Shown: positions 1 to 64,000 of the stretch, in pieces
How positions within the stretch are numbered: position 1 is the first letter of the stretch
How the letters are laid out: every line of letters starts with the position of its first letter
DNA from: Parcubacteria group bacterium Gr01-1014_31
GTDB lineage: Bacteria > Patescibacteriota > Patescibacteriia > Buchananbacterales > GWA2-38-13
DNA length: 64,000 nucleotides
NCBI GenBank assembly: GCA_007376135.1
Contig: VMFR01000004.1
Location: 21,745-85,744 of the forward strand
Reading direction: 5' to 3'
The notes under the pieces: model-generated
Told to the model about the DNA's origin: nothing
Seen by the model: the letters and a program-made list of their open reading frames with translations, nothing else
The model's database searches: none
Program-made: the position numbers and the translations under genes

Positions 1-2929
1 CTTTCTTGCCGTTATTCAGTACGGCATTGCGATAGATGAAGTCAATGCTATTCCCCCGCAACTCGATACCCCCGGCGAAATTGTTCGCGATCGTATTGTT
101 ATACTCGCCGGGCAGCAGCCCGATGGGCCACACCGGGATGTCAAAAAGAGCATAACCATAGCACGGTGAGGTCGGGAATATATCTTCGCACAATGACGAA
201 GCACCAGCACTGTACCCGTAATAGCTGCCCCAGGGAGTATCCGAACCCTGCGTGCCGTATACTCCGCGCCCGTTCACGCTCCCGGAAAACGTATTCAGCC
301 ACAGATAGTTGCTGCGCGAGGATACGTTCCGACCGCCCGTGGATGGGACAAGCACGAGATTATCTCCCCGGCTGTCCGTCACCGTATTCGCGTAGTGCTG
401 CCCGTACTGCGCGCCGTAGAGCAGCAGCCCGATGGCGTCGTTTGCGCCTCCCGTCCCGGTATCGTCGATGGTGTTGTGGTGGGTGATGACCTTGTCCATA
501 TCGTAGACCAGGAGTCCGCCGTTGGCGTTGGCAGAAAAGAGCGCGTTCCACACCAGCAGCCGTTCGGCAACCAGCCCGCGGGATTGCGCCCGCAACCCTT
601 CATCGTTGTTGCTCAGTTGCGACTGCAGGCAGCCTGGACCGGCGCAGCCGATGGTCGTGCTGCTGGTATCGAACAGGAGTACGCCGTACCCGTTGCCGTT
701 GAATTGGCTATTGGCAACCGCGATGTTGTAACTGTTGAGCGCGTACAGCCCGACCTGCGCGCCGCTGACCGCGACGTTCGTGACCTTCTGCGACGAAGCA
801 ACGGTCGTGTCGCACTTCCCGCTGCCCAGGCTCATGCCGACGCACGCCAATTTCAGCGGGTCGCCGTTGGCAAACGCCGCACCGCCGCCGGACAGTCCGC
901 CGAAGTTCCGCACCTCGATGTTCTTCGCGCCCACGATGGTCAGATGCCCGACATTGGCCAGGTACGGGTCAGTCGCGCCGTCGAACACTAAACCATCAAT
1001 GGTCGGGCCGAAGTAGTAGAGCACCTGTTTGCCGCTGACGCCCAGCCAGTTGAACGGCACGGGAGCACCGCCCCCGGGACGATAGGCGGGATTCGCGAAC
1101 ACGTGCCGGTAGTCGTTCAGCCGTAGGCCCGCGGGATAATTGGAGTCAATATCGGGAACGCCGTCCCCGTCCACCCCTTTTTCGCAGTACACTTTGTCAT
1201 TATCATTGTCCGGAAAACAGTCTTGCAGGTGGTCGGACAGGACGTTGTAGTACTGGCCGTAGCGGCCGTTGCGGATGGTCCAGACATTGTTCCAGCGCAG
1301 AAGGAAATCCTCGGTGTTCTCGAGTTTGATACCCGAGCCGAATCCCTCCAGCTCGCAGCCGACAACGGTTCCACGCCGGCGCGTTTGGTAGGTCAGGTCG
1401 ACAAGCCGCGTAGAGGTGGCGTGGATGCCGACCGTGGTGGTGGCGAAGAGATCCGGCACCGCGGGGTTCAGCCGCAGCTTACCGCCGAAATCGGACTGGG
1501 CCTCCCAGTCGCAATCCAAAATGATATTGTCGGCGGCAAAACCAATGGCATCGCGCGTGGCATCCCCCGGCGGATCGGGCGGATCGAACGTATAGAGGGT
1601 ATTGGGGGCCAAACAGGTATTTTCCTGGAGAATGCGCGAGGAGGTCCATGTCCCGCCCGCCAAGCATGCCTTGCGGTAATTTTCAGCATTATAAAAATCG
1701 GTCCGCGGCAATCCGTAGCAGTCAGGGTCGACGGATGGCGTGAAGCAGTCGTAATCGCAGAGATTGTTGCTCGCGGTATTGCAGCTCCCCGGGGTTCCGG
1801 TATCCTGCGGTTCGACGCTCGTGAAAATATTGTACTTTGTGACATCGTTGCCCGGCGGCTGAAAATTGATGTCGTGCCCAACGCCGCTCAGGGACTCCAG
1901 GCGGATACCGACCCCACGGCCCGAAAATACGTTGTTGTAGACGTCGATGTAGTCCATCCGGGGCGTCAAAGCCCCGCCATTGTCGAAATACAGGTCGTTG
2001 AGCGCGCAGTCGGTGCTCATCGGCACGGTCTTGGTCGCGCAATCGATGTAGTTGGAGTGGATGGGCAGCCGGGCGGCGACCTGGCCCAGCGGCGTAGTCA
2101 AGTAGATGCCGGCCTCATTGGTGTAACTGTCGGCCGCCGTCTCGTAGACGGTGATGCGGTTACCCGAGATCTCGCTGTCGGGCATGCGCAGGTTCGCAAG
2201 GGAGATGCCCTGCTGGCCCACCTCCAGGATATCGTTCTCCAAAATTTTGATACCGGTCCCATTGCCGGAACCAAAACTCCCGCGGATACCGATTTCCGTG
2301 GTCGCCAATACGCTGCCGGTCCAGCGGCTGCGAATGGTGTTATTCTGGAGCGTCCAGTCGACCGTGCTCTGAAAGGTGATGCCCTGGCCGAATCCTTCAA
2401 TGACGCAATTTTTGATAGTGACGTTCCGCTTGCAGGCATCCTGGCCGCCGCTGGCACAGGGCTGCGAGCAGGTATCATACTGCCGCGCCTCCGCAAAACA
2501 GGCGGTACACGCCCAGCCCCCCCGGAAGTAATCCCAACGCGCGTCAATGCCAACGCCCGGGATGTTACCGATGTTATTGCGATTTGTGAACAGCCGATGC
2601 CCCTGGCAATCAATGGTGATGGGCGTTGCGTCATCGGTCGCGGCGATGCGCAAACCATAATAGTAATTATCCGACTGCACGTTGCAGTGGCCCGCGCCGG
2701 CGTAGTAATCAGACTCATACCCATCGCACGGCCCCAGGTCGCTGGCGAGCGTAACGTTGCCCACCACATAGCTGCCGCAGGCGCACTGCCCCTGCCCGCC
2801 ACCGCACTCATCGTAGAGGTACTCCTGGGCACCGACCGCGCGGGGCAGCAGGAACATCGCGCCGGCAGCAACCACTGCCGCCGCCCAAAAACGAACCAAA
2901 CTCGCTTGTTCCGGACTACCGTGCCTCAT
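1..2929 (-). CDS. Secreted right-handed parallel beta-helix repeat protein (pectate-lyase-fold-like). The 3' end is truncated by the window edge.
   Basis: Hand translation of the minus strand from the ATG at 2927-2929 gives MRHGSPEQASLVRFWAAAVVAAGAMFLLPRAVGAQE (signal peptide). The frame then stays open to position 1, with recurring N-x-I/V, G-x-G and T/S-rich beta-helix-like repeats. It is absent from the ORF track only because it has no stop inside the window. The long plus-strand ORF 1223..3007 is its antisense shadow. Confidence 0.6.
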   Translation of the reverse strand, partial: MRHGSPEQASLVRFWAAAVVAAGAMFLLPRAVGAQEYLYDECGGGQGQCACGSYVVGNVTLASDLGPCDGYESDYYAGAGHCNVQSDNYYYGLRIAATDDATPITIDCQGHRLFTNRNNIGNIPGVGIDARWDYFRGGWACTACFAEARQYDTCSQPCASGGQDACKRNVTIKNCVIEGFGQGITFQSTVDWTLQNNTIRSRWTGSVLATTEIGIRGSFGSGNGTGIKILENDILEVGQQGISLANLRMPDSEISGNRITVYETAADSYTNEAGIYLTTPLGQVAARLPIHSNYIDCATKTVPMSTDCALNDLYFDNGGALTPRMDYIDVYNNVFSGRGVGIRLESLSGVGHDINFQPPGNDVTKYNIFTSVEPQDTGTPGSCNTASNNLCDYDCFTPSVDPDCYGLPRTDFYNAENYRKACLAGGTWTSSRILQENTCLAPNTLYTFDPPDPPGDATRDAIGFAADNIILDCDWEAQSDFGGKLRLNPAVPDLFATTTVGIHATSTRLVDLTYQTRRRGTVVGCELEGFGSGIKLENTEDFLLRWNNVWTIRNGRYGQYYNVLSDHLQDCFPDNDNDKVYCEKGVDGDGVPDIDSNYPAGLRLNDYRHVFANPAYRPGGGAPVPFNWLGVSGKQVLYYFGPTIDGLVFDGATDPYLANVGHLTIVGAKNIEVRNFGGLSGGGAAFANGDPLKLACVGMSLGSGKCDTTVASSQKVTNVAVSGAQVGLYALNSYNIAVANSQFNGNGYGVLLFDTSSTTIGCAGPGCLQSQLSNNDEGLRAQSRGLVAERLLVWNALFSANANGGLLVYDMDKVITHHNTIDDTGTGGANDAIGLLLYGAQYGQHYANTVTDSRGDNLVLVPSTGGRNVSSRSNYLWLNTFSGSVNGRGVYGTQGSDTPWGSYYGYSAGASSLCEDIFPTSPCYGYALFDIPVWPIGLLPGEYNNTIANNFAGGIELRGNSIDFIYRNAVLNNGKK

Positions 2930-2973
2930 CGCTGGAGTGAAATACCAAACGGCGTTATACTGAAAATGACAGT

Positions 2974-3477
2974 ATGGGAAAAAATCGCGCTCCGCTCGTC
3001 GGCCTGATCGTTGCCCTAGGACTCGTCCTCTTTGGGCTGTTCATGGGCGCGCGCTGGCTGACCACGTCACGCCGTACACCCGTCCCGCCGGTAACCGTCT
3101 GGGGCCGGTTCCTCGAATATACCCCGAGCTCGCTGACGGTAACCATTGACCAAGCCCCCGTGGCGCCGACCGGACAGGATACCCTGCCGCCGGTGGGCAC
3201 GGAACGGCGCACGGTCTTCCCACTCACGCCGCAAACGACCCTGGTGGCGGAATACTTCATGGGCGACGGTGAACGGGCAACCCTCATCCTGTCAGAGCCG
3301 CTGAACTTCATGAATCTCCTTCCCGGCACCGCGCTCCAGATCGAAGCCATCCCGCTCGGCAATGGGAAGTGGCGCACGCTGTCGGTCAGACGCCGCCAGT
3401 CCATTTCTCGGCCAAACGCAGACGACCCCGCTACCGCCGGCGATACGAACATCCCGCCGCCCATCAGCCCCCCGTAA
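2974..3477 (+). CDS. Hypothetical membrane-anchored protein (N-terminal TM helix, Pro/Thr-rich)
   Basis: ATG at 2974, high GC3, N-terminal hydrophobic segment LVGLIVALGLVLFGLFMG. Divergent from the beta-helix gene. No recognisable family. Confidence 0.45.
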   Translation: MGKNRAPLVGLIVALGLVLFGLFMGARWLTTSRRTPVPPVTVWGRFLEYTPSSLTVTIDQAPVAPTGQDTLPPVGTERRTVFPLTPQTTLVAEYFMGDGERATLILSEPLNFMNLLPGTALQIEAIPLGNGKWRTLSVRRRQSISRPNADDPATAGDTNIPPPISPP

Positions 3478-3504
3478 CGGGCATGCCGGCAGCGGGAAAA
3501 TATT

Positions 3505-3534
3505 TTGACAATGGAGGGCATTTTATTTTATAAT
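3505..3534 (+). promoter_or_regulatory. Sigma70-type promoter: TTGACA (3505-3510), 18-bp spacer, TATAAT (3529-3534)
   Basis: Exact consensus -35 and -10 hexamers lie ~65 bp upstream of the lemA ATG at 3601. Confidence 0.6.
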
Positions 3535-3600
3535 GCAGTGGTGGGGACCACTATTTTTTGTCCCTCAAGTCTAATTATTATACCATAAACGCACGAACGT

Positions 3601-4158
3601 ATGAACTTCAACGTGCTCTACGTCGTCCTCGGGGTCGTCCTGGTCGTCGCCGTGTGGCTGATCGCCGTCTACAACGGCCTTATCCGCCTGAAAAACCGGG
3701 TCCAGGAGGCCTGGTCGGACATCGAAGTCCAGCTCAAACGCCGCTACGACCTTATCCCCAACCTGATCGAGACGGTCAAAGGCTACGCCACCCATGAACG
3801 CGAGCTGCTGGAGAAGGTGACCGCGGCCCGCACCGCGGCGATGACCTCAGGGTCCCTGGCGGAAAAAGCGCAGGCCGAGAACATGCTGTCACAGACCTTG
3901 AAATCCTTATTCGCCGTCGCCGAGAATTACCCGTCTCTGCGCGCTTCGGAGAATTTCGCCAAGCTGCAGGATGAACTTTCCGACACCGAGAACAAGATCC
4001 AGGCCGCGCGCCGTTTCTACAACAGCCAGGTGCGCGACTTCAACACCAAGATCCAGGTCTTCCCCAACAATTTGATGGCGTCCAGCCTCGGCTTCAAGTC
4101 CCAGGAATTCTTCGATGCGGAAGCGGAGGCCGAGCAGCCGGTCAAAGTGAAGTTTTAA
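3601..4158 (+). CDS. lemA: LemA family protein
   Basis: 185 aa with N-terminal TM followed by a conserved LemA core: NGLIRLKNRVQEAWSDIEVQLKRRYDLIPNLIETVKGYATHERELLEKVTAAR. Confidence 0.9.
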   Translation: MNFNVLYVVLGVVLVVAVWLIAVYNGLIRLKNRVQEAWSDIEVQLKRRYDLIPNLIETVKGYATHERELLEKVTAARTAAMTSGSLAEKAQAENMLSQTLKSLFAVAENYPSLRASENFAKLQDELSDTENKIQAARRFYNSQVRDFNTKIQVFPNNLMASSLGFKSQEFFDAEAEAEQPVKVKF

Positions 4159-4169
4159 ACAATTTACAT

Positions 4170-4253
4170 TTGACGATTAACCTTTGACCGTTGACCTTTA
4201 ACGCGGTCGTCACCCAAGGTCAAATGGTAAATGTCAAAGGTTAAGTGTCGCGC
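4170..4253 (+). promoter_or_regulatory. Heptad-periodic repeat array: five TTGACNN units, a 14-bp spacer, then five GTCAANN units ending 5 bp before the htpX ATG
   Basis: TTGACGA TTAACCT TTGACCG TTGACCT TTAACGC / GTCAAAT GGTAAAT GTCAAAG GTTAAGT GTCGCGC. The same architecture recurs upstream of clpC and of the ligase-like gene. Confidence 0.5.
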
Positions 4254-4258
4254 CACGC

Positions 4259-5146
4259 ATGTATTCCCAGATCACGGCCAATAAGCGCAAAACCTGGCTG
4301 CTGATCGCGATCTTCACCGTCGTTATCCTGGCGGCCGGGTATGCGTTCGGCGAATACGCCGGCATCGGCTACGGCGGGCTGGCGTTTGCCGCCATCGTTT
4401 CCCTGACGATGACGCTCTTCTCGTATTTCGCCGGGGATAAGGTGGCGCTGGCAACCGCAGGGGCCAAGTTGGTCGACCAACAACAAAATCCCTACCTCTG
4501 CCGGATGGTGGAAAATCTGGCCATCACCGCCGGACTCCCCATGCCCCGAGTCTACGTCATCAACGACGGAGCGATCAACGCGTTTGCGACCGGCCGCGAC
4601 CCGCACCACGCGTCGGTCGCGGTCACCACCGGCGCAATGGAAAAATTGGAGAACGAAGAATTGGAAGGAGTGCTGGCCCACGAGTTGTCCCACATCGGCA
4701 ACTACGACATCCGGCTTATGACGATGGTTATCGTGCTCGTCGGCCTCGCCACCCTGCTGTCCGATCTGTTCTTCCGCGCCCGCTGGTTTCACGGCAGCCG
4801 CGGACGCTCCGACAGCCGCGGCGGCAGCGGCATCATCCTGGTCATCGGTATGATCGCACTCATCCTGGCGCCCATCCTCGGCAAACTCATCCAGCTGGCG
4901 GTGTCTCGCAAACGAGAATTCTTAGCGGATGCGAGCGGGGCCCTGCTCACCCGCTACCCCGAGGGGCTGGCGCGAGCGCTGGAAAAGATCGGTGCCGTAA
5001 ACGTTGCGCCGATGCGCGGCGCGCACGAAGCGACTGCGCACCTCTACATCAGCTCACCGTTCGGTGCGGGAAATCGGGTAGCGAAACTCTTCTCCACCCA
5101 CCCGCCGCTCCAAGAACGTATCAAAGTGCTGCGCCAAATGGCGTAA
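4259..5146 (+). CDS. htpX: Zinc metalloprotease HtpX (peptidase M48)
   Basis: HELSHIGNYD (HExxH) motif, N-terminal TM helices, 295 aa, typical HtpX organisation. Confidence 0.9.
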   Translation: MYSQITANKRKTWLLIAIFTVVILAAGYAFGEYAGIGYGGLAFAAIVSLTMTLFSYFAGDKVALATAGAKLVDQQQNPYLCRMVENLAITAGLPMPRVYVINDGAINAFATGRDPHHASVAVTTGAMEKLENEELEGVLAHELSHIGNYDIRLMTMVIVLVGLATLLSDLFFRARWFHGSRGRSDSRGGSGIILVIGMIALILAPILGKLIQLAVSRKREFLADASGALLTRYPEGLARALEKIGAVNVAPMRGAHEATAHLYISSPFGAGNRVAKLFSTHPPLQERIKVLRQMA

Positions 5147-5157
5147 GACAAACCATT

Positions 5158-5238
5158 GACAATTGACTATCACCCGAAGAACGTCAACGGTGAATGGTCA
5201 ACAGTCAAATGCCAATGGTCAAGGGTCAACGGTGAACA
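5158..5238 (+). promoter_or_regulatory. Heptad-periodic repeat array: two ATTGACN units, then eight consecutive GTCAANN-like units ending 4 bp before the clpC ATG
   Basis: ATTGACA ATTGACT ... GTCAACG GTGAATG GTCAACA GTCAAAT GCCAATG GTCAAGG GTCAACG GTGAACA ccgt ATG. Confidence 0.5.
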
Positions 5239-5242
5239 CCGT

Positions 5243-7717
5243 ATGGACATCCTGGAAAAATTCTCTACCCACGGCCGTGCGGCCCTCCGCCAGGCTTTTT
5301 TGCTCAGCCGTGAGTGCGGGAGCCTGACGGTCGAGCCGGAACACCTGCTGTGCGGTATTGCCTTGCAGCGCGGCTCCATCGGCGCGGAAATGCTGGCGAA
5401 GGCCAACCTGAACATCCAAACCATCCAGCAGGCGCTGCCCACGCAGTCACCCAAAGCCATTTTGCTGCCGCGGCTGTCGGAAACGTCGCGACGCAGTCTG
5501 GAGCGCGCCACGCTGCTGTCCAGCCGCTTCGGACACCGGTACATCGGCACCGAGCACCTGCTCGCGGGGCTCCTGGAGCAATCGGCGGGGCGCCTGGAAC
5601 GACTCCTGGCCGTCCAGGGCGTCTCGCGGGAACAGTTGCGTGACCGGCTGGGCGTAGTGTTCAAAAGCACGACGAAATTCCCTGAACTGGCGGAAGCGCT
5701 GGATATCATGAGTGGAAGCGCCCACGAGGACGAGGGTATGCCCGCGACGACCCGCGTTGCGGCCAAGCCGGGCGCCTCGCCGCTCACCAGCTACGCCATT
5801 GAACTCACCGACGACGTGGTGCAGCGGCGCATTGACCCTCTGATCGGCCGGGAATCCGAGGTGGAACGGCTGGTGCAGATCCTGTGCCGGCGCACGAAGA
5901 ACAACCCCCTGCTTTTGGGCGACCCCGGCGTCGGAAAGACGGCCATTGTTGAAGGCCTGGCAAAAAAGATCGTACAAGGCGACGTCCCCGATCCGCTGCG
6001 GCGCCGTCATATCTGGCAGCTGGATCTGGGACTATTGGTTGCCGGGTCGTCCTACCGCGGTGAGTTCGAGCAACGGCTGAAGCTTTTACTGGCCGAGATC
6101 CGGCATCGTCCTGACGTCATTCTCTTCATTGACGAACTGCATGCGATCGTCGGCGCCGGGTCGGCCAGCGGTTCCATGGATGCGGCTAATCTGATGAAAC
6201 CCGCGCTGGCGCGCGGCGAAGTGCGCTGCATCGGCGCGACGACCCAGGAGGATTACAAACGCCATGTGGAGCATGACGCGGCGCTGGAGCGCCGTTTCCA
6301 GCCCATTCTGGTCCGTCAGCCCGATCAGCGCCAAACGGTGGCGATCCTGCGCGGCCTGCGCCCAAGCTACGAACGCTTCCACGGCGTTGCCATCACCGAT
6401 GACGCCATCAGCGCGGCGGTGCAGCTGGCCGACCGCTATGTGATGGGGAAAGCGCAGCCGGATAAATCCATCGACGTGCTGGATGAAGCCTCGGCGATCC
6501 GCAAGATCGCCAGCGTCAAAACGGGCGGCCGCGATCCGTTGCGGACGGCCGAACAGCAGTTGGATGAACTGCTTGCCGGCAAACAACGCGCGGTGGCAGA
6601 GGAACGATTTGAAGATGCGCTGCAGTTGCGCGACCATGAGGCGCGCCTGCGGACAAAGATGACACGGCTGAAGGAGCGTCGCGCGCAGCTGCCGCCGACG
6701 GCGCTGCCGCGCGTCACCGTTGCCGACGTGCACGCGGTCATCGCGAAAATGACCGGGGTGCAATTGGCCGTGCTGCGCACGGGAGAACGGCAGCAATTAC
6801 GCCGCCTGGAACGGCAGCTGGGAGAACGAATTGCCGGCCAAACCGAGGCGCTCCGCAAGGTCGCCCAAGTCATCCGGCGCGCCAAGACCGGCGTTGCCAG
6901 CGTCCGCCGTCCCCTCGGTTCCTTCCTCTTTCTCGGCCCATCCGGCGTCGGAAAAACCGAATTGGCGCGGGTGCTGGCCGATACCGTCTTTGGGGGTGTG
7001 GATGCGCTGGTGCGGCTGGATATGTCCGAATTCGCCGAACCCTTCACCGTCTCGAGGCTGATCGGAGCGCCCGCCGGGTATGTAGGCTACCGCGACTCAG
7101 CGCAGCTCACCGACCTGGTGCGTAAACGCCCCCACAGCGTCGTGCTATTCGACGAAGTAGAGAAAGCCCATCCGCAGGTGCTCACCCTGCTCTTGCAGAT
7201 CCTCGAAGACGGCATCCTCACCGACGCCACGGGAAAAACCGCCAGCTTCCGCAACGCCGTGGTCATCATGACCGCCAACCTCGGCACCGAGGAATTCCTG
7301 CAGCAAGCCGCCATCGGCTTTGACGACCGCCAGGCGGAGCATGAGGAGCGCTTCGCCGCGGTGCAGCAGGCGGTGCTGGCGACGGTCGCGCAGGAGTTCC
7401 CCCCGGAACTGCTCAACCGCATCGACCAAACGATCATTTTCAATCCTCTTTCACTCCCAACTATCGCGCACATCGCCCACCGCCAGCTGCAGGAGCTGGC
7501 CGCCCGGCTGAAAGAACAGGGCACCCAGCTGCGCTGGGGTCCGGCGGTTTGCCGCGCCATTGCCCAGGCCAGTTTTTCGCCCGACCAGGGCGCACGCGCC
7601 GTTCGGCGCACTATCCAGGACTTGGTAGAGACCCCGGCGGCTGAACGCCTGCTGCGGCAACGACGTCCCCCGCGCTTGACGATCCGCGCGCGCGGCGGCG
7701 TCATTACGCTCTCCTAA
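5243..7717 (+). CDS. clpC: ClpC-type Clp/Hsp100 AAA+ chaperone ATPase (ClpA/B family)
   Basis: Two Clp_N repeats. Two AAA modules with Walker A motifs GDPGVGKTA and [11 protein letters not shown]. Short middle domain containing a UVR-like motif ([18 protein letters not shown]), which argues for ClpC rather than ClpB. The likely start is the internal ATG at 5243, since the ORF-track start at 5156 translates the repeat array. Confidence 0.85.
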
Positions 7718-7723
7718 AACCCT

Positions 7724-8962
7724 ATGGTCCGCCTCCAACGCGCCCTGCTCATCGTCACTTTTGTCCTGGTCACTATCATGCTCGGGGTGTTACTCTACGC
7801 GGTCTTTTTCGGCGGCGGTTTTTCCGACCTCGGTGGCAACGAACAGGTGGGTGGCAGCGGCAGTGCGATCTACGGCAACCAAGAGGTCCCCATCGGGGGC
7901 GGTGGCCAGCTCCCCGCCGGCCGCCCCTCGCCCAGCCCGAGCGCTTCCCCCGTGCGCCAACCCAGTCCGGCGGCTTCAGTGGCGAGCGGCGGCACGACCG
8001 TTACCCAGCGGGTAGTCGACGTCGACGCCCAGCAGCTGACCTTGGATCGCGACGGGGTCAGCGTCCTGTACTACAACCCAACGGATGGACGCTTCTACCG
8101 GTTGACGTCCCGCGGCACCGTCGAAACGCTGGATGACCGGGTGTTCCATAACGTCGAGCGTATCACCTGGTCGGATGACCGCCAGCGGGCGGTGCTGGAA
8201 TACCCGGATGGTGCGAATATCGTGTATGATTTTTCAACGGATCGACAAACCACGCTGCCCAAACACTGGGAAGCCTTTGATTTCGCCCCGGACGGCGAAC
8301 AATTGATCGCCAAGAGCATCGGCTTGGATACCGAGAACCGCTGGCTGGTCGTGACGGATGCGAGCGGCAGCCGGACGCGGCCCATTGTCGCGCTCGGCGA
8401 GAACGCCGACACCGTCATTCCTTCATGGTCGCCCAATGGACAGATGGTTGCCATGCAGGTCGAAACCAGCGGCGAGCAGCGGCAGGAAGTATTTTTTATC
8501 GGCCAGAACGACGAGCGCTTCCCTTCGGCACAGGTGCCGGGCTGGGGATTTGAGGCGGAGTGGACCCCCAGCGGGAACCAGCTCCTTTACTCAGTCTACA
8601 GCAGCCGTTCCGGCAACCGGCCGGAATTATGGCTCTCCGATGCCACACCCTCGAGCGTCGGTACCAACCGCCTGTCGGTGGGATTACAGACCTGGGCCCA
8701 CAAATGCACGTTCAGTAGCCCCTCCGTTGCCTACTGTGCGGTCCCCAGCGAACTCCCGAGCGGCGCGGGCCTGTTCCCGAATGAAATGGATGCCGGTGTG
8801 GACAGCGTCTACCGGGTTGACCTGGCCAGCGGGGCAACTTCGCTCGTCGGTACGCCGGATCAGCCGCACACGATGGGAAATCTCCTGGTCTCCAGCGACG
8901 GACGTTCCCTCTACTACACCGCCAAACAAGACGGCAGCGTTTATCGGCTCCAGCTGAAGTAG
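7724..8962 (+). CDS. Membrane-anchored TolB-like / WD40-like beta-propeller (PD40 repeat) protein
   Basis: N-terminal TM followed by a Gly/Pro/Ser linker. Repeated WSPNGQ / WTPSGNQLLY / SSDGRSLYY motifs are typical of PD40 beta-propeller blades. Confidence 0.55.
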   Translation: MVRLQRALLIVTFVLVTIMLGVLLYAVFFGGGFSDLGGNEQVGGSGSAIYGNQEVPIGGGGQLPAGRPSPSPSASPVRQPSPAASVASGGTTVTQRVVDVDAQQLTLDRDGVSVLYYNPTDGRFYRLTSRGTVETLDDRVFHNVERITWSDDRQRAVLEYPDGANIVYDFSTDRQTTLPKHWEAFDFAPDGEQLIAKSIGLDTENRWLVVTDASGSRTRPIVALGENADTVIPSWSPNGQMVAMQVETSGEQRQEVFFIGQNDERFPSAQVPGWGFEAEWTPSGNQLLYSVYSSRSGNRPELWLSDATPSSVGTNRLSVGLQTWAHKCTFSSPSVAYCAVPSELPSGAGLFPNEMDAGVDSVYRVDLASGATSLVGTPDQPHTMGNLLVSSDGRSLYYTAKQDGSVYRLQLK

Positions 8963-9024
8963 CAACCCGCGCCGACGCAACACCCCGGATTCCAGATTCT
9001 CGTTGCGGGAAATGGAATTTTTTT

Positions 9025-10377
9025 ATGCCCAAAGCCAAAGCCGTGTACGTGTGCGCAAAATGTGACGCCCAGTTCCCGAAGTGGGTCGGGCGCTGCGCGG
9101 AGTGCGGCAACTGGGGTACCGTTGCGACCGCGCCCGTCGCGGTCAGCACACCCACAGCTCCCCGTTCGCCGGCCGGTCAGGTCATCAGTTTCGCCGACGT
9201 CCTCGGTGACAATGTCCAGCGGCTGCCCAGCGGTATGGATGAATTCGACCGGGTCGTGGGCGGCGGCTTGACCCAGGGGTCCGTGACCCTGCTCACCGGA
9301 GAACCCGGCATCGGGAAATCGACGCTGGTGCTCCAGGTGGCTGACCGCATTGCCCGGCACACCGGCAAAACGGTACTCTACGTATCCGGCGAAGAGTCCG
9401 CAGGGCAGATCAAGGATCGCATCACCCGCCTCGGCGTGACGGCGGCTGGCATCTCCTACCTCGGCGCGACGTCCGCGGAGACCATTACGGCCACGATCAC
9501 GGCGCTTCGTCCGCCGCTGGCAATCGTTGATTCCGTCCAGACCATCCGCGCCGACCGGAGCGCCAGCGAACCCGGAAGTGTCGGCCAGATCCGCGCGGCG
9601 ACCGCGGTGCTCATGGAGGCGGCAAAAATTTCGGCGACCGCGGTGCTGCTGATCGGCCATATTACCAAGAGCGGCGACGTGGCCGGGCCAAAAACACTCG
9701 AGCACCTCGTGGATACGGTCATCGGCCTTGAGAGCGATGGTACCCAGCACTACCGACTGCTCCGGACGGTCAAGAACCGCTTTGGCGCTACCAGCGAACT
9801 GGGCGTATTCGAAATGAAAGGCGGCGGCCTGCAGGAGGTCGCGAACCCCTCGGCGATGTTCTTGGCCGGACGGGTGACCCAGCAGCCGGGCGCCGTCGTC
9901 GCCCCGGTCGTGATCGGCACCCGCGTATTTTTGGCCGAGATCCAGGCGCTCGTGTCCTGGACGCGGTTCGGCTACCCGCAGCGCAAGGCGGTGGGTTACG
10001 ACTATAACCGGCTCAATCTCATCGCCACAGTGCTGGACCAGCGGGCCGGCGTCCGGCTCGCGAAAAGTGATATCCACGTGAAGATCGCCGGGGGCCTGCG
10101 GGTCAATGATCCGGCCGCCGACCTGGCAGTCGCGCTCGCCATCATCTCCGCGCAGCGCAAACGGGCGGTCGACCCCCACACCGCCGCGTGCGGCGAACTG
10201 GGATTAAGCGGCGAGATCCGGCCGATCGCGCGCTTAGACGCACGGCTGCAAGAATCCACCAAACTTGGCTTCACATCCGTGCTCTGCCCCCGTTCCGGGG
10301 ATTCCGCCCAGTTGCCGCCCGCGGCGCTCCCGATCGACAGCGTCCAAACCGCGGTGCGCGAGTTGTGGGGTAGCTAG
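9025..10377 (+). CDS. radA: DNA repair protein RadA/Sms
   Basis: N-terminal C4 zinc finger (CAKCDAQF...CAECGNW), Walker A GEPGIGKSTL, RadA-specific KNRFG motif, Lon-like C-terminal domain. Confidence 0.9.
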   Translation: MPKAKAVYVCAKCDAQFPKWVGRCAECGNWGTVATAPVAVSTPTAPRSPAGQVISFADVLGDNVQRLPSGMDEFDRVVGGGLTQGSVTLLTGEPGIGKSTLVLQVADRIARHTGKTVLYVSGEESAGQIKDRITRLGVTAAGISYLGATSAETITATITALRPPLAIVDSVQTIRADRSASEPGSVGQIRAATAVLMEAAKISATAVLLIGHITKSGDVAGPKTLEHLVDTVIGLESDGTQHYRLLRTVKNRFGATSELGVFEMKGGGLQEVANPSAMFLAGRVTQQPGAVVAPVVIGTRVFLAEIQALVSWTRFGYPQRKAVGYDYNRLNLIATVLDQRAGVRLAKSDIHVKIAGGLRVNDPAADLAVALAIISAQRKRAVDPHTAACGELGLSGEIRPIARLDARLQESTKLGFTSVLCPRSGDSAQLPPAALPIDSVQTAVRELWGS

Positions 10378-10386
10378 TCCCGTTGC

Positions 10387-12474
10387 TCACTCCAGGTGAA
10401 CGGAGGCCTGCAACGCGACAACCTGCCGTTGCAGCACGGCATGCTGGGCAAGCTCAGGATCTTTGTGGAGAAGGGCTGCCGCCTCGGTCTTGGCCCATTC
10501 CGCCAGGTCCAGGTCGGCTAATGTCGCCAAACGCAAATGGGTAAAACCGGACTGCAGCGTGCCCAACAGCTGCCCCGGCCCCCGAAATTTCAGATCCATC
10601 TCCGCCAGCGCGAACCCGTCCTCAGCCCGCAGGAATGCAGCCAGGCGCTCGATAACCACGGGATTGGTCGCCTCAGTGCAAAGAAAGCAGTGCGACTGGT
10701 AGCCCGAACGGCCTACCCTTCCGCGCAGCTGATGCAGTTGGCTCAGCCCGAACCGTTCGGCTCCTTCGATGACCATGATCGTAGCATTGGGAACGTCGAC
10801 GCCCACTTCCACGACAGTGGTCGTGACCAGCACCGACGTTCGATTCGCCAAAAAATCCGCCATAGTGGCGGCCTTTTTTTCCGCCGAAAGCTTACCATGG
10901 AGCACGCTGACGCGAAGGTCGGGAAAGACCCGCTGCTGCAGCTCCGCCTGCTCGGCAGTGACCGCCTTGACCCCGAACCGATCCGAGAGGTCGATCAACG
11001 GGCAGACCACGAATGCCTGACGCCCCGCCGCCACCTGGCCGCGAATGAACTGGTAGAGTCGCGGGCGCGCCGCGGCGGAAACCAGCTGGGTCATAATGGG
11101 TTTGCGTTCGCGCGGCCGCTGACGGATGGCGGTGATCGAAAGGTCGCCGTAGAGTACCAGTGCCAGCGAACGCGGGATTGGTGTGGCTGTCAACGACAGA
11201 AAATGCGGGCTGACGCCATTTCCCGCGGCGACCAAAAGCTGGCGCTGCTCGACCCCGAACCGATGCTGCTCATCAACCACGGCCAGCGTTAGCCGTTGCC
11301 ACCGCACCGACTCCTGCAGTAACGCATGCGTACCAACCACAAGGTCGAGTTCGCCTCGGCTGAGCATGGCAAGAATTTCCGATTTTTTCAGACGGTCGGA
11401 TCGAGGTGAGGCGGCGTCGCGCAGCTGCACCAATCGCTGGGTCCGGGTGAATAAGCCGACGGCAACCGGAAAACCGCCGAACCACCGGCAAAAAGTTTGG
11501 AAATGCTGGGCCGCCAAGATCTCGGTCGGCGCCATCACCGCGGTCTGCCCGCCGGACAGGGCGACGTTCAACGCGGCGAGGGCAACCACCACCGTCTTGC
11601 CGGCGCCAACATCGCCCTCCAGCAGCCGGTGCATCGGCACTGATCGCTGGAGATCCTGCAAAATTTTCCACGCCGCCACTCGCTGGTCTTGGGTCAACGT
11701 GAACGGAAGCGACCGCACCAGCCGGGCCGTCGCGTCGCGCTGGAACAAAATGGCCTGAGCGGGAACCTGACGCAGCTGCCAGCGCGCCTGCTGCAGCGCC
11801 AGTTGCAGGACGAAAAGTTCTTCGAATTTTAAACGCCGCAATGCCGCCTCGAGATGACGCCGGTGGTCAGGAAAGTGCAGCTGCTGCAAAGACCACGACC
11901 GTGCCGGCAACGCCGTCCGCTTTCGCAGCTCTGACGGCAAGGGGTCAACCACCTCGCGACATGCCGGCAACGCCTGCTGGATCAGGAACCGGATCTGCCG
12001 CTGCGTTAACCCGGTGGTCGTCGGATAAATGGGAACGAGCCGCGCCGTATGGAGCGTAAAACTTTTCTTTTGCTCGAGACTGGGGTTGATGAACTGGAGC
12101 TGATGGAATTCATACGTCACTTGTCCTGCGAGGTACACCTCATCGCCGGGTTTGAACATTCGCGTCAGGTACGGCTGGTTGAACCACACGGCGCTGATCT
12201 CCCCGCTCGCATCGCTAATCACCGCTTCGGTCAGCATCATCCGCCGCCGCGGACTGCGCCGGTTGGTGATGAGCTCGATCTTGCCGCCCACCGTGGCGGT
12301 TATGCCGGCGGATAATTTCGCGATCGGCAGGATCAACCCAAAATCGTCGTAACGAAAAGGATAGTGCCGCAAGAGCTCGGCAACGATTCTTATGCCGAGT
12401 TTGCCAAGTAGGGTCGCGGTTGACCTCCCGACCCTTGTGAGCTGCTCGATCTTTGTATCCAGTGTCAATAGCAT
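10387..12474 (-). CDS. recG: ATP-dependent DNA helicase RecG
   Basis: 695 aa with a wedge/OB N-domain, Walker A GDVGAGKT, DEQH box (VVDEQHRFGV) and helicase C-domain. Confidence 0.9.
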   Translation of the reverse strand: MLLTLDTKIEQLTRVGRSTATLLGKLGIRIVAELLRHYPFRYDDFGLILPIAKLSAGITATVGGKIELITNRRSPRRRMMLTEAVISDASGEISAVWFNQPYLTRMFKPGDEVYLAGQVTYEFHQLQFINPSLEQKKSFTLHTARLVPIYPTTTGLTQRQIRFLIQQALPACREVVDPLPSELRKRTALPARSWSLQQLHFPDHRRHLEAALRRLKFEELFVLQLALQQARWQLRQVPAQAILFQRDATARLVRSLPFTLTQDQRVAAWKILQDLQRSVPMHRLLEGDVGAGKTVVVALAALNVALSGGQTAVMAPTEILAAQHFQTFCRWFGGFPVAVGLFTRTQRLVQLRDAASPRSDRLKKSEILAMLSRGELDLVVGTHALLQESVRWQRLTLAVVDEQHRFGVEQRQLLVAAGNGVSPHFLSLTATPIPRSLALVLYGDLSITAIRQRPRERKPIMTQLVSAAARPRLYQFIRGQVAAGRQAFVVCPLIDLSDRFGVKAVTAEQAELQQRVFPDLRVSVLHGKLSAEKKAATMADFLANRTSVLVTTTVVEVGVDVPNATIMVIEGAERFGLSQLHQLRGRVGRSGYQSHCFLCTEATNPVVIERLAAFLRAEDGFALAEMDLKFRGPGQLLGTLQSGFTHLRLATLADLDLAEWAKTEAAALLHKDPELAQHAVLQRQVVALQASVHLE

Positions 12475-12556
12475 GGAAAGATTCTTTCTCTTTCATCAGT
12501 ATAACAAAAAATACGGAAGACCAAAGCAAAAAACCATGACCAGCGCAGCGGGGAAA

Positions 12557-12601
12557 TAAAAAAAGACCCAAGGTATGGCACGAACTGTGGCATACCTTGG
12601 G
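12557..12601 (-). terminator. Rho-independent terminator downstream of the plsC-like gene (minus strand)
   Basis: 11-bp perfect stem cccaaggtatg/cataccttggg (12567-12577 / 12591-12601). The adjacent A-run on plus (12557-12566) is a T-run on the minus strand. Confidence 0.6.
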
Positions 12602-12626
12602 CATGAATCCAAGGGGTGGCGGGAAA

Positions 12627-13361
12627 CTACACCGAGGTTTCGTCGGCGAGACGCAGGAGCGACGTGGCAACGTCGCTGGTAATTTCCTCCTTGTGGTCGC
12701 GCCGAGAAAAACGTAATCCCGAACCGACCCGAATTACGACGGTATGCCCGAGAAATTTGGGCACACGGTGGTACAGGACCTTCCGGTCCGGATCATTCGG
12801 CAGCACCGCATCGGTACCATCGACCCAAACCGGCACGACCAGCGCCTGCGTTGTTTGCGCCAGGTACGCTAGCCCTTGTTTGAGCTCGCGCAGGCGTTTT
12901 CCATTCGTGCTCTGAAGAACGGTTCCATTTCCACCCGCCGATGAAGTTCTCCCGCCCTCAGGGAACATCACGACAATACCGCCATCCTCCAGAATGCGCC
13001 GTAAACGGCGCAACGAACGCATTTGCGCTCGGACATCCCCGCGGGGGATAAACACCACGCGCGGCCGCATCCACCACCACCAGAAACCCCCGAAATTGTT
13101 CAGGTCAGGAGTGCTCCATGGGCTGAAAAGGAACGGATGCAGGAGGAACTGCCGCAGAAAAAGAACCGGAAGAATGATGGGCTCCAAGAGCGACGGATGA
13201 TTGGACACCAGGATGACCCCGCGCTGCCACCGCGGGAAACATTCCGGGTGCACCAGCCTGATGAGTCCGCGCCAACGGAGGTACCACACCAGGGCCCCTA
13301 ACACTACCCCCATCGGGTAGGTGAACACCAGAAAGTGCAGAGCTTCGAATAATCTCTTCAT
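12627..13361 (-). CDS. plsC: 1-acyl-sn-glycerol-3-phosphate acyltransferase-like (PlsC/LPLAT family)
   Basis: NHPSLLEP (HxxxxD-like block I) and FPEGGRTSS (FPEGTR block III) motifs, N-terminal TM. Confidence 0.75.
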   Translation of the reverse strand: MKRLFEALHFLVFTYPMGVVLGALVWYLRWRGLIRLVHPECFPRWQRGVILVSNHPSLLEPIILPVLFLRQFLLHPFLFSPWSTPDLNNFGGFWWWWMRPRVVFIPRGDVRAQMRSLRRLRRILEDGGIVVMFPEGGRTSSAGGNGTVLQSTNGKRLRELKQGLAYLAQTTQALVVPVWVDGTDAVLPNDPDRKVLYHRVPKFLGHTVVIRVGSGLRFSRRDHKEEITSDVATSLLRLADETSV

Positions 13362-13573
13362 GACGCCTCCTCATTGTGAAAGGTCCGCGGAAACGCAGGC
13401 GATACGTTACCACCCGGTCGATAAAAAAACAACCCCGCGCTCTCCTCAGGGGAAAAAATTCTGGAACGGAAAACTCGTGGCGACGCCGTTCCTCGTCCTC
13501 TCCCCTTTGCGCCCAATCAGGACTTTCGCCCCACACCTTTTTGGTATGGATGAGGGGTATGTCTTTTTACCTT

Positions 13574-13647
13574 TGCGCCCGGCAGGGCTCGAACCTGCGG
13601 CCTCAAGGTCCGCAACCTTGCGCTCTGTCCAGCTGAGCTACGGGCGC
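13574..13647 (-). tRNA. tRNA-Arg (anticodon read as GCG)
   Basis: GCGCCCGTAGCTCAGCTGGACAGAGCGCAAGGTTGCGGACCTTGAGGCCGCAGGTTCGAGCCCTGCCGGGCGCA has a 7-bp acceptor stem, a D-arm, anticodon loop TTGCGGA, T-loop TTCGAGC and discriminator A. No encoded CCA. A 20-bp perfect inverted repeat extends the acceptor stem. Confidence 0.8.
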
Positions 13648-13791
13648 AAAGGTAAAAAGACAATATGAGAGTACACGGGAAAAAGGTGTGGGGCAAGCCT
13701 GCGAACTTCCCGCCAACGGCGGGACGCTCTGTTCAGCGGAGCCCTGCCGGCAGGCAGCTACGGGCGCAAAGGGGAGACAACGATCGCACTC

Positions 13792-14301
13792 CTACAATTT
13801 CAATAATCGCGAGATCTGATCCAGGACCGGCTCGTCCTCCCGCCGGAGGTCTTCCGGCAAATAATCCAAGAGCGAATGCCGCGCCGTCACCGGATTCTGC
13901 GGACCCAACGGCAGGGGAAGGTATGGCTTGAACGGATTACGGAACTCCAAGTACAGATTCTTCACCTCGGGCGGCTGGTAAATGATCCAAAAACCTTTCA
14001 ACTCCTGGTAGGAATAAAAGGTTTGACCCACGGCAACGCCGTTATCGGTGATGGCCAAAACCAGCGCCTTGGCCGGCTGACGGCGCATCAGCCCAAAGGT
14101 TAAACCGAACAATACCAGTAATCCGGAGAAAAGGAAATCCCTCGTCCACACCCCGTAGGCGATCAGCAATACGGCAACGACACCGGCGATCACATACCAA
14201 CGGCGGCTGCGCGCCTGCTGGGTTCCATCGTCGCATTGCCACTGGATGATCACCCGACCGATACCTGGAGGCAAACTTGGTGACACTGTCGATTCTGCCA
14301 T
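13792..14301 (-). CDS. Hypothetical small membrane protein (two TM helices plus a PH-like soluble domain)
   Basis: ATG at 14301, 169 aa, TM pair VIAGVVAVLLIAYGVW...LLVLFGLTFGL. No confident family call. Confidence 0.45.
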   Translation of the reverse strand: MAESTVSPSLPPGIGRVIIQWQCDDGTQQARSRRWYVIAGVVAVLLIAYGVWTRDFLFSGLLVLFGLTFGLMRRQPAKALVLAITDNGVAVGQTFYSYQELKGFWIIYQPPEVKNLYLEFRNPFKPYLPLPLGPQNPVTARHSLLDYLPEDLRREDEPVLDQISRLLKL

Positions 14302-14515
14302 ATGCCAAATTCCTTACGCTGCGCGTGGACCAAAATTTCTCATCCAGGGCGGTGGGGGTGGGATTCTCTGCCTACGGCAGATCCGCCCGTAACTATCACC
14401 TATGGTGGCGGAGAACCCACGGTACCATTGCTTCCTTTTATACTGAGCGGACCACTCGGGTTTGGTACGCGAAATGTATAGGCAGTATAGAGGTTTTTCC
14501 GCTATTTTTCAAGGC

Positions 14516-15613
14516 TCACGATTGAGGCACGTGGGTCGGGGTTACAGAATTATTTTTTAAGGCATCCGCTTCTTTTAATTGAACAGTGCCTTGTAGCATA
14601 TAATATGGTGCAAATGGTGCTAGCTTCTCAATTATCACCTTGCTCTCATCGCCTGTCAGATACTCATTACATAGAATTGCCCAATCTTTCGAATTGAGGT
14701 GGCCGTAAAGCTGTCTGCGGGCAGCGCTTGCTATTGATCGGTTAATGTGATTTACATCATCCCTGGTTAGTAATAAATTGTGGCTGTTTAGAGGGATTCT
14801 CCGGAATGATAAACAATATTTCGGCGAAATCGTTAATAATACTGTGCCATTTAGAACACCACCAGCTATGTGCGGCGGACAGAACGCTGGCTCTTGGGTT
14901 ACAACAGGATTGTCTGAAGTAATGAAATGGCGATTGTGTGGCGCAATAAGTAAGTGCCATGATTTTTTGCTCATTAGAATTTCATAGATTTCCTTACTCA
15001 AATCCATTGCTTGCTTGAAATAGTGCCCTTCTCCCCCCTCCATCGTAATGGAGTATTTATTGGGGTCTTGCATAAATTTTCTCATCTCTTCAAACTCCTC
15101 GTTAGATGAGAAAGATACCCCTGCTTGTTTAAATTTTTCCCTAAGAGAATCTGGATGTTCAGTTTGAATTTTCTGTAACAATTTAATATGTCCAATATCC
15201 ATATTTTTAAGCCATTCATTAAATGATGGCCCCCGTACCCGCAGTAGGGAAACGAAGGCGGCGATATCAGAACGTTCTCTTTCTGTTGCGGGCAGATTTC
15301 CAATCCTAATTATTTCAGCAAGTACAGCGGCTACAGCACCTTCGTGCTCAGCAAATACCCCCTCCATTACCCTGGTCTTTTGGCCGGTATCCTTTTCCTC
15401 AAAAGTGTATAAATCTTTACTTGTGGCAATATTCGCAATGCTAACTAATAGAGGATTATTTCCTGGTTGATACATGTATATCTGATTACCACCTTCGTTT
15501 GCTGCAAAAAATTTTAAGTAAAATTGCGGAATCCAATGATGGCGCTTGGTGTTCTGAGCAATTTTTTCGTACTTCTCTTTAAATTCTTGGAATGACTCAC
15601 TTACATTTTCCAT
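14516..15613 (-). CDS. Hypothetical protein, DUF4238-like (N-terminal HHWIPQFYLKFF motif). Low GC, likely horizontally acquired.
   Basis: 365-aa ORF with ATG at 15613 in a markedly AT-rich segment. The N-terminal H-x-x-P-x-x-Y-L-x-x-F resembles the DUF4238 signature, but this is a memory-based family call. Confidence 0.55.
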   Translation of the reverse strand: MENVSESFQEFKEKYEKIAQNTKRHHWIPQFYLKFFAANEGGNQIYMYQPGNNPLLVSIANIATSKDLYTFEEKDTGQKTRVMEGVFAEHEGAVAAVLAEIIRIGNLPATERERSDIAAFVSLLRVRGPSFNEWLKNMDIGHIKLLQKIQTEHPDSLREKFKQAGVSFSSNEEFEEMRKFMQDPNKYSITMEGGEGHYFKQAMDLSKEIYEILMSKKSWHLLIAPHNRHFITSDNPVVTQEPAFCPPHIAGGVLNGTVLLTISPKYCLSFRRIPLNSHNLLLTRDDVNHINRSIASAARRQLYGHLNSKDWAILCNEYLTGDESKVIIEKLAPFAPYYMLQGTVQLKEADALKNNSVTPTHVPQS

Positions 15614-15644
15614 ATGTTATATAGTAGACGCAAATATTATCTAT

Positions 15645-15675
15645 GATAAGACCCAGCTATGCAGCTGGGTCTTAT
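15645..15675 (-). terminator. Strong hairpin (14-bp perfect stem gataagacccagct/agctgggtcttatc, loop atgc) downstream of the minus-strand tRNA-Ser region
   Basis: Perfect inverted repeat directly after the pseudo-tRNA/tRNA-Ser transcription unit. The flanking sequence on minus is AT-rich but lacks a clean T-run. Confidence 0.45.
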
Positions 15676-15693
15676 CCGATAAAAAGTTGTTAT

Positions 15694-15830
15694 GGCGATG
15701 GGGCAGGGATTCTCCGCCTTCGGAAGACGACCCGTAGGGTGGAAACCCACCGAACCATTGCTGGTTCAGCAGTTTTTCCGCCTGCGGACTTCGACGGTGA
15801 GCTCAGTCGAACCGCGGATCCGCCGTAATG
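15694..15830 (-). pseudogene. Degenerate tRNA-Ser-like remnant (att-type duplication), not foldable into a canonical cloverleaf
   Basis: Shares AAAACTG..ACCAGCAATGGT..TCG.TGGGTT and a GGAGAATCCC 3' block with the adjacent tRNA-Ser(TGA), but its T-loop and anticodon arm are non-canonical. Confidence 0.35.
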
Positions 15831-15841
15831 TTCATCGAGAA

Positions 15842-15928
15842 CGGAGGGGGTGGGATTCGAACCCACGATACCATTGCTGGTATAACAGTTTTCAAGACTG
15901 TCCGATTCAACCTCTCTCGCACCCCTCC
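15842..15928 (-). tRNA. tRNA-Ser (anticodon TGA)
   Basis: GGAGGGGTGCGAGAGAGGTTGAATCGGACAGTCTTGAAAACTGTTATACCAGCAATGGTATCGTGGGTTCGAATCCCACCCCCTCCG has a 7-bp acceptor stem, anticodon loop CTTGAAA, a long variable arm and T-loop TTCGAAT. Confidence 0.8.
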
Positions 15929-16022
15929 GTTCTCGATGCTATTACACCATGGAGGCGGAGAAGACCCTCGTGCAACACTCTCGCCCGCCTACCGGCAGGC
16001 AGGCCGCTGGATGCGACCTTCC

Positions 16023-16343
16023 CTAGCGCGCCACCGAATTCTTACGATCCAAAAATCTCGTGACCTGGCCCTCCAATTTATCCACTGACAGATCGAGCGC
16101 TTTATGCAGCGCGTGGCTAGTCGCCTGCGCATACCCTTCATCCCATGACGGCACCCCCAACTGCAGCGTGACCTCGAAGGCGTTGTGGTGACGGAAATAA
16201 ACGGCGTGCACCTGCAGACTGACACTGTCGGGCGGGTAGTGCGAGAGCAATTTCTCGAGCCGGGTCTGCTTCTGGTCCAAATAGGCGCGAAAACCATCTT
16301 TCGCATTCTCAGCGACATCCTGGAACGTGACCGTCACCAACAT
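16023..16343 (-). CDS. hpf: Ribosome hibernation promoting factor / ribosome-associated inhibitor A (short HPF/RaiA form)
   Basis: 106 aa. MLVTVTFQDVAENAKDGFRAYLDQKQTRLEKLL...GYAQATSHALHKALDLSVDKLEGQVTRFLDRK matches the S30AE/HPF fold pattern (AIDxxxDKLERQ-like C-terminal helix). Confidence 0.7.
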   Translation of the reverse strand: MLVTVTFQDVAENAKDGFRAYLDQKQTRLEKLLSHYPPDSVSLQVHAVYFRHHNAFEVTLQLGVPSWDEGYAQATSHALHKALDLSVDKLEGQVTRFLDRKNSVAR

Positions 16344-16364
16344 AGAAAAGAGGGAATTAAAAAA

Positions 16365-16774
16365 CGGAGAGGGTGGGATAGTTCGACGGGCTCACTATTA
16401 TTTACCGCCACTCATACTTCGCCAGGCGCAGTACTTTTACTCAACGTTTTAAGTCGAACAAATTCGCCTGCAATCAACGCTTTCTTCTTTGCAACCGACC
16501 AACCTTTCAATTGTCGCTCGCGTGTTTCTGCTTCTTGGTGGGTTGCAAAGCTCTCAGTGTAAACGAGTCGAACACCAGAAAACTTTTTTGTGAAGTTGGA
16601 ATATCCTCTCATATGTTCGTCCAGTCTTCGTTCGACATTATCGGTCATACCAACGTAAAAAGTTTTCTGGTTGCAAAAAAGAATGTAAACATGCCATAAC
16701 ATACCCCAAATTGTGGGCGTAAAGTACTGAGCCATTCGGCACTGAGCTCATGGCCGAAGTGCCTGTCGAAGTAC
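16365..16774 (-). mobile_element. Putative ~0.4-kb low-GC micro-islet at tRNA-Ser(GCT) carrying a GIY-YIG nuclease gene, bounded by a 15-nt duplicate of the tRNA 3' end
   Basis: cggagagggtgggat at 16365-16379 duplicates the tRNA-Ser(GCT) 3' end at 16774-16788. On the minus strand it is followed by TTTTTT. Enclosed DNA is ~43% GC. Confidence 0.4.
16412..16702 (-). CDS. GIY-YIG nuclease superfamily protein (UPF0213/YhbQ-like)
   Basis: MLWHVYILFCNQKTFYVGMTDNVERRLDEH...QLKGWS is a GIY-YIG core with a YhbQ-like N-terminus. The start is chosen at the internal ATG at 16702, with an alternative upstream ATG at 16735. Confidence 0.7.
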   Translation of the reverse strand: MLWHVYILFCNQKTFYVGMTDNVERRLDEHMRGYSNFTKKFSGVRLVYTESFATHQEAETRERQLKGWSVAKKKALIAGEFVRLKTLSKSTAPGEV

Positions 16775-16860
16775 GGAGAGGGTGGGATTCGAACCCACGA
16801 GGGACTTTCATCCCCAACGCCTTAGCACGGCGCCGCTTTCGACCGCTCAGCCACCTCTCC
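16774..16860 (-). tRNA. tRNA-Ser (anticodon GCT)
   Basis: GGAGAGGTGGCTGAGCGGTCGAAAGCGGCGCCGTGCTAAGGCGTTGGGGATGAAAGTCCCTCGTGGGTTCGAATCCCACCCTCTCCG has anticodon loop GTGCTAA, a long variable arm and T-loop TTCGAAT. Confidence 0.8.
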
Positions 16861-16951
16861 CCAGGCGTACTCCGTCAAGGCACGACATCGGCCGTTATTT
16901 TTCCGCGACTGACCGTTTCATCATACCAGAAACGCGGCTTCCTGTCCAGCC

Positions 16952-17665
16952 TTACCCGTGTGCCAGGGCCACGGCGACCACCTCACCGGACCCTGCGTCC
17001 CGCAACGCTTTCGCGCAGGCACGCATCGTGCTGGCGGTCGTGACCACATCGTCCACCAGCAGGACCCGGCGCGGGGCCGCACCGCGGACGACGAACGCTC
17101 CCCTGACGTTATTCTGTCTTATGCGCTGCGGAAGCCCAACCTGCGGACGGGTCGCCCGCCGGCGGAACAGAATATCCTCGCGCAAAGGCCAGCCAAAATG
17201 TTGCGCCACGGGCGCAGCAAGCAGCGCCGCCTGCTGATAGCCACGCGCGAGGAGCCGGCGGCGGTGGAGGGGTATAGGAATGACCGCATCAAATGCGTCC
17301 GACCACGCTGCTGCGTAACGGAGGTGCTCCAGATGTGCAACCAGCAGCCCCGCCAAGGGATTTGCCAGTGCCTGCACCCCGGTGTACTTCAAAGATTCCA
17401 CCGCCTTTACCAAGGTTCCCTGCCGGTACGGACAAGCCGCGAAAAGCTGCGTCAACGGACAGGAGGCGGCGCATACAAAGCACGGCCGGCCATCCGTGGA
17501 CGGCCGTAAACAACCGGGACAAAACCCGCCCGCGCACTGCCGCAGGCCACCCAGGCAGGCTGTACACAGCCAACTGCCCCGCTCCGCGCATCCGACGCAA
17601 TGGGATGGGAACAGTGTTTCCAGAATTTGCTCACGGGCCTTGGCGGCCCATCTCGGTGGGACCAC
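16952..17665 (-). CDS. comFC: ComF family protein ComFC (phosphoribosyltransferase domain with N-terminal Cys-rich zinc-finger-like region)
   Basis: N-terminal CVGC...CTAC...C..C clusters. C-terminal PRTase motif VLLVDDVVTTASTMRACAKALRDAG. Non-ATG (GTG) start at 17665. Confidence 0.8.
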   Translation of the reverse strand: MVPPRWAAKAREQILETLFPSHCVGCAERGSWLCTACLGGLRQCAGGFCPGCLRPSTDGRPCFVCAASCPLTQLFAACPYRQGTLVKAVESLKYTGVQALANPLAGLLVAHLEHLRYAAAWSDAFDAVIPIPLHRRRLLARGYQQAALLAAPVAQHFGWPLREDILFRRRATRPQVGLPQRIRQNNVRGAFVVRGAAPRRVLLVDDVVTTASTMRACAKALRDAGSGEVVAVALAHG

Positions 17666-17715
17666 AAAATTCCGCTTGCCGGAAGTGGCGGGCGCTCAGG
17701 CGCGACGCGTTACGC

Positions 17716-18288
17716 TCACTGCCATGAGGCCCCATCGACGCGCCAGCCGGCGGTGTTCTTCAGTAGAGTCACCGTCAATTTTTGGTAAAATTGCTGCCGT
17801 CCCGCACCGGTCCGGGTTTCGGAACGCTGCGTCTGCACCACGATCTGCGCTTCCGTTTCCTCGCCGTTGAGGGCGACGATCTCGGCCGACAGTACTTTGG
17901 TCGTGACGCCGTAGAAGCCGTCACCCAGCAGCAGCTGTTGCTGAGCGGCGCGCGCCGTGGCGGCGAATTGCTCCGTCATCAACGGCTGGAGTTGCTGTAA
18001 ATTCGTGCTCCCGCCGTCCGTGGAAAAACTTCCGTAGCGTTCCGCAAAAGTCTTGGCCAGCGCCTCGAGCGTCGCCTGGGTCTTTGGCTCTTTGGTCACC
18101 GGCGGCTCCACCGGTTGAGTTACCGCGCCCCCCGCGGGCGGCAACGTCGTACCTGCCCCGGGCAAAGGGGACGGCTGCCCCAGACCCGCTGGGCGCGCCG
18201 GGCGAGGAGCGCGCGCCACCAACACCAGCGCCAACACCACCAGCAGCGCCAAGACGATTATAGTGATGATCTTCGTCCGCTTGGTCAT
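17716..18288 (-). CDS. Hypothetical membrane-anchored protein, last gene of the T4SS-like block (possible VirB8/TcpC-like NTF2-fold ectodomain; speculative)
   Basis: ATG at 18288 overlaps the virB4-like stop (ATGA). N-terminal TM IITIIVLALLVVLALVLV, a Pro-rich linker, then a ~120-aa soluble domain. Confidence 0.5.
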   Translation of the reverse strand: MTKRTKIITIIVLALLVVLALVLVARAPRPARPAGLGQPSPLPGAGTTLPPAGGAVTQPVEPPVTKEPKTQATLEALAKTFAERYGSFSTDGGSTNLQQLQPLMTEQFAATARAAQQQLLLGDGFYGVTTKVLSAEIVALNGEETEAQIVVQTQRSETRTGAGRQQFYQKLTVTLLKNTAGWRVDGASWQ

Positions 18289-20252
18289 ACGCTTTCACTC
18301 CGATTATCGGCAGCTTTCCGCGTCCCCGGAGCGCCGGTCTGCTCTTCCATCGACTGTGCAAAGTCCTTTTTCGCCTGCTCGATCTCCAACAACTGCCGCG
18401 GGTCCGACGTGATCAGCTGGTCTTCGGCGTACGACGCGACGACCTTGATGGCCGCGTGCTTGTCGCCGGCAAAGAAGATCCCCTCCCCGACGCCGCACTC
18501 CAGCAGCAGGTACTTTTCCCCGTCGGTCAGGACGAACGTTTTGGCGATGAGGTCGATGGATGCGGACGACTGACGCATCAACACCTGGATGGAACTGTTG
18601 GTGACGATCGCCGATCCATACGGCGAAAGCAGGAAATCATTGACGTCCTGGGTGATGGTGGTCACCCCCAGGTAGTACTTGCGGCAACGCTTCACGAGGG
18701 CATAGATGAACTTTGCCGAGTCCTCGTACTGCATCAGCCACCAGGCTTCATCGATGACCATGATGCGGCGCTTCAGCTCGGAGCGCACGACGTTCCAGAT
18801 ATAATTGATAATGGTGTAAATGGCGATCGGCCGCAGCTCGTCCTCCAAATCACGGACGGAAAAGACCACCAGCTGGTTATGGACGTCGATGTTGGTGGGA
18901 CTGTTGAACAAACCGGAGAACGTCCCCTGCGTGTACTTCTGTAACCGAATGACCAGGTCGCCGGACCCTTCCATGCCTTCGAGCACCTCCTGGAAGTCCT
19001 GCATGATCGGGGCCTCCACCGTGGCCAGGTCGGAATTGGCGGTGATGTCTTTCTTGGCGTAGGTTTCCAGCAGCGCGCGGTCAATGAGCGAGTCTTCCTG
19101 TGGAGAGAAGCCAAGCTTGCCCGAATCGCCGATCGGCTTGCCCAGCATGATGCGCAGCAGCCCCTTGAGCGTGATGACCGCGCCGCGGATGATGTCGCCG
19201 GCGCGCTGGTCGCCGACGGGCCGCGGCAGGTCGAACGGATTGAGTTTGCTCTCCGAAGACAGCGAAATATTGATGTACGTGCCGCCGACCGCGTCGCACA
19301 GATGCTGGTACTCGCGCTCGGGGTCGATGATGATGACGTCGGTTCCTAGCATCAGCGACCGCAGCACCTCCAGTTTAATAGTGTAGCTCTTACCGGCGCC
19401 GGAGGTCGCGAACACCACCATGTTGGCGTTCTGCAGGCTGAAACGGTCGAACAAGATCAAACTGTTGTTGTGGCGGTTGATGCCATACAGCACGCCATCG
19501 TCCGAGGTCAGTTCCGACGAAATGAACGGGAATGAGCTGGCGATCGGCGACGAATTCATGTTGAACGCGATCATCAGCATATCCTCGCCCAACGGCATCG
19601 TCGAGGTGAACCCCTGCTCGGCCTGATAGAGCACCTTGCGCGAGTACACCAGCTTGCTGCCGAACAGCGCCTCCACGTCGTCGGTCAGCCGCTCCAGCTT
19701 CTTACGGTCCTCGGCGTAGACCGTCACATACAGCCCGAACTGGAAAAAATGCTCGATCCCCTGGGTCAAATCGTCCCGCAGCTGCTCGATGTCGCGCAAG
19801 GCCGTTTCGCGAATGGGGTCGCGGGGAGCACCTTTCTCGCGGTCGGCCAGGATCTGTGCCTCAAGGTTGCCGACCCGCTTCTTTAGCTGCTTGAGGATGA
19901 CATCCGACCGCACGGGATAGAAGTACATCGAAATGTCCAACGGCAAATTGAGGTTGATGATAGGCGCGAACCACCCGACCGTAATGTACCTGGGGTACCC
20001 GATGACAAACAGCGTCCGCACGAACAGGTCGCCCAGCATCAGGAACGACGGCTTGACCTGGAAAGCCGCCGGCGCGATCAGATCCCGGATGGAAATAAGA
20101 CCTTCGCGGTAGATCCGCTCCTCCTCGAGGATGATCTTCTCCTCGGTGATCTGCCGCTGCTCCAGGCGCTTACGCTCCTCGGCCGACAGCGTCGGGGTCA
20201 AGGGCTTGGCCGCCTGTCTTTCCTCGCGTTCAATTTGCTGTGGTTTGAACAT
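18285..20252 (-). CDS. virB4: VirB4/TrbE/CagE-like type IV secretion ATPase
   Basis: 655 aa. Walker A VVFATSGAGKSYTIK. Walker B RRIMVIDEAWWLM. Overall length and architecture of VirB4-family (AAA_10/DUF87) proteins. Confidence 0.85.
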   Translation of the reverse strand: MFKPQQIEREERQAAKPLTPTLSAEERKRLEQRQITEEKIILEEERIYREGLISIRDLIAPAAFQVKPSFLMLGDLFVRTLFVIGYPRYITVGWFAPIINLNLPLDISMYFYPVRSDVILKQLKKRVGNLEAQILADREKGAPRDPIRETALRDIEQLRDDLTQGIEHFFQFGLYVTVYAEDRKKLERLTDDVEALFGSKLVYSRKVLYQAEQGFTSTMPLGEDMLMIAFNMNSSPIASSFPFISSELTSDDGVLYGINRHNNSLILFDRFSLQNANMVVFATSGAGKSYTIKLEVLRSLMLGTDVIIIDPEREYQHLCDAVGGTYINISLSSESKLNPFDLPRPVGDQRAGDIIRGAVITLKGLLRIMLGKPIGDSGKLGFSPQEDSLIDRALLETYAKKDITANSDLATVEAPIMQDFQEVLEGMEGSGDLVIRLQKYTQGTFSGLFNSPTNIDVHNQLVVFSVRDLEDELRPIAIYTIINYIWNVVRSELKRRIMVIDEAWWLMQYEDSAKFIYALVKRCRKYYLGVTTITQDVNDFLLSPYGSAIVTNSSIQVLMRQSSASIDLIAKTFVLTDGEKYLLLECGVGEGIFFAGDKHAAIKVVASYAEDQLITSDPRQLLEIEQAKKDFAQSMEEQTGAPGTRKAADNRSESV

Positions 20253-20335
20253 TGATGTTTGGGGCTAGTACCCGGTGCTCTGTGCCCAGTGCTCCGTGCG
20301 TATCGTCACCGTCGTAACTATACTGAGCACATGCG

Positions 20336-21058
20336 CTAGGGCTCGACCTGCAGTTGGTTAAGATCGGCGAGCTTCTGCCGTTCGGACGCCCCGGGGTTAT
20401 AGGTATTGTAATACAGTTCGATCAACCCCTGGGTGTCCAAGAGTGCTGCTTTCAACCCGATACTGCCCAACGACGCCACAACATGGTCAACCCGCTGCAT
20501 CAGATCACGCCGACGCTGCAAGAACCGTTCGCGCGACAGCCGTACTGACCCCGCCGCCTTGAAGACCTCGAGCAGACGCTTGAACCACCCCTTCTGCTTG
20601 TCCGACAGGGGATTATGCGGCACCACGACATAGAAACGCTTGGTCATGATCTCACCCAGCTCCACCAGCTCGGTGACGTAGTTGCGGTACTCGGCGATCT
20701 GGAGTTTCAGCAACTCATTGGTCTGCTCCTTTTCTTTCTGCTCCAAGCGCGTCAGATATCCGCTGATGTTAAGCTTGCGCGACTGAATGAGAATCTGGAG
20801 GGGAAAATCGATGGCATTCAGAAAATTCACGTAGGCCGCAATGATCGCATTTTGCTCTTCCTCCGACTTGAGCGAAAAATTGATGCTCGACACCAACAGC
20901 ACCGCCCGTAAGGTCCCGTCCTTGAGCACGACGCAATCCTCCTTGACCTCGGCGATCGGCAGATGCCGCTGCGTCGACGGCGTTTTCGCCGCCGGACGAG
21001 CCGGCAATCCGGTGGAAGCGGCGTCCTTTGCCCCTGCGGTCTTCTTGGCTTTTGCCAT
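20336..21058 (-). CDS. Hypothetical protein, T4SS-associated (between the PrgI-like and VirB4-like genes)
   Basis: 240 aa with ATG at 21058, an N-terminal Lys/Ala-rich segment and no TM. Its position suggests an apparatus component. Confidence 0.5.
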   Translation of the reverse strand: MAKAKKTAGAKDAASTGLPARPAAKTPSTQRHLPIAEVKEDCVVLKDGTLRAVLLVSSINFSLKSEEEQNAIIAAYVNFLNAIDFPLQILIQSRKLNISGYLTRLEQKEKEQTNELLKLQIAEYRNYVTELVELGEIMTKRFYVVVPHNPLSDKQKGWFKRLLEVFKAAGSVRLSRERFLQRRRDLMQRVDHVVASLGSIGLKAALLDTQGLIELYYNTYNPGASERQKLADLNQLQVEP

Positions 21059-21071
21059 ACTGTTGTGCAGC

Positions 21072-21509
21072 TCAGTCCTGGGCCGTTTCGCCCTCGTAAA
21101 CGCCGCCGGTATCCACGATCAGGGATAATTCCACCAGCCGCGAACTACCCACGAGCGGTTTATGACGGGGCGGTACGATCGGCTTGGTCGTTATTTCCTT
21201 CATCGCCAGCTGGAGCTCGGCCAGCGTCAATCGTTTGTCCCAGAGGGTCAGGCGCGGCCGCTTTATGGTTTGGATGAAATTGAGGATAAAATAATGGACC
21301 GGGCGACCGTTGATCTTGATGAACGCGAACACAATGGTAAACACCGCGATTACCAGTAACCAGAGCAGGAACAAAGTGAAATCGGAAACCTTATACGCCA
21401 GGAACACCAGCCCGCCGGACACCAGTAAAATAATGAACTGGCGCACCGTGATGGGACCGATGACCTTGTCCTCCACGTCGAGGAATTGCGGAACCACGAA
21501 CTGCTGCAT
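21072..21509 (-). CDS. PrgI/VirB3-like small membrane protein
   Basis: 145 aa. MQQFVVPQFLDVEDKVIGPITVRQFIILLVSGGLVF followed by two TM helices. It lies immediately upstream of the VirB4 region, as PrgI-family proteins do in Gram-positive-type T4SS. Confidence 0.55.
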   Translation of the reverse strand: MQQFVVPQFLDVEDKVIGPITVRQFIILLVSGGLVFLAYKVSDFTLFLLWLLVIAVFTIVFAFIKINGRPVHYFILNFIQTIKRPRLTLWDKRLTLAELQLAMKEITTKPIVPPRHKPLVGSSRLVELSLIVDTGGVYEGETAQD

Positions 21510-21613
21510 TACCGTAGTGCTAGGTACTACGTACTATGTGCAAAGTACTTTTCGTGCGCGGATGAACAACTGCCGACCGAACGCACATAGAACTTAGCAC
21601 TTAGAACGTAATA

Positions 21614-22768
21614 CTAAAACCTCAACGTCCGATTAAAATCCGCAACGGCCTCGAACTCGGCAATGCTCAGCACCGGCGTTCCGGGGGTCGCCTGCGCACC
21701 CAGCATCTCGCTGATCGGCCGCTTCTCCGCCATCGCACGACCGGCCGTCGCCGTGTACAGGTTGAATACTTCGCAGGACCGCCAGGCCGCGATTGCTGCC
21801 GCTTTCTGGGCAAAGGACTGCTGCTCAAGCAGAGCGATCTTTTCGCGTAAGTGTTCCGTGGCGCGGCGCGGATCGGCATCCAAGCGGCGGAAGTCCTGCA
21901 GGGTCATCTGACCGATCTCTTCCAGGGGACCGACCAACTGCGGCCGGTACCGCACTTCCGGCACTTGCTCTGCCGCGGGTTCGGCGGCAGGCGCGGGCGG
22001 TTCCGCCAGTCGCGGTAAAGGAGGCAACATTGCCGGCGGCGCGATGGGTAAAACTGCGGGCTCAGGCTGCAGGGACCTCGTCGGCACCAATAACGACGGC
22101 AACTCTGGCGGTAGCGCGGACGGACCCGGCGGAACGGCGACGGACGGACGGCTGATCAACGATGGACGCTTGGGCGGGGGCGGTGGTACCGTCATCCGGG
22201 CGGGAGCGGCGGGCGGGAGCGGCTGCAAGGACATGCGCCGCGGCGGCGCGATCGGCGCGGTTGAGATGGGGATGGAGGGCCCTTGCGGTATGACCCCGCT
22301 GACGTTGGCCTGCAACTGGGCGACGGCCTGGTCCTGCTGCTGACGGCTGCCCTCGCTGAACTGGCGGTAGTATTTTTCAATGACCGCAGAGGCTGTTTCC
22401 GCCTGCTCGGCAGCGAACCCCAACCCGCCGACCTTCACCGGTCGGGCCATCGCTTCGCGAGTTTCAATGGCATCCCGAATGTCTTTGAACCGCGCCAAAA
22501 CCTGGGTGCGCAGCCGTTTCTGCAATATTGGGTCGGGCAATGGCAGCGCCAATTCTTTAATGACCTGGCCAACGAACGATTCCACTGGGGATGGTTGAGG
22601 GGAAAGCGGCACGGGAGGGGATGCGAGAACCGATGGCGCGGCCGTCGGCTGCGCGGCACTGCGCCACGGCTCTACGATGCCGCCGCGCAACACCTTCAGC
22701 TGCCCATCAGCATCCTTGAAGAGTACCTCCTCGCTGCCGGTGAACGGGTTGTATACAGCCTCAGGCAT
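21614..22768 (-). CDS. Proline-rich hypothetical protein
   Basis: Long Pro/Ala low-complexity core flanked by structured N- and C-terminal regions. Start chosen at the ATG at 22768 (ORF-track start 22792 is GTG). Confidence 0.5.
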   Translation of the reverse strand: MPEAVYNPFTGSEEVLFKDADGQLKVLRGGIVEPWRSAAQPTAAPSVLASPPVPLSPQPSPVESFVGQVIKELALPLPDPILQKRLRTQVLARFKDIRDAIETREAMARPVKVGGLGFAAEQAETASAVIEKYYRQFSEGSRQQQDQAVAQLQANVSGVIPQGPSIPISTAPIAPPRRMSLQPLPPAAPARMTVPPPPPKRPSLISRPSVAVPPGPSALPPELPSLLVPTRSLQPEPAVLPIAPPAMLPPLPRLAEPPAPAAEPAAEQVPEVRYRPQLVGPLEEIGQMTLQDFRRLDADPRRATEHLREKIALLEQQSFAQKAAAIAAWRSCEVFNLYTATAGRAMAEKRPISEMLGAQATPGTPVLSIAEFEAVADFNRTLRF

Positions 22769-22779
22769 GAATAGAAGGT

Positions 22780-24072
22780 TTACGGCAACCACTTGAAAGT
22801 CTTTTCCCGCACATCAAAGTACGCCAACTTTTCATACTGATGCCGCCCGCGCTGCTTGAAGATGTTGGACAGCTGCGCTCCGACACGAGCGGCGTCATGC
22901 TCGGGCACATCCAAACGCTCCTGTAGAACGTATTGTATAAACAACTGCACCGACTGTCTACTTAACGGCTGCTGCGCAAGGGTATCCGCCGCCGCCTGGC
23001 CGTACAACGATGGCCACACGGACAGCAAATGCTGCCGCAAAGCCTGATCCTCGGCCAGCATTCGCTCCAACTGGTCGGCCTGCGCCAATAAACGCAGCGC
23101 CGCCACCGCGCGAGGCACATTCCGCGACTGTACCGCCGCGAAGAATTCGGCGGCCAATTTTTTTGGGTCATCACCGACCTTGGCCCGGATACCGGACGCC
23201 GCTTCGGTGACTGCCCGCTGGTCGGCGTCGCCGCCGCGGTAGGCGGCCACGATATGTCCCAAAGCGGGGGCCGTCACCGTTGCAGCGGCAGGCTCCGTTA
23301 TCGCTCTGCCGCCGACGCGCTCCACTACTGGCTCCAGTGCGGCGCGCTCTTCCACGATAGGCGCCTTATGCGGAAAGCGCAGCAGATCGTAGGTCTCCAA
23401 AAGCTTCGTCAAGATCTCTCGGTCGGCATTATTCAACCGTTTCACGTTGGCATCGCGCTGCAAAAAATGGGCTCGCTCCACCGGTCCGCGTTCCTGGTTC
23501 AACGGGAACGAACCGTTGTAGACCCGCAGCCAGTTCTGTACCGTCGGGTCTATGCGTTCCGGACTCTCCGGCACGGTCAGGGGCGTTTCACCGATCGTTT
23601 CCGCATTCAATCCGATCACCCGGAGAATGATATTGCTCACGTTCACCGCCAGGTCGGGCTCGCCATAGCTGATGAGCGCCGCCTGCATCCCTGAGGCCAG
23701 GTCCAACCCTGCCCGCAACGCCATCACGGTGCTGGACTGGAATACCTCCTCGACGTCGCGAACCCGCAGTACGGCGACACCGGCCACCTTCAGGAGCGCG
23801 ATGATCTGCTGCAGGCGCTCTTCATCGGTTACATCCAGGAGCGTCCGGTCCGAGGACGGGGAAAGCAGACCCTGCAACCGATGCGCCAACTGTAACGCCA
23901 ACCCCCATTCATGTGCTGCGTCCAGGTAAAGTAGGGTGGCATACAGGCGGTCGAAGGCCTTGGGCTGTTTCACCCAGCGCACGTCGACAAATCCGAACTC
24001 TTCCTCGGTCAAACCCTGATCGAGGTCCGGCTTCCGGTTCGCCAAAAAATGGTAACTCAATCGCTCGGCCAT
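22780..24072 (-). CDS. Hypothetical protein (T4SS-like block)
   Basis: ~430 aa with no recognisable motifs. Start chosen at the ATG at 24072 (MAERLSYHF), just after the upstream stop. The ORF-track ATG at 24165 would overlap the giant gene. Confidence 0.5.
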   Translation of the reverse strand: MAERLSYHFLANRKPDLDQGLTEEEFGFVDVRWVKQPKAFDRLYATLLYLDAAHEWGLALQLAHRLQGLLSPSSDRTLLDVTDEERLQQIIALLKVAGVAVLRVRDVEEVFQSSTVMALRAGLDLASGMQAALISYGEPDLAVNVSNIILRVIGLNAETIGETPLTVPESPERIDPTVQNWLRVYNGSFPLNQERGPVERAHFLQRDANVKRLNNADREILTKLLETYDLLRFPHKAPIVEERAALEPVVERVGGRAITEPAAATVTAPALGHIVAAYRGGDADQRAVTEAASGIRAKVGDDPKKLAAEFFAAVQSRNVPRAVAALRLLAQADQLERMLAEDQALRQHLLSVWPSLYGQAAADTLAQQPLSRQSVQLFIQYVLQERLDVPEHDAARVGAQLSNIFKQRGRHQYEKLAYFDVREKTFKWLP

Positions 24073-24076
24073 AAAA

Positions 24077-27000
24077 TTAAATGGTGGGCCGGCTTTTCGG
24101 CGGTTCACCGGGTAATGATTCCGGCGGGATCGAAGGGATCTCCGAGGCGCCAGCCGACCCTTCATTACGCTGTGCCATCTCCTGCAGAGACCTATTGATC
24201 TGGAAGAGAATATCTGCGAGTTCGTCGGCTTGTTCCTGGGTCACCCCCGTCCCCATTGCCGCCGCTGACTCGAAATCTTGGACGCGACCCATCCCTTCCC
24301 GCAGATTCTTGCTCAGGGTATCGAACTTCTTCGCCGCATCTTTTTCGTCCTTACCGGCGCTCTCGCTGGCCCCCTCCTGCACCGCCTGCAGCGATTGGAT
24401 CCCATTGGCGACCTCCTGTAAACCGGTAGCCATCGACTTCAGCGTCGTCTCCAACGATTTAACATCAACTGACGGTAACTGCTTTGCCGCCCGCGTCTGG
24501 GTATCGACTTCCTCCACCACCGCCTGCACCGCAGCGGTACGCTGCCCGGTCGGCGAACCTGCGGGTGCCGCCGATCGCGTTTCTCCCGCTGCCGCGAAAC
24601 CGGCCGACGACTCGCGGGATGTAGGCGAAGGGGCTGCCGCAGCGGATGGCGCAGGTTTGGCTTTCGGCGGCGGAACGGCCCGCACCGACGGCGGCGCAAT
24701 GCCCTCGGCCGCAGCCTCGGCTGCGCGGCCGACATTTTCTTCTGCCGCGGTGGCGATATTCTCGGCCTGCTCAACCAGATCCATAAGACCCGCAGAGAAA
24801 CCCTGGATCTCTCCCATGCGCTGTTCGATCTGCTCCATCTCTCCGCTCTGTTCGGCGATCGCTTGCTGCGCCTTACGCAGTGCGGCGACATTACCCGTTG
24901 ACTGGGCCCGCTGCGCCGCAGCACTCTGCTGCTGCAAGGCAGCCCCTACCGCGAGACGGCGCTTGTCCAGATGCTCATACTCCTTGCTCATGGCCGGGAG
25001 CTCCTGCTCCCCCATCGTCTTTGCTTCCCCGAGCCGCCGCCGAGCGATCGCCAACTCCTCCTGTGCGAGAACAAGATCACTTACGTCAGCAGCGTTCTTT
25101 AATACCAAATCATCCCATTCGCCGATCTCTTTATCGACGCCTTTGATCTGACTGCCCACCGCGTTGAAACGGTCTTGTGCGGTTTTCACGGCGTCATTGG
25201 CGCGCTTGCGTTCCGCACCCGGCGCGGCCTTGGCCTGGCGCGCTTGCTGCTTTTGCAGGTCTTTCTCTGCGGCTTGATGCTGTTGGACCAATCCCGACCG
25301 TTTCTCAGTGAGCTCACGATAGTTGAAATCGCGCTTTGTTTTTGCGGTCGAGAGTTCCTGACCCGCTTCTTTCAGGCCGCTGCCCCTTGCCTTGGGAGCG
25401 AGGCCCAAACGGCGGCGCTTCACGGTGTAATCAAGCTGGTCCCGAATGATCTGTGCTCGCTGGGCGCGGTCGTGGGCTGCCCGGGCCCCGGCATCATCCC
25501 CCTGGGTTGCCTTTTCCTCCGCTTCCTTATTGTTCGCTTCCAATTCGGATTGGGCATTGCTTAATTGCTGGGCGAGCTCGTCCTTGCTCAAAGTACCCGC
25601 GGCGTCACGGACCGCGGCAGCGAACGTTTCCAGGGATTGCACAGATTCCTCAACCCGGCGCCGGTAATCGGCTTGAACGCCATCAAACGCCTGGGAATCC
25701 TTCGCGACAACGCCTTGTTGTTCGGTAACGGCGTCGGCGGCGGCGACAACCTCCTGCTGCTTGACCCGCGCGAGCGTTTGGGCTTCTTCCTGGGCCTGAT
25801 AATTCCCCTCTTCGGCGGCCTTGCGGGCCTGCGCGTTCAATTCCGCGAGTTCAACCTGCCGTTGGTCGCGCACCTTAACGCGATTCCCCAATTCCAGTTG
25901 GCTGGCCTGTAATGCTTGCTCCTTGGCCCCGATCTCCTGCTTGGCGCCAACCACTTCCTCGCGGTTTCCCTGGCGCGCCGCCAAAAACTTCTCTTCCACG
26001 GCAGTCAGCGCCTGCTGGCCCTTACTGACCGGTACGGGCTTGGGTTGCTGCGCCTGCACCGCGCGCTCCTTGGCCTGCACCTCCTGCTGCTGTTTTGCGA
26101 TGCGCTGTTGTGCGGCACGCAAATCCCGTTCCGCGGCCTGGGCCAGGCGCTCCTGCCTCCCGGCTTCTTCCTGGTTGCCTTGGTCTGCGGCCCGCTTCCT
26201 CAATCGGTGATGCACCTGGGCGCGACGGGCAAGCTCATCGTGATTCTGTTCCAATTCCGCCAATTTGCCGCGGCTTCCCGATAGCTCCTGCTGCGCGCGC
26301 GCCGCTACATTCTCAGGCTTTGCCGCCTCACGACGTTCTTGGGTGTATCGAACGCGCTCCTGCAGCGTCGTCAAGAGTTCAGGGAAAGCCTGGTCGGCCT
26401 GCCGCGCGTTGTCCAGCGCCTCTTCCTTGCCCGCCACGTCGCGACGCTTGGTGCTGATTTGCTGGTCAAGTTGCGCCAGCTGCTGAGCGGACTGGTCGGC
26501 CTGCTGGCGCGCTGCCGCGATCTCCTGGGGCGTCAGACCAATACCTGCCTGCTGCACCGCCGCCTGGTTGATCTGCACCGCCTCGCCCAACGCCTGCTGG
26601 TCAGCACGATGCTGTACGAGCGTACGCCTGGACTCCTGCAGGCGAAGGTACTCGGCGTCGTAGGCCTGACGCTTTACGCCAACGTCCTGGCGCGCCCTTC
26701 CATGATGTTCGACAGCCGCCGCAACGCGCGTTTCCTGTGCGGCCTTGGCGGCGTTCTGCGCGTCGATCTGCTCGTTCAGCTGCGCCAACGGTGCGGCGAT
26801 CTTTTCCTCGGCGGTGGCGGCCAGCGCCTGCTCACGGGTCGCTTCCTCAAGCGCCTGCTGTTCGGCCAAAGCATTACCACTCGCCCTCGCGGCGTTCAAA
26901 CGCTGGCTCGCAGCGTTCTGGTTGGTGAGATGTTGGTCGCGTTCACGAGTCAAGACATCGCGATTTCCCATCAACGTCGTCAACTGGGTTTGTATCGCCT

Positions 27001-30000
27001 GCAAAGCTGATCCCTCTTGTCCCACTGCTGCGGCCGCTGCGGGCAGCTCCACCTTAGCGTTCTGCAGCTCAATGCGGGCATGCTCAACATTTTCCTCCTG
27101 GGTCTGCACCACCTGCTCCTGTTCGTTGACGCGTTGATTGGCCGCGCCCAACTGCCCCGCGCTGCGGTCATAGGCCTCTTGAGCGGCGTTCACATCGCGC
27201 GCCTCCGCATACCGGGCAGCCTGCTGGCGCACGAGCGTCGAGGATTTCAGCTTACTGCGGTCGGCCTCCAGCGCTGCCAGCTCCCCGCGCTCTCCCTCGA
27301 GCGCCGCTTGCGCCCCCTCGGTCGCCGACCCCCACTGCGGACTGACCTCGGCCAAAACTTTTTCAGCGATATCATCCAGCTCCGCATCCGGCAGCTGGTC
27401 GAGCGATTTTTGCAATGCCGCAATGAACGCCTGACTGTTGGGCCCCGCACTCGCGGCTGCCCTCTGGCGCAACGCCTCGGCTTGCCGCAGAGCCTCCTGG
27501 CGCTGGTCCACCACGCCCCGCTGGTCTGCGACCTGTTTGTTGAGGGCGTCCAACTGCGGCTGCACCTTGGCCTGGGAATCGCGCGCCAGATCGCGTTCCT
27601 TGATGGCTTCCCGGTCATTCACGGTAAAACCCAATTGGTCGCCGCGCGCTTTTGCCTGCTCCGCCCGCTGGCGCGCCGCCTGGCCTTTGGCGATATGTGC
27701 ATCCGTTTCCCCAAGCAACTCGCCGCGCTGGCCTTCCAGCTGATCGAGTTTTTGCTGTTCCGCGGTCAGCGCGGTATTTGCCTGCCGCACCTGCGCTTCG
27801 GCCCGGGTGGACTCCTGGGCGCGCGAACCTTGCTGGCCCGCTGCGCCCGTCAAAAGTTTTCCGATCTGTACATCCGGCTTTTGCTGCCGTCGGCGATGAA
27901 TTTCTACGATCTCCTCGTCGGTGATGGCGCGCTCCGACTTCTCCTGCGGCGGCAGCGTTTCATCGGGCTTGAGCGTGCGACCGCGGTAGCGGGCACCCTT
28001 TGCTTTATTGCCGGCCTTATCGGTCACCTCCAGTTCATCCAGGAACTTCCGCGTCTGCTCGGACAACGTGTGGGCGTTATCGTTCACGCCCAACGAGTGC
28101 GCCAGATATTCTTCCGGCGTTTCCTGGTCGAACAGTTGCTGCTGCTCCTCGGACAACGTGCCTCGGAACGCCTGACGCTGCTCGTCGTTCAGCTGATTGG
28201 CAAGAGTATGACCGTACTCGTGGCGACGGGCGGTGAAGCGGCTACCGAACGCGGCGTTGTTATGCAGGGACAGCGTTGAAGCGGTATCCAACCGTTTTTT
28301 GAATTCTGCCTCGCGCTGCTGGGCGCTGACCTCTCCGGCCGCCAGTGAGGAAACGTCCTTATCCTGGGACATCTGCCGCAGCGCCTCACCCTGCTGATTC
28401 TCCGCTATCGCGGCATCCTTGTAGCGATAGCCGGAAACGGCACCCGACGCATCGCGGAGCTCCTCAACGCGGCCAGCGGCATTGCCCTCCTTGAACTCCG
28501 CCGCTGCCCATTGCCCGACCACGCGGTCAGCGTACTGCTTGTCCGCGTCGGCTGGTTTCAATGTTTGATACTTCGCAGCATAGGCATCGTGCAATTCTTC
28601 ATTCGTCACAGCGTGGGGCTGCTTACCCAACCGTTGCGCGGTTTCCTGACGGAAGGCAACCCCTCTGCCAACCAGCTCTTTCCTGTAATCCTCCGCCAAA
28701 TTCTTGGCGACGATATCCTTGTTCAATTTCCGCTCCGCGGTTGACTCATCGTAGTTGACGGCGGTCATCCCCGGAACGACGCCATACCGCTGACCGGCTT
28801 CGGCGGACTCGAAGTTCACGCCGATACCGGCCACCGCCCTGCGTCCATATTCTGCCAATGGGCCTTCGGCGTAGCCCTCGGCTGGCCGCCGCTCGATGGA
28901 GGCAACACCCCGCATCGCATCAAGGCTCTCGCTCCGCTTTTCTTCCACCTGCTCATGGCGGACGATCGCCGACGCCGCATACAGCGTCCCGGCGCGAATC
29001 TCTTCCTGGTGCAGGCGTCCATACGCTTCATTGGCCTCGGGCTCCGACATCCCGGCGGCAATCAGCCGCTGATACGCTTCCTGCGAAGCGGCCTGGACCT
29101 CGGGGCTGTAGGTTTCCATCAACGGCCGTCCACCCTTCGGGGCGTACCCATCATGCAGCCGCCATTCTTCGGGGACCTCCTCATCTTGCAGCGCCGCAGG
29201 TTTTCCGTTGATATCGGTCGCCCCTGGTATACCATGTTGCAAATATTCCAGCCATTTAGCGGCGGTTCGGCTTTTGACGTAGGTTTCCAACTCGGGCGAG
29301 AGCGGCCCCGTACGAGCGGCGGCATAACTTGTAGGTTCGTAGGTCTTTCCTGATTTTGTAAACTGCTCCTCTGTATACTTATCTAATTCAATCCCAGGGG
29401 TGCCATCGTAGTTTTTCACCCCAGCCAAATTCATGATCCTTTCAACCGCTACCGCCTGCTGAGAGGAGATATTCTTCTGCCCAAAAAGGTTGGCTACCCC
29501 ATGGTGGCCCTTCGCCTTCAGCTGGTCGTAGACCGACCTGATATCCAGTGCCATGGAACCGGTTTTTTGGTCAAAACGGAAGCCGGCGAATTCCGCGGCG
29601 CGGGGCTGCAGGCCATGGCCGCGTTGCGCCACCACGCGACCGAAAAAGACGGTATCGAACTTCGCCGACGCGATCTTACCCAAGCGGTCCATCCGGCCCA
29701 TGCGAGAATGGACGACCTTTCCGCCCGACAGCACGTCTTCAAACGGCTGCGCGGTGGGATGGAATTTGAAAAAGGCTTTGCCTTCAGTCTTGGCAACAAA
29801 ATTTTCCATTTTTCCGCGGCCGATGATCGTACCGAACTCTTCGCCGAACTTCTCCTCGAGTTTCCGCAATACATTCGCGCGGATATTCGGGTTGTTATGG
29901 ATGGTCGGAGCCGCTTTGTGCTCCGCCGCCAGCTCTTCCCGGGCGCTGTCTTCAGACACCAGGACGTTTTCCACGTCCCCGGTGGGGCGCCCCTTGCTGT

Positions 30001-31822
30001 CCAGCACGGGGCGCGTGAACCCATAGCCAAACCCGCGCAGAAGCGCGCCCTCTTCCGATTGGTCCTTGAGCAGTACCCCGAGGTCGCCCGCGGACCGCTT
30101 GCCGAATGCCCCGCCGATGCGCTTCATCAAATGTTCACGGAAACTGGTTTGTGAGTGTTCTTTATCTCCGTACTCATCGGGGTACCGCTGCGCCATGTAG
30201 CCCATGTAGTCGTCGGTTTGGTTGGCCTTGTTCAACGCAAGCGCGGCCGCGAACGCGCGTACCTGGTTCTTGTTCTTGATGGCCAGATCGAACTCGCTGG
30301 CCTTTTCCGTTTCCGTCAAGGAATGCAGCTCGGACATTTCCTTATTGACGAGCGAACGGAATGCCTTGTCCCCTTCCTTGGTTTTTTCGCCCTCCAGCCG
30401 AGGAATAGCTCCGACGGTCACCCCCGCGACCTTGAGCCGCTGCCAACGCAAGCGCGGCTTGGTCGTACTGTTGAAAAAGTCGGCCATGTCGCCAACCGAT
30501 TTACCGAACGATTGCTGCTCAGAGAGCTGCCGCGCGCGCGTCCAACCCTGCCGACGAAGGGTGGGGCTCAATATCCCGGCAATCGGCGAATACCACCGTT
30601 TGTCCTGAACGCGCCGACCGAGCCATCGGTCAGTCAGCCGGCCCGCGGCGAAAGTACCCTCGCGCGCCAGCCAGCCGGCGCCGCGCAACGGAGAGGTACC
30701 CGCGCGGATGCCGGCGCGGGCCATGCGCTGGCCGTACGACCGTAGACTTCCCATGACCGAGCCGGCAAACTGCGAACCGGCAACTCCGGCCTTCTGGGCG
30801 GCCACCAGCCCGCCCAGCATCAGGCAGGTCATCACCAAAAACTTCAACACGTTCTCTTTCTCTCCGGCCTTGCCGATGCCCACCCGCAATGACGGTTCCA
30901 GTTGGGCAACACCCCCTTCGCTCAAGGTGGTGGTCGGCGCACGCGTGGTATCCAGCGTTTCCGTGAAGGCCTGTTCCGATGTGGCGATGGCCAACCAGAA
31001 GAAGAACATCAAGATCGGCCCGACGGTTACATATTTGGAGAAAGTCTGCCACCACTCGCGGCTGTAGCGCTCCCCCTGCGGGAACGCCGACAGTACGTAC
31101 GCCAAGGGTGAAAGGATGATGAGGATCCACAACGCGACGATGCGCAGCGCGAACACCACGAGGTACGCCAAGATGACGGAAAACGCGATGATGAGCATGA
31201 TGGTCGCCAGCAGCAGCGACAGGAAGAGATAGAACAGCGCGATATTCTCCTCGCCCGAACCGGGGAGGAACGCATCCTGGCTGATGGCGAACAGCTCTGC
31301 CAGCCCAAACTTGGCGTAGAGGTTGCCGGCCGTCACCTGCACGATGGCGTTGGCGAACGTCAGGGTCACCACCTGGGCGGCATCAATGAGCAGGCCGGAG
31401 ATGACCTTGCTGAAGTTGACGAGGATCGCCATCAACAGCAATTTAGGTAGCAACCGTTTGAGGTTGTACGACTCCAGGCGCAGGATGGTCGCGACCGCAA
31501 TGAGCAGCAGCACGACCACGAAGAACATGTTGCCAATGTCGCGCACCAGCACCCACCCGAGGTTGACCGCTTCAAAATTGATGAAATCGTTGTAGACGAT
31601 GACCGACGTCAGCAGACCCGTGATCATCACGGTCAGCTGCCCGACGAGACCGGCGACCGCCTGCAGCACGTAGCTCAGGATGAGGTAGACGTACCCCGAC
31701 AGGTTGCGGATGAACGTCTGCGCCGACGCGGGCTGCGCGAACAGCAAACCCATGACCAGCAGCGCGGGCCACCAGCGGCGGCTCGTTGCGGTCAGCACTA
31801 TGGTCAATCGGCGTAAGCGCAT
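24077..31822 (-). CDS. Giant (~2,580 aa) protein with an N-terminal VirB6/TrbL-like polytopic membrane domain fused to a long hydrophilic region that includes >1,000 aa of Gln/Ala/Glu/Arg-rich coiled coil
   Basis: Signal-peptide-like N-terminus (MRLRRLTIVL...AQPASAQ), then ~6 TM helices over ~300 aa. Residues ~1,200-2,300 are heptad-like and Q/A/E/R-rich, followed by a Pro/Ala/Ser-rich segment and an acidic C-terminus. Start at the ATG at 31822, with an alternative at 31846. Confidence 0.7.
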   Translation of the reverse strand: MRLRRLTIVLTATSRRWWPALLVMGLLFAQPASAQTFIRNLSGYVYLILSYVLQAVAGLVGQLTVMITGLLTSVIVYNDFINFEAVNLGWVLVRDIGNMFFVVVLLLIAVATILRLESYNLKRLLPKLLLMAILVNFSKVISGLLIDAAQVVTLTFANAIVQVTAGNLYAKFGLAELFAISQDAFLPGSGEENIALFYLFLSLLLATIMLIIAFSVILAYLVVFALRIVALWILIILSPLAYVLSAFPQGERYSREWWQTFSKYVTVGPILMFFFWLAIATSEQAFTETLDTTRAPTTTLSEGGVAQLEPSLRVGIGKAGEKENVLKFLVMTCLMLGGLVAAQKAGVAGSQFAGSVMGSLRSYGQRMARAGIRAGTSPLRGAGWLAREGTFAAGRLTDRWLGRRVQDKRWYSPIAGILSPTLRRQGWTRARQLSEQQSFGKSVGDMADFFNSTTKPRLRWQRLKVAGVTVGAIPRLEGEKTKEGDKAFRSLVNKEMSELHSLTETEKASEFDLAIKNKNQVRAFAAALALNKANQTDDYMGYMAQRYPDEYGDKEHSQTSFREHLMKRIGGAFGKRSAGDLGVLLKDQSEEGALLRGFGYGFTRPVLDSKGRPTGDVENVLVSEDSAREELAAEHKAAPTIHNNPNIRANVLRKLEEKFGEEFGTIIGRGKMENFVAKTEGKAFFKFHPTAQPFEDVLSGGKVVHSRMGRMDRLGKIASAKFDTVFFGRVVAQRGHGLQPRAAEFAGFRFDQKTGSMALDIRSVYDQLKAKGHHGVANLFGQKNISSQQAVAVERIMNLAGVKNYDGTPGIELDKYTEEQFTKSGKTYEPTSYAAARTGPLSPELETYVKSRTAAKWLEYLQHGIPGATDINGKPAALQDEEVPEEWRLHDGYAPKGGRPLMETYSPEVQAASQEAYQRLIAAGMSEPEANEAYGRLHQEEIRAGTLYAASAIVRHEQVEEKRSESLDAMRGVASIERRPAEGYAEGPLAEYGRRAVAGIGVNFESAEAGQRYGVVPGMTAVNYDESTAERKLNKDIVAKNLAEDYRKELVGRGVAFRQETAQRLGKQPHAVTNEELHDAYAAKYQTLKPADADKQYADRVVGQWAAAEFKEGNAAGRVEELRDASGAVSGYRYKDAAIAENQQGEALRQMSQDKDVSSLAAGEVSAQQREAEFKKRLDTASTLSLHNNAAFGSRFTARRHEYGHTLANQLNDEQRQAFRGTLSEEQQQLFDQETPEEYLAHSLGVNDNAHTLSEQTRKFLDELEVTDKAGNKAKGARYRGRTLKPDETLPPQEKSERAITDEEIVEIHRRRQQKPDVQIGKLLTGAAGQQGSRAQESTRAEAQVRQANTALTAEQQKLDQLEGQRGELLGETDAHIAKGQAARQRAEQAKARGDQLGFTVNDREAIKERDLARDSQAKVQPQLDALNKQVADQRGVVDQRQEALRQAEALRQRAAASAGPNSQAFIAALQKSLDQLPDAELDDIAEKVLAEVSPQWGSATEGAQAALEGERGELAALEADRSKLKSSTLVRQQAARYAEARDVNAAQEAYDRSAGQLGAANQRVNEQEQVVQTQEENVEHARIELQNAKVELPAAAAAVGQEGSALQAIQTQLTTLMGNRDVLTRERDQHLTNQNAASQRLNAARASGNALAEQQALEEATREQALAATAEEKIAAPLAQLNEQIDAQNAAKAAQETRVAAAVEHHGRARQDVGVKRQAYDAEYLRLQESRRTLVQHRADQQALGEAVQINQAAVQQAGIGLTPQEIAAARQQADQSAQQLAQLDQQISTKRRDVAGKEEALDNARQADQAFPELLTTLQERVRYTQERREAAKPENVAARAQQELSGSRGKLAELEQNHDELARRAQVHHRLRKRAADQGNQEEAGRQERLAQAAERDLRAAQQRIAKQQQEVQAKERAVQAQQPKPVPVSKGQQALTAVEEKFLAARQGNREEVVGAKQEIGAKEQALQASQLELGNRVKVRDQRQVELAELNAQARKAAEEGNYQAQEEAQTLARVKQQEVVAAADAVTEQQGVVAKDSQAFDGVQADYRRRVEESVQSLETFAAAVRDAAGTLSKDELAQQLSNAQSELEANNKEAEEKATQGDDAGARAAHDRAQRAQIIRDQLDYTVKRRRLGLAPKARGSGLKEAGQELSTAKTKRDFNYRELTEKRSGLVQQHQAAEKDLQKQQARQAKAAPGAERKRANDAVKTAQDRFNAVGSQIKGVDKEIGEWDDLVLKNAADVSDLVLAQEELAIARRRLGEAKTMGEQELPAMSKEYEHLDKRRLAVGAALQQQSAAAQRAQSTGNVAALRKAQQAIAEQSGEMEQIEQRMGEIQGFSAGLMDLVEQAENIATAAEENVGRAAEAAAEGIAPPSVRAVPPPKAKPAPSAAAAPSPTSRESSAGFAAAGETRSAAPAGSPTGQRTAAVQAVVEEVDTQTRAAKQLPSVDVKSLETTLKSMATGLQEVANGIQSLQAVQEGASESAGKDEKDAAKKFDTLSKNLREGMGRVQDFESAAAMGTGVTQEQADELADILFQINRSLQEMAQRNEGSAGASEIPSIPPESLPGEPPKSRPTI

Positions 31823-31835
31823 GGTTGACAGTTCA

Positions 31836-32837
31836 TTATGCGGCAACGCGATACTCCTCCTCCGCTTCTTCCGAGGCCAACTGCTCGTCTTCCATCACCG
31901 TAGTGGCGTATTCGGATTCCAGCATGGCTCCCTGGGATGCGCGTTTTTTTCGCTGGTGCCGGGCATACGACCACACGTACAGGGCCGAAATCGTCCAGGT
32001 CGGGATAATGCCAACGATCGGTATCCACTCCACCAGCATCGTAAAAAGCTTGCTCGCCACCCACGCCATCCAGCCGATCTCATGCTGTTTAATGAAGAGC
32101 CTCGCCCCCAGCATCAGCGCAAGACACGCGAAATCGAACAGCTGGTCAATGCCCAGCCCGATACTGACGTCAAAGATATCCACCAGATCGTTGATGATGG
32201 AAACTGCCAGCACCAGCAGATACGGCCAATCGGAGTTCTGCGCCGCGCCGCTGATGAACCCGGCGACCGAGCGTCCTTGGGCCGCCACTTTTTGCTTATT
32301 ATCTTTCGATAAACGCCCGCCCATACCTCCCATGCGGCGCAACTCCCGCAGGCTCGCAGCTTGCTCACGGCGCAAGGCCACTTCCCGTTCCAGCGCTTGC
32401 TGGAGAGCGTCGCTCTCTTCTGTTGCCTGCGCCTGCTGCTGAGTCTCCACGCCTGCCTCCTTGTTCCCCCGCCGCTGCGCCATCGTGTCGGTGAACTGTT
32501 CCAGCTTCGGCGCCAGGGTCATCTCCCCGGGACGCGACGGCCGTTGGCCTGCATTCCTGAATGTTTCCGCTTCATGTTGCTGCCGGACCGCCACGAATGC
32601 ATCCCGCGCGCTGGCAAACCCATCCGGACCGCCCCGGGACGCCTTTCCGCGGTTTGCCCGCTGCCGGTCGCGCTGGCGCATCGCGGCAAGCTCTTGCGCA
32701 TATCGCTGCTCGGGTACCGCCGTTTCCATCTCCATCACCGGAACGTCCAGCTCCCCTTCGGCCTGGGCGGACGCGCCTTTCCCCGGCCGCGGTGGCGGCG
32801 GTGGTGCTGCGGGTCGGCGTGTCGTAAGGTCTGCCAT
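31836..32837 (-). CDS. Hypothetical membrane protein (C-terminal four-TM bundle, Pro/Ala/Gln-rich N-region)
   Basis: Start chosen at the ATG at 32837 (MADLTTRR), 5 nt after the giant gene's stop. The C-terminal hydrophobic segments begin WPYLLVLAVSIINDLV... Confidence 0.5.
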   Translation of the reverse strand: MADLTTRRPAAPPPPPRPGKGASAQAEGELDVPVMEMETAVPEQRYAQELAAMRQRDRQRANRGKASRGGPDGFASARDAFVAVRQQHEAETFRNAGQRPSRPGEMTLAPKLEQFTDTMAQRRGNKEAGVETQQQAQATEESDALQQALEREVALRREQAASLRELRRMGGMGGRLSKDNKQKVAAQGRSVAGFISGAAQNSDWPYLLVLAVSIINDLVDIFDVSIGLGIDQLFDFACLALMLGARLFIKQHEIGWMAWVASKLFTMLVEWIPIVGIIPTWTISALYVWSYARHQRKKRASQGAMLESEYATTVMEDEQLASEEAEEEYRVAA

Positions 32838-32842
32838 ATGCT

Positions 32843-35800
32843 CTACCGTCCGCACAATTCCGGCCGAGCCGAGTCGCAGACACGCACCAGAGCCGACCGG
32901 GCCTCCACCCACGCGCCGTTATTATCATCGGCGATCGCCGGTGTCCCATCATCGGGGCAAGTATTACAGGCGAGGTTGGTCGTATTCACGTCCGCAAAAA
33001 TGGCGTTGGAACACCAGCACCAGTTGTCGCGCACCAACACGCCGACCTGGAAATCGCAGTAGCCGTCCGGAGTACCACTCCCGCCAGGAAGCACCCCCTT
33101 GTCACAGGTGGTCTGCACGTACTTATAGGTATGGGTGAACTGGAACGGGTCGGCCGGGTCGGACTTATCGCGCAACCCCGAACGCCAGTCGTTGTCGGTT
33201 ACCATCGTATCGCGGTTCTCCATATCCCAGCGCACGCGCAGCAACCGCAGCGGAAGCTGGTCGTTGTCCACCTTGACGTTGAAACTCAAGGTCACGTTCC
33301 CTTGGCCGACGATGTAGAAGATCGGGGCTTCGGCGTTCTCGATCTTGACGTTGAATACTTCGGGCGACACGCCGCACCAGTCCCCGCTGCCGTCCGGGTC
33401 GGTGAGCGGCGTTTCCGTGAACCGCGAGGGGCGGATATTGTCACGGCAACGGTCAGCCGGCGGCCGCCAGGCGGTCGTTTCCTGGCAGCTGCCCGATACC
33501 TGGCATTCGACGTCGGTGATGCAGGTGCCCGGGTTTTTAGCCGACCCCGCGGAACACTGCCCGACGCAGCTGGCCTGGTGGGCGGCCGGGTTCCAACAGT
33601 CACCAATATTCTGGCAGGCTCCCAGCACATTCACGCCGGCTGAACAGTAGCCATAGGTGCCATTGGCCGGTGCCTGGCCATCCGGGTCCTCGCCGACGCA
33701 GGTGCCAACGCCGCTGCCGTCGGACTTGGTATTGCACATTTCATCATTGAAGCAAGCCACGCCGCGCAAGGGGTAGGTGGGGCTGGCGTCATCGCACCGT
33801 CCGTAGATGAAGCCGGTGATATCGCACGTTTCGCTTCCGCCACCCGGGCAGTCGGCGGTGGTGCGGCACGGCACTTCCGAATCGTTCAGGTCATTGCCGT
33901 CGCCAAATGACCCGCAGCGGCCGGTCGCACAGAAGATCTTGGGATTCCCGGCGCACGCGGTATCCGAGGTGCAGGTGATGTTGAGCGCCGTTTCCGCGTT
34001 CTCGGGCTCGCCGGTCGGGTAGTAGGCGCAGTACCCGCCGCTCTTCACGCACACCGACGTAGAATCCACACAATCGTTGGACCCCGGGGCGCAACTGTCG
34101 CCCGACCTCGGGCCGCCCGCGCAGTAGTTGGTCGGCACGGTGTAGGTCTCATAGGCACTGCCGTTCCAGCGCCAGTCGCCGTAGCTGGTCGCAAACAGGC
34201 GCTTGAGGCGTTCGCGCGCGGTATGGAACGACGCCACCTCCACCGAGTCGTTCGGCAAACGGCCCGCCGCGGCCGACCACCGATCGTAGAAATGATCAAA
34301 GTAGACTTGCCCCGCCTGGTCGCCCGGGTATTCGTACGGATGGCCGAAATCCGCGGCCTGCACGCGGTCGGAAACCAGCGGCCACTTGGTCGGGTCGCCG
34401 ACGAAATTGCGTCCGATGACGCCGAACGGCGCAGCCAGGTCGGAAACCTTGTAGTTGAGGGTAGGCACCTGGTAATCGGCGGACAAAAAGTCCTGCACGG
34501 TTTCCAGGCGCTCCTGCCAGCCGCGCTGCGCGCCGTCTTCATCCACCACCTGCACCACCTCGTGGCAGGCACGCTGCCAGTAGGTGGGCACCCGCCGCTG
34601 TTCTTCACTGTTGAAGCCGAAAATGGTCGTCGGGTCTTCGGGGTCCCACAACACCAGCCCGGTGGCGCCGCATTTCGGGCAGAACATCAGGTGTTTCTTG
34701 GTCGGCCGATCGCTGGCATCCTCGCGCGCCTTGTAGTCGTACCATTGGTTACTCTCGGTATCCGTCAGGTAAAGGTCGGATTGGTCGGGCGTGCAGTACC
34801 AGCGGCAGCGAATACCGGGCTCGAAGAAATTCCCGCATTTTGAACGCCGCTGTTCCGGGAGGTAGCCGGGCGGGCAGGAAACCGTACCGCAGGTCATGGA
34901 ATTACGTTCGGCGTGGTTGGCCGCGGTCTCGGCGATCGCGCCGATCGGATTGAACATCCCCCACCAGCCGAAGTCCGTCTGGTAGCAATGATTTAATTCG
35001 AACCGCCCCGGCCGCCGGGTTTCCAAAATGACCGACTCATTGCACATGAAGGTCGACGCCCGCAAGTTGCCGCGCCAGCCGGTGATGCCGACCCAGCCGC
35101 CGGTCAATTCGTCCACGGGCAGCCAGTTGAGGCACAGGTACGGGCTGCGCGGGTCTTTCTCCACGCAGAACCCGTAGAGGCCGAGGAATTCGCTCCGGCC
35201 CTGCACGTAGTGGCATTCGCTCGCCTCCGCCAGCGACGTTTGCGACAGCAAACTGCCCGTCAACGGGTCGGTCAGCGGGTCATTGATATCGACGATCTGG
35301 GATTTGGCGGGCTCGTCGCCGGTATCCACCGGAGCCTGCGCGGTCCAGCGCGGAGCGCTGCCCGACGGATAGACGCGGCAGGATTCAAAGATAAGGTCCT
35401 CGGTAGGGTTGGTGCCGACCTGCAGCACCGGCTGGCAGACGCCGTCACGCTCGTCGCCGGTATGGCAATCCGCGTCCTCCAGGCATGCCGCGCCGCGGTT
35501 GCCGGCCACGCAGACCTTGCGCTGGGTCATCACGCCGTAGGGGAAATACCCGTCCACCTTGGTATCCGCGTCCCACTGGAAACCGACCTTGGCGTAACCG
35601 CTGAAGAATTGGCTCAGTTGCACGCTGCCGGCATCAAAGGTGAGCGCCTGCAATTCCTCGGTCGGGTAGCTGGAACAGCGGCCCGAGATCGAGTCCAAAC
35701 GGTCGCAGGTGGCGATCTGCTGGCAGAACTCCTGGACCTGGCCGGTGCGGAAGCTAACCTGCTTGCGGCTGGAGATACAGTCGAGCCAGCGCGCGCAGGT

Positions 35801-38800
35801 CCGGTCCGGCGCGACTTTCACCAGCAGATTGCTATCGCAGGTACCGGGCCGGCAGATGCCGCCCGCACCGCAGTCGCCGTCCGAGGTGCAGCCCGCCCCC
35901 GGACGCGTCCCGCCGACGCACTGCTGGGGCTGGCAGACCGATGGCGGCTGGCCGGCAACGGTCGCCGTAGTGCTGTATTTGAGTGTCGGGTCGCTGGTGT
36001 CATTCACCAGAACGCATCCCTGCGCCGGGTCATACACCCCGTTGCAGGAACTGCGCTCGATGCTGTCAGCCAGGTAATGGTAGACTCCCGTCGGCTTGAG
36101 GTCGACGTCATCGTAGGTGCCGGCGTTCACGATCTTCACGGTCACTGCCCGATCGCTTTCCAGGACGAAGAATCGGCCGGTGAAGCGCCGGAATGTTGAT
36201 TCCGTTACGCCACCGACCGGCAGCACGACCGTGTCGCCGCGGGTCGCCAGCACCCCGTTCGAGAAGATCGCCACCGAATGGTCGAATTGGGTGAAGATCG
36301 GACGTTTGCTGCCATCGACGGTGGTCACGACGATGGACGCATCGCGCGCCGAATTCTTCACGGACGCGGTGACCGTATAGAGCGTGCCGCCGTTCAACCC
36401 GAGACTCTGCCGGACCTCGGTACCCGCCGGGGTCGGGGCCGTCACCCGCACGGCGGAACTGCGGTTGACTCCCTCGCCGCGCTGGTGGTCGGCCGGAGAC
36501 CCCGCCAAATTCCACGAATTCAGTTTACTCGCGCTGCAGACGGAAAGTTCGCACGCCTCGCCGCCGCAATCGACAGGCCCGCTGCAAAGTGTGCCGTCGG
36601 CACAGAACCGCAACCCGCCGCTGGCCGCCGAGCAATCAGTGTCCAGACGGCAGACCGTTTGCGCGTCATGACTGCAAACCCGGAAGAACCCCTCAAAATT
36701 ACTGTTGGGGAGCATCCCGGCCTGCGGGTCAGACATCGGATCGACGTAGGCGGTGCAACTGGCGTACTCGGCTGGACACTGGCCCACCCACGTGCGGCAG
36801 TCGCCGCCCGATGTTTCGCAGACCCCCGTGCCACAATCGATATTGCTGTCGCACCGCGCACCCTCGAAGGTTCCGCCGCCGCGGCACACTTTAAAACTGC
36901 AATCCGCATCGCTGGTACACACCTGGCCCTCGAGGTCGCCGCCCTGGCAGGTTTTCCCCGGCTGTGTTTGGCCGAATCGCGTGGTAATGGCCGGACAGTC
37001 GGGCACCGACGAGGTGCTGCCGGTGATGAACCAACCGAAATCCTGACGATGCGGGATCTGCTTGTACTCGCAAGTGCGCGCACCCGGATCGCGGAAATAG
37101 ACCGTGCCGACCTGCGGCGAGACATACTCACGGCAACCGACCTGGTCTTCGGTGCACAAGCTGACCCCGTACCGTTCCGGATCGTTGACGAGGTAGCGCG
37201 TTTGGTACCCGCTGATTTGGCCACGCGCGTCCTGGACGGGCAGCCCGAACGCCTGGCAGCCCTCCGCCGCGGCGGCACACTCCTTGCTCAGGTCGCGCAC
37301 ATAGTACGCCAGGGTGTCGGCCGGCACCGTCACTTCTGCCTGCGCATGGCCGACATTGAACGGTTCGGCGAGCGCGCTGGTCGAATTCTTCGTGTCCACA
37401 AATTCCTCGCAGCCCACGGAGCTGTCGCGGCACAGCCGTTCGAACGACTTCAGGTAGGTTACCTGCCCTTTGCTGGTCGTGTATTCCTGGCAGCCGAGCG
37501 CGAACTGCGGAGAATTCGGCGCCGGGAAGCGAACCGGGTCCAGCGTCGGATCGGTGTCGCAGATGAGCGGCGTGCGCCAGGAATTCTTGACGAGGTAGCT
37601 GTACTCCTGCACTTCCGTCAGGGATACGAAGTCCACGGCCACCGGCGTCCCGCCAGCGGTCGTGAGCCGTAGGGTGGCGACCGGGTTGACGCTGGTCACC
37701 AAAATCGGCTCGGTAGTATACTCCTCCCAGTCCGTCAGTACCCGCAGGTTGTTCTTCAGTTCGCAGGAAGTGCCGTCCTGGCCGCAGTCCACCCCCAACA
37801 TGTTCACATTCACCGTGACAATACCGGTCTGCGCCTTGGCCCAGAACGTCAATTGGTAATTCCGTCCGGGAACTAAACGCTCCCGCAGGAACCCGCACCC
37901 GAGCTCCAAATTTTTCGCCCGGCATTCCTGGCCGGTGTTGAAAAGCCGACAGGTATCGGGCTCGGTGGAGGCATCAAAACAGTCAGCGGTCGATCCTGCG
38001 ACACAAGCAGGCAAAGCATTGCTGCAGACAGTGGCCTGCCGCATGGTCTCCATGGTTGTACCGGCGATCGAATGGCCGCCGATGGTCACCGCATCGCTAG
38101 AAATGGAGCCGACCATCCATCCCAACGTGTCGCCATCCTCAAAATCGTCATACCACACCGTGCGCAAATTACCGCCGGCATTGCCGCGGTACTCGCGGCA
38201 GCCGCTCTGTGCGGCCGGGCAGGCGATACTTTCATTGGGTACTGCCTGATAGATACACTCATTGCGCGGCTCGAACTCCTGGCCCCCAATGCCGACGCAG
38301 TCGTCCTGGTGCATGAAGCAGTCACTGCCGCCTACCAGCTGCATGCCGCCCTGTGCCAGGCAGTTGGCAAGCGGCGCATCGATGTCGCCGTCGGTGTCGG
38401 TGTCATCGCCGCACACGCCCCAGTACCCGCCACTGCCTTCGCAGGCCCCTTGCGACGAATCGATGAGGCGGAACGGATGGCATTCGTCTGAGCAGCTCAC
38501 CGTCTCGCGCAGTAACCGATAGTACACATTGCCATTCGTTGCATGGAATTCACGGCAGTTGGGGTTGATGACAGCGTCAAGAGCCGTCGCACACTGCCCC
38601 AGGTCAAGGAACGCATCTACCCAGTCCGGCTCGTCCGTATCGCCAACCGTCCCGCCGCTGACCGCCGGAACGCGGTCGGCAACGTCCCGCCGCAGTGTGT
38701 AGCTCTTCAGCTGATAGCCGTTCACTTCCGAGCCGACCCACGTGTAGTAGGTGCGGCAGACATTGGCGTCGGGCTTGGTGCACTGGCGCAGATACGTATA

Positions 38801-41800
38801 GCTGCCCCGCCCCTCGCCGCCGCGTGCCACCTCGTCAAGATTGGTGAACTGCTCACAGCCGGCAAAACGAGCCTCGCACGAACGGGCCGTGTCCGCGATG
38901 AAATACAGGAAGTCGGGCTGCCGCGCGGATGGGACCGCATCGGCAAAGAACGTCTCCGTCTGCGAAAACGCGCTGTAGTCCACGCACGCGGCCGGGCACA
39001 TATCGCCCGCCGTCGTGATACCCGGCAACGGCGGTTCGCCGTTGGTCGGCGTGTAGCGTTCGCACCCGACCTCGTCGGCGCGGCAGACCTGGCTGTAACG
39101 GCTGCACGCCGAGTGGTCGGTCTGCGGGTCGCCGGTACACCCAAGGTACGCGGGCGACGTTTTCAGATGCACCACGGGGTTGCTGATGAAGTCCCGGTAC
39201 GCCAACGCCGCGGGCTCCGCGCGCGGAGCGACCTCGACGATGTGCACTCCGTCCACGGCAATGTCGCTGGCCGCGGTCGAACCAAAGCGGAGACGGAATT
39301 CACGATGGCCGCTCGGTGCCGCCATCGGCTCGAAGAGGAAACGCTGCCATTCCGCGGTCAGCGGCAGCGGGCTGTGGCAGCTGCCTGCCCCCGCCGTAGT
39401 GCAATCCGCCTCGCGCCGGCAGGCCGGATTGGCGCCACCGTCGCACACCCCCAACCCGTCCGCGATCAATTCCAGACTGCGCGCCGTACCGCCGCTATCC
39501 ACGCTGTCCAGCCACGCCCGCCAGGTGACATTCGCGGTATTGGCCTTGGCGAAAAATGATACCTGGTAGGTCGCGCCGGATTTCAGGAGCGGCAAGGCGG
39601 CGGTGCGAAAATCTTCCGACGTGGCGTCACTGTCGGTGTAGTGCAGGTACGTACTGCCGAATGCCGCGCCTTCCGTTTCGCGCGCCACGATGTCGCCGGC
39701 GGTGTCCCCGCCATGCCGTTCCCAATTTGGCGGGAAACGGCTCGACGGGTCTGGCCACTGCTCAAAACTAGAATTGTAGATGAAATTAACCAAGCCCTGG
39801 GTGGCCGGGATGAGCGCGCGGCAGCCGCTTTCCTCCTGGCTGCAGGCGGCAATATCGCGGTCGAAGTAGAGCTTGCTGCCGTCGGCATCCTGGGTGCCTT
39901 CAAGGTAGACGGTCACATCCTGCAACGGACAAGCGCGCTCCAGCCGGACCTCATCGAACCAGACGGTTCCCACCGGATTAATGCCCGCGACGGCCTCCAC
40001 CACCATCCGCACGCGCCCGCCCGCCAGCGGATCGGAAGTGGTGCAGCTGACGGTTGCCCACTGCCCCTTGGCATAATCCGCGTCGATGGTACTGCAACCC
40101 CCGCTCGAGGACGGCACCACCTCAACGTAGGCACGGCCGAACTGTAGCGTGCTATAAATGCGCGCCGTCAAGGTGTAGGGCGGGTTCGCGGTCGGTGGCA
40201 CGGAAAGCGGATCGGATTGCGCGACCATCTGCGCAACGGTGCCGTCGGGATCGATCCGCACGGCGTAGTTGCCGACCGCCACTTGGTTGTTGACGCCGGC
40301 GATCCGTTGCCAACGGCTGCCGCCGCCGACCACGTCGTTGGTCGACCAACTGGCCGCGAAGATGACGCGGCCCGCCTGCACGCTCAAGTCGGCGCTCTCG
40401 GTCTCAAATCCGCTGTTGTCGGCAAAACTTTCCGCGGCCCCGCAGCGCGGTACCGTGCAAGCGACCGCCCCGTAGGGGATCTGACAACTGATACCCGTTG
40501 CTACGTCAGTCGCCAGGCAACTCGCCCCCTGGCAGGTTTCTCCGCGCGGGCATTCGGCGTCCTGGGCGCAGGAGCGGCCGCTCACGCTGCAGCGCCCCAG
40601 CTGCTGGCACGGTTTACGCACGCGCTCGGCTTCGCCGACGCACGACCACACCCCCGAACCCACATTGAAATCACGGCAGTACCACTGGCACCCGACGGCA
40701 TTGGCATCGCAGCCGCCGGCATCCAACGTGTCGCCGAGGTAGCTGACCGCGCGGTTGGCGTCATCCTCGTAGCTCCGGCAGCTGTCGTACTGCGGCGGAC
40801 ACTGGGTCCCGGCGAATTTCCAGACCGGGGTCTCCTGAGTGCACAGACCGTAGGCGCGACAGGTGCCGTTCGCATCCTCCACGATGCAGGATCGCGTATC
40901 GGTGCAGGTATTTTCGCGGGACACGGTCCGGCGTTCGAACTGGTAGCTGGGCAGCTGCCCCGTCAACGGGTCGGCGGGCTTGTTGCGCTGCACGATCGTC
41001 TCTTCGCGCGAGTAGACGCTGGTAAATTTATCCCCGGGCCCGGTCAGCCGGCAGTAGGTCTCGGGGGCCTTGAGCACCCAGCCGTCATCCACCAGCCCGT
41101 AGAACGGCGAATCGGGGTTACCGAAAGCGCGGATGATATCGTTGAGCGAGTAGGCCTGCCGCTGCTCCAGTTGGCCGATATACGCGGCCGCCAACTCCCA
41201 ACCGACGGGCAGGATGCGGTACTTGCGCAGAATGACGAATGACGAGTGCGCGTACCCATCATTGGCGGTCGGCTGCGTGCCCGCGCGCGTGTAGCCGAAG
41301 GTCGAACCCGGACCATCGGCGAACAACAATCCTTCCTGGATCGCCTGGCGCACCGTCAGTTTGCGGTCAATGGCCGTCTTGAATGATTGGTTGATAACGC
41401 CGTCGCCGACCAGGAGCGAGGTCACGTCCATTCGATTGAGGCGAGGGTCGCCAATGGCGAGGTTGGTGGAAAAGAACGCCTCAAAATCCTGGCGCGCGTC
41501 GGTCCGCAGTGCATTGGGGTCGGCGGTCGGCGAACGCAGACCCTCCAATTTGCTCCAGTTGAACTTATCCGGCTTGCTGCTGCCGCCGCCAAATCCCTTA
41601 GTGTACAGCCGCTGCAGCATCTTGGATACCAGCGTGGAGGTGAACGCGTCCACCGCATCAGCCACGGCCTCGCCGGTATACGTGAAGTAGACGTCACCCA
41701 GCGTACCGGGGGAAAGCGCATCGGCAGACCACTCCTTAACCAGCGACCCAGGCGTCAAAATATTTCCGGCGATGTCCACCACGGGCTTCAGCCCCTGGCT

Positions 41801-42589
41801 TTCCAGCCGGCTTAAGATCTGCTCCTCGTGGGCCTCGGCCTGCTTGGAGTAGAAGCTCGACCATACTCCGATGCCGATGCCAAAGTCATTCTGGTTGGGC
41901 GAGAACGAATCATGGATGATCTGGTCGAGCTTGGGCGGATTGTCGATGAACTGCTCCCAGTTGTCAGCCAGCTGTGTGAACGTACACGATGGTTCCGCCG
42001 GCGGCTGCGCGGCGTCCAAAAGCCCCAGGGACAGCTTTAACTTCAGGTCAAGCCGCGGCCGGCAGAGGTTGGGCAGCCCGACGCCTTCAGCGAACGACTG
42101 GATGAAGTGTCCGGCGGCCGAATCGCCGACGCGCGACAGGTACGCACCCCAGCCTTCCGTTTCATACAACGGCTTTTTTCCTTTACCACCCTCAGCTAAT
42201 TGCGTCGCCGTATCCACGGCCAGCCGCCGCAGAAAATAGCTCAAGGCGTTCTTATAGGCTACGGCCGCGGCGGTCTTCGCATACTTCTCCGCATTTTTTT
42301 TGATCCACTCCCAAACTTGCTGGAACAGATTCGGCTCGTCGCGATTATCCACTTCCTGGCCGGTGCGCGGCTGCGTTGGCGGGCTATCAAAGGAGCCGCC
42401 ATCACCGCTAAAAGTTGCCTCCCCGCCGCCATCAAAAGACCCGGCCCCGAAGCTTCCTTGGGCGAACGCAACCGGAGCAAGCGTGAAACTCTGAAGAGTA
42501 AACAGCGCAAGTAGCGACGCAGCACACCATTTCCGCCAGCGCAGGGCGCGACGGCGCGACGATCGAACCGAATATACCATCAGTCTCAT
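32843..42589 (-). CDS. Giant (3,248 aa) cysteine-rich secreted or surface protein
   Basis: ATG at 42589 overlaps the upstream stop (ATGA). N-terminal signal peptide (LLALFTLQSFTLAPVAFAQG). Hundreds of Cys residues in CxxC / C-x(n)-C patterns throughout, Gly/Thr/Asp-rich, no TM beyond the signal. Confidence 0.7.
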   Translation of the reverse strand: MRLMVYSVRSSRRRALRWRKWCAASLLALFTLQSFTLAPVAFAQGSFGAGSFDGGGEATFSGDGGSFDSPPTQPRTGQEVDNRDEPNLFQQVWEWIKKNAEKYAKTAAAVAYKNALSYFLRRLAVDTATQLAEGGKGKKPLYETEGWGAYLSRVGDSAAGHFIQSFAEGVGLPNLCRPRLDLKLKLSLGLLDAAQPPAEPSCTFTQLADNWEQFIDNPPKLDQIIHDSFSPNQNDFGIGIGVWSSFYSKQAEAHEEQILSRLESQGLKPVVDIAGNILTPGSLVKEWSADALSPGTLGDVYFTYTGEAVADAVDAFTSTLVSKMLQRLYTKGFGGGSSKPDKFNWSKLEGLRSPTADPNALRTDARQDFEAFFSTNLAIGDPRLNRMDVTSLLVGDGVINQSFKTAIDRKLTVRQAIQEGLLFADGPGSTFGYTRAGTQPTANDGYAHSSFVILRKYRILPVGWELAAAYIGQLEQRQAYSLNDIIRAFGNPDSPFYGLVDDGWVLKAPETYCRLTGPGDKFTSVYSREETIVQRNKPADPLTGQLPSYQFERRTVSRENTCTDTRSCIVEDANGTCRAYGLCTQETPVWKFAGTQCPPQYDSCRSYEDDANRAVSYLGDTLDAGGCDANAVGCQWYCRDFNVGSGVWSCVGEAERVRKPCQQLGRCSVSGRSCAQDAECPRGETCQGASCLATDVATGISCQIPYGAVACTVPRCGAAESFADNSGFETESADLSVQAGRVIFAASWSTNDVVGGGSRWQRIAGVNNQVAVGNYAVRIDPDGTVAQMVAQSDPLSVPPTANPPYTLTARIYSTLQFGRAYVEVVPSSSGGCSTIDADYAKGQWATVSCTTSDPLAGGRVRMVVEAVAGINPVGTVWFDEVRLERACPLQDVTVYLEGTQDADGSKLYFDRDIAACSQEESGCRALIPATQGLVNFIYNSSFEQWPDPSSRFPPNWERHGGDTAGDIVARETEGAAFGSTYLHYTDSDATSEDFRTAALPLLKSGATYQVSFFAKANTANVTWRAWLDSVDSGGTARSLELIADGLGVCDGGANPACRREADCTTAGAGSCHSPLPLTAEWQRFLFEPMAAPSGHREFRLRFGSTAASDIAVDGVHIVEVAPRAEPAALAYRDFISNPVVHLKTSPAYLGCTGDPQTDHSACSRYSQVCRADEVGCERYTPTNGEPPLPGITTAGDMCPAACVDYSAFSQTETFFADAVPSARQPDFLYFIADTARSCEARFAGCEQFTNLDEVARGGEGRGSYTYLRQCTKPDANVCRTYYTWVGSEVNGYQLKSYTLRRDVADRVPAVSGGTVGDTDEPDWVDAFLDLGQCATALDAVINPNCREFHATNGNVYYRLLRETVSCSDECHPFRLIDSSQGACEGSGGYWGVCGDDTDTDGDIDAPLANCLAQGGMQLVGGSDCFMHQDDCVGIGGQEFEPRNECIYQAVPNESIACPAAQSGCREYRGNAGGNLRTVWYDDFEDGDTLGWMVGSISSDAVTIGGHSIAGTTMETMRQATVCSNALPACVAGSTADCFDASTEPDTCRLFNTGQECRAKNLELGCGFLRERLVPGRNYQLTFWAKAQTGIVTVNVNMLGVDCGQDGTSCELKNNLRVLTDWEEYTTEPILVTSVNPVATLRLTTAGGTPVAVDFVSLTEVQEYSYLVKNSWRTPLICDTDPTLDPVRFPAPNSPQFALGCQEYTTSKGQVTYLKSFERLCRDSSVGCEEFVDTKNSTSALAEPFNVGHAQAEVTVPADTLAYYVRDLSKECAAAAEGCQAFGLPVQDARGQISGYQTRYLVNDPERYGVSLCTEDQVGCREYVSPQVGTVYFRDPGARTCEYKQIPHRQDFGWFITGSTSSVPDCPAITTRFGQTQPGKTCQGGDLEGQVCTSDADCSFKVCRGGGTFEGARCDSNIDCGTGVCETSGGDCRTWVGQCPAEYASCTAYVDPMSDPQAGMLPNSNFEGFFRVCSHDAQTVCRLDTDCSAASGGLRFCADGTLCSGPVDCGGEACELSVCSASKLNSWNLAGSPADHQRGEGVNRSSAVRVTAPTPAGTEVRQSLGLNGGTLYTVTASVKNSARDASIVVTTVDGSKRPIFTQFDHSVAIFSNGVLATRGDTVVLPVGGVTESTFRRFTGRFFVLESDRAVTVKIVNAGTYDDVDLKPTGVYHYLADSIERSSCNGVYDPAQGCVLVNDTSDPTLKYSTTATVAGQPPSVCQPQQCVGGTRPGAGCTSDGDCGAGGICRPGTCDSNLLVKVAPDRTCARWLDCISSRKQVSFRTGQVQEFCQQIATCDRLDSISGRCSSYPTEELQALTFDAGSVQLSQFFSGYAKVGFQWDADTKVDGYFPYGVMTQRKVCVAGNRGAACLEDADCHTGDERDGVCQPVLQVGTNPTEDLIFESCRVYPSGSAPRWTAQAPVDTGDEPAKSQIVDINDPLTDPLTGSLLSQTSLAEASECHYVQGRSEFLGLYGFCVEKDPRSPYLCLNWLPVDELTGGWVGITGWRGNLRASTFMCNESVILETRRPGRFELNHCYQTDFGWWGMFNPIGAIAETAANHAERNSMTCGTVSCPPGYLPEQRRSKCGNFFEPGIRCRWYCTPDQSDLYLTDTESNQWYDYKAREDASDRPTKKHLMFCPKCGATGLVLWDPEDPTTIFGFNSEEQRRVPTYWQRACHEVVQVVDEDGAQRGWQERLETVQDFLSADYQVPTLNYKVSDLAAPFGVIGRNFVGDPTKWPLVSDRVQAADFGHPYEYPGDQAGQVYFDHFYDRWSAAAGRLPNDSVEVASFHTARERLKRLFATSYGDWRWNGSAYETYTVPTNYCAGGPRSGDSCAPGSNDCVDSTSVCVKSGGYCAYYPTGEPENAETALNITCTSDTACAGNPKIFCATGRCGSFGDGNDLNDSEVPCRTTADCPGGGSETCDITGFIYGRCDDASPTYPLRGVACFNDEMCNTKSDGSGVGTCVGEDPDGQAPANGTYGYCSAGVNVLGACQNIGDCWNPAAHQASCVGQCSAGSAKNPGTCITDVECQVSGSCQETTAWRPPADRCRDNIRPSRFTETPLTDPDGSGDWCGVSPEVFNVKIENAEAPIFYIVGQGNVTLSFNVKVDNDQLPLRLLRVRWDMENRDTMVTDNDWRSGLRDKSDPADPFQFTHTYKYVQTTCDKGVLPGGSGTPDGYCDFQVGVLVRDNWCWCSNAIFADVNTTNLACNTCPDDGTPAIADDNNGAWVEARSALVRVCDSARPELCGR

Positions 42590-43404
42590 GGGCTTTCCGT
42601 GCCTCCTCGCAACGCTTCGAGCATCATCTGCTGGAGCTGTTCATCGGACAGTCGGTCAAGCGTTTCCTTGGGCAACCCCTGCTGGAGCAGCAACTGACGT
42701 AGGCCATCACCGGTGGGCGGTTGACCATCCGGCGCAGAGGGCGCCGTCCCGGACGCGGCCACGCCGGAGGACGCTTGCTCCTGTACGACTTCTCGGTATA
42801 CCTCTTCCAACTGCTGGTCGGAAAATCCGGCAAGCAATTCATCCGAAAGCCCAGCGCGCCGCAGCTGGTCGCGGACCGCAACTGGGTCGAATCCCGGGGC
42901 GCCGACCGAAGGGATGGCCGCTGGAGTTGGCGCAATTTCCGGTGCGACCGCCGTCACACAGGTTTGCCCCTCAGGGCAAGTCGGGTCCGTTCCCGCGGTC
43001 ACTTCGGCGCGGTCGGGCTGGCCGTCGGAATCGGTGTCTTCAAGATACGCCGACGTGCCAAGCGCCTGTTCCTCAAGGTCGGTCAGACCATCGCCATCGG
43101 TATCGGGAGCCTCACCGAGCGCCAACGATGCCGGGTTGAGCGCCGTAAAATCGCTCAAGCTCGGCGGCGCCAACTGGGAAATCCTTGCCACCGGGAAGCG
43201 CAGGCTGGCGCGCAGCTGCACCACCCCTACCACCAGCGTCAACACGCCAAATCCGATGGTCAGCGGCGCCACAACATTGGCGAAACGAAAACGTTCCCTG
43301 CGGTTCGCTTTGGGGCGCGAACCGGCGCGACCGTTCCCCGACTGGCGGTAAATCTCCTCCAGTACCGTCAGCGTACGTTCCGAATTTTGCCCGCTCAAAG
43401 ACAT
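42586..43404 (-). CDS. Membrane-anchored protein with thrombospondin-type-3-like Ca-binding Asp repeats. First gene of the block.
   Basis: TM FANVVAPLTIGFGVLTLVVGVV. Repeats DTDGDGLTDLEE and DTDSDGQPDRAE. A duplicated C-terminal helical motif: LSDELLAGFSDQQLEEV and LSDEQLQQMMLEAL. Confidence 0.55.
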   Translation of the reverse strand: MSLSGQNSERTLTVLEEIYRQSGNGRAGSRPKANRRERFRFANVVAPLTIGFGVLTLVVGVVQLRASLRFPVARISQLAPPSLSDFTALNPASLALGEAPDTDGDGLTDLEEQALGTSAYLEDTDSDGQPDRAEVTAGTDPTCPEGQTCVTAVAPEIAPTPAAIPSVGAPGFDPVAVRDQLRRAGLSDELLAGFSDQQLEEVYREVVQEQASSGVAASGTAPSAPDGQPPTGDGLRQLLLQQGLPKETLDRLSDEQLQQMMLEALRGGTESP

Positions 43405-43488
43405 TTTTGCCCGCTCAAATATCGAGAAATTACGTCAGAAAAACACCCAAAATACGGGGTTTGTACACCATCCCCAGAATATGAAGCA

Positions 43489-43497
43489 ATTATAACA
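43489..43497 (-). promoter_or_regulatory. Candidate extended -10 promoter (TGTTATAAT on minus) for the 26-kb minus-strand block
   Basis: The reverse complement of plus 43489-43497 is TGTTATAAT. It lies ~85 nt upstream of the ATG at 43404, and the -35 is weak. Confidence 0.4.
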
Positions 43498-43541
43498 AAT
43501 TTCCGACTATGCGGAAACAAAAAAAGACCCCCGAAAGGGCC

Positions 43542-44420
43542 TTAATTAAGATAATTTTTTACCTTTTTGGCAAGAGTTATCCACTGGGGGACGGTCAGCT
43601 CCTGGGCACGGGCATTTGGCGTCAAATCGCAAGACCGAATCATTTCGTCCAGCGACATTTTGCCTTGCCGATGCGCTGAGGAGAGAGCGGCCCACGCCCG
43701 CAGGTTGTTCGTCAGCGTTTTGCGGCGTGAAGCAAATCCGATCTTGCATACCCGCAGGACGGTTTCCGCCTCCAGCCCATCGCCGCACAACGTTGCCAGC
43801 TCGGGAAGCGAGCGCAGGCGCAGACGGACAATGGCGGAATCAACCGCCGGCACGGGCCAAAAACTTTTTCGCGGTACCGAGGCAACGATTTCCATGTCGG
43901 CATGGAGCTGGCACAGCACGGAAAGCATGCTCATCTTCCCCGGCGGCGTCGTCATGCGCTCGGCCACCTCGCGCTGCACCATTAGGACAGCGAGCTGTGG
44001 TCGCGGTACCTCGGTCAAAAGACGCCGCAGGAACCTCCCGGTAATCCCGTAGGGCAGGTTGCTGATCGCCTTGAACCCGTCAGGCACGCCAAGCGCAAGC
44101 CAGTCCAAGCGCAGCGCATTCCCTTGATGGAGGGAAACGTTCGCATGACTCGCGAGCAGTTCGCGCGCCGCCGCGGCAAGCGTCGGGTCCGCCTCAATGG
44201 CGACTACTCGACCGGCCTGCGGAGCGAGCGCCTGCGTGAGTGTGCCGAAGCCCGGCCCGACCTCCAATACGACGTCGCTCAATGTCAATTCGCCCGCCGC
44301 CACCGCCGCGGACAAAGCCGCCCCGTCCACCAAAAAATTCTGTCCGGCGCTAGCACTTGGACGTACGCCAAAACGGCGGCACAGCTCTCGCAGATCGTCG
44401 GGATCGGTAAGCGTTGGCAT
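43542..44420 (-). CDS. rsmA: 16S rRNA (adenine1518/1519-N6)-dimethyltransferase RsmA/KsgA
   Basis: SAM-binding motif GQNFLVD...VLEVGPGFGTLT. NLPY motif ISNLPYGITGRFL. Start chosen at the ATG at 44420 (ORF-track start 44441 is TTG). Confidence 0.9.
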   Translation of the reverse strand: MPTLTDPDDLRELCRRFGVRPSASAGQNFLVDGAALSAAVAAGELTLSDVVLEVGPGFGTLTQALAPQAGRVVAIEADPTLAAAARELLASHANVSLHQGNALRLDWLALGVPDGFKAISNLPYGITGRFLRRLLTEVPRPQLAVLMVQREVAERMTTPPGKMSMLSVLCQLHADMEIVASVPRKSFWPVPAVDSAIVRLRLRSLPELATLCGDGLEAETVLRVCKIGFASRRKTLTNNLRAWAALSSAHRQGKMSLDEMIRSCDLTPNARAQELTVPQWITLAKKVKNYLN

Positions 44421-44570
44421 ACCCGGTAGGACAACGGTCAAACGGTATTGTTCTCAAAATGAATTTAAGTACTCCCGTCCTGGTTGAGGTGTTCTACCAC
44501 CCGTCCGTTGTACTGCCGGGCATACCCTTAACCACCACGGTGTTCCCATGGTATACTCGTGGCAGACAAC

Positions 44571-44975
44571 ATGGCTATGAAAAAATTACTTTTTGCGCGA
44601 TTACACTGGGGAGTGGCACTGGGAATTATCTCATTGGCGACCATGGTCGCGGGAACGCTGGTCGCCTACCAGTCGGTCGGCGCCTTCGGCTTGAACGTCG
44701 GCGGCCGAATCACTTTTGCACAACCATGCGTGGTTGACAATATCTCACTGCGTTGCGAGGAATGCGCCCTCTGCTCCAACCTCCTCGGACCAGCTTGCGG
44801 CGGGTACACCGAGATCCAGTGGATCCCCAGCGGCGGAACACCCGGACAAAATTATATTTGCGTCCCGAAAGGCTACCTCTACCGCGGCGGCGGAAAGCAG
44901 CCCCGCATCGGCGCGTGGCTCTGGGCCAAAATGTTAGCGCCGCAAATTCCGATCCAGGTCGGCATCAGCCCTTAG
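44571..44975 (+). CDS. Small Cys-containing secreted or membrane hypothetical protein
   Basis: An extended -10 (TGGTATACT, 44549-44557) lies immediately upstream. The ATG at 44571 implies a near-leaderless mRNA. N-terminal hydrophobic helix. The 3' end overlaps tsaC convergently by ~40 bp. Confidence 0.4.
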   Translation: MAMKKLLFARLHWGVALGIISLATMVAGTLVAYQSVGAFGLNVGGRITFAQPCVVDNISLRCEECALCSNLLGPACGGYTEIQWIPSGGTPGQNYICVPKGYLYRGGGKQPRIGAWLWAKMLAPQIPIQVGISP

Positions 44976-45542
44976 CCGAACCGATCCCGCCCGAATGATT
45001 TTCAGCGCTCCGCGCCCGTCAACCCGCACCACGGTTGACGGCTTTCTTTTTGGTAACGTCCCTCCATTCAGGAGCAGGTCAGGCGGTATCTCTCGTAATT
45101 GGCTGCATACAGCCGAAAAACGGTACGGCGTTCTCCCCCCCGTACGATTGGCGGAACTCGCGATGAGCGGTGCCCCCGCACGCTGCGCTAACTGTCGCGC
45201 AAGAGAATGTGCAGGTACTCGCACCGCAAAACGACGGCTGACGACGATAGAGAGCGGCCCTGGCCAAAAACGGCGTGCCAATGCCAGTGCCGCGGGCCGC
45301 AGCCAAAAGTGACGCTGCACCTGGGCGAGGCTGGCGGCAACTAACGTGAATCGACGGTCGCTTCGACCCTTTATCTCCAACACACGACGGGTTACCGCCG
45401 ACCGGTCATAACGGCCGCCCACGGCATAGGCAGTATCCGTCGGGAATACGATAACCCCGCCGCGGCGCAGCGTACGGCCGATGTCGCGTAGCTCGGAGGG
45501 ACGCAAGCGCCGGCAATTCAATGTTTGGATTTCCTGCCGCAT
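44934..45542 (-). CDS. tsaC: L-threonylcarbamoyladenylate synthase TsaC (YrdC/Sua5 family)
   Basis: VIVFPTDTAYAVGG (YrdC signature), ~200 aa. Start chosen at the ATG at 45542. Confidence 0.85.
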   Translation of the reverse strand: MRQEIQTLNCRRLRPSELRDIGRTLRRGGVIVFPTDTAYAVGGRYDRSAVTRRVLEIKGRSDRRFTLVAASLAQVQRHFWLRPAALALARRFWPGPLSIVVSRRFAVRVPAHSLARQLAQRAGAPLIASSANRTGGRTPYRFSAVCSQLREIPPDLLLNGGTLPKRKPSTVVRVDGRGALKIIRAGSVRLRADADLDRNLRR

Positions 45543-45560
45543 AACCACCGCCCATACGAA

Positions 45561-45589
45561 CGTGGCTGAAATCCGCGATTTCAGCCACG
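45561..45589 (-). terminator. Hairpin (13-bp stem cgtggctgaaatc/gatttcagccacg) downstream of the FN3-domain gene
   Basis: Perfect inverted repeat between the stop of 45617..46447 and the tsaC start. The T-run is weak. Confidence 0.4.
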
Positions 45590-45616
45590 TCGTGCGTTAT
45601 CGCCTTCAGCAAAAGT

Positions 45617-46447
45617 CTAGTACGGGACGGCACCTTCCGGAGTGTTTGCCACATCCTTCACGCAGAACGCCTCAACCGATGCCCTGCAACTGTTGATTTT
45701 ATGGCCGGTGACATCAAAGCCCAGCCATTCACCAAGCAGCGCGACAACCTCGGGCGGTATGTCAACGCATGTTGGCGTATCAGTTTTTGGTGGTTTAGGT
45801 TTATAGTACCGCTTGCAAGGGTTGGCACAGGTAAACTTCTGCATTTCGGTTGCCAGCGTTACCTGGGCCTCGGTACAGATGGCGGTATTATTATTCGCCG
45901 AACATTGCGGAACGGTTCGGGTTGCATCCCCGACGATGGTTTTTGATTTTACGCAAGTAACAACCAGCGGCGGAGTCGTCACAGTCTTACTGCCGGATTT
46001 TTTGGAGGTAGTGCCGTCCGCTCCCATCGCCGCGACCTGGAGCAGGTACGTGGTACCAACGGAAAGATAATTCAAACCGTAGAACCCAGACGCGACGGGA
46101 ACGAAAGTCTCAAACACCGATCCGGAGTTATATACCCGATACTCCGTCGCGCCGGCAACCGCGTCCCATTGCAGCACGGCGTGGGTCGTTCCCACGCTGG
46201 ATACCCCAAAATTACCAGGTGTTGCAAGGACCGGAACCGGCGTTGGGCTCGGGGACGGAGTCGGCGTGACCGTCGCATAGTACGCGATACGCACCTGGCC
46301 GCTGTTGTTGCGCGCGGAAATAACGCCGAGCGCTGCGGCAAATACACCAAGAGGCACGGCCAGCGCCGCAGCGATGATGACTTGCGACACAATAAGTGAA
46401 GTTTCGGTCGCCTCTCGGGTCTTTGTCCTCACCGCTACCTGGCGCAT
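45617..46447 (-). CDS. Membrane-anchored fibronectin type III domain protein with a Cys-rich C-terminus. Paralogue of 55147..55764.
   Basis: Conserved N-terminal segment VAVRTKTREATETSLIVSQVIIAAALAVPLGVFAAALG. FN3-like block GNFGVSSVGTTHAVLQWDAVAGATEYRVY. Confidence 0.55.
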   Translation of the reverse strand: MRQVAVRTKTREATETSLIVSQVIIAAALAVPLGVFAAALGVISARNNSGQVRIAYYATVTPTPSPSPTPVPVLATPGNFGVSSVGTTHAVLQWDAVAGATEYRVYNSGSVFETFVPVASGFYGLNYLSVGTTYLLQVAAMGADGTTSKKSGSKTVTTPPLVVTCVKSKTIVGDATRTVPQCSANNNTAICTEAQVTLATEMQKFTCANPCKRYYKPKPPKTDTPTCVDIPPEVVALLGEWLGFDVTGHKINSCRASVEAFCVKDVANTPEGAVPY

Positions 46448-46536
46448 ACGTTGCTCCGTTAAAATAATTATCCCCGCAGTTTATTATACCATAAAATCAT
46501 TACCCTGTCGGCTTCAATATCTTCCGTGTGGATAAG

Positions 46537-47529
46537 CTAGCGGTGAACGAATGCCGCCGCCCGACGAATGGATCGAAACAACGCGTACTCCCAGGGACGC
46601 ACCGGCAGCTCCCAAAGACCGCTGTAGCTGGTGAAGGCCGTCTCCGGAGCAAACCCCTGCTTGAAGCGGGTGATGCCGGCCCACGCCGCATTGGTCAAAG
46701 AAACGCCGCCGAAATTATAGGCACGGCATTTTTTTCTCTGCGCCAAAGCGATTCCCTCGGCGTGCAGCGCATACGGCGCCATCAATTCCTGCTGCGAATC
46801 CGTGCTGCCGCCATGCAGAAAGGTGAGCACGCCGTTGAATTCCGCCAGCATTGCGCACGCCAGCACGATATCGCTTCCGTAGGCTGTTAACAGGTGAACT
46901 TCGGGGAGGGTACGGGCAATTTCCAGGTAATAACGCCGGGGGTGCGGCCGGATGCCCTGGCGGACAGCGGTCGCGGAAAGCAGCCGCCAAAAATCCTCAA
47001 AGATTGCTCCGTCCGGGACAACGGACTGTACGCGTATGCCGTGGCGCTGGGCGAGACGGATATTGTAGCGGGTCTTCTGCTTCATGGCGGACAGCAGGAC
47101 ATCCATGGGTTTATGCACGTCGATGATCAACTCTTCGTGGGGCTGTACAGCTCCCGCCACTGAAGAAAAACCGGGAGCCGACCACGGGAGTGTTGCCGGG
47201 GCGTCCACGCGCACAAAAACCGCGCCGGCGCGGCTGGCAACACCGTGAATCCCGGCGACCAGCGCTGCTGACGCCTGACCGGAGGAACAGGGTCGAGGGC
47301 AGTACCAGTAGCGACGGTGGAACGGTAAAGCGTGCTCAAACAGCTGCCAACCGGCAACCAAACGGCCGTTCTCCAGCTGCGCCGCGTGGCGCACCGGCCG
47401 GTGGTAAGCGCGCTGCACTTCTCCCCACCCGAACGACTGGAGCAGTCCTCCATCGGGGCCGGCATTGGACGCGACGTACTGGTCCCAGGCCGCGCGATCG
47501 GAGAAATCGGCGACGAATTCCTTGGACAT
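46537..47529 (-). CDS. FemAB-family peptidyltransferase (peptidoglycan interpeptide bridge formation)
   Basis: FemAB-like core ...HLLTAYGSDIVLACAMLAEFNGVLTFLHGGS...ELMAPYALHAEGIALAQRKKCRAYNFGGVS. Start chosen at the ATG at 47529, after the upstream stop at 47538. Confidence 0.75.
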   Translation of the reverse strand: MSKEFVADFSDRAAWDQYVASNAGPDGGLLQSFGWGEVQRAYHRPVRHAAQLENGRLVAGWQLFEHALPFHRRYWYCPRPCSSGQASAALVAGIHGVASRAGAVFVRVDAPATLPWSAPGFSSVAGAVQPHEELIIDVHKPMDVLLSAMKQKTRYNIRLAQRHGIRVQSVVPDGAIFEDFWRLLSATAVRQGIRPHPRRYYLEIARTLPEVHLLTAYGSDIVLACAMLAEFNGVLTFLHGGSTDSQQELMAPYALHAEGIALAQRKKCRAYNFGGVSLTNAAWAGITRFKQGFAPETAFTSYSGLWELPVRPWEYALFRSIRRAAAFVHR

Positions 47530-47537
47530 AGGCAGCC

Positions 47538-49265
47538 TTACGGCAGCTTCCCCCGCAGCGTGCCGATAGGAATTTTCTCCAATGTGGCGGTGGTCGCCCC
47601 CAGACTGCGGTACCGCATCAGCCAGTAGGCCGCATCGCCGTCCCGCAGATAGTACCGATGGCCATCCGCGGGATTGAGGTACCACGCCTCGCCGGATTCA
47701 TCGACCGACAGCAGGATATGGCCGGATAAACGCTTGACCAGCGCCGCGTCGCCGCGGTCATCGGTGCCGGCGCGCGGAATTTCAGCCAGGTCTGCCGCGC
47801 TCACGCCAAGGCTCAGGTACCGCATCGCGGCATAGGCGATCTTCCCGTTGCGGAGGTAGTAGCGCTCCCCGCGCGTCGGGTGCACCCACCAGGCTTCCCC
47901 GCGCCGGTCCACCTGCAGGAGGATCTTGCCGGCCACGCGCTGGACCAGCCGGCGGTCGATGGTACGGGCGGTCGGCGGCCGCAACGGGTCGTACCCCGCG
48001 GCCACCTCCTGTCCGTCATCATAGCTGTCGTAGTCGGTGTCCGGATCGCCCGGGTCGGTCCCGTACTGTAGTTCATCGTAGTTTCGCAACCGATCGTGGT
48101 CGGGGTCCATGCGCTTGAGCAGTTCTTCGCCGCGCACTGTCAGCACGCTGCCGCGGGCGAAACCCGCAAGCGCGCTGGCCGGAACCAGCAGAATATCATC
48201 GCCGGAGAGGCCCAGCTCCTCGGGGGTGACGGTACTCTCGAGCGGCAAAAGGCTTCCGCCCTCCACCAGAAAAATGGTGCCGCTGCCATCGGTCACCAGG
48301 CTGCCGTCCGACGGCGGTGGCAAGAGCGCTGCGGAAACGACGGCGGACGCGCTGCTATTGGCCGCATGGTCGTAGGTGAACGCGGCGTACGTGTAGGTCG
48401 TGCCGGCCGCAACCGCGGCATCCGCGGTACTCGTCCCGAGGCCAATGAACACGGAGGTACCGTCCGTCGGGCTCGAGGGCGTGCTGCCGCTGGCGCGAAC
48501 GATCGCGACGCGCACGATCCCGGGGTCTGAAGGCATGGTCCATCGCAGGGTGATGTCCCCGTACCCCGACACGGCGTAAAAATCGGCGACGGACGCTGGT
48601 GGGGTCTCATCGGACGCCGTTCCCTGCCCATCGGGAGTGCTGGCCTCCGGCGGCAACGTTTGCGTCGAAATGACCGAGGACTGGGCGACCACGCTGCCGG
48701 CAGCGTCAATGACGCGTACCCCAAAATAATACGTCGTTGCCGGTTGCAGGCCGATGGCCGTGTACGTTTCTTGCGCCCCCGGAAACCCGGGCGATGGCGC
48801 CCCGGACAGAAAAGTCGCGCTGTCCATGGATGCCGCATCAAGCGGCGTTGCCGAACTGCGCAGATCGTAGCGGTAGGTCACGCCGGGAAGCACCGGGAAT
48901 TGTGCGGCGGTCCACCGCAGATCCACGGAAACGGCCCGGACCGTCGCCGCCGTGAGGTCCGTGATGACCGCCACGGACGGCGAGATACAGGATTGCTCGT
49001 CGATATTCGCATCACAGTTATCATCGACGGCGTTGCCGCAGCGCTCCAACAGCTGGGGGGATACGAACGGATTGCCGTCGTCGCAATCACCTTGTGCCGC
49101 GGTCACCCCATCCCCATCCCCGTCGCTGGCGGTCGTCTGGGTCGGGTTGCCGCAAGTCAAAATATCCGGCGGGCACAGCGGTGGCAATGCCCACGCGGTC
49201 AGTGCGAACGACGCGATGGCGCCCGCGCCTGCCACCGCCGCCAGCTTCCGTCCGGCAAACCTCAT
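47538..49265 (-). CDS. Secreted protein with an N-terminal Cys/Asp-rich putative metal-binding motif, FN3-like domains and a duplicated C-terminal ~45-aa repeat
   Basis: Signal peptide. DGDGDGVTAAQGDCDDGNP...CGNAVDDNCDANIDEQ resembles the DCDDxNxxxxPG...CDGxDNDC motif. The C-terminal repeats ILLQVDRRGEAWWVHPTRGERYYLRNGKIAYAAMRYLSLGVSAADLAEIP and ILLSVDESGEAWYLNPADGHRYYLRDGDAAYWLMRYRSLGATTATLEKIP are near-identical. The ATG overlaps the leuS stop (ATGA). Confidence 0.6.
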   Translation of the reverse strand: MRFAGRKLAAVAGAGAIASFALTAWALPPLCPPDILTCGNPTQTTASDGDGDGVTAAQGDCDDGNPFVSPQLLERCGNAVDDNCDANIDEQSCISPSVAVITDLTAATVRAVSVDLRWTAAQFPVLPGVTYRYDLRSSATPLDAASMDSATFLSGAPSPGFPGAQETYTAIGLQPATTYYFGVRVIDAAGSVVAQSSVISTQTLPPEASTPDGQGTASDETPPASVADFYAVSGYGDITLRWTMPSDPGIVRVAIVRASGSTPSSPTDGTSVFIGLGTSTADAAVAAGTTYTYAAFTYDHAANSSASAVVSAALLPPPSDGSLVTDGSGTIFLVEGGSLLPLESTVTPEELGLSGDDILLVPASALAGFARGSVLTVRGEELLKRMDPDHDRLRNYDELQYGTDPGDPDTDYDSYDDGQEVAAGYDPLRPPTARTIDRRLVQRVAGKILLQVDRRGEAWWVHPTRGERYYLRNGKIAYAAMRYLSLGVSAADLAEIPRAGTDDRGDAALVKRLSGHILLSVDESGEAWYLNPADGHRYYLRDGDAAYWLMRYRSLGATTATLEKIPIGTLRGKLP

Positions 49266-51823
49266 GACGTCACAAAATTTATCAGCCGGTCGGGCACGAA
49301 TACCACTCGCACCGCGGCCGCTGGCGCCAGATGGCGCTGAATATTGGGCAGTTGCCGCGCCTGGACGACGGCTTCCGTCTCACCGGTGCCGGCGGGCAGA
49401 ACAAGCCGGTCGCGCACCCGGCCGTTGACCTGCACCACGACGGTGACCGCGGCGGCCTGCGCTTTTGCCGCTTCATACCGCGGCCAGGATTGCGCAAAAA
49501 TACTGCCGCGGTGAGCGCGGTCGCAGCCTTTGTGTCCAAGCGTCTCCCACAATTCCTCCGCGAGATGCGGCGCGAACGGGGAAAGCAGCAGCAGGTATGC
49601 TTCCAATTGGGACAGGCTGGCGCGCTGCGCCTGCTGGCGGGCAGCCGACAGCGCGTTCCGCGCGATCATCAGCGCAGCTACCGCGGTATTGAACCGCATG
49701 GCTTCAATGTCCTCGCTGATCTTGAGTACCGCCGTCTGCAGCGCCTGATCAAGGTCGGGCGCTTCCGGGAGTTTGGCGGCCGACATCCACCAGGCAACGT
49801 ACTCCGCCACGCCGTCCAGGAACCGCTTCACGCCGATGATGCCCTTGGTGTCCCACGGCGACGGCTGGTCGAACGGCCCGATGAACATCTCGTAGACGCG
49901 CAAAACGTCCGCCCCGTACTCCGCGATGACCGCGTCGGGGTTGACGACGTTGCCGCGCGATTTCGACATTTTTTCGCCGCCCTCGCCCAGAATGAGCCCG
50001 TGGGACGTGCGCTTCTTGTACGGCTCGGGACCGCACTCCGGAGGAACGGCGCCGATGTCCCACAGGAATTTATAAATGAAGCGCGAATATAATAAGTGCA
50101 AAGTTGTGTGTTCCATGCCGCCGTTGTACCAATCCACCGGCAGCCAATACCGAAGCTTGGCGGGATCGGCTAACAGCTCGCCGTTCTCCGGGTCGGTATA
50201 CCGCAAGAAATACCAGTTGCTGCCCGCCCAATTCGGCATGACGTCGGTCTCGCGCCGCGCAGGCCCGCCGCACTGTGGACAGGTCGCCGCCACCCACTTG
50301 CCCACGGCCGCCAACGGCGATTCCCCGTTCGCGGTCGGCTCATACCGCTTCACTTTGGGCAACTCCAAGGGGAGCTGGTCTTCGGAAATCGGCACGACCG
50401 TGTGCTCGCGCCCGTCGAGCACCACCATATGGACGCCCGGCGTATTCTCGCCGCTCGCCAGCCGGCGGTTGCGGCACTCATCGGAATGGCAGTAGACCAG
50501 CGGTATCGGCTCTCCCCAGTAGCGCTGCCGGGAGAACACCCAATCGCGCAATTTATAGGTAATGGCCCGCTTGCCCACGCCCCGGTACTCGAGCCACGCG
50601 GTGATCTTGGGAACCGCTTCGGTGACGCTCAACCCGTTGAACTGGGTAGAGTTGATGATCGTTCCTCCCTGCGTGGCGACGTAGGCCGCCGTCAACGGCG
50701 CCCCATTCCCCGCGGGGTTAGCGACCACGGGAACGATCGGCAGCCGGTAGGCGCGGGCAAATTCGAAATCACGCTGATCGTGCGCGGGGACGGCCATGAT
50801 CGCGCCGGTCCCGTAGCTGGACAGCACGTAGTCGGCGACATAAATCGGGATCTCTTTCCCGGTCGCGGGGTTGACGGCAGAAAGCCCATCCAGACAAACG
50901 CCGGTCTTCGACTTAGCCAGGTCCGTGCGCTCCAGGTCCGACTTGCTCCGCGCGGCCTGCACGTAGCGCTGAACCTCGTCCAGATTCTTCAACAGTGCCG
51001 CGTGCTGAGAGATGAGCCCATGCTCGGGGGCGACCACCATAAAGGTGGCGCCGAAAATGGTATCGGGCCGCGTCGTGAAGACCGTCAACGCGCCGGAGGG
51101 CGTGGCGCCATTCACGCGCATCGGGAAGGTGATCTCCGCACCCTCGGAACGACCGATCCAGTTCAACTGCGACTGCCGCACCCGCTCGGGGTAATCCACG
51201 AGCTGCAGGTCATCGATCAGCCGCTGGGCGTAGACGGTGATTCGCAGGAGCCACTGGGCCTTCGTACGCTTCGACACCGGTCCTCCGCACCGCTCGCAAC
51301 GCCCATCCACGACCTCCTCATTGGCCAGCCCGATCGTGCAATGCTCGCACCAGTTGATCGGGATCTCGGCGCGGTAGGCCAGGCCGCGGCGATAGAGCTG
51401 CAAAAAGATCCACTGGGTCCAGCGGTAGTACTCCGGCTCGGTGGTGGCAAACGCGCGCGTCCAATCGAACGACAGCCCAAGCGCTTTGAGCTGCCGCATG
51501 AAATTCTTGATATTGGCGGCCGTCGTGACGGCCGGATGGGTTTTGGTCTTAATCGCATAATTCTCCGCGGGCAGACCGAACGAGTCAAAACCGATGGGGA
51601 AGAGTACGTTGACCCCCTCCATCCGCCGCTTGCGGCAGATGATGTCCATCGCGGTGTACGACCGCGGATGCCCAACGTGCAGGCCTTCGCCGGACGGATA
51701 GGGGAACTCGACCAGGGCGTAAAACTTTGGCCGCGGATCAAAATCAGCGGCTTGGTCAAGTTTCCCGGCAGCCCAACGCTTTTGCCATTTGCGTTCGGTC
51801 TTTTGTGGGTTTACGCGCCGCAT
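49262..51823 (-). CDS. leuS: Leucine--tRNA ligase
   Basis: HIGH motif (HVGHPRSY), KMSKS motif ([12 protein letters not shown]), 853 aa, canonical N-terminus [17 protein letters not shown]. Confidence 0.95.
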
Positions 51824-51855
51824 AAACTCATTGTACCGCCCCCACTGCTCCCCGC

Positions 51856-54765
51856 CTAGACCGCCGATGCGCGGGCGGTCATCAATTCCTTGAGGTACTG
51901 GCCCGTGAAGCTGCGCTTGACGGCGGCAACCTGCCGCGGCGTTCCGGCCGCAACGACCTCACCGCCCTTATCGCCGCCCTCCGGCCCCAGGTCGATGACC
52001 CAGTCGGCGCACTTGATGACGTCCAAATTGTGCTCGATGACCAGCACCGTATTGCCCTTGTCCACCAATTGGTTGAGGATGGCGAGCAGCCGCTTGATGT
52101 CGTCGAAATGCAGACCGGTGGTCGGCTCATCCAGGATGTAGAGCGTGCGGCCGGTGGCGCGGCGCGATAATTCCGTCGCCAGTTTGACGCGCTGCGCCTC
52201 GCCGCCCGACAGCGTCGTTGCCGGCTGCCCCAGCTTCAGGTAACCCAGGCCGACGTCGCGCAGCGTCTGCAATTTCTCCCGGATGATGGGGTGGCGGTGG
52301 AAGAATTCATAAGCCTCGTCGACGGACAGATCCAGCACGTCGGCGATATTTTTTCCGTTGCGGTGGATCTCCAGCACTTCCGGCTTGTAGCGCCGCCCGT
52401 GGCAGTACTCGCAAGGCAAGAACACGTCCGGCAAAAACTGCATCTCGATCTGCACCGCCCCGTCGCCGGCGCAGTGCTCACAGCGCCCTCCGCGGGCGTT
52501 GAAACTGAACTTGCCCACATCGTAACCGCGGATCTTTGCCTCCGGCGTTTCGGCGTAGAGGTCGCGGATGTAGGTGAACAGCCCAGTGTACGTTGCGGGG
52601 TTACTGCGCGGGGTACGGCCGATCGGCGACTGGTCAATGGAAATAACCTTGTCCACATGCTCCAGACCCTCGATCTTTTTGTGCGCGCCCGGCCGCTCCT
52701 TGGCGCGGTAGAAATGCTGGGCCAGCGCTCGCACCAAGATGTCCAACATCAACGTGGATTTGCCGGAACCCGATACCCCAGTAACGCACGTCAGGGTCGC
52801 CAACGGTATAGCGACGGTCACCTGCTTGAGATTGAATTCCGACGCCTCCACCACGGTCAGCTGTTTGCCGCTGCCGGGCCGGACTTTCGCCGGGGCCGGG
52901 ATCTCTTCGCGTCCGGACAGGTAGCGGCCGGTCAGCGATTGTTTGGCGGCCATGATCTGCTTGAGCGTACCCTGGGCAACCACCAATCCGCCGTATTCGC
53001 CCGCGCCCGGACCGATGTCCACGATCTGGTCGGCCGCGGCCATCATCATCGGGTCGTGTTCGACCACGATCACCGTATTGCCCAGATCGCGCAATTGCTT
53101 CAGGGTGGCAATCAATTTGGCGTTATCCTTCTGGTGCAGCCCGACGGACGGCTCATCCAGGATGTAGACGACCCCCGACAGCTGCAATGACAATTGCGTC
53201 GCCAGCCGGATGCGCTGCGCCTCCCCGCCGGAGAGCGAAACCGCCGACCGGTCCAGCGTCAGGTAGCTTAATCCCACGTCGCGCAGGTTATACAAACGCG
53301 TCTGGATCTCTTTCAGGAGCAGCGGGACCAGCTTCATCTCCCGCGCCGGGAGCGGGGTAACCCCGTTGCGCCGGCCGTTGGACTTGCCGTTCCCGCCCGA
53401 AAGCGCGGCAACGTAGGCGGCCACGGCGTCCACCGAACCGGCGGCGACCTCGGCGATCGTTTTGCCGCCGACGGTCACCCCCAGCACCTCCGGCCGCAGC
53501 CGGCAGCCCTTGCAGGCCGGGCACGTGAACACGCGCATGTACTGTCCGATCTCCTTGCGCAGATAATCCGACGACGTTTCGGCGTACTTCTGCTCCAGGA
53601 GCGCCATCACGCCGGGAAATTTTTTCTCCGTGCCGTCGGAGATCGGGTAGGATTGGTCGCCGCTGCCCGACAGCAGCACCGCCCGGGCCTTGGGCGTCAG
53701 TTCGCCGACGGGGGTGTCCATCGTGAACCCGTGCTGCTTGGCCACCAGCTCCATCAGTTCCCAGTACCAGTTCTGATTGAAAAAGTTGCGCGCCCACGGC
53801 TTGATCGCGCCCTGGGCCAGGGTCAGACGCGGATTGGGCATGACCAGCTCCGGGTCGACTTCCAGCCGGGTACCCAGGCCGAGGCACTTGGGGCAGGCGC
53901 CGGCCGGACTGTTGAACGAGAACGTCCGCGGCTCGATCGGCGGCAGGGTTACGCCGCAATCGGGGCAATGGTAGAAACGGCAATACACCAGGTCCTCCCC
54001 GACGCGACCCTTCCCCGCGATGATCGTCATGACGGTCATCCGCCCGTTGCCCAAATCCATTGCCGCGCGAATACTGGAATCCAGCGTTTCTCGCGGCCAC
54101 GCCTTCCGTTTGCCGCTCGGGGGGACGGTCAGGGACGCGACGACCGCTTCCAGCCGCTCCGCGCCGCTCCCCTTGGGACGCGCCGCGGCGGCGCTGATGG
54201 TCAGCAGCTCGCTGTTGAAACGCACCTGCTGGTAGCCCGCCTTGGCGGCTTCGGCCAGCACCCGGCTGCGGTCGGCCGCCGACGTCACCGGCAGGGGAGA
54301 CAGCAGCACGAACGTCTGCTCGCGGTCGGCAGCGGCGGAAATCAGGTCATCGGCGATCTGCGCCGCGGAATGCTGCTGGGTCACTTTGCCGCACTGCGGG
54401 CAATGCACCACCCCCACGCGCGCGTACAGCAGCCGCAGGTAATCGTAGATCTCGGTCATGGTGCCGACCGTGGAGCGGGGGTTGGCGGATGCCGTGCGCT
54501 GGTCGATGGCAATGGCTGGCGACAGGCCCTCAATGCGGTCCACGTCTGGCTTATCCATCACGCCCAAAAACTGCCGCGCGTACGAGGACAGCGATTCCAC
54601 GTACCGGCGCTGCCCTTCGGCGTAAAGCGTGTCGAACGCCAGGCTCGACTTCCCGGAACCCGAGATGCCGGTGAACACCACCAGCTGGTTCTTCGGGATA
54701 TCCAGGTCGATGTTTTTCAAATTATGAACGCGAGCCCCACGGATGCTGATGAAAGCGCTCGGCAT
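51856..54765 (-). CDS. uvrA: Excinuclease ABC subunit A
   Basis: Two ABC ATPase modules (GISGSGKSSLAFDTLYAEGQRRYVESLS and GVSGSGKSTLM), zinc-finger Cys clusters and a tandem ABC signature. Start chosen at the ATG at 54765 (MPSAFISIRGARVHNLK); the ORF-track start at 54777 is TTG. Confidence 0.95.
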   Translation of the reverse strand: MPSAFISIRGARVHNLKNIDLDIPKNQLVVFTGISGSGKSSLAFDTLYAEGQRRYVESLSSYARQFLGVMDKPDVDRIEGLSPAIAIDQRTASANPRSTVGTMTEIYDYLRLLYARVGVVHCPQCGKVTQQHSAAQIADDLISAAADREQTFVLLSPLPVTSAADRSRVLAEAAKAGYQQVRFNSELLTISAAAARPKGSGAERLEAVVASLTVPPSGKRKAWPRETLDSSIRAAMDLGNGRMTVMTIIAGKGRVGEDLVYCRFYHCPDCGVTLPPIEPRTFSFNSPAGACPKCLGLGTRLEVDPELVMPNPRLTLAQGAIKPWARNFFNQNWYWELMELVAKQHGFTMDTPVGELTPKARAVLLSGSGDQSYPISDGTEKKFPGVMALLEQKYAETSSDYLRKEIGQYMRVFTCPACKGCRLRPEVLGVTVGGKTIAEVAAGSVDAVAAYVAALSGGNGKSNGRRNGVTPLPAREMKLVPLLLKEIQTRLYNLRDVGLSYLTLDRSAVSLSGGEAQRIRLATQLSLQLSGVVYILDEPSVGLHQKDNAKLIATLKQLRDLGNTVIVVEHDPMMMAAADQIVDIGPGAGEYGGLVVAQGTLKQIMAAKQSLTGRYLSGREEIPAPAKVRPGSGKQLTVVEASEFNLKQVTVAIPLATLTCVTGVSGSGKSTLMLDILVRALAQHFYRAKERPGAHKKIEGLEHVDKVISIDQSPIGRTPRSNPATYTGLFTYIRDLYAETPEAKIRGYDVGKFSFNARGGRCEHCAGDGAVQIEMQFLPDVFLPCEYCHGRRYKPEVLEIHRNGKNIADVLDLSVDEAYEFFHRHPIIREKLQTLRDVGLGYLKLGQPATTLSGGEAQRVKLATELSRRATGRTLYILDEPTTGLHFDDIKRLLAILNQLVDKGNTVLVIEHNLDVIKCADWVIDLGPEGGDKGGEVVAAGTPRQVAAVKRSFTGQYLKELMTARASAV

Positions 54766-54993
54766 AGGATGTGACAAAATCCCTCGTTAAAAGGTTGCTT
54801 GCCCCGCACCAATTTTACCGTTCTCGGCAGCCCTGGTAGTACTGGACGAAAACCGCTGGTCAACGCTTGCAACCCGCGGGTGCAAAGCAGGCACCCCCCT
54901 CTGTTGGCGAAGCGGGTTGCCGTTGGAGACCGAGGTAAAATTGGTGCTGGGGTGGACGCGCGCTCCGCGGATGCTGATGGCTGGCTGTGGCAT
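54738..54993 (-). repeat. Duplicated uvrA 5' end (~16-bp direct repeat plus a pseudo-start ORF MPQPAISIRGARVH) bracketing a ~200-bp segment that carries an 18-bp inverted repeat
   Basis: ccacggatgctgatga (54738-54753) is matched by ccgcggatgctgatgg (54961-54976). The inverted repeat is ccccgcaccaattttacc (54797-54814) with ggtaaaattggtgctgggg (54926-54944). The small ORF 54787..54993 begins with the same ISIRGARVH peptide as uvrA. Confidence 0.5.
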
Positions 54994-55093
54994 AGCGTCG
55001 GGTAAAGAGGACGATCAACCGGGATAGATAGGTGGTACAAATGGACATTCTAGACGAAAAACGCCGTCCCGTCAACACTTGCGCCGCAGGACT

Positions 55094-55125
55094 AAAAAAA
55101 ACGGCGGGAGGAGCGCTCCCGCCGC
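55094..55125 (-). terminator. Rho-independent terminator for the minus-strand gene 55147..55764
   Basis: GC-rich hairpin cggcgggag-gagcg-ctcccgccg (55102-55125) is preceded on plus by an A-run (55094-55101), which is a T-run on minus. Confidence 0.55.
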
Positions 55126-55146
55126 TGATGAAAATCACGTTACCGG

Positions 55147-55764
55147 CTACTTTTTGGGCTTGGGCCCGGGTTTCCAGGTCTTCCCGTCGCCGTCGGGGTC
55201 TTTTGTATCGCAACGGTACTGCACGGAAATATCGCAACTGGAATTGTAGGGGTTAGAGGCCAAAAGTTGCTCGCCGCCCTCGTAGATCAGCCCGCCGGGG
55301 AACAGTACGACGTCGAACAATGCGATCTCCCACCACTCGGTCATCTCCCATGCGGAGCAATCGCGAACAATGGTCGCCGGCGCCTTCAGATACAGGCTGC
55401 AACCGCTCGCGCACGCGCCGATATCGTCAAGCGCCTCGCGTAACGCGTCGGGACAGGCCCGATTATCGGATGAAGCCGGGTCGGGACAGTCGGGCGCGGC
55501 CTTTTCCGCGTCGCCGTTGGCCGTGCCGCTCCGCACGCAGCTGGGGGTAGGCGTTGGCGATGTGGCAGACGATGTGTTGGTCCCGCCCAAAGCGATTCGC
55601 ACCTGGCCGACCTGGCTGCGGACCGACACCATGCCCAGCGCCGCGGCGAACATCCCGATGGGCACGGCCATAGCTGCCGCCACCACGACCTGCGTCACGA
55701 TCAGCGCAGCCGACGTTGCCGCCCGGGTTTCCGTTCTCACCGCCAATCTCTTCCCTCCCGCCAT
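55147..55764 (-). CDS. Membrane-anchored Cys-rich hypothetical protein. Paralogue of 45617..46447.
   Basis: N-terminus MAGGKRLAVRTETRAATSAALIVTQVVVAAAMAVPIGMFAAALG aligns with that of 45617..46447. Start chosen at the ATG at 55764 (ORF-track 55803 is GTG). Confidence 0.55.
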   Translation of the reverse strand: MAGGKRLAVRTETRAATSAALIVTQVVVAAAMAVPIGMFAAALGMVSVRSQVGQVRIALGGTNTSSATSPTPTPSCVRSGTANGDAEKAAPDCPDPASSDNRACPDALREALDDIGACASGCSLYLKAPATIVRDCSAWEMTEWWEIALFDVVLFPGGLIYEGGEQLLASNPYNSSCDISVQYRCDTKDPDGDGKTWKPGPKPKK

Positions 55765-56055
55765 AGAAGATTTGCTTAAGAATTGATAGACAAAGTATAC
55801 CACCGCGGCCGCGCGCGGATGTGGATAAAACGCCTACCGACCATTAAATGAACTGTATCCGTTGCGTCGCAGGAGTCCGATAACCTCCGCAATCAGATTC
55901 GCCACTCGGCGGTGTACTAAACGACCTCGCAACCTATCAAGGTTGACAAGACGAATGGGTTACCACCGGCTTTTTAATCGTAGCACACAATTCTCGGGCG
56001 GAAAACGTAGGTTATGCAGCCTTGGGCCGCACAACTCATCATCCGGCATGCTCTC

Positions 56056-57075
56056 TCACTGTACCCCGGTGACGATACCGGCATCACAAGGCCACACCGA
56101 GGGCTGCATTCTCTGAGCCTCCACACAGGTACCGATATAGGTATTCCAACGAAGCCCGTACTGGGATATCGATCGCGGATCGTACCATGAATAAAAATAG
56201 CTCTCGCAACTTTCCTGCTCGTTCCCAGTTGGTATTCGGAAACATTTTTGCCGCCCATAGAAAGAAGCGACCAGATCCGAAGCGCCGAACACATCCGTCT
56301 TGTCATTGGTTATTCCACAGCACGACTGGTTGTAAGGACCCAGCGAAATAACGCTCTGTGGGGTAGAATTGGCACCCTGGCAGGACCCATAATAATGCAT
56401 CTGGCTCATCGGTTTATTCCACTTCATATGGGTGGCCTGGCTCAGGAGAAATGGACTTGTACAACTGAAAGAATGCTGGGCATTGAACACACTAGCACCG
56501 TAGGTTCCCGCACCTGCCAACTGGCCGCAGACCATATTTTCGCAATTCTCAGGGGCACACGCCCCAATAACCCCTTGATCGGCAAACCCGGTAAAGCAAC
56601 AGCAGCCCGCATCGGCCAGCCCGGTCGGCCGCTTGGGCTGGATGGGTTGGAACACCACCAGCGCTGGGTTCACCGTTTGTAAAATAACGAACGAGGTCAT
56701 CGCCACCACCAGCCCGGTCAGCGCCGAGGTGATGTAGCTTTTGGCGTTCTCCACCCGCGAGGGGTTCCCGCCGGCGATGACCCATAAAAATCCGCCCACC
56801 ATCATCATGAAAATCGTCAAAAAAATGGACAGCCAGATGCCAAACCGGTAAATGGCCACCACGTAGTTACCCAGCAGGTTGGCGTTCACCACCTTATTGC
56901 CCTGGATCGCTCGGGCCTGCTCTGAACTGCCGGGAATTTGGACCTGGGCGTTGTAATTCAGCACCGGCGCGGATGCTTGCTGCCCCAGCGCGATGGCAGG
57001 CACCACGACCGCGACCAGCACCGCGACCAGCAGCACGGCGCGGATAACGACGGATGTTCTTTCTTTGGACAACAT
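56056..57075 (-). CDS. Exported protein with VirB2/TrbC-pilin-like topology (signal peptide, then two TM helices) fused to a ~190-aa cysteine-rich C-terminal domain
   Basis: Signal VLLVAVLVAVVVPAIALGQQA. TM1 GIWLSIFLTIFMMMVGGFLWVIA, loop GGNPSRVENAKSYI, TM2 TSALTGLVVAMTSFVILQTV. The C-terminal region contains a CCCF triplet and ~20 further Cys residues. Confidence 0.5.
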   Translation of the reverse strand: MLSKERTSVVIRAVLLVAVLVAVVVPAIALGQQASAPVLNYNAQVQIPGSSEQARAIQGNKVVNANLLGNYVVAIYRFGIWLSIFLTIFMMMVGGFLWVIAGGNPSRVENAKSYITSALTGLVVAMTSFVILQTVNPALVVFQPIQPKRPTGLADAGCCCFTGFADQGVIGACAPENCENMVCGQLAGAGTYGASVFNAQHSFSCTSPFLLSQATHMKWNKPMSQMHYYGSCQGANSTPQSVISLGPYNQSCCGITNDKTDVFGASDLVASFYGRQKCFRIPTGNEQESCESYFYSWYDPRSISQYGLRWNTYIGTCVEAQRMQPSVWPCDAGIVTGVQ

Positions 57076-57078
57076 AGG

Positions 57079-57798
57079 TTATGGCACCAGCGCGGCGGTG
57101 ATCGCCTGCTCAAGCTGCACCCTGGTCGGCAGCCCCGAAATCATATTTCCATTAATGAAATACGTCGGCGTCCCCTCCACCCCGGCCCGCACCCCGGCCC
57201 GCCAATCCTGCTCCACCGCCGTATAGGACGCGGGGTCAGCAAGGCACTGGGAGAAACGGGCTTCGTCAAGCTGCAGCTGCCGCGCATACTGGGGAAGATC
57301 AGCGGCGCGCAATCGCGCTTGGTTGGCAAAGAGGAGCTGGCGCATCTCCATGAATTTCCCCTGCAAATAGGCGCATTCCGCCGCGCGCGCGGCCGGAATG
57401 GCGTTGGGATGGGCGTCAGGGATTGGAAAATGTCGGAACACAAATCGAACTTTGCCTGCCCACGCCGGGTCGGCGGCTACCTGATCAACAATGGGGGCTG
57501 CCTCGCGGCAAAACGGGCATTCAAAATCGTAGAACTCGACGATCGTCACCGGTGCGTTCGCCGAACCCACGGATGGCCGGCCCTTCCCCTCGATCGGGTC
57601 GGCCCCGCGCGCCGCAGCCTCGGGCCGCGGCACACTCTCCTCACGAATTTGGCGCACGACCGCGAGCGTGAACGCTATCAGTATTGCCCCGGCAATGATT
57701 GCCGCCGCGACCCCGAACCGTTTCACCCAACGCCGCGGACGTCGGGGTGAAGACGTGGGGAAATCAGGGTAAGAAAAGGCCGAGTGGTCCATAGCCAT
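57079..57798 (-). CDS. DsbA-like thiol:disulfide oxidoreductase (thioredoxin fold), membrane-anchored
   Basis: CxxC active site FYDFECPFCRE. Signal-anchor VAAAIIAGAILIAFTLAVV. Start chosen at the internal ATG at 57798 (ORF-track start 57942 is TTG). Confidence 0.8.
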   Translation of the reverse strand: MAMDHSAFSYPDFPTSSPRRPRRWVKRFGVAAAIIAGAILIAFTLAVVRQIREESVPRPEAAARGADPIEGKGRPSVGSANAPVTIVEFYDFECPFCREAAPIVDQVAADPAWAGKVRFVFRHFPIPDAHPNAIPAARAAECAYLQGKFMEMRQLLFANQARLRAADLPQYARQLQLDEARFSQCLADPASYTAVEQDWRAGVRAGVEGTPTYFINGNMISGLPTRVQLEQAITAALVP

Positions 57799-58020
57799 CT
57801 GTGCGCCGTTCGCATCTTTACTATACCACAGGCAAGTACCAGGCGAAAAACCAGAGCCACTAAAATTCCTCGGGTTGCCTCCCGTATTGACATTGGCCAC
57901 GTTCTCTGGTATGGTTGCAATATTCCGCGCCACCGCCAGCAACGGCGGATAACGTGCGCACCCTCTGGACGATAGCGGACCGGACTGCTACCATCCTGGT
58001 ACCGCAAGTGCATTTTTTGT

Positions 58021-58338
58021 ATGAGCATTATTCCTATCATTCAATTTACAGCGGCGATCCTGCTGGTTGCCGCGATTCTCCTGCAGAGCCGCGGCACGGG
58101 TTTGGGCACGGCATTCGGCGGTGAAGGGAATATCTACCGCACCAAACGGGGATTGGAAAAATCCCTCTTTAAGGCGACCGTAGCGCTGGCCGTAGTGTTC
58201 CTGGGTGCGGCGCTTGCCAATACGCTGGCGAAACGCGACGGCGTCTCACTGCCCAACGTTGTCCCTGACGTGATGGACGTTGCCGCGTCACCGACCCCGA
58301 CCACGGCACCCGACCCAAGCCCTACCCCGACCCCATAA
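58021..58338 (+). CDS. secG: Preprotein translocase subunit SecG
   Basis: MSIIPIIQFTAAILLVAAILLQSRGTGLGTAFGG matches the typical SecG N-terminus. Two TM segments, 105 aa. Confidence 0.8.
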   Translation: MSIIPIIQFTAAILLVAAILLQSRGTGLGTAFGGEGNIYRTKRGLEKSLFKATVALAVVFLGAALANTLAKRDGVSLPNVVPDVMDVAASPTPTTAPDPSPTPTP

Positions 58339-58386
58339 ACCAAACTGGTACGGCCGTACATTGCCGGCCGCGCCGCCCCACCGTTC

Positions 58387-60354
58387 GTGCGTACCCTGAT
58401 CGCGTCGCTCCGCTGGCGGGTAAAAACCGCCTGGCACCGACTGACTGCCGCGCGGCGAAATCCGCCGGGGGTGGACGCTGCTGCCGCGCCTTCCGGCGTC
58501 GATTTGGACCAACAATTGGTGACCAAACTGTCGCGGCCGCAACGATTGACCCTAAGCCATCTTCGCCACCTGCCGCGGCTGCTCAACTCCCGGGAACGCC
58601 GTCAGGTCAACGCCTTGCTGATCCTCGCCCTCATCAGCTTGGCCTACTTGGGCTACCGCTGGTACGGACGCAACGTGGTCCAAATCCCGCTCCACCGGGG
58701 CAGTTATACGGAGGCGTTGGTGGGCGCACCGCAGTACCTTAACCCGCTGCTCCTCTCCACCAACGACGTCGACGCGGACATCGCGAGCCTATTGTTTGCC
58801 GGCTTGTTCCGCTACGACCGCCGCCTCACCCCGGTACCCGACCTAGCGGAAAGTTATACGACCAGCGAAGACGGCACTCGCTACGTCGTCAAACTCAAAC
58901 CCAACCTCCGCTGGCATGACGGCAACCCCGTCACCGCCGACGATGTCGTGTTCACCTTCACGAGCGCGCAGCTCCCCGAATTCAATAGCGCCCTGCGCCA
59001 CAGCCTGAGCGGCGTGAAGGTGAGCACAACCGGCGAACGCGAGGTCACATTCCAACTGCCGGAACGGCATGAACGATTCCTCGATCTGCTGACGACCGGG
59101 CTTTTGCCCGAGCACCTCTGGGGAGAGATCCCGCCGATCCACGCCACCCTCAACGAGTACAATCTGAACAATCCGATCGGCGCGGGCGCCTGGCGGTTCA
59201 AATCACTGACCAAGGACCGCCACGGCAACATCAAATCATACACCCTGGTGCCGTTCATCGATGCGGCGGGATCCAAACCCTACCTGCAGGAGATCACGTT
59301 CAAATTTTACGCCGACTACACCGACGCAGTGGCCGCGTTGAATAACCGTTCCGTGGATGGCGTCGGGTTCCTCCCCGTGAAAGAGGAAGGCGCGATCACC
59401 GATCCGCAGGTGAAGCGCTACCCCTTGGCCCTGCCGCAGTATACGGCGATCTTTTTCAACCCGAACGAGCAACCCGCGCTGAAGGAAAAGAATATTCGCC
59501 TGGCGCTCGCGCATGCGGTCGACCGGGCCAAGATCCTCAGCGAGGCGTTGAACCTGCGCGGCGAACCGGCCATTGGACCGCTCCTGCCGACCGCCCCGGG
59601 GTTCGACCCGGACCTCAAAGCGCCGGCCTACGACCAGGCCGCGGCGGCGCAGCTCTTGGATGACGCGGGATGGACGCGCCTGGAAAGTTCGGCCTACCGC
59701 GAACTGCTCGCGGCGACCAGCACCGCGACCACCACCCCCGCCACGGCGCCATCGGATACCACCACGACCGCGGCGGCGCCCGAAACCGCGAAAGAAGCAA
59801 CCGACCCCCAGCCCTATTACCGCCGTAACAAGGCCGGGACCATCCTGGAACTTGCGCTCACGACCGTCGACCGTCCCGAGAACGTTTCGGTGAGCGAGCT
59901 GGTTGCCAACGCCTGGCGCGCCATTGGCGTCAAGGTAGTGGTCAACCTCGTGCCGCCGCGACTGATCGCCCGCGAGGTCCTCAAACCGCGCGCCTACCAG
60001 GCGTTACTGTACGGCGAGGCGATCGGCGCCGACCCCGATCCGTACCCGTTCTGGCACTCGTCGCAAGCGGCCGACCCGGGGCTGAATCTCGCGCTGTTTG
60101 CCAACCGCCAGGCCGACAAGCTGCTGGAGGAAGCGCGGGCGGCCAGCGACAGCGAGGGTCGGGCGCTGAAATACCGAGAATTCGCCAATCTCATTGCCGC
60201 GGAAACGCCAGCCGTCTTCCTCTACATCCCGAATGCCACTTACGCGCTCCACGGAAAAATCAAAGGATTCACCATCAAACAAATTCTGCTGCCGCAGGAC
60301 CGGTTTCTCAACCTCCCCGAATGGTATGTAGCGACCGGCCGGCGCCTTCGCTAG
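58387..60354 (+). CDS. ABC transporter substrate-binding protein, family 5 (peptide/nickel type), N-terminally membrane-anchored
   Basis: 655 aa. GTG start at 58387. TM RQVNALLILALISLAYLGY. The SBP_bac_5-like core spans ~400 aa (LRWHDGNPVTADDVVFTF... through ...DPDPYPFWHSSQA). Confidence 0.7.
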   Translation: MRTLIASLRWRVKTAWHRLTAARRNPPGVDAAAAPSGVDLDQQLVTKLSRPQRLTLSHLRHLPRLLNSRERRQVNALLILALISLAYLGYRWYGRNVVQIPLHRGSYTEALVGAPQYLNPLLLSTNDVDADIASLLFAGLFRYDRRLTPVPDLAESYTTSEDGTRYVVKLKPNLRWHDGNPVTADDVVFTFTSAQLPEFNSALRHSLSGVKVSTTGEREVTFQLPERHERFLDLLTTGLLPEHLWGEIPPIHATLNEYNLNNPIGAGAWRFKSLTKDRHGNIKSYTLVPFIDAAGSKPYLQEITFKFYADYTDAVAALNNRSVDGVGFLPVKEEGAITDPQVKRYPLALPQYTAIFFNPNEQPALKEKNIRLALAHAVDRAKILSEALNLRGEPAIGPLLPTAPGFDPDLKAPAYDQAAAAQLLDDAGWTRLESSAYRELLAATSTATTTPATAPSDTTTTAAAPETAKEATDPQPYYRRNKAGTILELALTTVDRPENVSVSELVANAWRAIGVKVVVNLVPPRLIAREVLKPRAYQALLYGEAIGADPDPYPFWHSSQAADPGLNLALFANRQADKLLEEARAASDSEGRALKYREFANLIAAETPAVFLYIPNATYALHGKIKGFTIKQILLPQDRFLNLPEWYVATGRRLR

Positions 60355-60394
60355 CTGCGGAGGCGGAGGGACAACACGATGACGTCCTTTCAAA

Positions 60395-60783
60395 TTTCTG
60401 CTGCAGAACCGCGACGATTCAGCCCGGGTGGTAGAATTGGTAGATTCACCCCACACCTTTAGCCCCTTCAAAAAATATCCGACGCACAATTAGTAAATCA
60501 TCAAGCCGCGGTGGTGGAATTGGTAGACACGCATGGTTCAGGGCCATGTGATCGCAAGGTCGTGAGAGTTCGAGTCTCTCCCGCGGCAATTATCGTTGGA
60601 TATCGTCATGATAGGGGCTAAAGGTGTGGGGCAAGCGTCCCGCCAACGGCGGGATGATCGCAAGGTCGTGAGAGTTTCCCGCCACCGAGATTCCCCACAT
60701 TAATGGACGGCGGGACCCCGCCAACGGCGGTGGCGAGTCTCTCCCCGGGCATATCCCAACTTCTGCAGCAGAAATTTGAAAGG
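60395..60783 (+). repeat. Inverted-repeat-bounded tRNA cassette: 24-bp perfect outer inverted repeats and ~19-bp inner inverted repeats enclose tRNA-Leu(CAG), which is nested inside a split tRNA-Leu-like pseudogene
   Basis: Outer repeats are tcctttcaaatttctgctgcagaa (60395-60418) and ttctgcagcagaaatttgaaagga (60760-60783). Inner repeats are ccccacacctttagcccct (60446-60464) and aggggctaaaggtgtgggg (60612-60630). There is a pseudo 5' half GCCCGGGTGGTAGAATTGGTAGATTCACC (60420-60448) and pseudo 3' pieces gatcgcaaggtcgtgagagtt (60655-60675) and cgagtctctccccgggca (60734-60751). Confidence 0.6.
60505..60588 (+). tRNA. tRNA-Leu (anticodon CAG)
   Basis: GCCGCGGTGGTGGAATTGGTAGACACGCATGGTTCAGGGCCATGTGATCGCAAGGTCGTGAGAGTTCGAGTCTCTCCCGCGGCA has anticodon loop TTCAGGG, a long variable arm and T-loop TTCGAGT. 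Confidence 0.85.
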
Positions 60784-60996
60784 AAATCACAACCTCGCAG
60801 CACGCACGGCACGATCGGCGCATGCGGAGTACCGTCGTGCCCGCCCTCCTGACGTTAGCGCACCGGGCGACCTCGATCCGCGCGCTCCTCATCCCGCCAC
60901 CCTCACTTTATCTCGTCGGCGCTTTGACGCCGGCACGCTCACCCGACAATTAATCAATCCGAATACTTCGAGGCGATTTCGCCTCGCCAAACCGTT

Positions 60997-62805
60997 ATGG
61001 TTGTCAAACACACACCGGCGCGTCCTGACGTAACGTCAGGAGCGCGTCCATCGTCGTCGCGGCCTCCGCGGCGGCGCGATCGCCGTCCTTCCCGCCCCGT
61101 GGCGGTCAGTGCGGCACCACACCCGAAAATCGCTCCCGTTGCCAGCGATACGCTGCGCATCATCCCCCTCGGCGGCCAGGAAGAGGTCGGCCGCAACTGC
61201 ACCGTATTCGAATACGGTAACGACATCATCGTGCTGGACATGGGGTTGCAGTTCCCCGAGGAAGACATGCCGGGGATCGACTACATCATCCCCAACATGA
61301 ACTACCTGAAGGGGAAAGAGCGCAACATCCGCGCCGTCATCCTCAGCCATGGCCACCTCGACCACATCGGCGCCGCCCCTCACCTCCTGCCCCAGCTGGG
61401 CTGGCCGCCGGTCTACGCCAGCAAACTGACGCTGGCGCTGGTGCGCAAACGCCTCGAGGAATCCCATCTGACCCAGCAACTCAAGGCCCACGAGATCAAA
61501 TCCAGCCGCGAGCAGTTCCAATTCGGTAAGCTGCGCGTGAATTTTTTCGATGTTACCCACTCCATCATGGACGCGATGGGCGTCGTAGTCAGCACGCCCG
61601 ACCTGTCGGTCATCCACATGGGCGACTGGCGCTATGACCTGGACCCGGTGGAGGGCCGTCCCACCGACTTCTCGGCGCTGGCCCGCTGGAACACCAAGCA
61701 GCGACCCAGTCTCCTAATGATGGAAAGCCTCGGTTCGACCAAAGAAGGCCACCAAGGCTCCGAACGCGAGGTCTTTGAAACCATCCGCCGCATCGTGACC
61801 AACGCCAAAGGCCGCGTCATCATCGGCACGTTCTCCTCGATGCTGGAGCGCGTCGGACAGATCATCCGCATTGCGGAGGAAACCGGTCGCAAAGTCGCGC
61901 TCGACGGCTTCTCGATGAAGACCAACGTCGAGATCGGCAAACGCATCGGTTACCTGCGCTTCCGCCCGCAGACGCTCATCGACATTTCCCGCATCCACGA
62001 CTACCCGAAGAATCGGGTGGTAGTGATCTGCACGGGCGCCCAGGGCGAGGACCGGGCGGTGCTGATGCGCATTGCCACCGGCGAACACCGCCACGTCAAG
62101 GTGGAACCGCAGGACACCATCGTCTTTTCCTCTTCCATCATCCCGGGCAACGAGCGCACCATCCAGCGCCTCAAGGATACGCTCTACCGCCAAGGCGCCG
62201 AGGTCTACCACAAGGAGATCATGGACGTGCACGCCGGCGGCCATGCGTTCATCGAGGACATCAAACTGTTGCTGCGACAGGTCAACCCCACCTACCTGAC
62301 GCCGGTGTACGCCAACCACTACCTGCTGCGCGAGGCGACCAAGGTTGCCAAGTCGATCGGTTTCCCCGAAGAGCATATCTTCCTACTGGATAACGGCTCG
62401 ATCCTCGAGATCCGCGGCAACCGCTTGCGGGTGCTGCCCGAAAAGGTGCCGACCAACTACGTCTTTGTCGACGGGCTGGGCGTGGGCGACGTATCGCACG
62501 TCGTGCTGCGCGACCGCCAGATGATGGCGGAGGACGGCATGATCGTGGTCATCGCCACCATCGACGAACGCCGCGGCCGGCTGGTGCACAATCCCGATCT
62601 CATCTCCCGCGGGTTCGTCCACATGAAGGAAAACCGCAAGCTCATCGAGCAGACGCGCGCCAAGGTCAAGCAGATATTTGCGGGCAACCTCAAGGAAATG
62701 GACGAGAATTTCTACCGGGACAAGATCCGCAATGAGGTCGGCGAATTCCTCTACCAAAAAACGCAGCGCCGCCCGATGGTCCTCCCGGTCATCATCCAGG
62801 TGTAA
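60997..62805 (+). CDS. rnj: Ribonuclease J (metallo-beta-lactamase / beta-CASP)
   Basis: IIPLGGQEEVGRNCTVFEYGNDIIVLDMGLQFPE and HGHLDHIG motifs, beta-CASP and C-terminal domain. The annotated ATG at 60997 adds a ~55-aa Arg/Pro/Ser-rich extension containing a 13-bp palindrome, so the true start may be downstream (e.g. GTG ~61100). Confidence 0.85.
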   Translation: MVVKHTPARPDVTSGARPSSSRPPRRRDRRPSRPVAVSAAPHPKIAPVASDTLRIIPLGGQEEVGRNCTVFEYGNDIIVLDMGLQFPEEDMPGIDYIIPNMNYLKGKERNIRAVILSHGHLDHIGAAPHLLPQLGWPPVYASKLTLALVRKRLEESHLTQQLKAHEIKSSREQFQFGKLRVNFFDVTHSIMDAMGVVVSTPDLSVIHMGDWRYDLDPVEGRPTDFSALARWNTKQRPSLLMMESLGSTKEGHQGSEREVFETIRRIVTNAKGRVIIGTFSSMLERVGQIIRIAEETGRKVALDGFSMKTNVEIGKRIGYLRFRPQTLIDISRIHDYPKNRVVVICTGAQGEDRAVLMRIATGEHRHVKVEPQDTIVFSSSIIPGNERTIQRLKDTLYRQGAEVYHKEIMDVHAGGHAFIEDIKLLLRQVNPTYLTPVYANHYLLREATKVAKSIGFPEEHIFLLDNGSILEIRGNRLRVLPEKVPTNYVFVDGLGVGDVSHVVLRDRQMMAEDGMIVVIATIDERRGRLVHNPDLISRGFVHMKENRKLIEQTRAKVKQIFAGNLKEMDENFYRDKIRNEVGEFLYQKTQRRPMVLPVIIQV

Positions 62806-62813
62806 AAAAACAA

Positions 62814-62848
62814 TTGACCATGAACAATTGACAATTAACATTGAGACG
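62814..62848 (+). promoter_or_regulatory. TTGACNN heptad array (5 units) immediately after the rnj stop. Distal half of the third heptad-array pair.
   Basis: TTGACCA TGAACAA TTGACAA TTAACAT TGAGACG. Confidence 0.4.
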
Positions 62849-62985
62849 GCAGAAAAATGAGTGAAAAGTCAAAAAATGTAGTCTTCGAGCTGGTCGAGAA
62901 GCTACATTTCGGCCAACTTCTCGACTCGTCCGCCTGCGGCGGACTCGCTCGAAGTATAAAAAATCCTTTTTCTACAGTCTCAACC

Positions 62986-63051
62986 TTTGACCTCTGACTG
63001 CGGTCAAGGGTCGCAAGTCAAATGTCAACGGTCAACGGTCAACGGTCAAAT
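62986..63051 (+). promoter_or_regulatory. GTCAANN heptad array, including a perfect (GTCAACG)x3, overlapping the annotated start of the ligase-like gene
   Basis: TTGACCT CTGACTG ... GTCAAGG GTCGCAA GTCAAAT GTCAACG GTCAACG GTCAACG GTCAAAT. Confidence 0.5.
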
Positions 63052-64000
63052 CCTACTCCCTGGCTCCGCCTGGCCGAACTTGGCGTGCTGGCCGGGGCGC
63101 TCACGCCGCTGGCGTTCAGCAGCCACTTCATGTACCCGCTGGTGTTCCCGCGGGTCATGATCTTCCGCGCCATCGCGGTCCTGACCGTACTGGCGTGGTT
63201 CGCGGCATCCCGTCGCGACCCCGGGCTGCGCATTGACTTCCGCTCCCCGCTGGCTTCGGCGTGGCTCGGCTTCCTCGGCGTGCAAACGATCGCCGGCATC
63301 CTCGGAGTGAACCCGTACGCGAGTTTTGCCTCCAGCATCAGCCGGGGTGATGGGATCATCACCCTCGCCCATCTGGTGGCATTCGGGCTCGTGGCAACGG
63401 CGCTCCTGCGCGACCCGCAACGCCGGCAGCGGTTGTTCACCGCAGTTATTGGCATGCTCGCTCTCCAGGCGGTGCTGGGGCTGGCACAAACGCTCCGCTT
63501 GCCCGCGGTACCGCTGTTTGGCAGCGACCGTCCCACGGGCCTGACCGGCAACCCTTCCTACTTCGCCACGCTGATGATCTTTGGCATTTGGCTGCCGTTC
63601 GCGCTCTCGGTCCTGCCCGCAGCTGCGGCAAACCGAGAACGCCTGCGCCAAGTTGCCTACTACGCCGTTACCACCCTCTGCGCACTCGCACTTTGGCTGA
63701 CGCAAATCCGCGGCGCCATCCTCGCGACGCTGGCCGTCGGGGTCGTGGTTCTGGCCTACGCCGTTCGTCGGGCGAAAACCCCCGTTCTGCGAAAACGCGC
63801 CGGTGTGGCGCTGGCAACGCTGTCGGTCATCATCGCCGGTGCTTGGGTTGCCCGCAATACGGCGCTCGTGGCCTGGGACCGCACGCTCAAACGCGTTAGT
63901 GAAACGACGCTCTCGGCCATCACCGTCCAAAACCGCCTGATGACCTGGGGCGCAGGGCTGCAGGCTTTCCGCGAACACCCGTTCCTGGGTTGGGGACCGG
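63025..64000 (+). CDS. O-antigen ligase / O-antigen polymerase-like (Wzy_C) polytopic membrane protein. The 3' end runs off the window.
   Basis: Multiple TM helices. RPTGLTGNPSYFATLM (NPxY-type loop motif) and C-terminal WGAGLQAFREHPFLGWGP. The ATG at 63025 lies inside the heptad array, so the true start may be the in-frame GTG at 63088. Not in the ORF track because there is no stop inside the window. Confidence 0.7.

Follow-up and report, generated by a model that had tools for sequence, protein, structure and literature searches.

The window, as we call the whole 64-kb stretch of DNA analyzed here, carries a complete tRNA-Leu(CAG) gene that lies within the pieces of another copy of tRNA-Leu (Table 1). 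This inner gene is the single tRNA called by ARAGORN at the locus (60505–60588, plus strand) and the only sequence there that scores as a tRNA with ARAGORN or Rfam, reaching 51.8 bits with RF00005 against a gathering score of 29. It thus has the covariance score above threshold and the cloverleaf call of a canonical bacterial tRNA, and the intact tRNA-Leu(CAG) claimed by an earlier, sequence-only reading of this DNA is borne out by both programs. It also has the features of class II tRNA-Leu, namely U33 in a 7-nt anticodon loop (TTCAGGG), A73, and a variable arm (TGATCGCAAGGTCGTG). Relatives have a tRNA-Leu(CAG) in synteny with it, flanked by the genes for SBP_bac_5 and RNase J. The inner gene is enclosed by an inverted repeat that is perfect at 19 of 19 positions (0.01 expected by chance), and we refer to the repeat-bounded unit of ∼190 nt as the cassette; ORFs over the region have no Pfam match. 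The core of this repeat, CCCCACACCTTT, recurs at a tRNA-Arg locus of the window and in relatives, and AAAGGTGTGGGGCAAGC of the right cassette terminus has an exact match at the tRNA-Arg locus (13682–13698). From its sequence, the left spacer is a possible promoter region; a consensus promoter scan found no promoter in it (60468–60504), and consensus promoter and terminator scans of the nested Leu and Arg loci returned nothing usable. TTGCCC-N17-TACTCT upstream of the tRNA-Arg is an unsupported guess at a candidate promoter.

Table 1 Features of the two nested tRNA loci in the window
Feature	Position	Strand	Remarks
Outer 24-bp perfect inverted repeat, left arm (TCCTTTCAAATTTCTGCTGCAGAA)	60385–60408		Read as the leader half of the old copy's leader/trailer repeat
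Outer tRNA-Leu, 5′ piece	60422–60444	+	Acceptor GCCCGGG, TG, D-stem/loop GTAGAATTGGTAGA with G12→A
TTCA junction and left arm of inner 19-bp perfect inverted repeat (CCCCACACCTTTAGCCCCT)	60445–60467	+	Cassette left terminus
Left cassette spacer	60468–60504	+	AT-rich; partly pairs with the right spacer (ATATCCGACG with CGTTGGATAT; sequence, predicted fold)
Inner functional tRNA-Leu(CAG)	60505–60588	+	Class II, long variable arm, discriminator A, CCA not encoded
Right cassette spacer	60589–60612	+	4% identity to the corresponding L027 spacer
Right arm of inner inverted repeat (AGGGGCTAAAGGTGTGGGG) and CAAG	60613–60635	+	Cassette right terminus
CG (outer-copy positions 25–26) and 17-nt hairpin TCCCGCC-AAC-GGCGGGA	60636–60654	+	Hairpin 60638–60654
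Outer tRNA-Leu, middle piece	60655–60676	+	Variable arm, T-stem 5′ strand, TT of T-loop
T-loop insertion, 57 nt, between T55 and C56	60677–60733	+	Two hairpins of the same family
T-loop insert hairpin TCCCGCC...GGCGGGA	60677–60715	+	Sequence, predicted fold
T-loop insert hairpin CCCCGCCAACGGCGGTGG	60716–60733	+	Sequence, predicted fold
Outer tRNA-Leu, 3′ piece	60734–60751	+	Rest of T-loop, T-stem 3′ strand, acceptor CCCGGGC, discriminator A
Outer 24-bp perfect inverted repeat, right arm	60761–60784		Old copy's trailer; extends to 60789
Nested tRNA-Arg locus	13497–13780	−	Same architecture as Leu: repeat-bounded tRNA inside an old copy
Old Arg, leader repeat and 5′ piece	13767 down to 13725	−	D region holds a GC-hairpin insertion
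Old Arg, 17-nt hairpin replacing the anticodon arm	13708–13724	−	
Old Arg, variable loop and T-stem 5′ strand	13698–13707	−	
Arg cassette, CTTG and repeat arm, then spacer	13680–13697	−	
Inner tRNA-Arg(GCG)	13574–13647	−	Leader/trailer extends the acceptor stem, read as 14 bp (about 13 pairs in the duplex fold)
Arg cassette, second repeat arm CCCCACACCTTTTT, after spacer	13529–13542	−	
Old Arg, T-loop, T-stem 3′ strand, acceptor 3′ strand	13508–13528	−	Then trailer repeat

The three pieces of the outer copy are collinear with the inner tRNA and on the same strand, with identities to it of 88% over 24 nt (60421–60444), 22 of 22 nt (60655–60676), and 89% over 18 nt (60734–60751). Their local-alignment scores, from 5′ to 3′, are 32, 44, and 26, compared with a best score of 22 in 200 intergenic shuffles, and the middle piece has an E-value of 2.5e-7 within the window. 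The outer acceptor strands (GCCCGGG/CCCGGGC) pair perfectly and differ from those of the inner gene (GCCGCGG/CCGCGGC) by two compensated base pairs. Because the middle piece shares a lineage-specific T with the inner tRNA (GATC, versus GACC in the outgroup), either gene conversion or a recent common origin is indicated. A 17-nt GC hairpin (TCCCGCCAACGGCGGGA) exactly occupies the place of the 17-nt anticodon arm, and its loop CCAACGG leaves the outer copy with no U33 and no Leu anticodon. Exact copies of this hairpin occur in the window only at 13708–13724 and 60638–60654; another follows a Wzy_C-family gene in L024, a locus from another assembly, and the hairpin might be a terminator of general use. 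The outer 5′ piece was not called by ARAGORN or Rfam, and the outer halves, which the sequence-only reading took for tRNA fragments, fail as covariance-model matches, with no Rfam match to any part of a tRNA even at E ≤ 10. At that threshold, both nested loci returned their inner tRNAs only and no intron, tmRNA, or other family, and at the gathering threshold the window and seven further loci gave nothing but tRNAs.

All of the features described in the sequence-only reading exist, but some of its coordinates are off by 1 to 10 nt. The split tRNA-Leu-like gene is present, in three collinear pieces, with its 5′ piece at 60422–60444 (60420–60448 in the sequence-only reading); the insert in its T-arm, given as ∼60 bp, is 57 nt long (60677–60733). 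The inner 19-bp repeat holds at every position, with arms at 60449–60467 and 60613–60631 and not 60446–60464 and 60612–60630, and the outer 24-bp perfect repeat lies at 60385–60408 and 60761–60784 and not 60395–60418 and 60760–60783. This outer repeat has two copies in the whole window (0.00 expected by chance) and reaches 29 nt at 93% complementarity (60380 to 60789). Further copies, which the sequence-only reading had proposed looking for, do not occur in the window beyond the two arms, but a degenerate counterpart (12/24 and 15/24 identical) flanks the same shell, as we call the outer copy, in the related locus L027. Folding as RNA, also proposed there, gave a stable long-range structure for the 410-nt unit (−197 kcal/mol, z = −10.9 against 100 shuffles), predicted to be a cloverleaf on a long stem within a second cloverleaf-like junction. 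The leader/trailer duplexes (z = −8.5 for Leu and −5.8 for Arg) show the complementarity of flanks that is characteristic of a processing stem, and such pairing is common around tRNAs of the clade, plain outgroup genes included. The stems of the Leu locus are conserved or covary among relatives. The long stems may act as a processing stem, an option offered in the sequence-only reading.

The nested tRNA-Arg(GCG) locus has the same design, and again the inner tRNA alone scores (68.7 bits); the predicted fold has −167 kcal/mol over 301 nt. The Arg and Leu cassettes of the window have their termini alone in common (CCCCACACCTTT and AAAGGTGTGGGGCAAGC), with the 17-nt hairpin nearby in both. In the old tRNA-Arg copies of the window and of two relatives (L006 and L016), the hairpin sits at the same structural position and is identical at 17 of 17 nt, while the orientation of its loop relative to tRNA sense is opposite in Leu and Arg shells. 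Identity between the window and L006 drops from about 89–91% in the surrounding DNA to 76% in the outer Arg 3′ piece. Elsewhere in the window, 3′ fragments of tRNA-Ser lie at 14354–14432, with a DUF4238 islet, and at 16364–16379, with a GIY-YIG gene.

Loci designated by L numbers come from other assemblies. Analogous nested loci of related groundwater Parcubacteria appear in independent ENA, NCBI, JGI, and Logan assemblies, and the nested design is therefore no assembly artifact. We found nested tRNA-Leu at five related Parcubacteria loci, among them L008, L009, L010, and L027, where the context SecG / SBP_bac_5 / tRNA / RNase J is conserved, and nested tRNA-Arg in two relatives (L006 and L016). 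Two outgroups (L021 and L023, RNase J 68–69% identical) have a plain tRNA-Leu with a leader/trailer repeat as its sole flank; L023 also has two extra 3′-end copies downstream of its tRNA-Leu. No tRNA was recovered upstream of RNase J in L019 and L024–L026, owing to a different context or a contig end. A scan of a genome collection with the shared module gave six matches, five by chance in unrelated taxa, with L006 as the informative one. A metagenome scan with two repeat cores gave eight: one nested Arg locus (L016), five palindromes without an enclosed tRNA (L013, L014, L015, L017, and L018), and two probable chance matches (L011 and L012, the latter in protein-coding-like sequence). Scans of viral contigs gave zero matches. 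In other CPR-like contigs, the CCCCACACCTTT core also flanks sequence that is not tRNA, either singly or in nested form.

Among the relatives, the Leu locus shows turnover. The insertion point falls in the D-loop (L027), after GGTAGA (window and L008), or in the anticodon stem at 28|29 (L009 and L010); the cassette polarity is CTTG..TGAA or TTCA..CAAG; the repeat of the L027 cassette is a variant, CCCTCCCAACTTTTTCC; and the tRNA-Leu allele, judged by its acceptor, is GCCGCGG, GCCCAGG, or GCCCGGG. The allele that is inner in L027 is matched in L008 and L009 by the outer 5′ half, and a third, older tRNA-Leu remnant lies downstream in L027, scoring 36 where the 95th percentile of shuffles is 21. 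L008 and L009 have lost the outer 3′ half, L020 keeps the inner tRNA without a shell, and an element of 105 nt, with terminal repeats of 15 bp and a target duplication of 6 bp (GTAGAC), occupies the old D-loop of L009 and L010. Lineages differ in the sequence of the distal parts of the cassette repeat, which nevertheless keep their complementarity, and mismatches on the tRNA-sense strand of the stems are often A-C rather than G-U (L008, L009, and L010). Between the window and L027, the 17-nt hairpin is identical at 15 of 17 nt, the stems of the orthologous T-loop insert at 10 of 10 and 7 of 7, and the 3′ piece at 18 of 18, compared with 41% for the insert loop, 4–22% for the spacers, and 58% for four-fold sites of RNase J. 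Shell stems are therefore conserved far above the neutral level, which leaves room for a structural role of the shell. The window shell resembles that of L027 and not that of its RNase J sister L008, and thus the history of the locus needs losses or horizontal exchange.

To place the insertion among known types, we compared its junctions and ends. The outer pieces abut the cassette with nothing lost or duplicated, as at the L016 Arg locus (ATAGG-CTTG before the cassette and TTCGAGCCCTGCCGGGCGC after it) and the L009 Leu locus (CACGTA before and TGGTTCA after). Like a MITE, the cassette has terminal inverted repeats (19-bp perfect), a small size (∼190 nt), and no ORF. It lacks a target-site duplication (flanks TTCA / CAAG-CG in the window, CGTA / TGG in L009, and CGAA / CCTAT in L016), and instead of many copies there are two in 64 kb, alike only in their termini. 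Thus, of the explanations offered in the sequence-only reading, a MITE-like, tRNA-carrying insertion comes closest to the evidence: a repeat-bounded unit cleanly interrupts the outer copy, the same repeat core bounds tRNA-Arg, and insertion points and repeat variants differ among relatives. Its MITE character does not hold in full, given the missing target-site duplication and the unlike interiors of the copies. As for an integrase island, the far end carries no direct repeat of the tRNA 3′ part, the pieces instead complementing each other, and we found no gene for a tyrosine or serine recombinase next to it or elsewhere in the window; more broadly, no transposase, integrase, or other recombinase was found among its ∼40 ORFs (Pfam E ≤ 1e-5). 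A core, CCCCACACC, is not dispersed in the manner of REP or Correia elements, as four of its five occurrences in 64 kb are at the two tRNA loci. CCCCACACC is also much too sparse in the window for a DNA-uptake sequence, a reading that we dropped. Among the loci examined, we saw cassettes only at their cognate tRNA loci; with this, and with no recombinase in the window, mobility of the cassette is something that we infer rather than observe.

We favor, with somewhat better than even confidence, the explanation that the locus is a resident tRNA gene repeatedly replaced through insertion of an inverted-repeat-bounded tRNA cassette, with the outer gene as a relic. The occurrence of the same design in tRNA-Arg and in several relatives points to recurrent replacement of tRNA genes from within in this group. 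An older tRNA-Leu with its own 24-bp leader/trailer repeat would have been interrupted in the D-arm/anticodon-stem region by a ∼190-nt cassette in which an inverted repeat (CCCCACACCTTT... / ...AAAGGTGTGGGG-CAAG) and short spacers surround a complete tRNA-Leu(CAG). The cassette would arrive as a unit and insert without target duplication, and its insertion into a single-copy essential tRNA gene would be tolerated only because it supplies a working copy of the same tRNA. The cassette tRNA would then take over decoding, and the old copy would become a non-decoding shell. The long stems would be the cassette termini and may also aid precursor processing or stability. The same process would have affected the tRNA-Arg(GCG) gene of this genome and, more than once, the tRNA-Leu locus of related Parcubacteria, with old copies decaying and gathering further insertions. 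The anatomy, its recurrence at two tRNA identities, its inheritance and turnover in relatives, the plain state of the outgroups, and the restriction of tRNA scores to the inner genes are established. A less probable extension is that self-complementing tRNA cassettes insert specifically into the resident gene for the same tRNA, take over its function, and leave concentric shells, which are perhaps kept as structured, non-decoding scaffolds.

The relic part of the favored explanation is opposed by the state of the shell. A pure relic should have decayed, and parts that no functional template could restore (the hairpin, the insert stems, and the 3′ piece) exceed neutral-site conservation; moreover, Leu and Arg shells alike have one and the same 17-nt hairpin precisely in place of the 17-nt anticodon arm, a swap that random decay fails to explain. 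In a different reading, which we consider unlikely but not far-fetched, selection maintains the nested structure as a whole, as a precursor or scaffold architecture, with shell and stems functional as RNA or as folded single-stranded DNA; at the same low level of belief, its roles could be those of a processing platform, exonuclease protection, or protein binding. It would account for shell stems and a 3′ piece that keep 88–100% identity from the window to L027, against 4–41% in loops and spacers and 58% at four-fold sites, for the 17/17 match of the hairpin across three Arg loci, for compensated changes that preserve outer acceptor pairing, for distal repeat parts that diverge between lineages yet remain complementary, and for the fold (z = −10.9) and the leader/trailer pairing common in the clade (z down to −8.5). 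It would not account for inner tRNAs kept without the outer 3′ half (L008 and L009) or without any shell (L020), for the opposite orientation of the hairpin loop in Leu and Arg shells, or for an outer Arg 3′ piece that changes faster than its surroundings. In addition, the prevalence of A-C over G-U mismatches on the sense strand of the stems in L008, L009, and L010 gives no sign of selection on a sense RNA.

Three further readings are less likely. It is improbable that the outer pieces are att duplications from two integrase integrations, one 5′ and one 3′, whose elements were mostly deleted later: although classical-looking remnants exist in the same genomes (the tRNA-Ser 3′ fragments of the window and the 3′-end copies of L023) and the Arg break falls at the T-loop, where integrases are known to cross over, the two outer pieces, 5′ and 3′, meet exactly at one point and add up to a single complete gene, an inverted repeat rather than direct repeats forms the ends of the insert, the cargo is a full tRNA and not a 3′ part, no integrase was found in the window, and the Leu insertion points (D-loop, D-stem, and anticodon stem) differ from the usual crossover sites. 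We likewise give little credence to a local nested duplication without any mobile unit, arising from palindrome replication or repair errors and followed by palindromic insertions and gene conversion. The variable arms of the inner and outer copies match at 22 of 22 positions, as expected equally from cassette import, local duplication, or gene conversion, all alleles are close to one another, and no mobility enzyme was found in the window; however, known palindrome-driven errors yield inverted and not direct nested duplications, two unrelated tRNA loci share their repeat termini with each other and with other genomes, and the orthologous loci differ in insertion point, polarity, and allele, which requires several independent events. 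Least credible by far is a functional intron-containing, split, or permuted outer tRNA from whose transcript the inserts, inner tRNA included, would be removed, a possibility raised in the sequence-only reading that did not survive analysis. The insert positions in the D-arm and T-loop and the long helices recall non-canonical archaeal tRNA introns, and the outer acceptor stem is perfectly paired, but the anticodon arm is absent (the hairpin loop CCAACGG has neither U33 nor a Leu anticodon), ARAGORN rejects the copy spliced in silico (60422–60448 + 60632–60676 + 60734–60751), Rfam finds no group I, group II, or other family, helices run unbroken through the predicted junctions, which show no bulge-helix-bulge motif, the gene belongs to a bacterium, relatives lack the outer 3′ half, and the order of pieces is unpermuted.

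We found no description of nested bacterial tRNA genes in the literature, but several known systems resemble parts of the nested loci. Integrative elements that insert into tRNA genes reportedly bring along a stretch of tRNA sequence by which the gene is made whole again (att duplication). As with these elements, a tRNA gene is targeted, the incoming DNA preserves function, and a displaced fragment of the old gene remains; unlike them, the nested locus carries a complete tRNA with both 5′ and 3′ parts of the old gene around it, and its insert is only ∼190 nt, ends in inverted rather than direct repeats, and has no integrase nearby. Small palindromic repeats of bacteria (MITEs, REP/BIME, Correia elements, and Rickettsia palindromic elements) are likewise short, without ORFs, built of inverted repeats or hairpins, located inside genes, and nestable (as in L015 and L017), but the cassette copies share termini only, have no target-site duplication, occupy two loci in the 64-kb window, and carry a tRNA that matches the interrupted gene. 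The leader/trailer processing stems of rRNA operons and their embedded tRNAs are RNase III substrates, and they too are long perfect duplexes between sequences up- and downstream of a stable RNA; the stems predicted here differ in that they also mark insertion boundaries in an older gene copy. The tRNA-like domain of tmRNA, two-piece tmRNA included, consists of acceptor and T-arm halves without an anticodon arm around a large insert, a topology that the shell shares, but the shell has no Rfam match or tag reading frame, is of Leu or Arg type rather than Ala identity, and surrounds a canonical tRNA. Archaeal multi-intron, split, and permuted tRNA genes are reported to depend on bulge-helix-bulge motifs (PMC4090602 and PMC3978253); they share with the nested loci non-canonical interruptions (D-arm and T-loop) and long helices joining the parts and differ in that the nested locus has no bulge-helix-bulge, an outer gene without an anticodon that is lost in relatives, a complete tRNA as its insert, and a bacterial host. 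At the tRNA-Thr(GGU) locus of Caldiarchaeum subterraneum, according to the account of Sugahara et al. 2012 (PMC3293823), an older 5′ fragment lies upstream of a complete newer copy, with inserted DNA between them, as at the nested loci; in that account, however, the host is an archaeon, the newer tRNA has spliceable introns, the 1.8-kb element encodes a recombinase, and neither an enclosing 3′ fragment nor an inverted-repeat stem is present.

Shells such as these escape annotation pipelines, and gene callers can put ORFs over nested loci, as in L008, where a called 138-aa gene with no Pfam hit on record spans the nested tRNA region. tRNA genes are usually seen as passive landing sites for incoming DNA; here, what has been inserted is another complete copy of the very tRNA that was hit. 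In a small-genome lineage, a single copy is expected for most tRNA genes. Mobile cassettes, if that is what they are, would allow horizontal replacement of essential RNA genes without loss of function and would contribute to the turnover of tRNA alleles and to assembly breaks in CPR genomes. Should selection act on the shells, they would form a new class of tRNA-derived structured element. Finally, if cassettes insert specifically into the resident gene for the same tRNA, this would represent selfish or homing-like tRNA gene replacement, a process undescribed in bacteria.

The SBP_bac_5 and RNase J genes of the window flank a region in which ARAGORN recognizes a single tRNA, Leu(CAG), which scores 51.8 bits in Rfam, where the gathering score is 29. 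Around this inner gene lie three pieces of an older tRNA-Leu copy, which we call the shell; they are collinear with the inner tRNA, and their local-alignment scores all exceed the maximum of 22 obtained in 200 shuffles. The sequence-only reading had described a tRNA nested in a split tRNA-like gene and bracketed by inverted repeats; these features stand, while its repeat-arm coordinates were shifted by 1–10 nt. Folding of the unit, a check that it had proposed, gave –197 kcal/mol for 410 nt (z = –10.9). From 5′ to 3′, the unit comprises an outer repeat arm and a 13-nt spacer; the old copy, GCCCGGG-TG-GTAGAATTGGTAGA; TTCA plus the inner repeat arm CCCCACACCTTTAGCCCCT and a 37-nt spacer; tRNA-Leu(CAG) and a 24-nt spacer; the other inner repeat arm plus CAAG; CG, positions 25–26 of the old copy; a 17-nt hairpin, TCCCGCC-AAC-GGCGGGA, that fills exactly the position of the anticodon arm, likewise 17 nt; the old variable arm, the T-stem 5′ strand, and TT; a 57-nt insertion of two hairpins, both of the TCCCGCC/GGCGGGA family; and CGAGT-CTCT-CCCCGGGC-A, followed by a 9-nt spacer and the outer repeat arm. 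The acceptor stem of the old copy pairs perfectly (GCCCGGG/CCCGGGC); two compensated pairs set it apart from the inner stem (GCCGCGG/CCGCGGC). An anticodon is absent from the old copy, and ARAGORN recognized no tRNA in it once both inserts were removed in silico; the intron-containing or permuted tRNA suggested earlier was rejected.

Coordinates of the nested loci, their neighbors, and related elements
Feature	Position	Strand	Remarks
Window			
SBP_bac_5 gene	58387–60354		
Outer repeat, perfect 24-bp	60385–60408 and 60761–60784		chance expectation 0.00
Outer Leu piece 1	60421–60444	as inner tRNA	88% of 24 nt vs inner tRNA; score 32
Inner repeat, perfect 19-bp	60449–60467 and 60613–60631		chance expectation 0.01
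tRNA-Leu(CAG)	60505–60588		
Outer Leu piece 2	60655–60676	as inner tRNA	22/22 vs inner tRNA; score 44
Outer Leu piece 3	60734–60751	as inner tRNA	89% of 18 nt vs inner tRNA; score 26
RNase J gene	60997–62805		
tRNA-Arg(GCG)	13574–13647	–	
Further CCCCACACC	10174	+	within ORF 9025–10377
DUF4238 islet	14354–15929		47% GC
tRNA-Ser 3′ fragment	14354–14432		
DUF4238 ORF	14516–15613	–	
tRNA-Ser pseudo-copy	about 15700–15790		anticodon loop to 3′ end
tRNA-Ser(TGA), intact	15841–15929		
GIY-YIG region	16364–16860		
tRNA-Ser(GCT) 3′-end copy	16364–16379		16 nt
GIY-YIG nuclease ORF	16412–16735	–	Pfam E = 1e-15
tRNA-Ser(GCT), intact	16774–16860		
TraG P-loop	18285–20252		
PrgI	21072–21509		
Large ORF	24077–31846	–	2589 aa
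Large ORF	32843–42589	–	3248 aa
FemAB-family gene	46537–47685		
Leucyl-tRNA synthetase gene	49262–51823		
T4SS pilin-like gene	56056–57075		
Other loci			
~100-nt element	L009 3495–3592; L010 2846–2945; L027 1592–1683		
Extra partial tRNA-Leu 3′ ends	L023 2684–2704 and 2786–2811		
~100-nt repeat	L024 1–140 and about 4860–4940		
17-nt hairpin copy	L024 4788–4804		
Repeat core	L013 858–920 and 1875–2037; L014 70–231; L015 2774–2939; L017 528–703; L018 4128–4303		

Searching the window with the hairpin and the repeat core uncovered a tRNA-Arg(GCG) locus of the same design. In the sense of the tRNA, the old tRNA-Arg (GCGCCCG-TA-...), whose D region holds an inserted GC hairpin, is followed by GAGC-G and a 17-nt hairpin identical to the Leu one, which takes over the position of the anticodon arm, also 17 nt long; the variable loop and T-stem 5′ strand; CTTG + CCCCACACCTTTTT and a spacer; the real tRNA-Arg, its acceptor stem lengthened by leader/trailer pairing (14 bp as read, ~13 pairs in the duplex fold); a spacer and AAAAAGGTGTGGGG; and the old T-loop, T-stem 3′ strand, and acceptor 3′ strand. 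The locus folds at –167 kcal/mol over 301 nt, and only its inner gene scores as a tRNA. AAAGGTGTGGGGCAAGC and the hairpin are exact in both loci, whereas the interiors of the cassettes (the ~190-nt units of inverted repeat, spacers, and inner tRNA) share nothing. The core is rare in the window, with four of its five occurrences at the two tRNA loci; the further CCCCACACC, in an ORF with KaiC/Lon_C-like domains, is probably due to chance. The CCCCACACCTTT/AAAGGTGTGGGG core also occurs in five CPR-like contigs, unrelated and for the most part low in GC, either as solo hairpins or as tandem or nested pairs around non-tRNA sequence, frequently beside TTTAC or GTTTAC, and no known RNA family was found inside these pairs.

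Among loci recovered from other assemblies, tRNA-Leu is nested in L008, L009, L010, and L027, and tRNA-Arg in L006 (GTDB MAG) and L016 (JGI). The gene order SecG/SBP_bac_5/tRNA-Leu(CAG)/RNase J is kept in L008, L009, L010, L027 (where the SecG end is cut off), L020, L021, and L023. The RNase J of the window is 100% identical, across the aligned 94% of its length, to that of 'Parcubacteria group bacterium Gr01-1014_31', and the window's source contig in ENA is ERZ27284378 k139_478842. RNase J is 89% identical to that of the window in L008, 81% in L009, 78% in L010, 80% in L027, and 79% in L020, where no shell around tRNA-Leu was recognizable; in the outgroups L021 and L023 (68–69%), tRNA-Leu is plain and its sole flanking feature is a 10–14-bp leader/trailer repeat. 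In L023, which is Kerfeldbacteria-like, two extra partial 3′-end copies follow tRNA-Leu(CAG), the classical signature of T-loop insertions. Three independent assemblies (L024, L025, and L026) share an identical end base (position 1), which lies 626 nt from RNase J on the upstream side. In L024, a ~100-nt repeat is present twice, at this end and farther along, and the 17-nt hairpin recurs without change after a Wzy_C-family gene, ahead of TGATCG.

No single frozen structure is shared by the nested Leu loci. In L027, the cassette interrupts the D-loop of the old copy (GTGGAAC/.../TAGACACG); the window and L008 have it after GGTAGA, and L009 and L010 have it within the anticodon stem (CACGTA/.../TGGTTCA). 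The repeat CCCTCCCAACTTTTTCC/GGAAAAAGTTGGGAGGG (L007-type variant) is found in L027 only, with the CCCCACACC type elsewhere, and the distal part of the repeat stem differs in every lineage with complementarity kept (16–27 bp helices). Flanking tetranucleotides are CTTG...TGAA in L027 and the Arg loci and the reverse complement, TTCA...CAAG, in the window; the inner tRNA has the orientation of the old copy in every case. The acceptor allele GCCGCGG is inner in the window, L008, L009, and L020; GCCCAGG is inner in L027, whereas L008 and L009 have it in their outer 5′ half; GCCCGGG is outer in the window and L027. Downstream in L027 lies a third, older tRNA-Leu remnant (tRNA positions 27–38 and 37–64), interrupted by an element that duplicated its TTCA target. 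This pattern of positions, repeats, polarity, alleles, and remnant is best read as several successive replacements. The ~100-nt element found in old tRNA-Leu copies ends in 15-bp inverted repeats (CCCGTTAGACAATGG) and has duplicated its target, GTAGAC in a D-loop and TTCA in an anticodon loop; in contrast to the tRNA cassette, it behaves like a true MITE.

The nearest bacterial precedent is the integrase-type island carrying a tRNA 3′ segment, a mechanism that leaves direct repeats and no enclosing gene. Remnants resembling such islands occur in L023 and at both tRNA-Ser genes of the window. There, a tRNA-Ser 3′ fragment and the intact tRNA-Ser(TGA) flank a low-GC islet with a DUF4238 ORF and a tRNA-Ser pseudo-copy, and a 3′-end copy and the intact tRNA-Ser(GCT) flank a GIY-YIG ORF, the sole nuclease-like mobile gene among about 40 ORFs of the window. 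Both ORFs are missing from L006, in which the two tRNA-Ser genes are spaced 513 nt apart versus 845 nt in the window. Elsewhere in the window, FemAB-family (aminoacyl-tRNA-dependent transferase) and leucyl-tRNA synthetase genes lie 9–14 kb upstream of the nested tRNA-Leu, and two very large ORFs adjoin type IV secretion-like genes. Split and intron-containing tRNAs of archaea, REP-like repeats, and MITEs resemble the nested locus in some respects but differ from it in features that define them. The closest published case found is the Caldiarchaeum tRNA-Thr locus (PMC3293823), where a 1.8-kb recombinase element separates the 5′ fragment of an older copy from a complete newer gene. Full-text searches turned up no account of bacterial tRNA genes nested in this way, which is weak evidence of absence.

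Several observations point to decay of the shells: The outer Leu 3′ half is missing from L008 and L009; in L009 and L010, a 105-nt element that has 15-bp terminal repeats and has duplicated 6 bp of its target occupies the old D-loop; and the outer Arg 3′ piece of the window is just 76% identical to that of the close relative L006 (about 89–91% nucleotide identity), a comparison in which the Arg hairpin and repeat arms are 100% and the spacers 94–100% identical. Between the window and L027, with RNase J four-fold sites 58% identical (random expectation 42%), the shell 3′ piece matches at 18/18 positions, the T-loop insert stems at 17/17, and the 17-nt hairpin at 15/17, compared to 41% for the insert loop and 4–22% for the spacers. 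This stem-specific conservation speaks against simple decay; structural selection, parallel site-specific insertion of hairpins from one family, or lineages exchanging the locus would account for it. The window shell resembles that of L027 and not that of L008, the window's sister in RNase J. Shell and inner variable arms in the window are identical (22/22), including a lineage-specific T, which points to possible gene conversion between the two copies. The main alternative to replacement, that shell and stems are a selected structure, draws on the conservation of shell stems above four-fold sites, loop, and spacers, but A-C mismatches on the sense strand and the opposite orientation of the hairpin loop in the Leu and Arg shells do not speak for selection on the sense RNA, and we consider this alternative unlikely. 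By analogy with other tRNAs of the clade, the stems may double as precursor leader/trailer duplexes.

The nested tRNA finding is real and recurrent: In two tRNA identities and at least eight independent assemblies, a repeat-bounded unit breaks into an older copy of the very tRNA that it carries in complete form, with junctions showing neither loss nor duplication. No transposase, integrase, or HUH-nuclease domain was found among about 40 ORFs of the window. As a speculation, the lack of a target duplication and the hairpin-forming ends would be compatible with insertion that uses single strands or is directed by structure, or with recombination once DNA has been taken up. On balance, tRNA genes most likely replace themselves through the insertion of repeat-bounded cassettes, and tRNA-derived shells are left behind. 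The unit would enter as a cassette, and older shells would afterwards gather palindromic insertions. Insertion into a single-copy essential tRNA gene would survive only if the cassette brought the same tRNA, a constraint that would account for the match of shell and cargo in every case.

Follow-up and report, generated by a model that had tools for sequence, protein, structure and literature searches.

The spacer between the RNase J gene (rnj) and a Wzy_C/O-antigen-ligase-like gene (wzy) of Parcubacteria group bacterium Gr01-1014_31 carries tandem heptanucleotides in two opposed arms, and the annotated wzy start lies inside one of them. Comparable spacers precede htpX and clpC in the same window, by which we mean the whole stretch of 64,000 nucleotides that was analysed. 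The locus raises the question of whether these arrays tie an envelope-glycan gene to a stress regulon, as the original prediction proposed, or whether they are elements of another kind, and where translation of wzy begins.

The heptad arrays are real and far above chance level. GTCAANNGTCAA occurs 8 times in the window compared to 0.06 expected occurrences. A four-heptad score of at least 16/20 is reached at three loci only (4161–4246, 5153–5238 and 62812–63058) and was never reached in 20 shuffles. Exactly three TTGAC…GTCAA heptad pairs are present, at the lemA–htpX, htpX–clpC and rnj–wzy junctions, and their polarity is identical, with the TTGAC arm first and the GTCAA arm second. At rnj–wzy, the element begins 6–8 nt after the rnj stop codon. 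Five TTGACNN heptads had been predicted at 62814–62848. The array itself was found, but with four heptads (62814–62841, TTGACCA TGAACAA TTGACAA TTAACAT), two with exact cores and two with cores one base off; the supposed fifth (TGAGACG, 62842–62848) is the start of the terminal repeat of an insertion. The right arm at 63003–63051 reads GTCAAGG GTCGCAA GTCAAAT GTCAACG GTCAACG GTCAACG GTCAAAT, with exact cores in 6/7 heptads. Its predicted perfect (GTCAACG)x3 is seen both in the sequence and by TRF, which reports a tandem repeat at 63024–63049 with a period of 7, 3.7 copies and 100% matches. The spacer was also correctly assigned to the family and architecture of the htpX and clpC arrays: core and polarity are common, the left end directly follows a stop codon and the right arm lies at the ATG. 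The sister elements end 5 nt ahead of the htpX ATG and 4 nt ahead of the clpC ATG, respectively. A fourth inverted heptad-array spacer in the window folds with −35.4 kcal/mol (z −2.8). The coordinates of all features are collected in Table 1.

Table 1. Positions of the rnj–wzy element, its parts and related elements in the window.
Feature	Positions	Strand	Composition or basis
Sister element 1, lemA–htpX spacer	4161..4253	.	six TTGAC/TTAAC heptads, 16-nt loop, GTCAA/GTTAA heptads
Sister element 2, htpX–clpC spacer	5153..5238	.	2–3 TTGAC heptads, eight GTCAA-type heptads
Fourth inverted heptad-array spacer, other core	21510..21613	-	GTTCTAA GTGCTAA GTTCTAT … CATAGTA CGTAGTA CCTAGCA; upstream of PrgI-like T4SS gene (Pfam PrgI)
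rnj (RNase J) stop codon TAA	62803..62805	+	ORF 60997–62805, Pfam RNase_J domains, sequence
Left arm, part 1	62812..62842	.	TTGAC-type heptads AATTGAC CATGAAC AATTGAC AATTAAC ATT
MITE-like insertion, 139 bp, nested in left arm	62843..62981	.	15-bp terminal inverted repeats
Left arm, part 2, and short loop of ancestral hairpin	62982..63001	.	AACCTTTGAC CTCTGAC TGC; aligns with inner left arm of relative L129
Right arm	63003..63051	.	seven GTCAANN heptads including (GTCAACG)x3; covers first 10 codons of wzy
ATG start of Wzy_C/O-antigen-ligase-like gene	63022..63024	+	Pfam Wzy_C, L128 gene call, orthologue N-termini; base-paired in predicted fold-back

The two arms at rnj–wzy had been described as separated by a longer spacer of about 130 bp with several dyad symmetries. 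The strong structure of this spacer is real, but its length is 154 nt, and it is largely a MITE-like insertion inside a hairpin that was originally compact, as it still is in relative L129. The terminal inverted repeats of the insertion, GAGACGGCAGAAAAA (62843–62857) and TTTTTCTACAGTCTC (62967–62981), are complementary at 13/15 positions, and the insertion folds on its own with −49 kcal/mol (z −4.6). It carries a 46-aa ORF that matched no family, and the insertion itself gave no Rfam or NCBIfam match. Relative L131 has the same repeat-bounded module at 4886–5015 between two perfect direct copies of CATTT; the corresponding flanks in the window, AACATT and AACCTT, are 5/6 identical. One copy end was found at a different locus in a relative (L129:59–73), and the L129 rnj–wzy site is empty. 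The insertion therefore has terminal inverted repeats, no coding capacity and copies at other loci, all traits of a MITE. Scanning viral contigs with the 15-mer terminal repeat gave single matches per contig only, which look like chance. These findings show that the MITE-like element entered the left arm later, in this lineage; the long structured spacer is a nested mobile insertion and not a regulatory loop.

In L129, the rnj–wzy junction carries the same element without the middle part. The spacer there measures 111 bp; its left end is conserved and again adjoins the stop codon, and the right arm contains the ATG. The first ~24 nt of the left arm are identical at 21/24 positions to those directly after the L129 rnj stop. 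This alignment establishes the ancestral element as compact, with about 100 nt reaching from the rnj stop over the wzy ATG and the first 10 codons. Without the insertion, the rnj–wzy element is as compact as its two sisters. In the four coded heptads, alignment with L129 showed changes at 1/20 core positions and 4/8 NN positions.

An ATG inside the array had been doubted as the wzy start, and an in-frame GTG had been favoured instead. Both codons were numbered 3 nt too high (63025 and 63088): the ATG occupies 63022–63024 and the GTG 63085–63087. Downstream of an in-frame TGA at 62995–62997, the ATG is the sole canonical start upstream of W14. A homologue search with the Wzy protein (739 aa in the full contig) returned two distant proteins with N-termini that could not be aligned, and orthologues were reached via the neighbours of RNase J. 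They align from residue 1 or from W14, both upstream of the GTG, which refutes the GTG as the start. L129, whose RNase J is 84% identical, keeps MSIVNGQRSNVTPW with the ATG within the array. The L131 protein aligns from residue 1 (MASVPGARDHLRTF), though the L131 DNA is not heptadic there. In L122, the protein starts with MTDSW, so that four residues precede the conserved W, and this start, too, lies upstream of the GTG position. The spacer is identical in L128, an independent assembly of the same organism, where the in-array ATG is also called as the start. Comparison of N-termini, the check that had been proposed, thus gives the outcome that had been named as refuting the GTG start. On these alignments the ATG at 63022 is the real wzy start and the matter is settled, and the peptide MSTVNGQRSN, by translation, is both protein-coding and heptad-coded. 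The Wzy tail is 12/14 identical to that of L129, compared to 52% identity for the remaining protein and a divergence of 0.56 at 4-fold sites.

RNA folding of 62806–63095 predicted nested stems with −98.6 kcal/mol (z = −4.6). Removal of the insertion left one long hairpin that pairs the AUG (−38.5 kcal/mol, z −4.1), and the L129 spacer gave a z-score of −5.2. Both the rnj–wzy element and the lemA–htpX sister element have the AUG paired in their predicted folds, and fold z-scores of heptad spacers across related loci go down to −9.7. When 25 significant spacers were aligned as palindromes at the DNA level, we counted 27 sense-strand G:T oppositions versus 36 A:C oppositions. G:T is not in excess over A:C, which is unlike the usual picture of selected sense-strand RNA helices. 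Pairing is also imperfect between the left arm and the perfect (GTCAACG)x3 at rnj–wzy, with 5 A:C oppositions, and the arms at htpX–clpC are very unequal (2–3 vs 8 heptads). The promoter scan returned one weak match only, TTGACC-16-TAACAT in the left arm (62814–62841, 9/12), and none at the htpX or clpC arrays; the lemA promoter of this lineage is canonical and conserved. No intrinsic terminator with a GC-rich stem and a following U tract was found by scanning 62500–63300 and 3900–5500. The htpX–clpC element of relative L125 does contain a core of this kind. Within the window, Rfam matched four tRNAs and no other family, and 62750–63150 stayed free of matches even at E ≤ 10.

Four relatives (L125, L126, L212 and L213) keep the gene order lemA-htpX-clpC-PD40-radA and have inverted heptad arrays at lemA–htpX, htpX–clpC, clpC–PD40 and PD40–radA that are built on other cores; a single related operon can hold two to four different cores. 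At htpX–clpC, arrays of the TGCAAAG type and the AATTCCAAG type were found in L125 and L126, and the GTCAA type only in L123 and L212. The AATTCCAAG-type element occupies three different junctions in three species. Inverted heptad arrays are present at many of 80 further htpX loci, and L130 has one between convergent genes. In 519 kb of related DNA, period 7 is dominant among tandem arrays (56/126) and accounts for 27/47 arrays outside long ORFs. By a crude measure, an inverted partner (at least 2 reverse-complement cores within 200 bp) was found for only 8/32 period-7 arrays. Divergent spacers carried elements in 1/42 cases versus 20/187, a depletion that is a trend only (p = 0.14). Across the sequences compared, palindromic spacer elements of this kind are found at many gene junctions of this Parcubacteria group, mostly inside operons. 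The rnj–wzy gap of L122 measures only 10 bp.

Despite this turnover, the substitution rates indicate that the elements are under purifying selection. Sister elements 1 and 2 differ from those of the 98% relative L123 by 5/196 substitutions, of which 2/100 fall in sister element 1 and 3/96 in sister element 2, which also has the sole length change, a 14-bp indel of two heptads. Local 4-fold sites between the window and L123 differ at 17/182 positions (Fisher p = 0.007), and the regional rate is 0.26, so that the sister spacers change 3.6-fold slower than local and ~10-fold slower than regional synonymous sites. Loops and NN positions are conserved as well, which a pure pairing model does not predict, and the five substitutions mapped on the predicted pairs are mixed, with no clear compensatory signal. 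The rnj–wzy copy keeps its core, its ends and its ATG position over a divergence at which 4-fold sites differ by 43–56%. In addition, the 20-mer TTGACNATTAACCTTTGACC of sister element 1 (4170–4189) recurs in the non-orthologous rnj–wzy spacer of L129; a scan of viral contigs with this 20-mer gave no match. The same core at three sites and a 20-mer shared across species point to sequence-specific recognition or mobility rather than to a requirement for just any hairpin.

With a probability of roughly 0.55, our data are best explained if the rnj–wzy spacer belongs to a dispersed family of palindromic spacer elements with fast turnover, which are made of heptanucleotide repeats and probably work as transcribed fold-backs where genes of an operon meet. 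How the element works is a more tentative matter, and we can picture it as a fold-back that may be transcribed with rnj as one polycistronic RNA. A long imperfect stem would join the rnj stop codon to the wzy AUG and bury the latter. Expression of wzy would then require the stem to be opened by the ribosome terminating on rnj, or to be cut by a double-strand RNase. The 7-nt period most likely results from replication slippage in heptad units as arms arise or change, and would not represent the reading frame of a regulator. Experimental precedent comes from the heptanucleotide-repeat hairpin in the 5′-UTR of H. influenzae hmw1A, a long RNA hairpin in which the transcribed repeats make up one arm; it is cut by RNase III and controls expression through this enzyme (PMC12721329). 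There, too, a surface-structure gene is closely preceded by tandem repeats of 7 nt, and the number of units shifts by slippage. The hmw1A system differs in having repeats in one arm only (the other is G-rich), at least 10 perfect units, and a mechanism and phase variation that were determined experimentally (PMC12721329). In the rnj–wzy element, both arms are heptad arrays of few, imperfect units that lie between two genes and over a start codon, and our knowledge of it comes from sequence.

A rival explanation is an operator made of heptad arrays. A repressor of double-stranded DNA could read the convergent, contiguous 7-bp units in the manner of the RHH-type omega (ParB) protein of pSM19035 or of a CtsR-like factor and co-regulate htpX, clpC and wzy. 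Within 64 kb, GTCAA core and polarity recur at three sites, of which two belong to classical proteostasis genes, and the core is nearly that of the CtsR heptad (GGTCAA), which as RGTCAAA NAN RGTCAAA is likewise a tandem heptanucleotide directly upstream of Firmicutes clpC (PMC12634643). CtsR boxes, however, have period 10, are two in number, lie over the promoter and are conserved across species, and ctsR heads the clpC operon (PMC12634643). The arrays here have period 7 with 4–10 copies in two inverted arms, and no ctsR lies beside clpC. Boxes at CtsR spacing (RGTCAAANANRGTCAAA, up to 3 mismatches) matched 3 times in the window versus 2.05 expected, and no good match lies within the arrays. 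A CtsR operator was rejected on the period and on the replacement of the motif at clpC in relatives. Omega, for its part, binds at least 4 contiguous heptads in direct and inverted orientation (PMC9499535), and the arms here hold 4–8 convergent heptads. Its arrays serve as plasmid partition and copy-control sites for a known RHH protein (PMC9499535), and the cores considered here differ from junction to junction. Recognition at the level of sequence would agree with the cores being kept while NN positions vary compared to L129, with the lack of a G:U excess, with arms that exceed the length required for pairing, and with purifying selection and the conservation of a 20-mer across non-orthologous sites. 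Compared to L123, though, NN positions and loops are conserved too. Unrelated cores at the same junctions in close relatives would demand many co-evolving regulators, and arrays are also seen between convergent genes and at junctions of non-stress genes. Moreover, neither the htpX array nor the clpC array coincides with a convincing promoter, whereas that of lemA is canonical, and Pfam and NCBIfam scans of the window ORFs returned no regulator, HTH or CtsR-family protein. We therefore regard such a repressor as unlikely, although a GTCAA-specific factor may exist in this one genome. The proposed htpX/clpC/wzy stress regulon finds no support in these comparisons, given the arrays at clpC–PD40, PD40–radA, a T4SS gene and convergent genes: since heptad elements with differing motifs fill many junctions, the rnj–wzy spacer is no mark of a stress regulon. 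Until relatives have been checked, the recurrence of a motif ahead of stress genes in a single genome is not sufficient ground to speak of a regulon. An RNA thermometer was rejected because the same architecture at T4SS, PD40, radA and wzy junctions and between convergent genes is not specific to heat shock; σ32, CIRCE and HAIR motifs were rejected by eye on the spacer sequence.

A second rival is selfish or neutral repeat DNA: REPIN- or MITE-like palindromes, or slippage products (long simple-sequence repeats), that spread into tight operon junctions and would be kept only because an insertion that folds on itself does no harm, without function for the host. Several sequence families at non-orthologous positions in different species, the absence of a G:U bias and indels in whole heptad units fit this picture, and the 10-bp gap in L122 implies that the element is dispensable. 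The rnj–wzy copy itself harbours a bona fide MITE-like element. The arrays consist of head-to-tail 7-nt copies above chance length, and heptanucleotide repeats, which have been ascribed to slippage of the polymerase, are given as the most frequent class of long simple-sequence repeats in prokaryotes (Mrazek 2007, as cited in PMC4679880). Selfish DNA, however, would not be expected to change more slowly than local and regional synonymous sites, nor to be retained at rnj–wzy with core, ends and ATG position over such a divergence. No Y1 transposase, other transposase or RAYT gene was seen in the 64 kb of the window, which contains three copies of the family. A purely selfish or neutral origin is quite improbable. 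Far less probable still is a contingency locus, in which gain or loss of one 7-nt unit in the (GTCAACG)x3.7 tract immediately following the ATG would turn the envelope-glycan gene on or off through a frameshift. The perfect repeat with a unit that is not a multiple of 3 is suitably placed at the 5′ end of a surface-polysaccharide gene, a length change in heptad units separates near relatives at a sister element, and heptanucleotide repeats drive phase variation of hmw1A (PMC12721329). But there are only 3.7 copies, and the tract is identical in the independent assembly L128. L129 has an equal number of heptads, imperfect ones, with the same reading frame and tail length, and the sister arrays at htpX and clpC lie outside coding DNA.

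Beyond the preferred reading of a dispersed family of fold-back elements, a wider claim can be put forward, which we consider doubtful at present. Operon junctions of Parcubacteria might harbour an undescribed class of palindromic heptanucleotide-array elements, in several sequence families, that turn over between species and yet are genuine cis-regulatory modules under purifying selection. A separate sequence-specific factor would recognise each family, or the fold-backs would work by ribosome coupling or through RNase III and so determine how strongly adjacent cistrons are expressed relative to each other, in genomes largely without initiation led by a Shine-Dalgarno sequence; here, the GTCAA family would tie htpX, clpC and the envelope-glycan gene. 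The small and streamlined genomes of Patescibacteria keep sequence-constrained palindromes of ~100 nt, made of 7-nt units, at many tight junctions, and our literature search found no account of such heptad palindromes for this phylum. We know of almost no regulatory elements in this uncultured phylum. Should the elements govern how polycistronic RNAs are coupled or processed, they would provide a handle on its regulation.

Among elements known from other bacteria, REPIN/REP, Correia-type and MITE-like palindromes are likewise imperfect, about 100 nt long, located in spacers after genes and divided into several families at non-orthologous sites. They are co-transcribed as hairpins and are possible RNase III targets. 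To our knowledge, the arms of known REP and MITE elements contain no internal tandem heptad arrays. Heptamer units near many unrelated genes are also seen in the TAACTGA repeats of marine Beggiatoaceae and some Cyanobacteria and Bacteroidetes, where two to six (or more) copies end a few nucleotides from start codons without a Shine-Dalgarno sequence and the heptamer is the preferred unit (PMC4679880). Those genomes each use one fixed heptamer, with 169 direct sets versus 1 indirect set (PMC4679880). The Parcubacteria elements, in contrast, are inverted pairs that form palindromes, with many cores within and between genomes. The tandem heptamers of cyanobacteria known as STRR are comparable units near genes. 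A genome collection was scanned for four perfect GTCAANN heptads, and most of the matches listed are heptamer arrays from Cyanobacteria and Bacteroidota. The few Patescibacteria matches among those listed are (GTCAAAA)n in coding DNA.

The inverted heptad arrays predicted around the rnj 3' end and the wzy start are present as described, with small corrections. The right arm (63003–63051) reads GTCAAGG GTCGCAA GTCAAAT GTCAACG GTCAACG GTCAACG GTCAAAT. Tandem Repeats Finder reported period 7 with 3.7 copies and 100% matches at 63024–63049, and assigned the left arm to a period-7/14 array at 62810–62844. The fifth left-arm heptad of the original prediction, TGAGACG (62842–48), is part of an inserted element and lies outside the array, and the positions given there for the wzy ATG and GTG were each 3 nt too high. 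GTCAANNGTCAA occurs 8 times in the window, compared to 0.06 expected occurrences. A four-heptad score of at least 16/20 was obtained at only three loci in the window, always with TTGAC first and GTCAA second, and in 0 of 20 shuffles. The gap between the gene at 21614–22792 and a PrgI-like T4SS gene, upstream of the latter, is occupied by a fourth inverted heptad pair whose core is different (predicted fold −35.4 kcal/mol, z −2.8). All these palindromes are imperfect and have heptad arrays as arms; their fold-back potential is strong, and each takes up an entire spacer, beginning just past the stop codon and reaching up to or across the following start codon. At 20271–20299, the spacer between two T4SS-like genes holds a 14-bp tandem repeat (CCCGGTGCTCTGTG / CCCAGTGCTCCGTG), another array of short period between co-directional genes.

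Heptad elements and nested insertion (plain coordinates refer to the window, L-handles to loci of related genomes)
Feature	Position	Strand	Context or sequence	Evidence
Heptad-pair locus 1	4161–4246		upstream of htpX	four-heptad score
Heptad-pair locus 2	5153–5238		upstream of clpC	four-heptad score
Heptad-pair locus 3	62812–63058		rnj–wzy	four-heptad score
Fourth inverted heptad pair	21510–21613	minus	GTTCTAA/GTGCTAA … CATAGTA/CGTAGTA	tandem-repeat call, predicted fold
Insertion in rnj–wzy spacer	62843–62981 (139 bp)		ends GAGACGGCAGAAAAA and TTTTTCTACAGTCTC	
AATTCCAAG(C)NCCAA… family	L125:8956-9075, L126:10907-11072, L212:3760-3894, L164:1181-1345			

The proposal that wzy restarts at an in-frame GTG (63085–63087) rather than at the in-array ATG (63022–63024) was assessed with Wzy orthologues found via their RNase J neighbours. 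Owing to an in-frame TGA at 62995–62997, the ATG is the sole canonical start upstream of Trp14. In L128, an independent assembly of the same organism, the spacer is identical and the gene caller likewise chose the in-array ATG for Wzy (739 aa). In the related genome L129 (RNase J identity 84% in the search table, 81% by global alignment), Wzy begins with MSIVNGQRSNVTPWPLRL, compared to MSTVNGQRSNPTPWLRL in the window, and its ATG lies inside that locus's own GTCAA array. The L131 protein begins with MASVPGARDHLRTF and its BLASTP alignment to the window protein starts from residue 1, while the DNA at this start (ATGGCCTCCGTTCCTGGCGCC…) is non-heptadic. Wzy of L122 begins MTDSW, with the conserved Trp four residues on. 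Homology thus begins upstream of the GTG in every case, and this N-terminal comparison, named beforehand as able to refute the restart, does refute it. Judged from the orthologues, the wzy start is ATG 63022, and the Wzy tail is both translated and array-encoded. In the four coded heptads, the window and L129 differ at 1/20 core positions (GTCAA to GTTAA) and 4/8 NN positions. The tail is 12/14 identical to L129, compared to 52% for the rest of Wzy, whose 4-fold sites are 0.56 diverged.

The long rnj–wzy spacer, with its dyads, is indeed strongly structured (predicted nested stems, −98.6 kcal/mol, z −4.6), but its length is accounted for by a nested insertion, which is missing from this junction in L129. 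The insertion is a MITE-like module of ~130–140 bp that ends in 15-bp terminal inverted repeats (GAGACNGNAGAAAAA / TTTTTCTACAGTCTC). It was seen in two genomic contexts, across at least three related genomes. A module with the same ends lies in the L131 rnj–wzy spacer (L131:4886-5015), flanked by a direct CATTT duplication, and L129 carries a copy end at a locus other than rnj–wzy (L129:1-73). The interiors differ; those of L131 and L129 hold a GTCATTCCGG…CCGGAAT(C/G) hairpin, also seen in the related locus L213. At rnj–wzy, L129 shows the empty site, a 111-bp spacer of about nine TTGAC/TTAAC heptads, a ~10-nt loop and GTTAA/GTCAA heptads over the ATG. With the insertion removed, the window spacer is predicted to form one long hairpin with the AUG paired (−38.5 kcal/mol, z −4.1); the insertion alone folds with −49 kcal/mol (z −4.6). 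No Rfam family matched the insertion, and no protein family matched the 46-aa ORF that it contains.

The window derives from the MAG Parcubacteria group bacterium Gr01-1014_31, to whose RNase J its own is 100% identical. By Pfam, one co-directional block encodes LemA, an M48/HtpX protease, a ClpC-type AAA+ protein, a PD40 protein and RadA; elsewhere in the window, the RNase J gene precedes that of a Wzy_C (O-antigen-ligase-like) protein. Pfam and NCBIfam revealed no regulator gene in those window ORFs that were scanned. The lemA–htpX–clpC–PD40–radA order is kept in relatives. Both GTCAA elements are retained in L123 (HtpX 98% identical). In L212 (75%) the GTCAA type persists at htpX–clpC, and the other junctions carry GTAGTGA/TCACTAC (lemA–htpX), a AATTCCAAG-type element (clpC–PD40) and GATTACG/CGTAATC (PD40–radA). 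In L125 (79%), lemA–htpX holds AATTCCAAG/TTTGGAT, and the htpX–clpC spacer (L125:9964-10106) is a near-perfect 130-nt fold-back (−77 kcal/mol, z −8.9) in which (TGCAAAG)n and (TTTTGCA)n flank a GC-rich palindrome of 19 bp; a GAGG immediately ahead of the clpC ATG stays free. Three further array types occur in L126 (73%), at htpX–clpC, clpC–PD40 and PD40–radA, and in L130 convergent genes are separated by a (TGAGCAC TGTGCAC)n fold-back. Fold-backs of this kind, again with unrelated cores, were present in many flanks of a further 80 htpX loci. The presence of unrelated cores at the same junctions, and of elements at non-stress sites, indicates that the architecture is general and the motif not conserved, which argues against the proposed single-operator htpX/clpC/wzy stress regulon.

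Period 7 was the commonest tandem period in 519 kb of related loci (56/126 arrays with at least 3 copies), including 27/47 arrays outside long ORFs, a compartment of ~10% of the DNA. Period-7 arrays were found in 17/164 co-directional, 3/23 convergent and 1/42 divergent spacers, which amounts to no more than a trend (p = 0.14).

The elements are sequence-constrained, change length in heptad units and turn over between species. Between the window and L123, the two heptad spacers differ at 5/196 positions (Fisher p = 0.007 against local 4-fold sites), and their sole indel is exactly two heptads. At 4-fold sites these genomes differ by 0.26 overall, and by 0.093 in a block at ~4050–5250 compared to 0.26–0.50 on either side. 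This block takes in the lemA 3' end, htpX and both heptad spacers, and its right edge falls at the htpX–clpC array; it may be a tract of recent recombination that the repeats delimit. The rnj–wzy element is kept in the window and L129 despite a 4-fold-site divergence of 0.43–0.56. A 20-mer, TTGACNATTAACCTTTGACC, is found in the window lemA–htpX element and in L123, and also at a non-orthologous site, the L129 rnj–wzy element. The AATTCCAAG family occupies three different junctions in three species; its members always start at or directly after a TAA stop, and the junction within the same operon varies by species. On this comparative evidence the heptad elements do not appear to be junk; they are dispersed sequence families, mobile or read by something sequence-specific.

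The elements would be transcribed within polycistronic RNAs, in which the fold-back may bring stop and start together and sequester the AUG. The downstream gene would then rely for its expression on the upstream ribosome or on processing by a double-strand RNase. An experimental precedent is the hmw1A 5'-UTR of H. influenzae, where cleavage of a (ATCTTTC)n hairpin by RNase III is experimentally established (PMC12721329). Against such a fold-back mechanism, sense-strand oppositions show no G:T excess (27 G:T, 36 A:C), the arms can be unequal, the left arm is an imperfect partner for the window (GTCAACG)3, conservation relative to L123 extends to loops and NN positions, and the five substitutions between the window and L123 carry no clear compensatory signal. 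A heptad-array operator is a live alternative to fold-back; the omega protein provides a structural precedent (PMC9499535) and the CtsR heptad resembles the GTCAA core (PMC12634643), with the CtsR spacing pattern at chance level. Another is that the elements are selfish, REPIN/MITE-like or products of slippage, and serve no host function. Phase variation via the coding (GTCAACG)3.7 is an unlikely further alternative; the identical L128 spacer and the comparison with L129 gave no positive evidence for it.

The closest described systems are heptanucleotide long simple-sequence repeats, the direct TAACTGA repeats that immediately precede start codons in Beggiatoaceae, Cyanobacteria and Bacteroidetes (PMC4679880), the hmw1A repeat hairpin and REP/MITE-type intergenic palindromes. 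Unlike in these, inverted heptad arrays form both arms here, many core families occur side by side, and the sites are tight operon junctions with possible start-codon overlap. Our literature search found no account of such elements for Patescibacteria. The two claims first made for this site, a GTG restart and a stress regulon, are not upheld.

Upstream of lemA, a canonical sigma-70-type promoter (TTGACA-17-TATAAT, 3505–3535) is fully conserved at equivalent positions of L123, L125 and L126, and a small hairpin with a T run comes after it. This promoter, which probably transcribes the lemA–radA block, exemplifies the real promoter form in this lineage. Two giant minus-strand ORFs (24077–31846 and 32843–42589; 2589 and 3248 aa) adjoin T4SS-like genes (VirB4/TraG P-loop, PrgI, T4SS pilin), and relatives have a third giant protein, a beta-helix, upstream of lemA. 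ORF-poor stretches of lower GC (0.45–0.49) at 14302–16022 (1.7 kb) and 16344–16951 (0.6 kb) contain two minus-strand tRNA genes (15842–15928, 16774–16860) as their only assigned features. In the related locus L121, a probable structured RNA gene occupies a 548-bp spacer (L121:8794-9341), where a canonical TTGACA…TATAAG promoter precedes a strongly structured, GC-rich stretch and a hairpin resembling a terminator.
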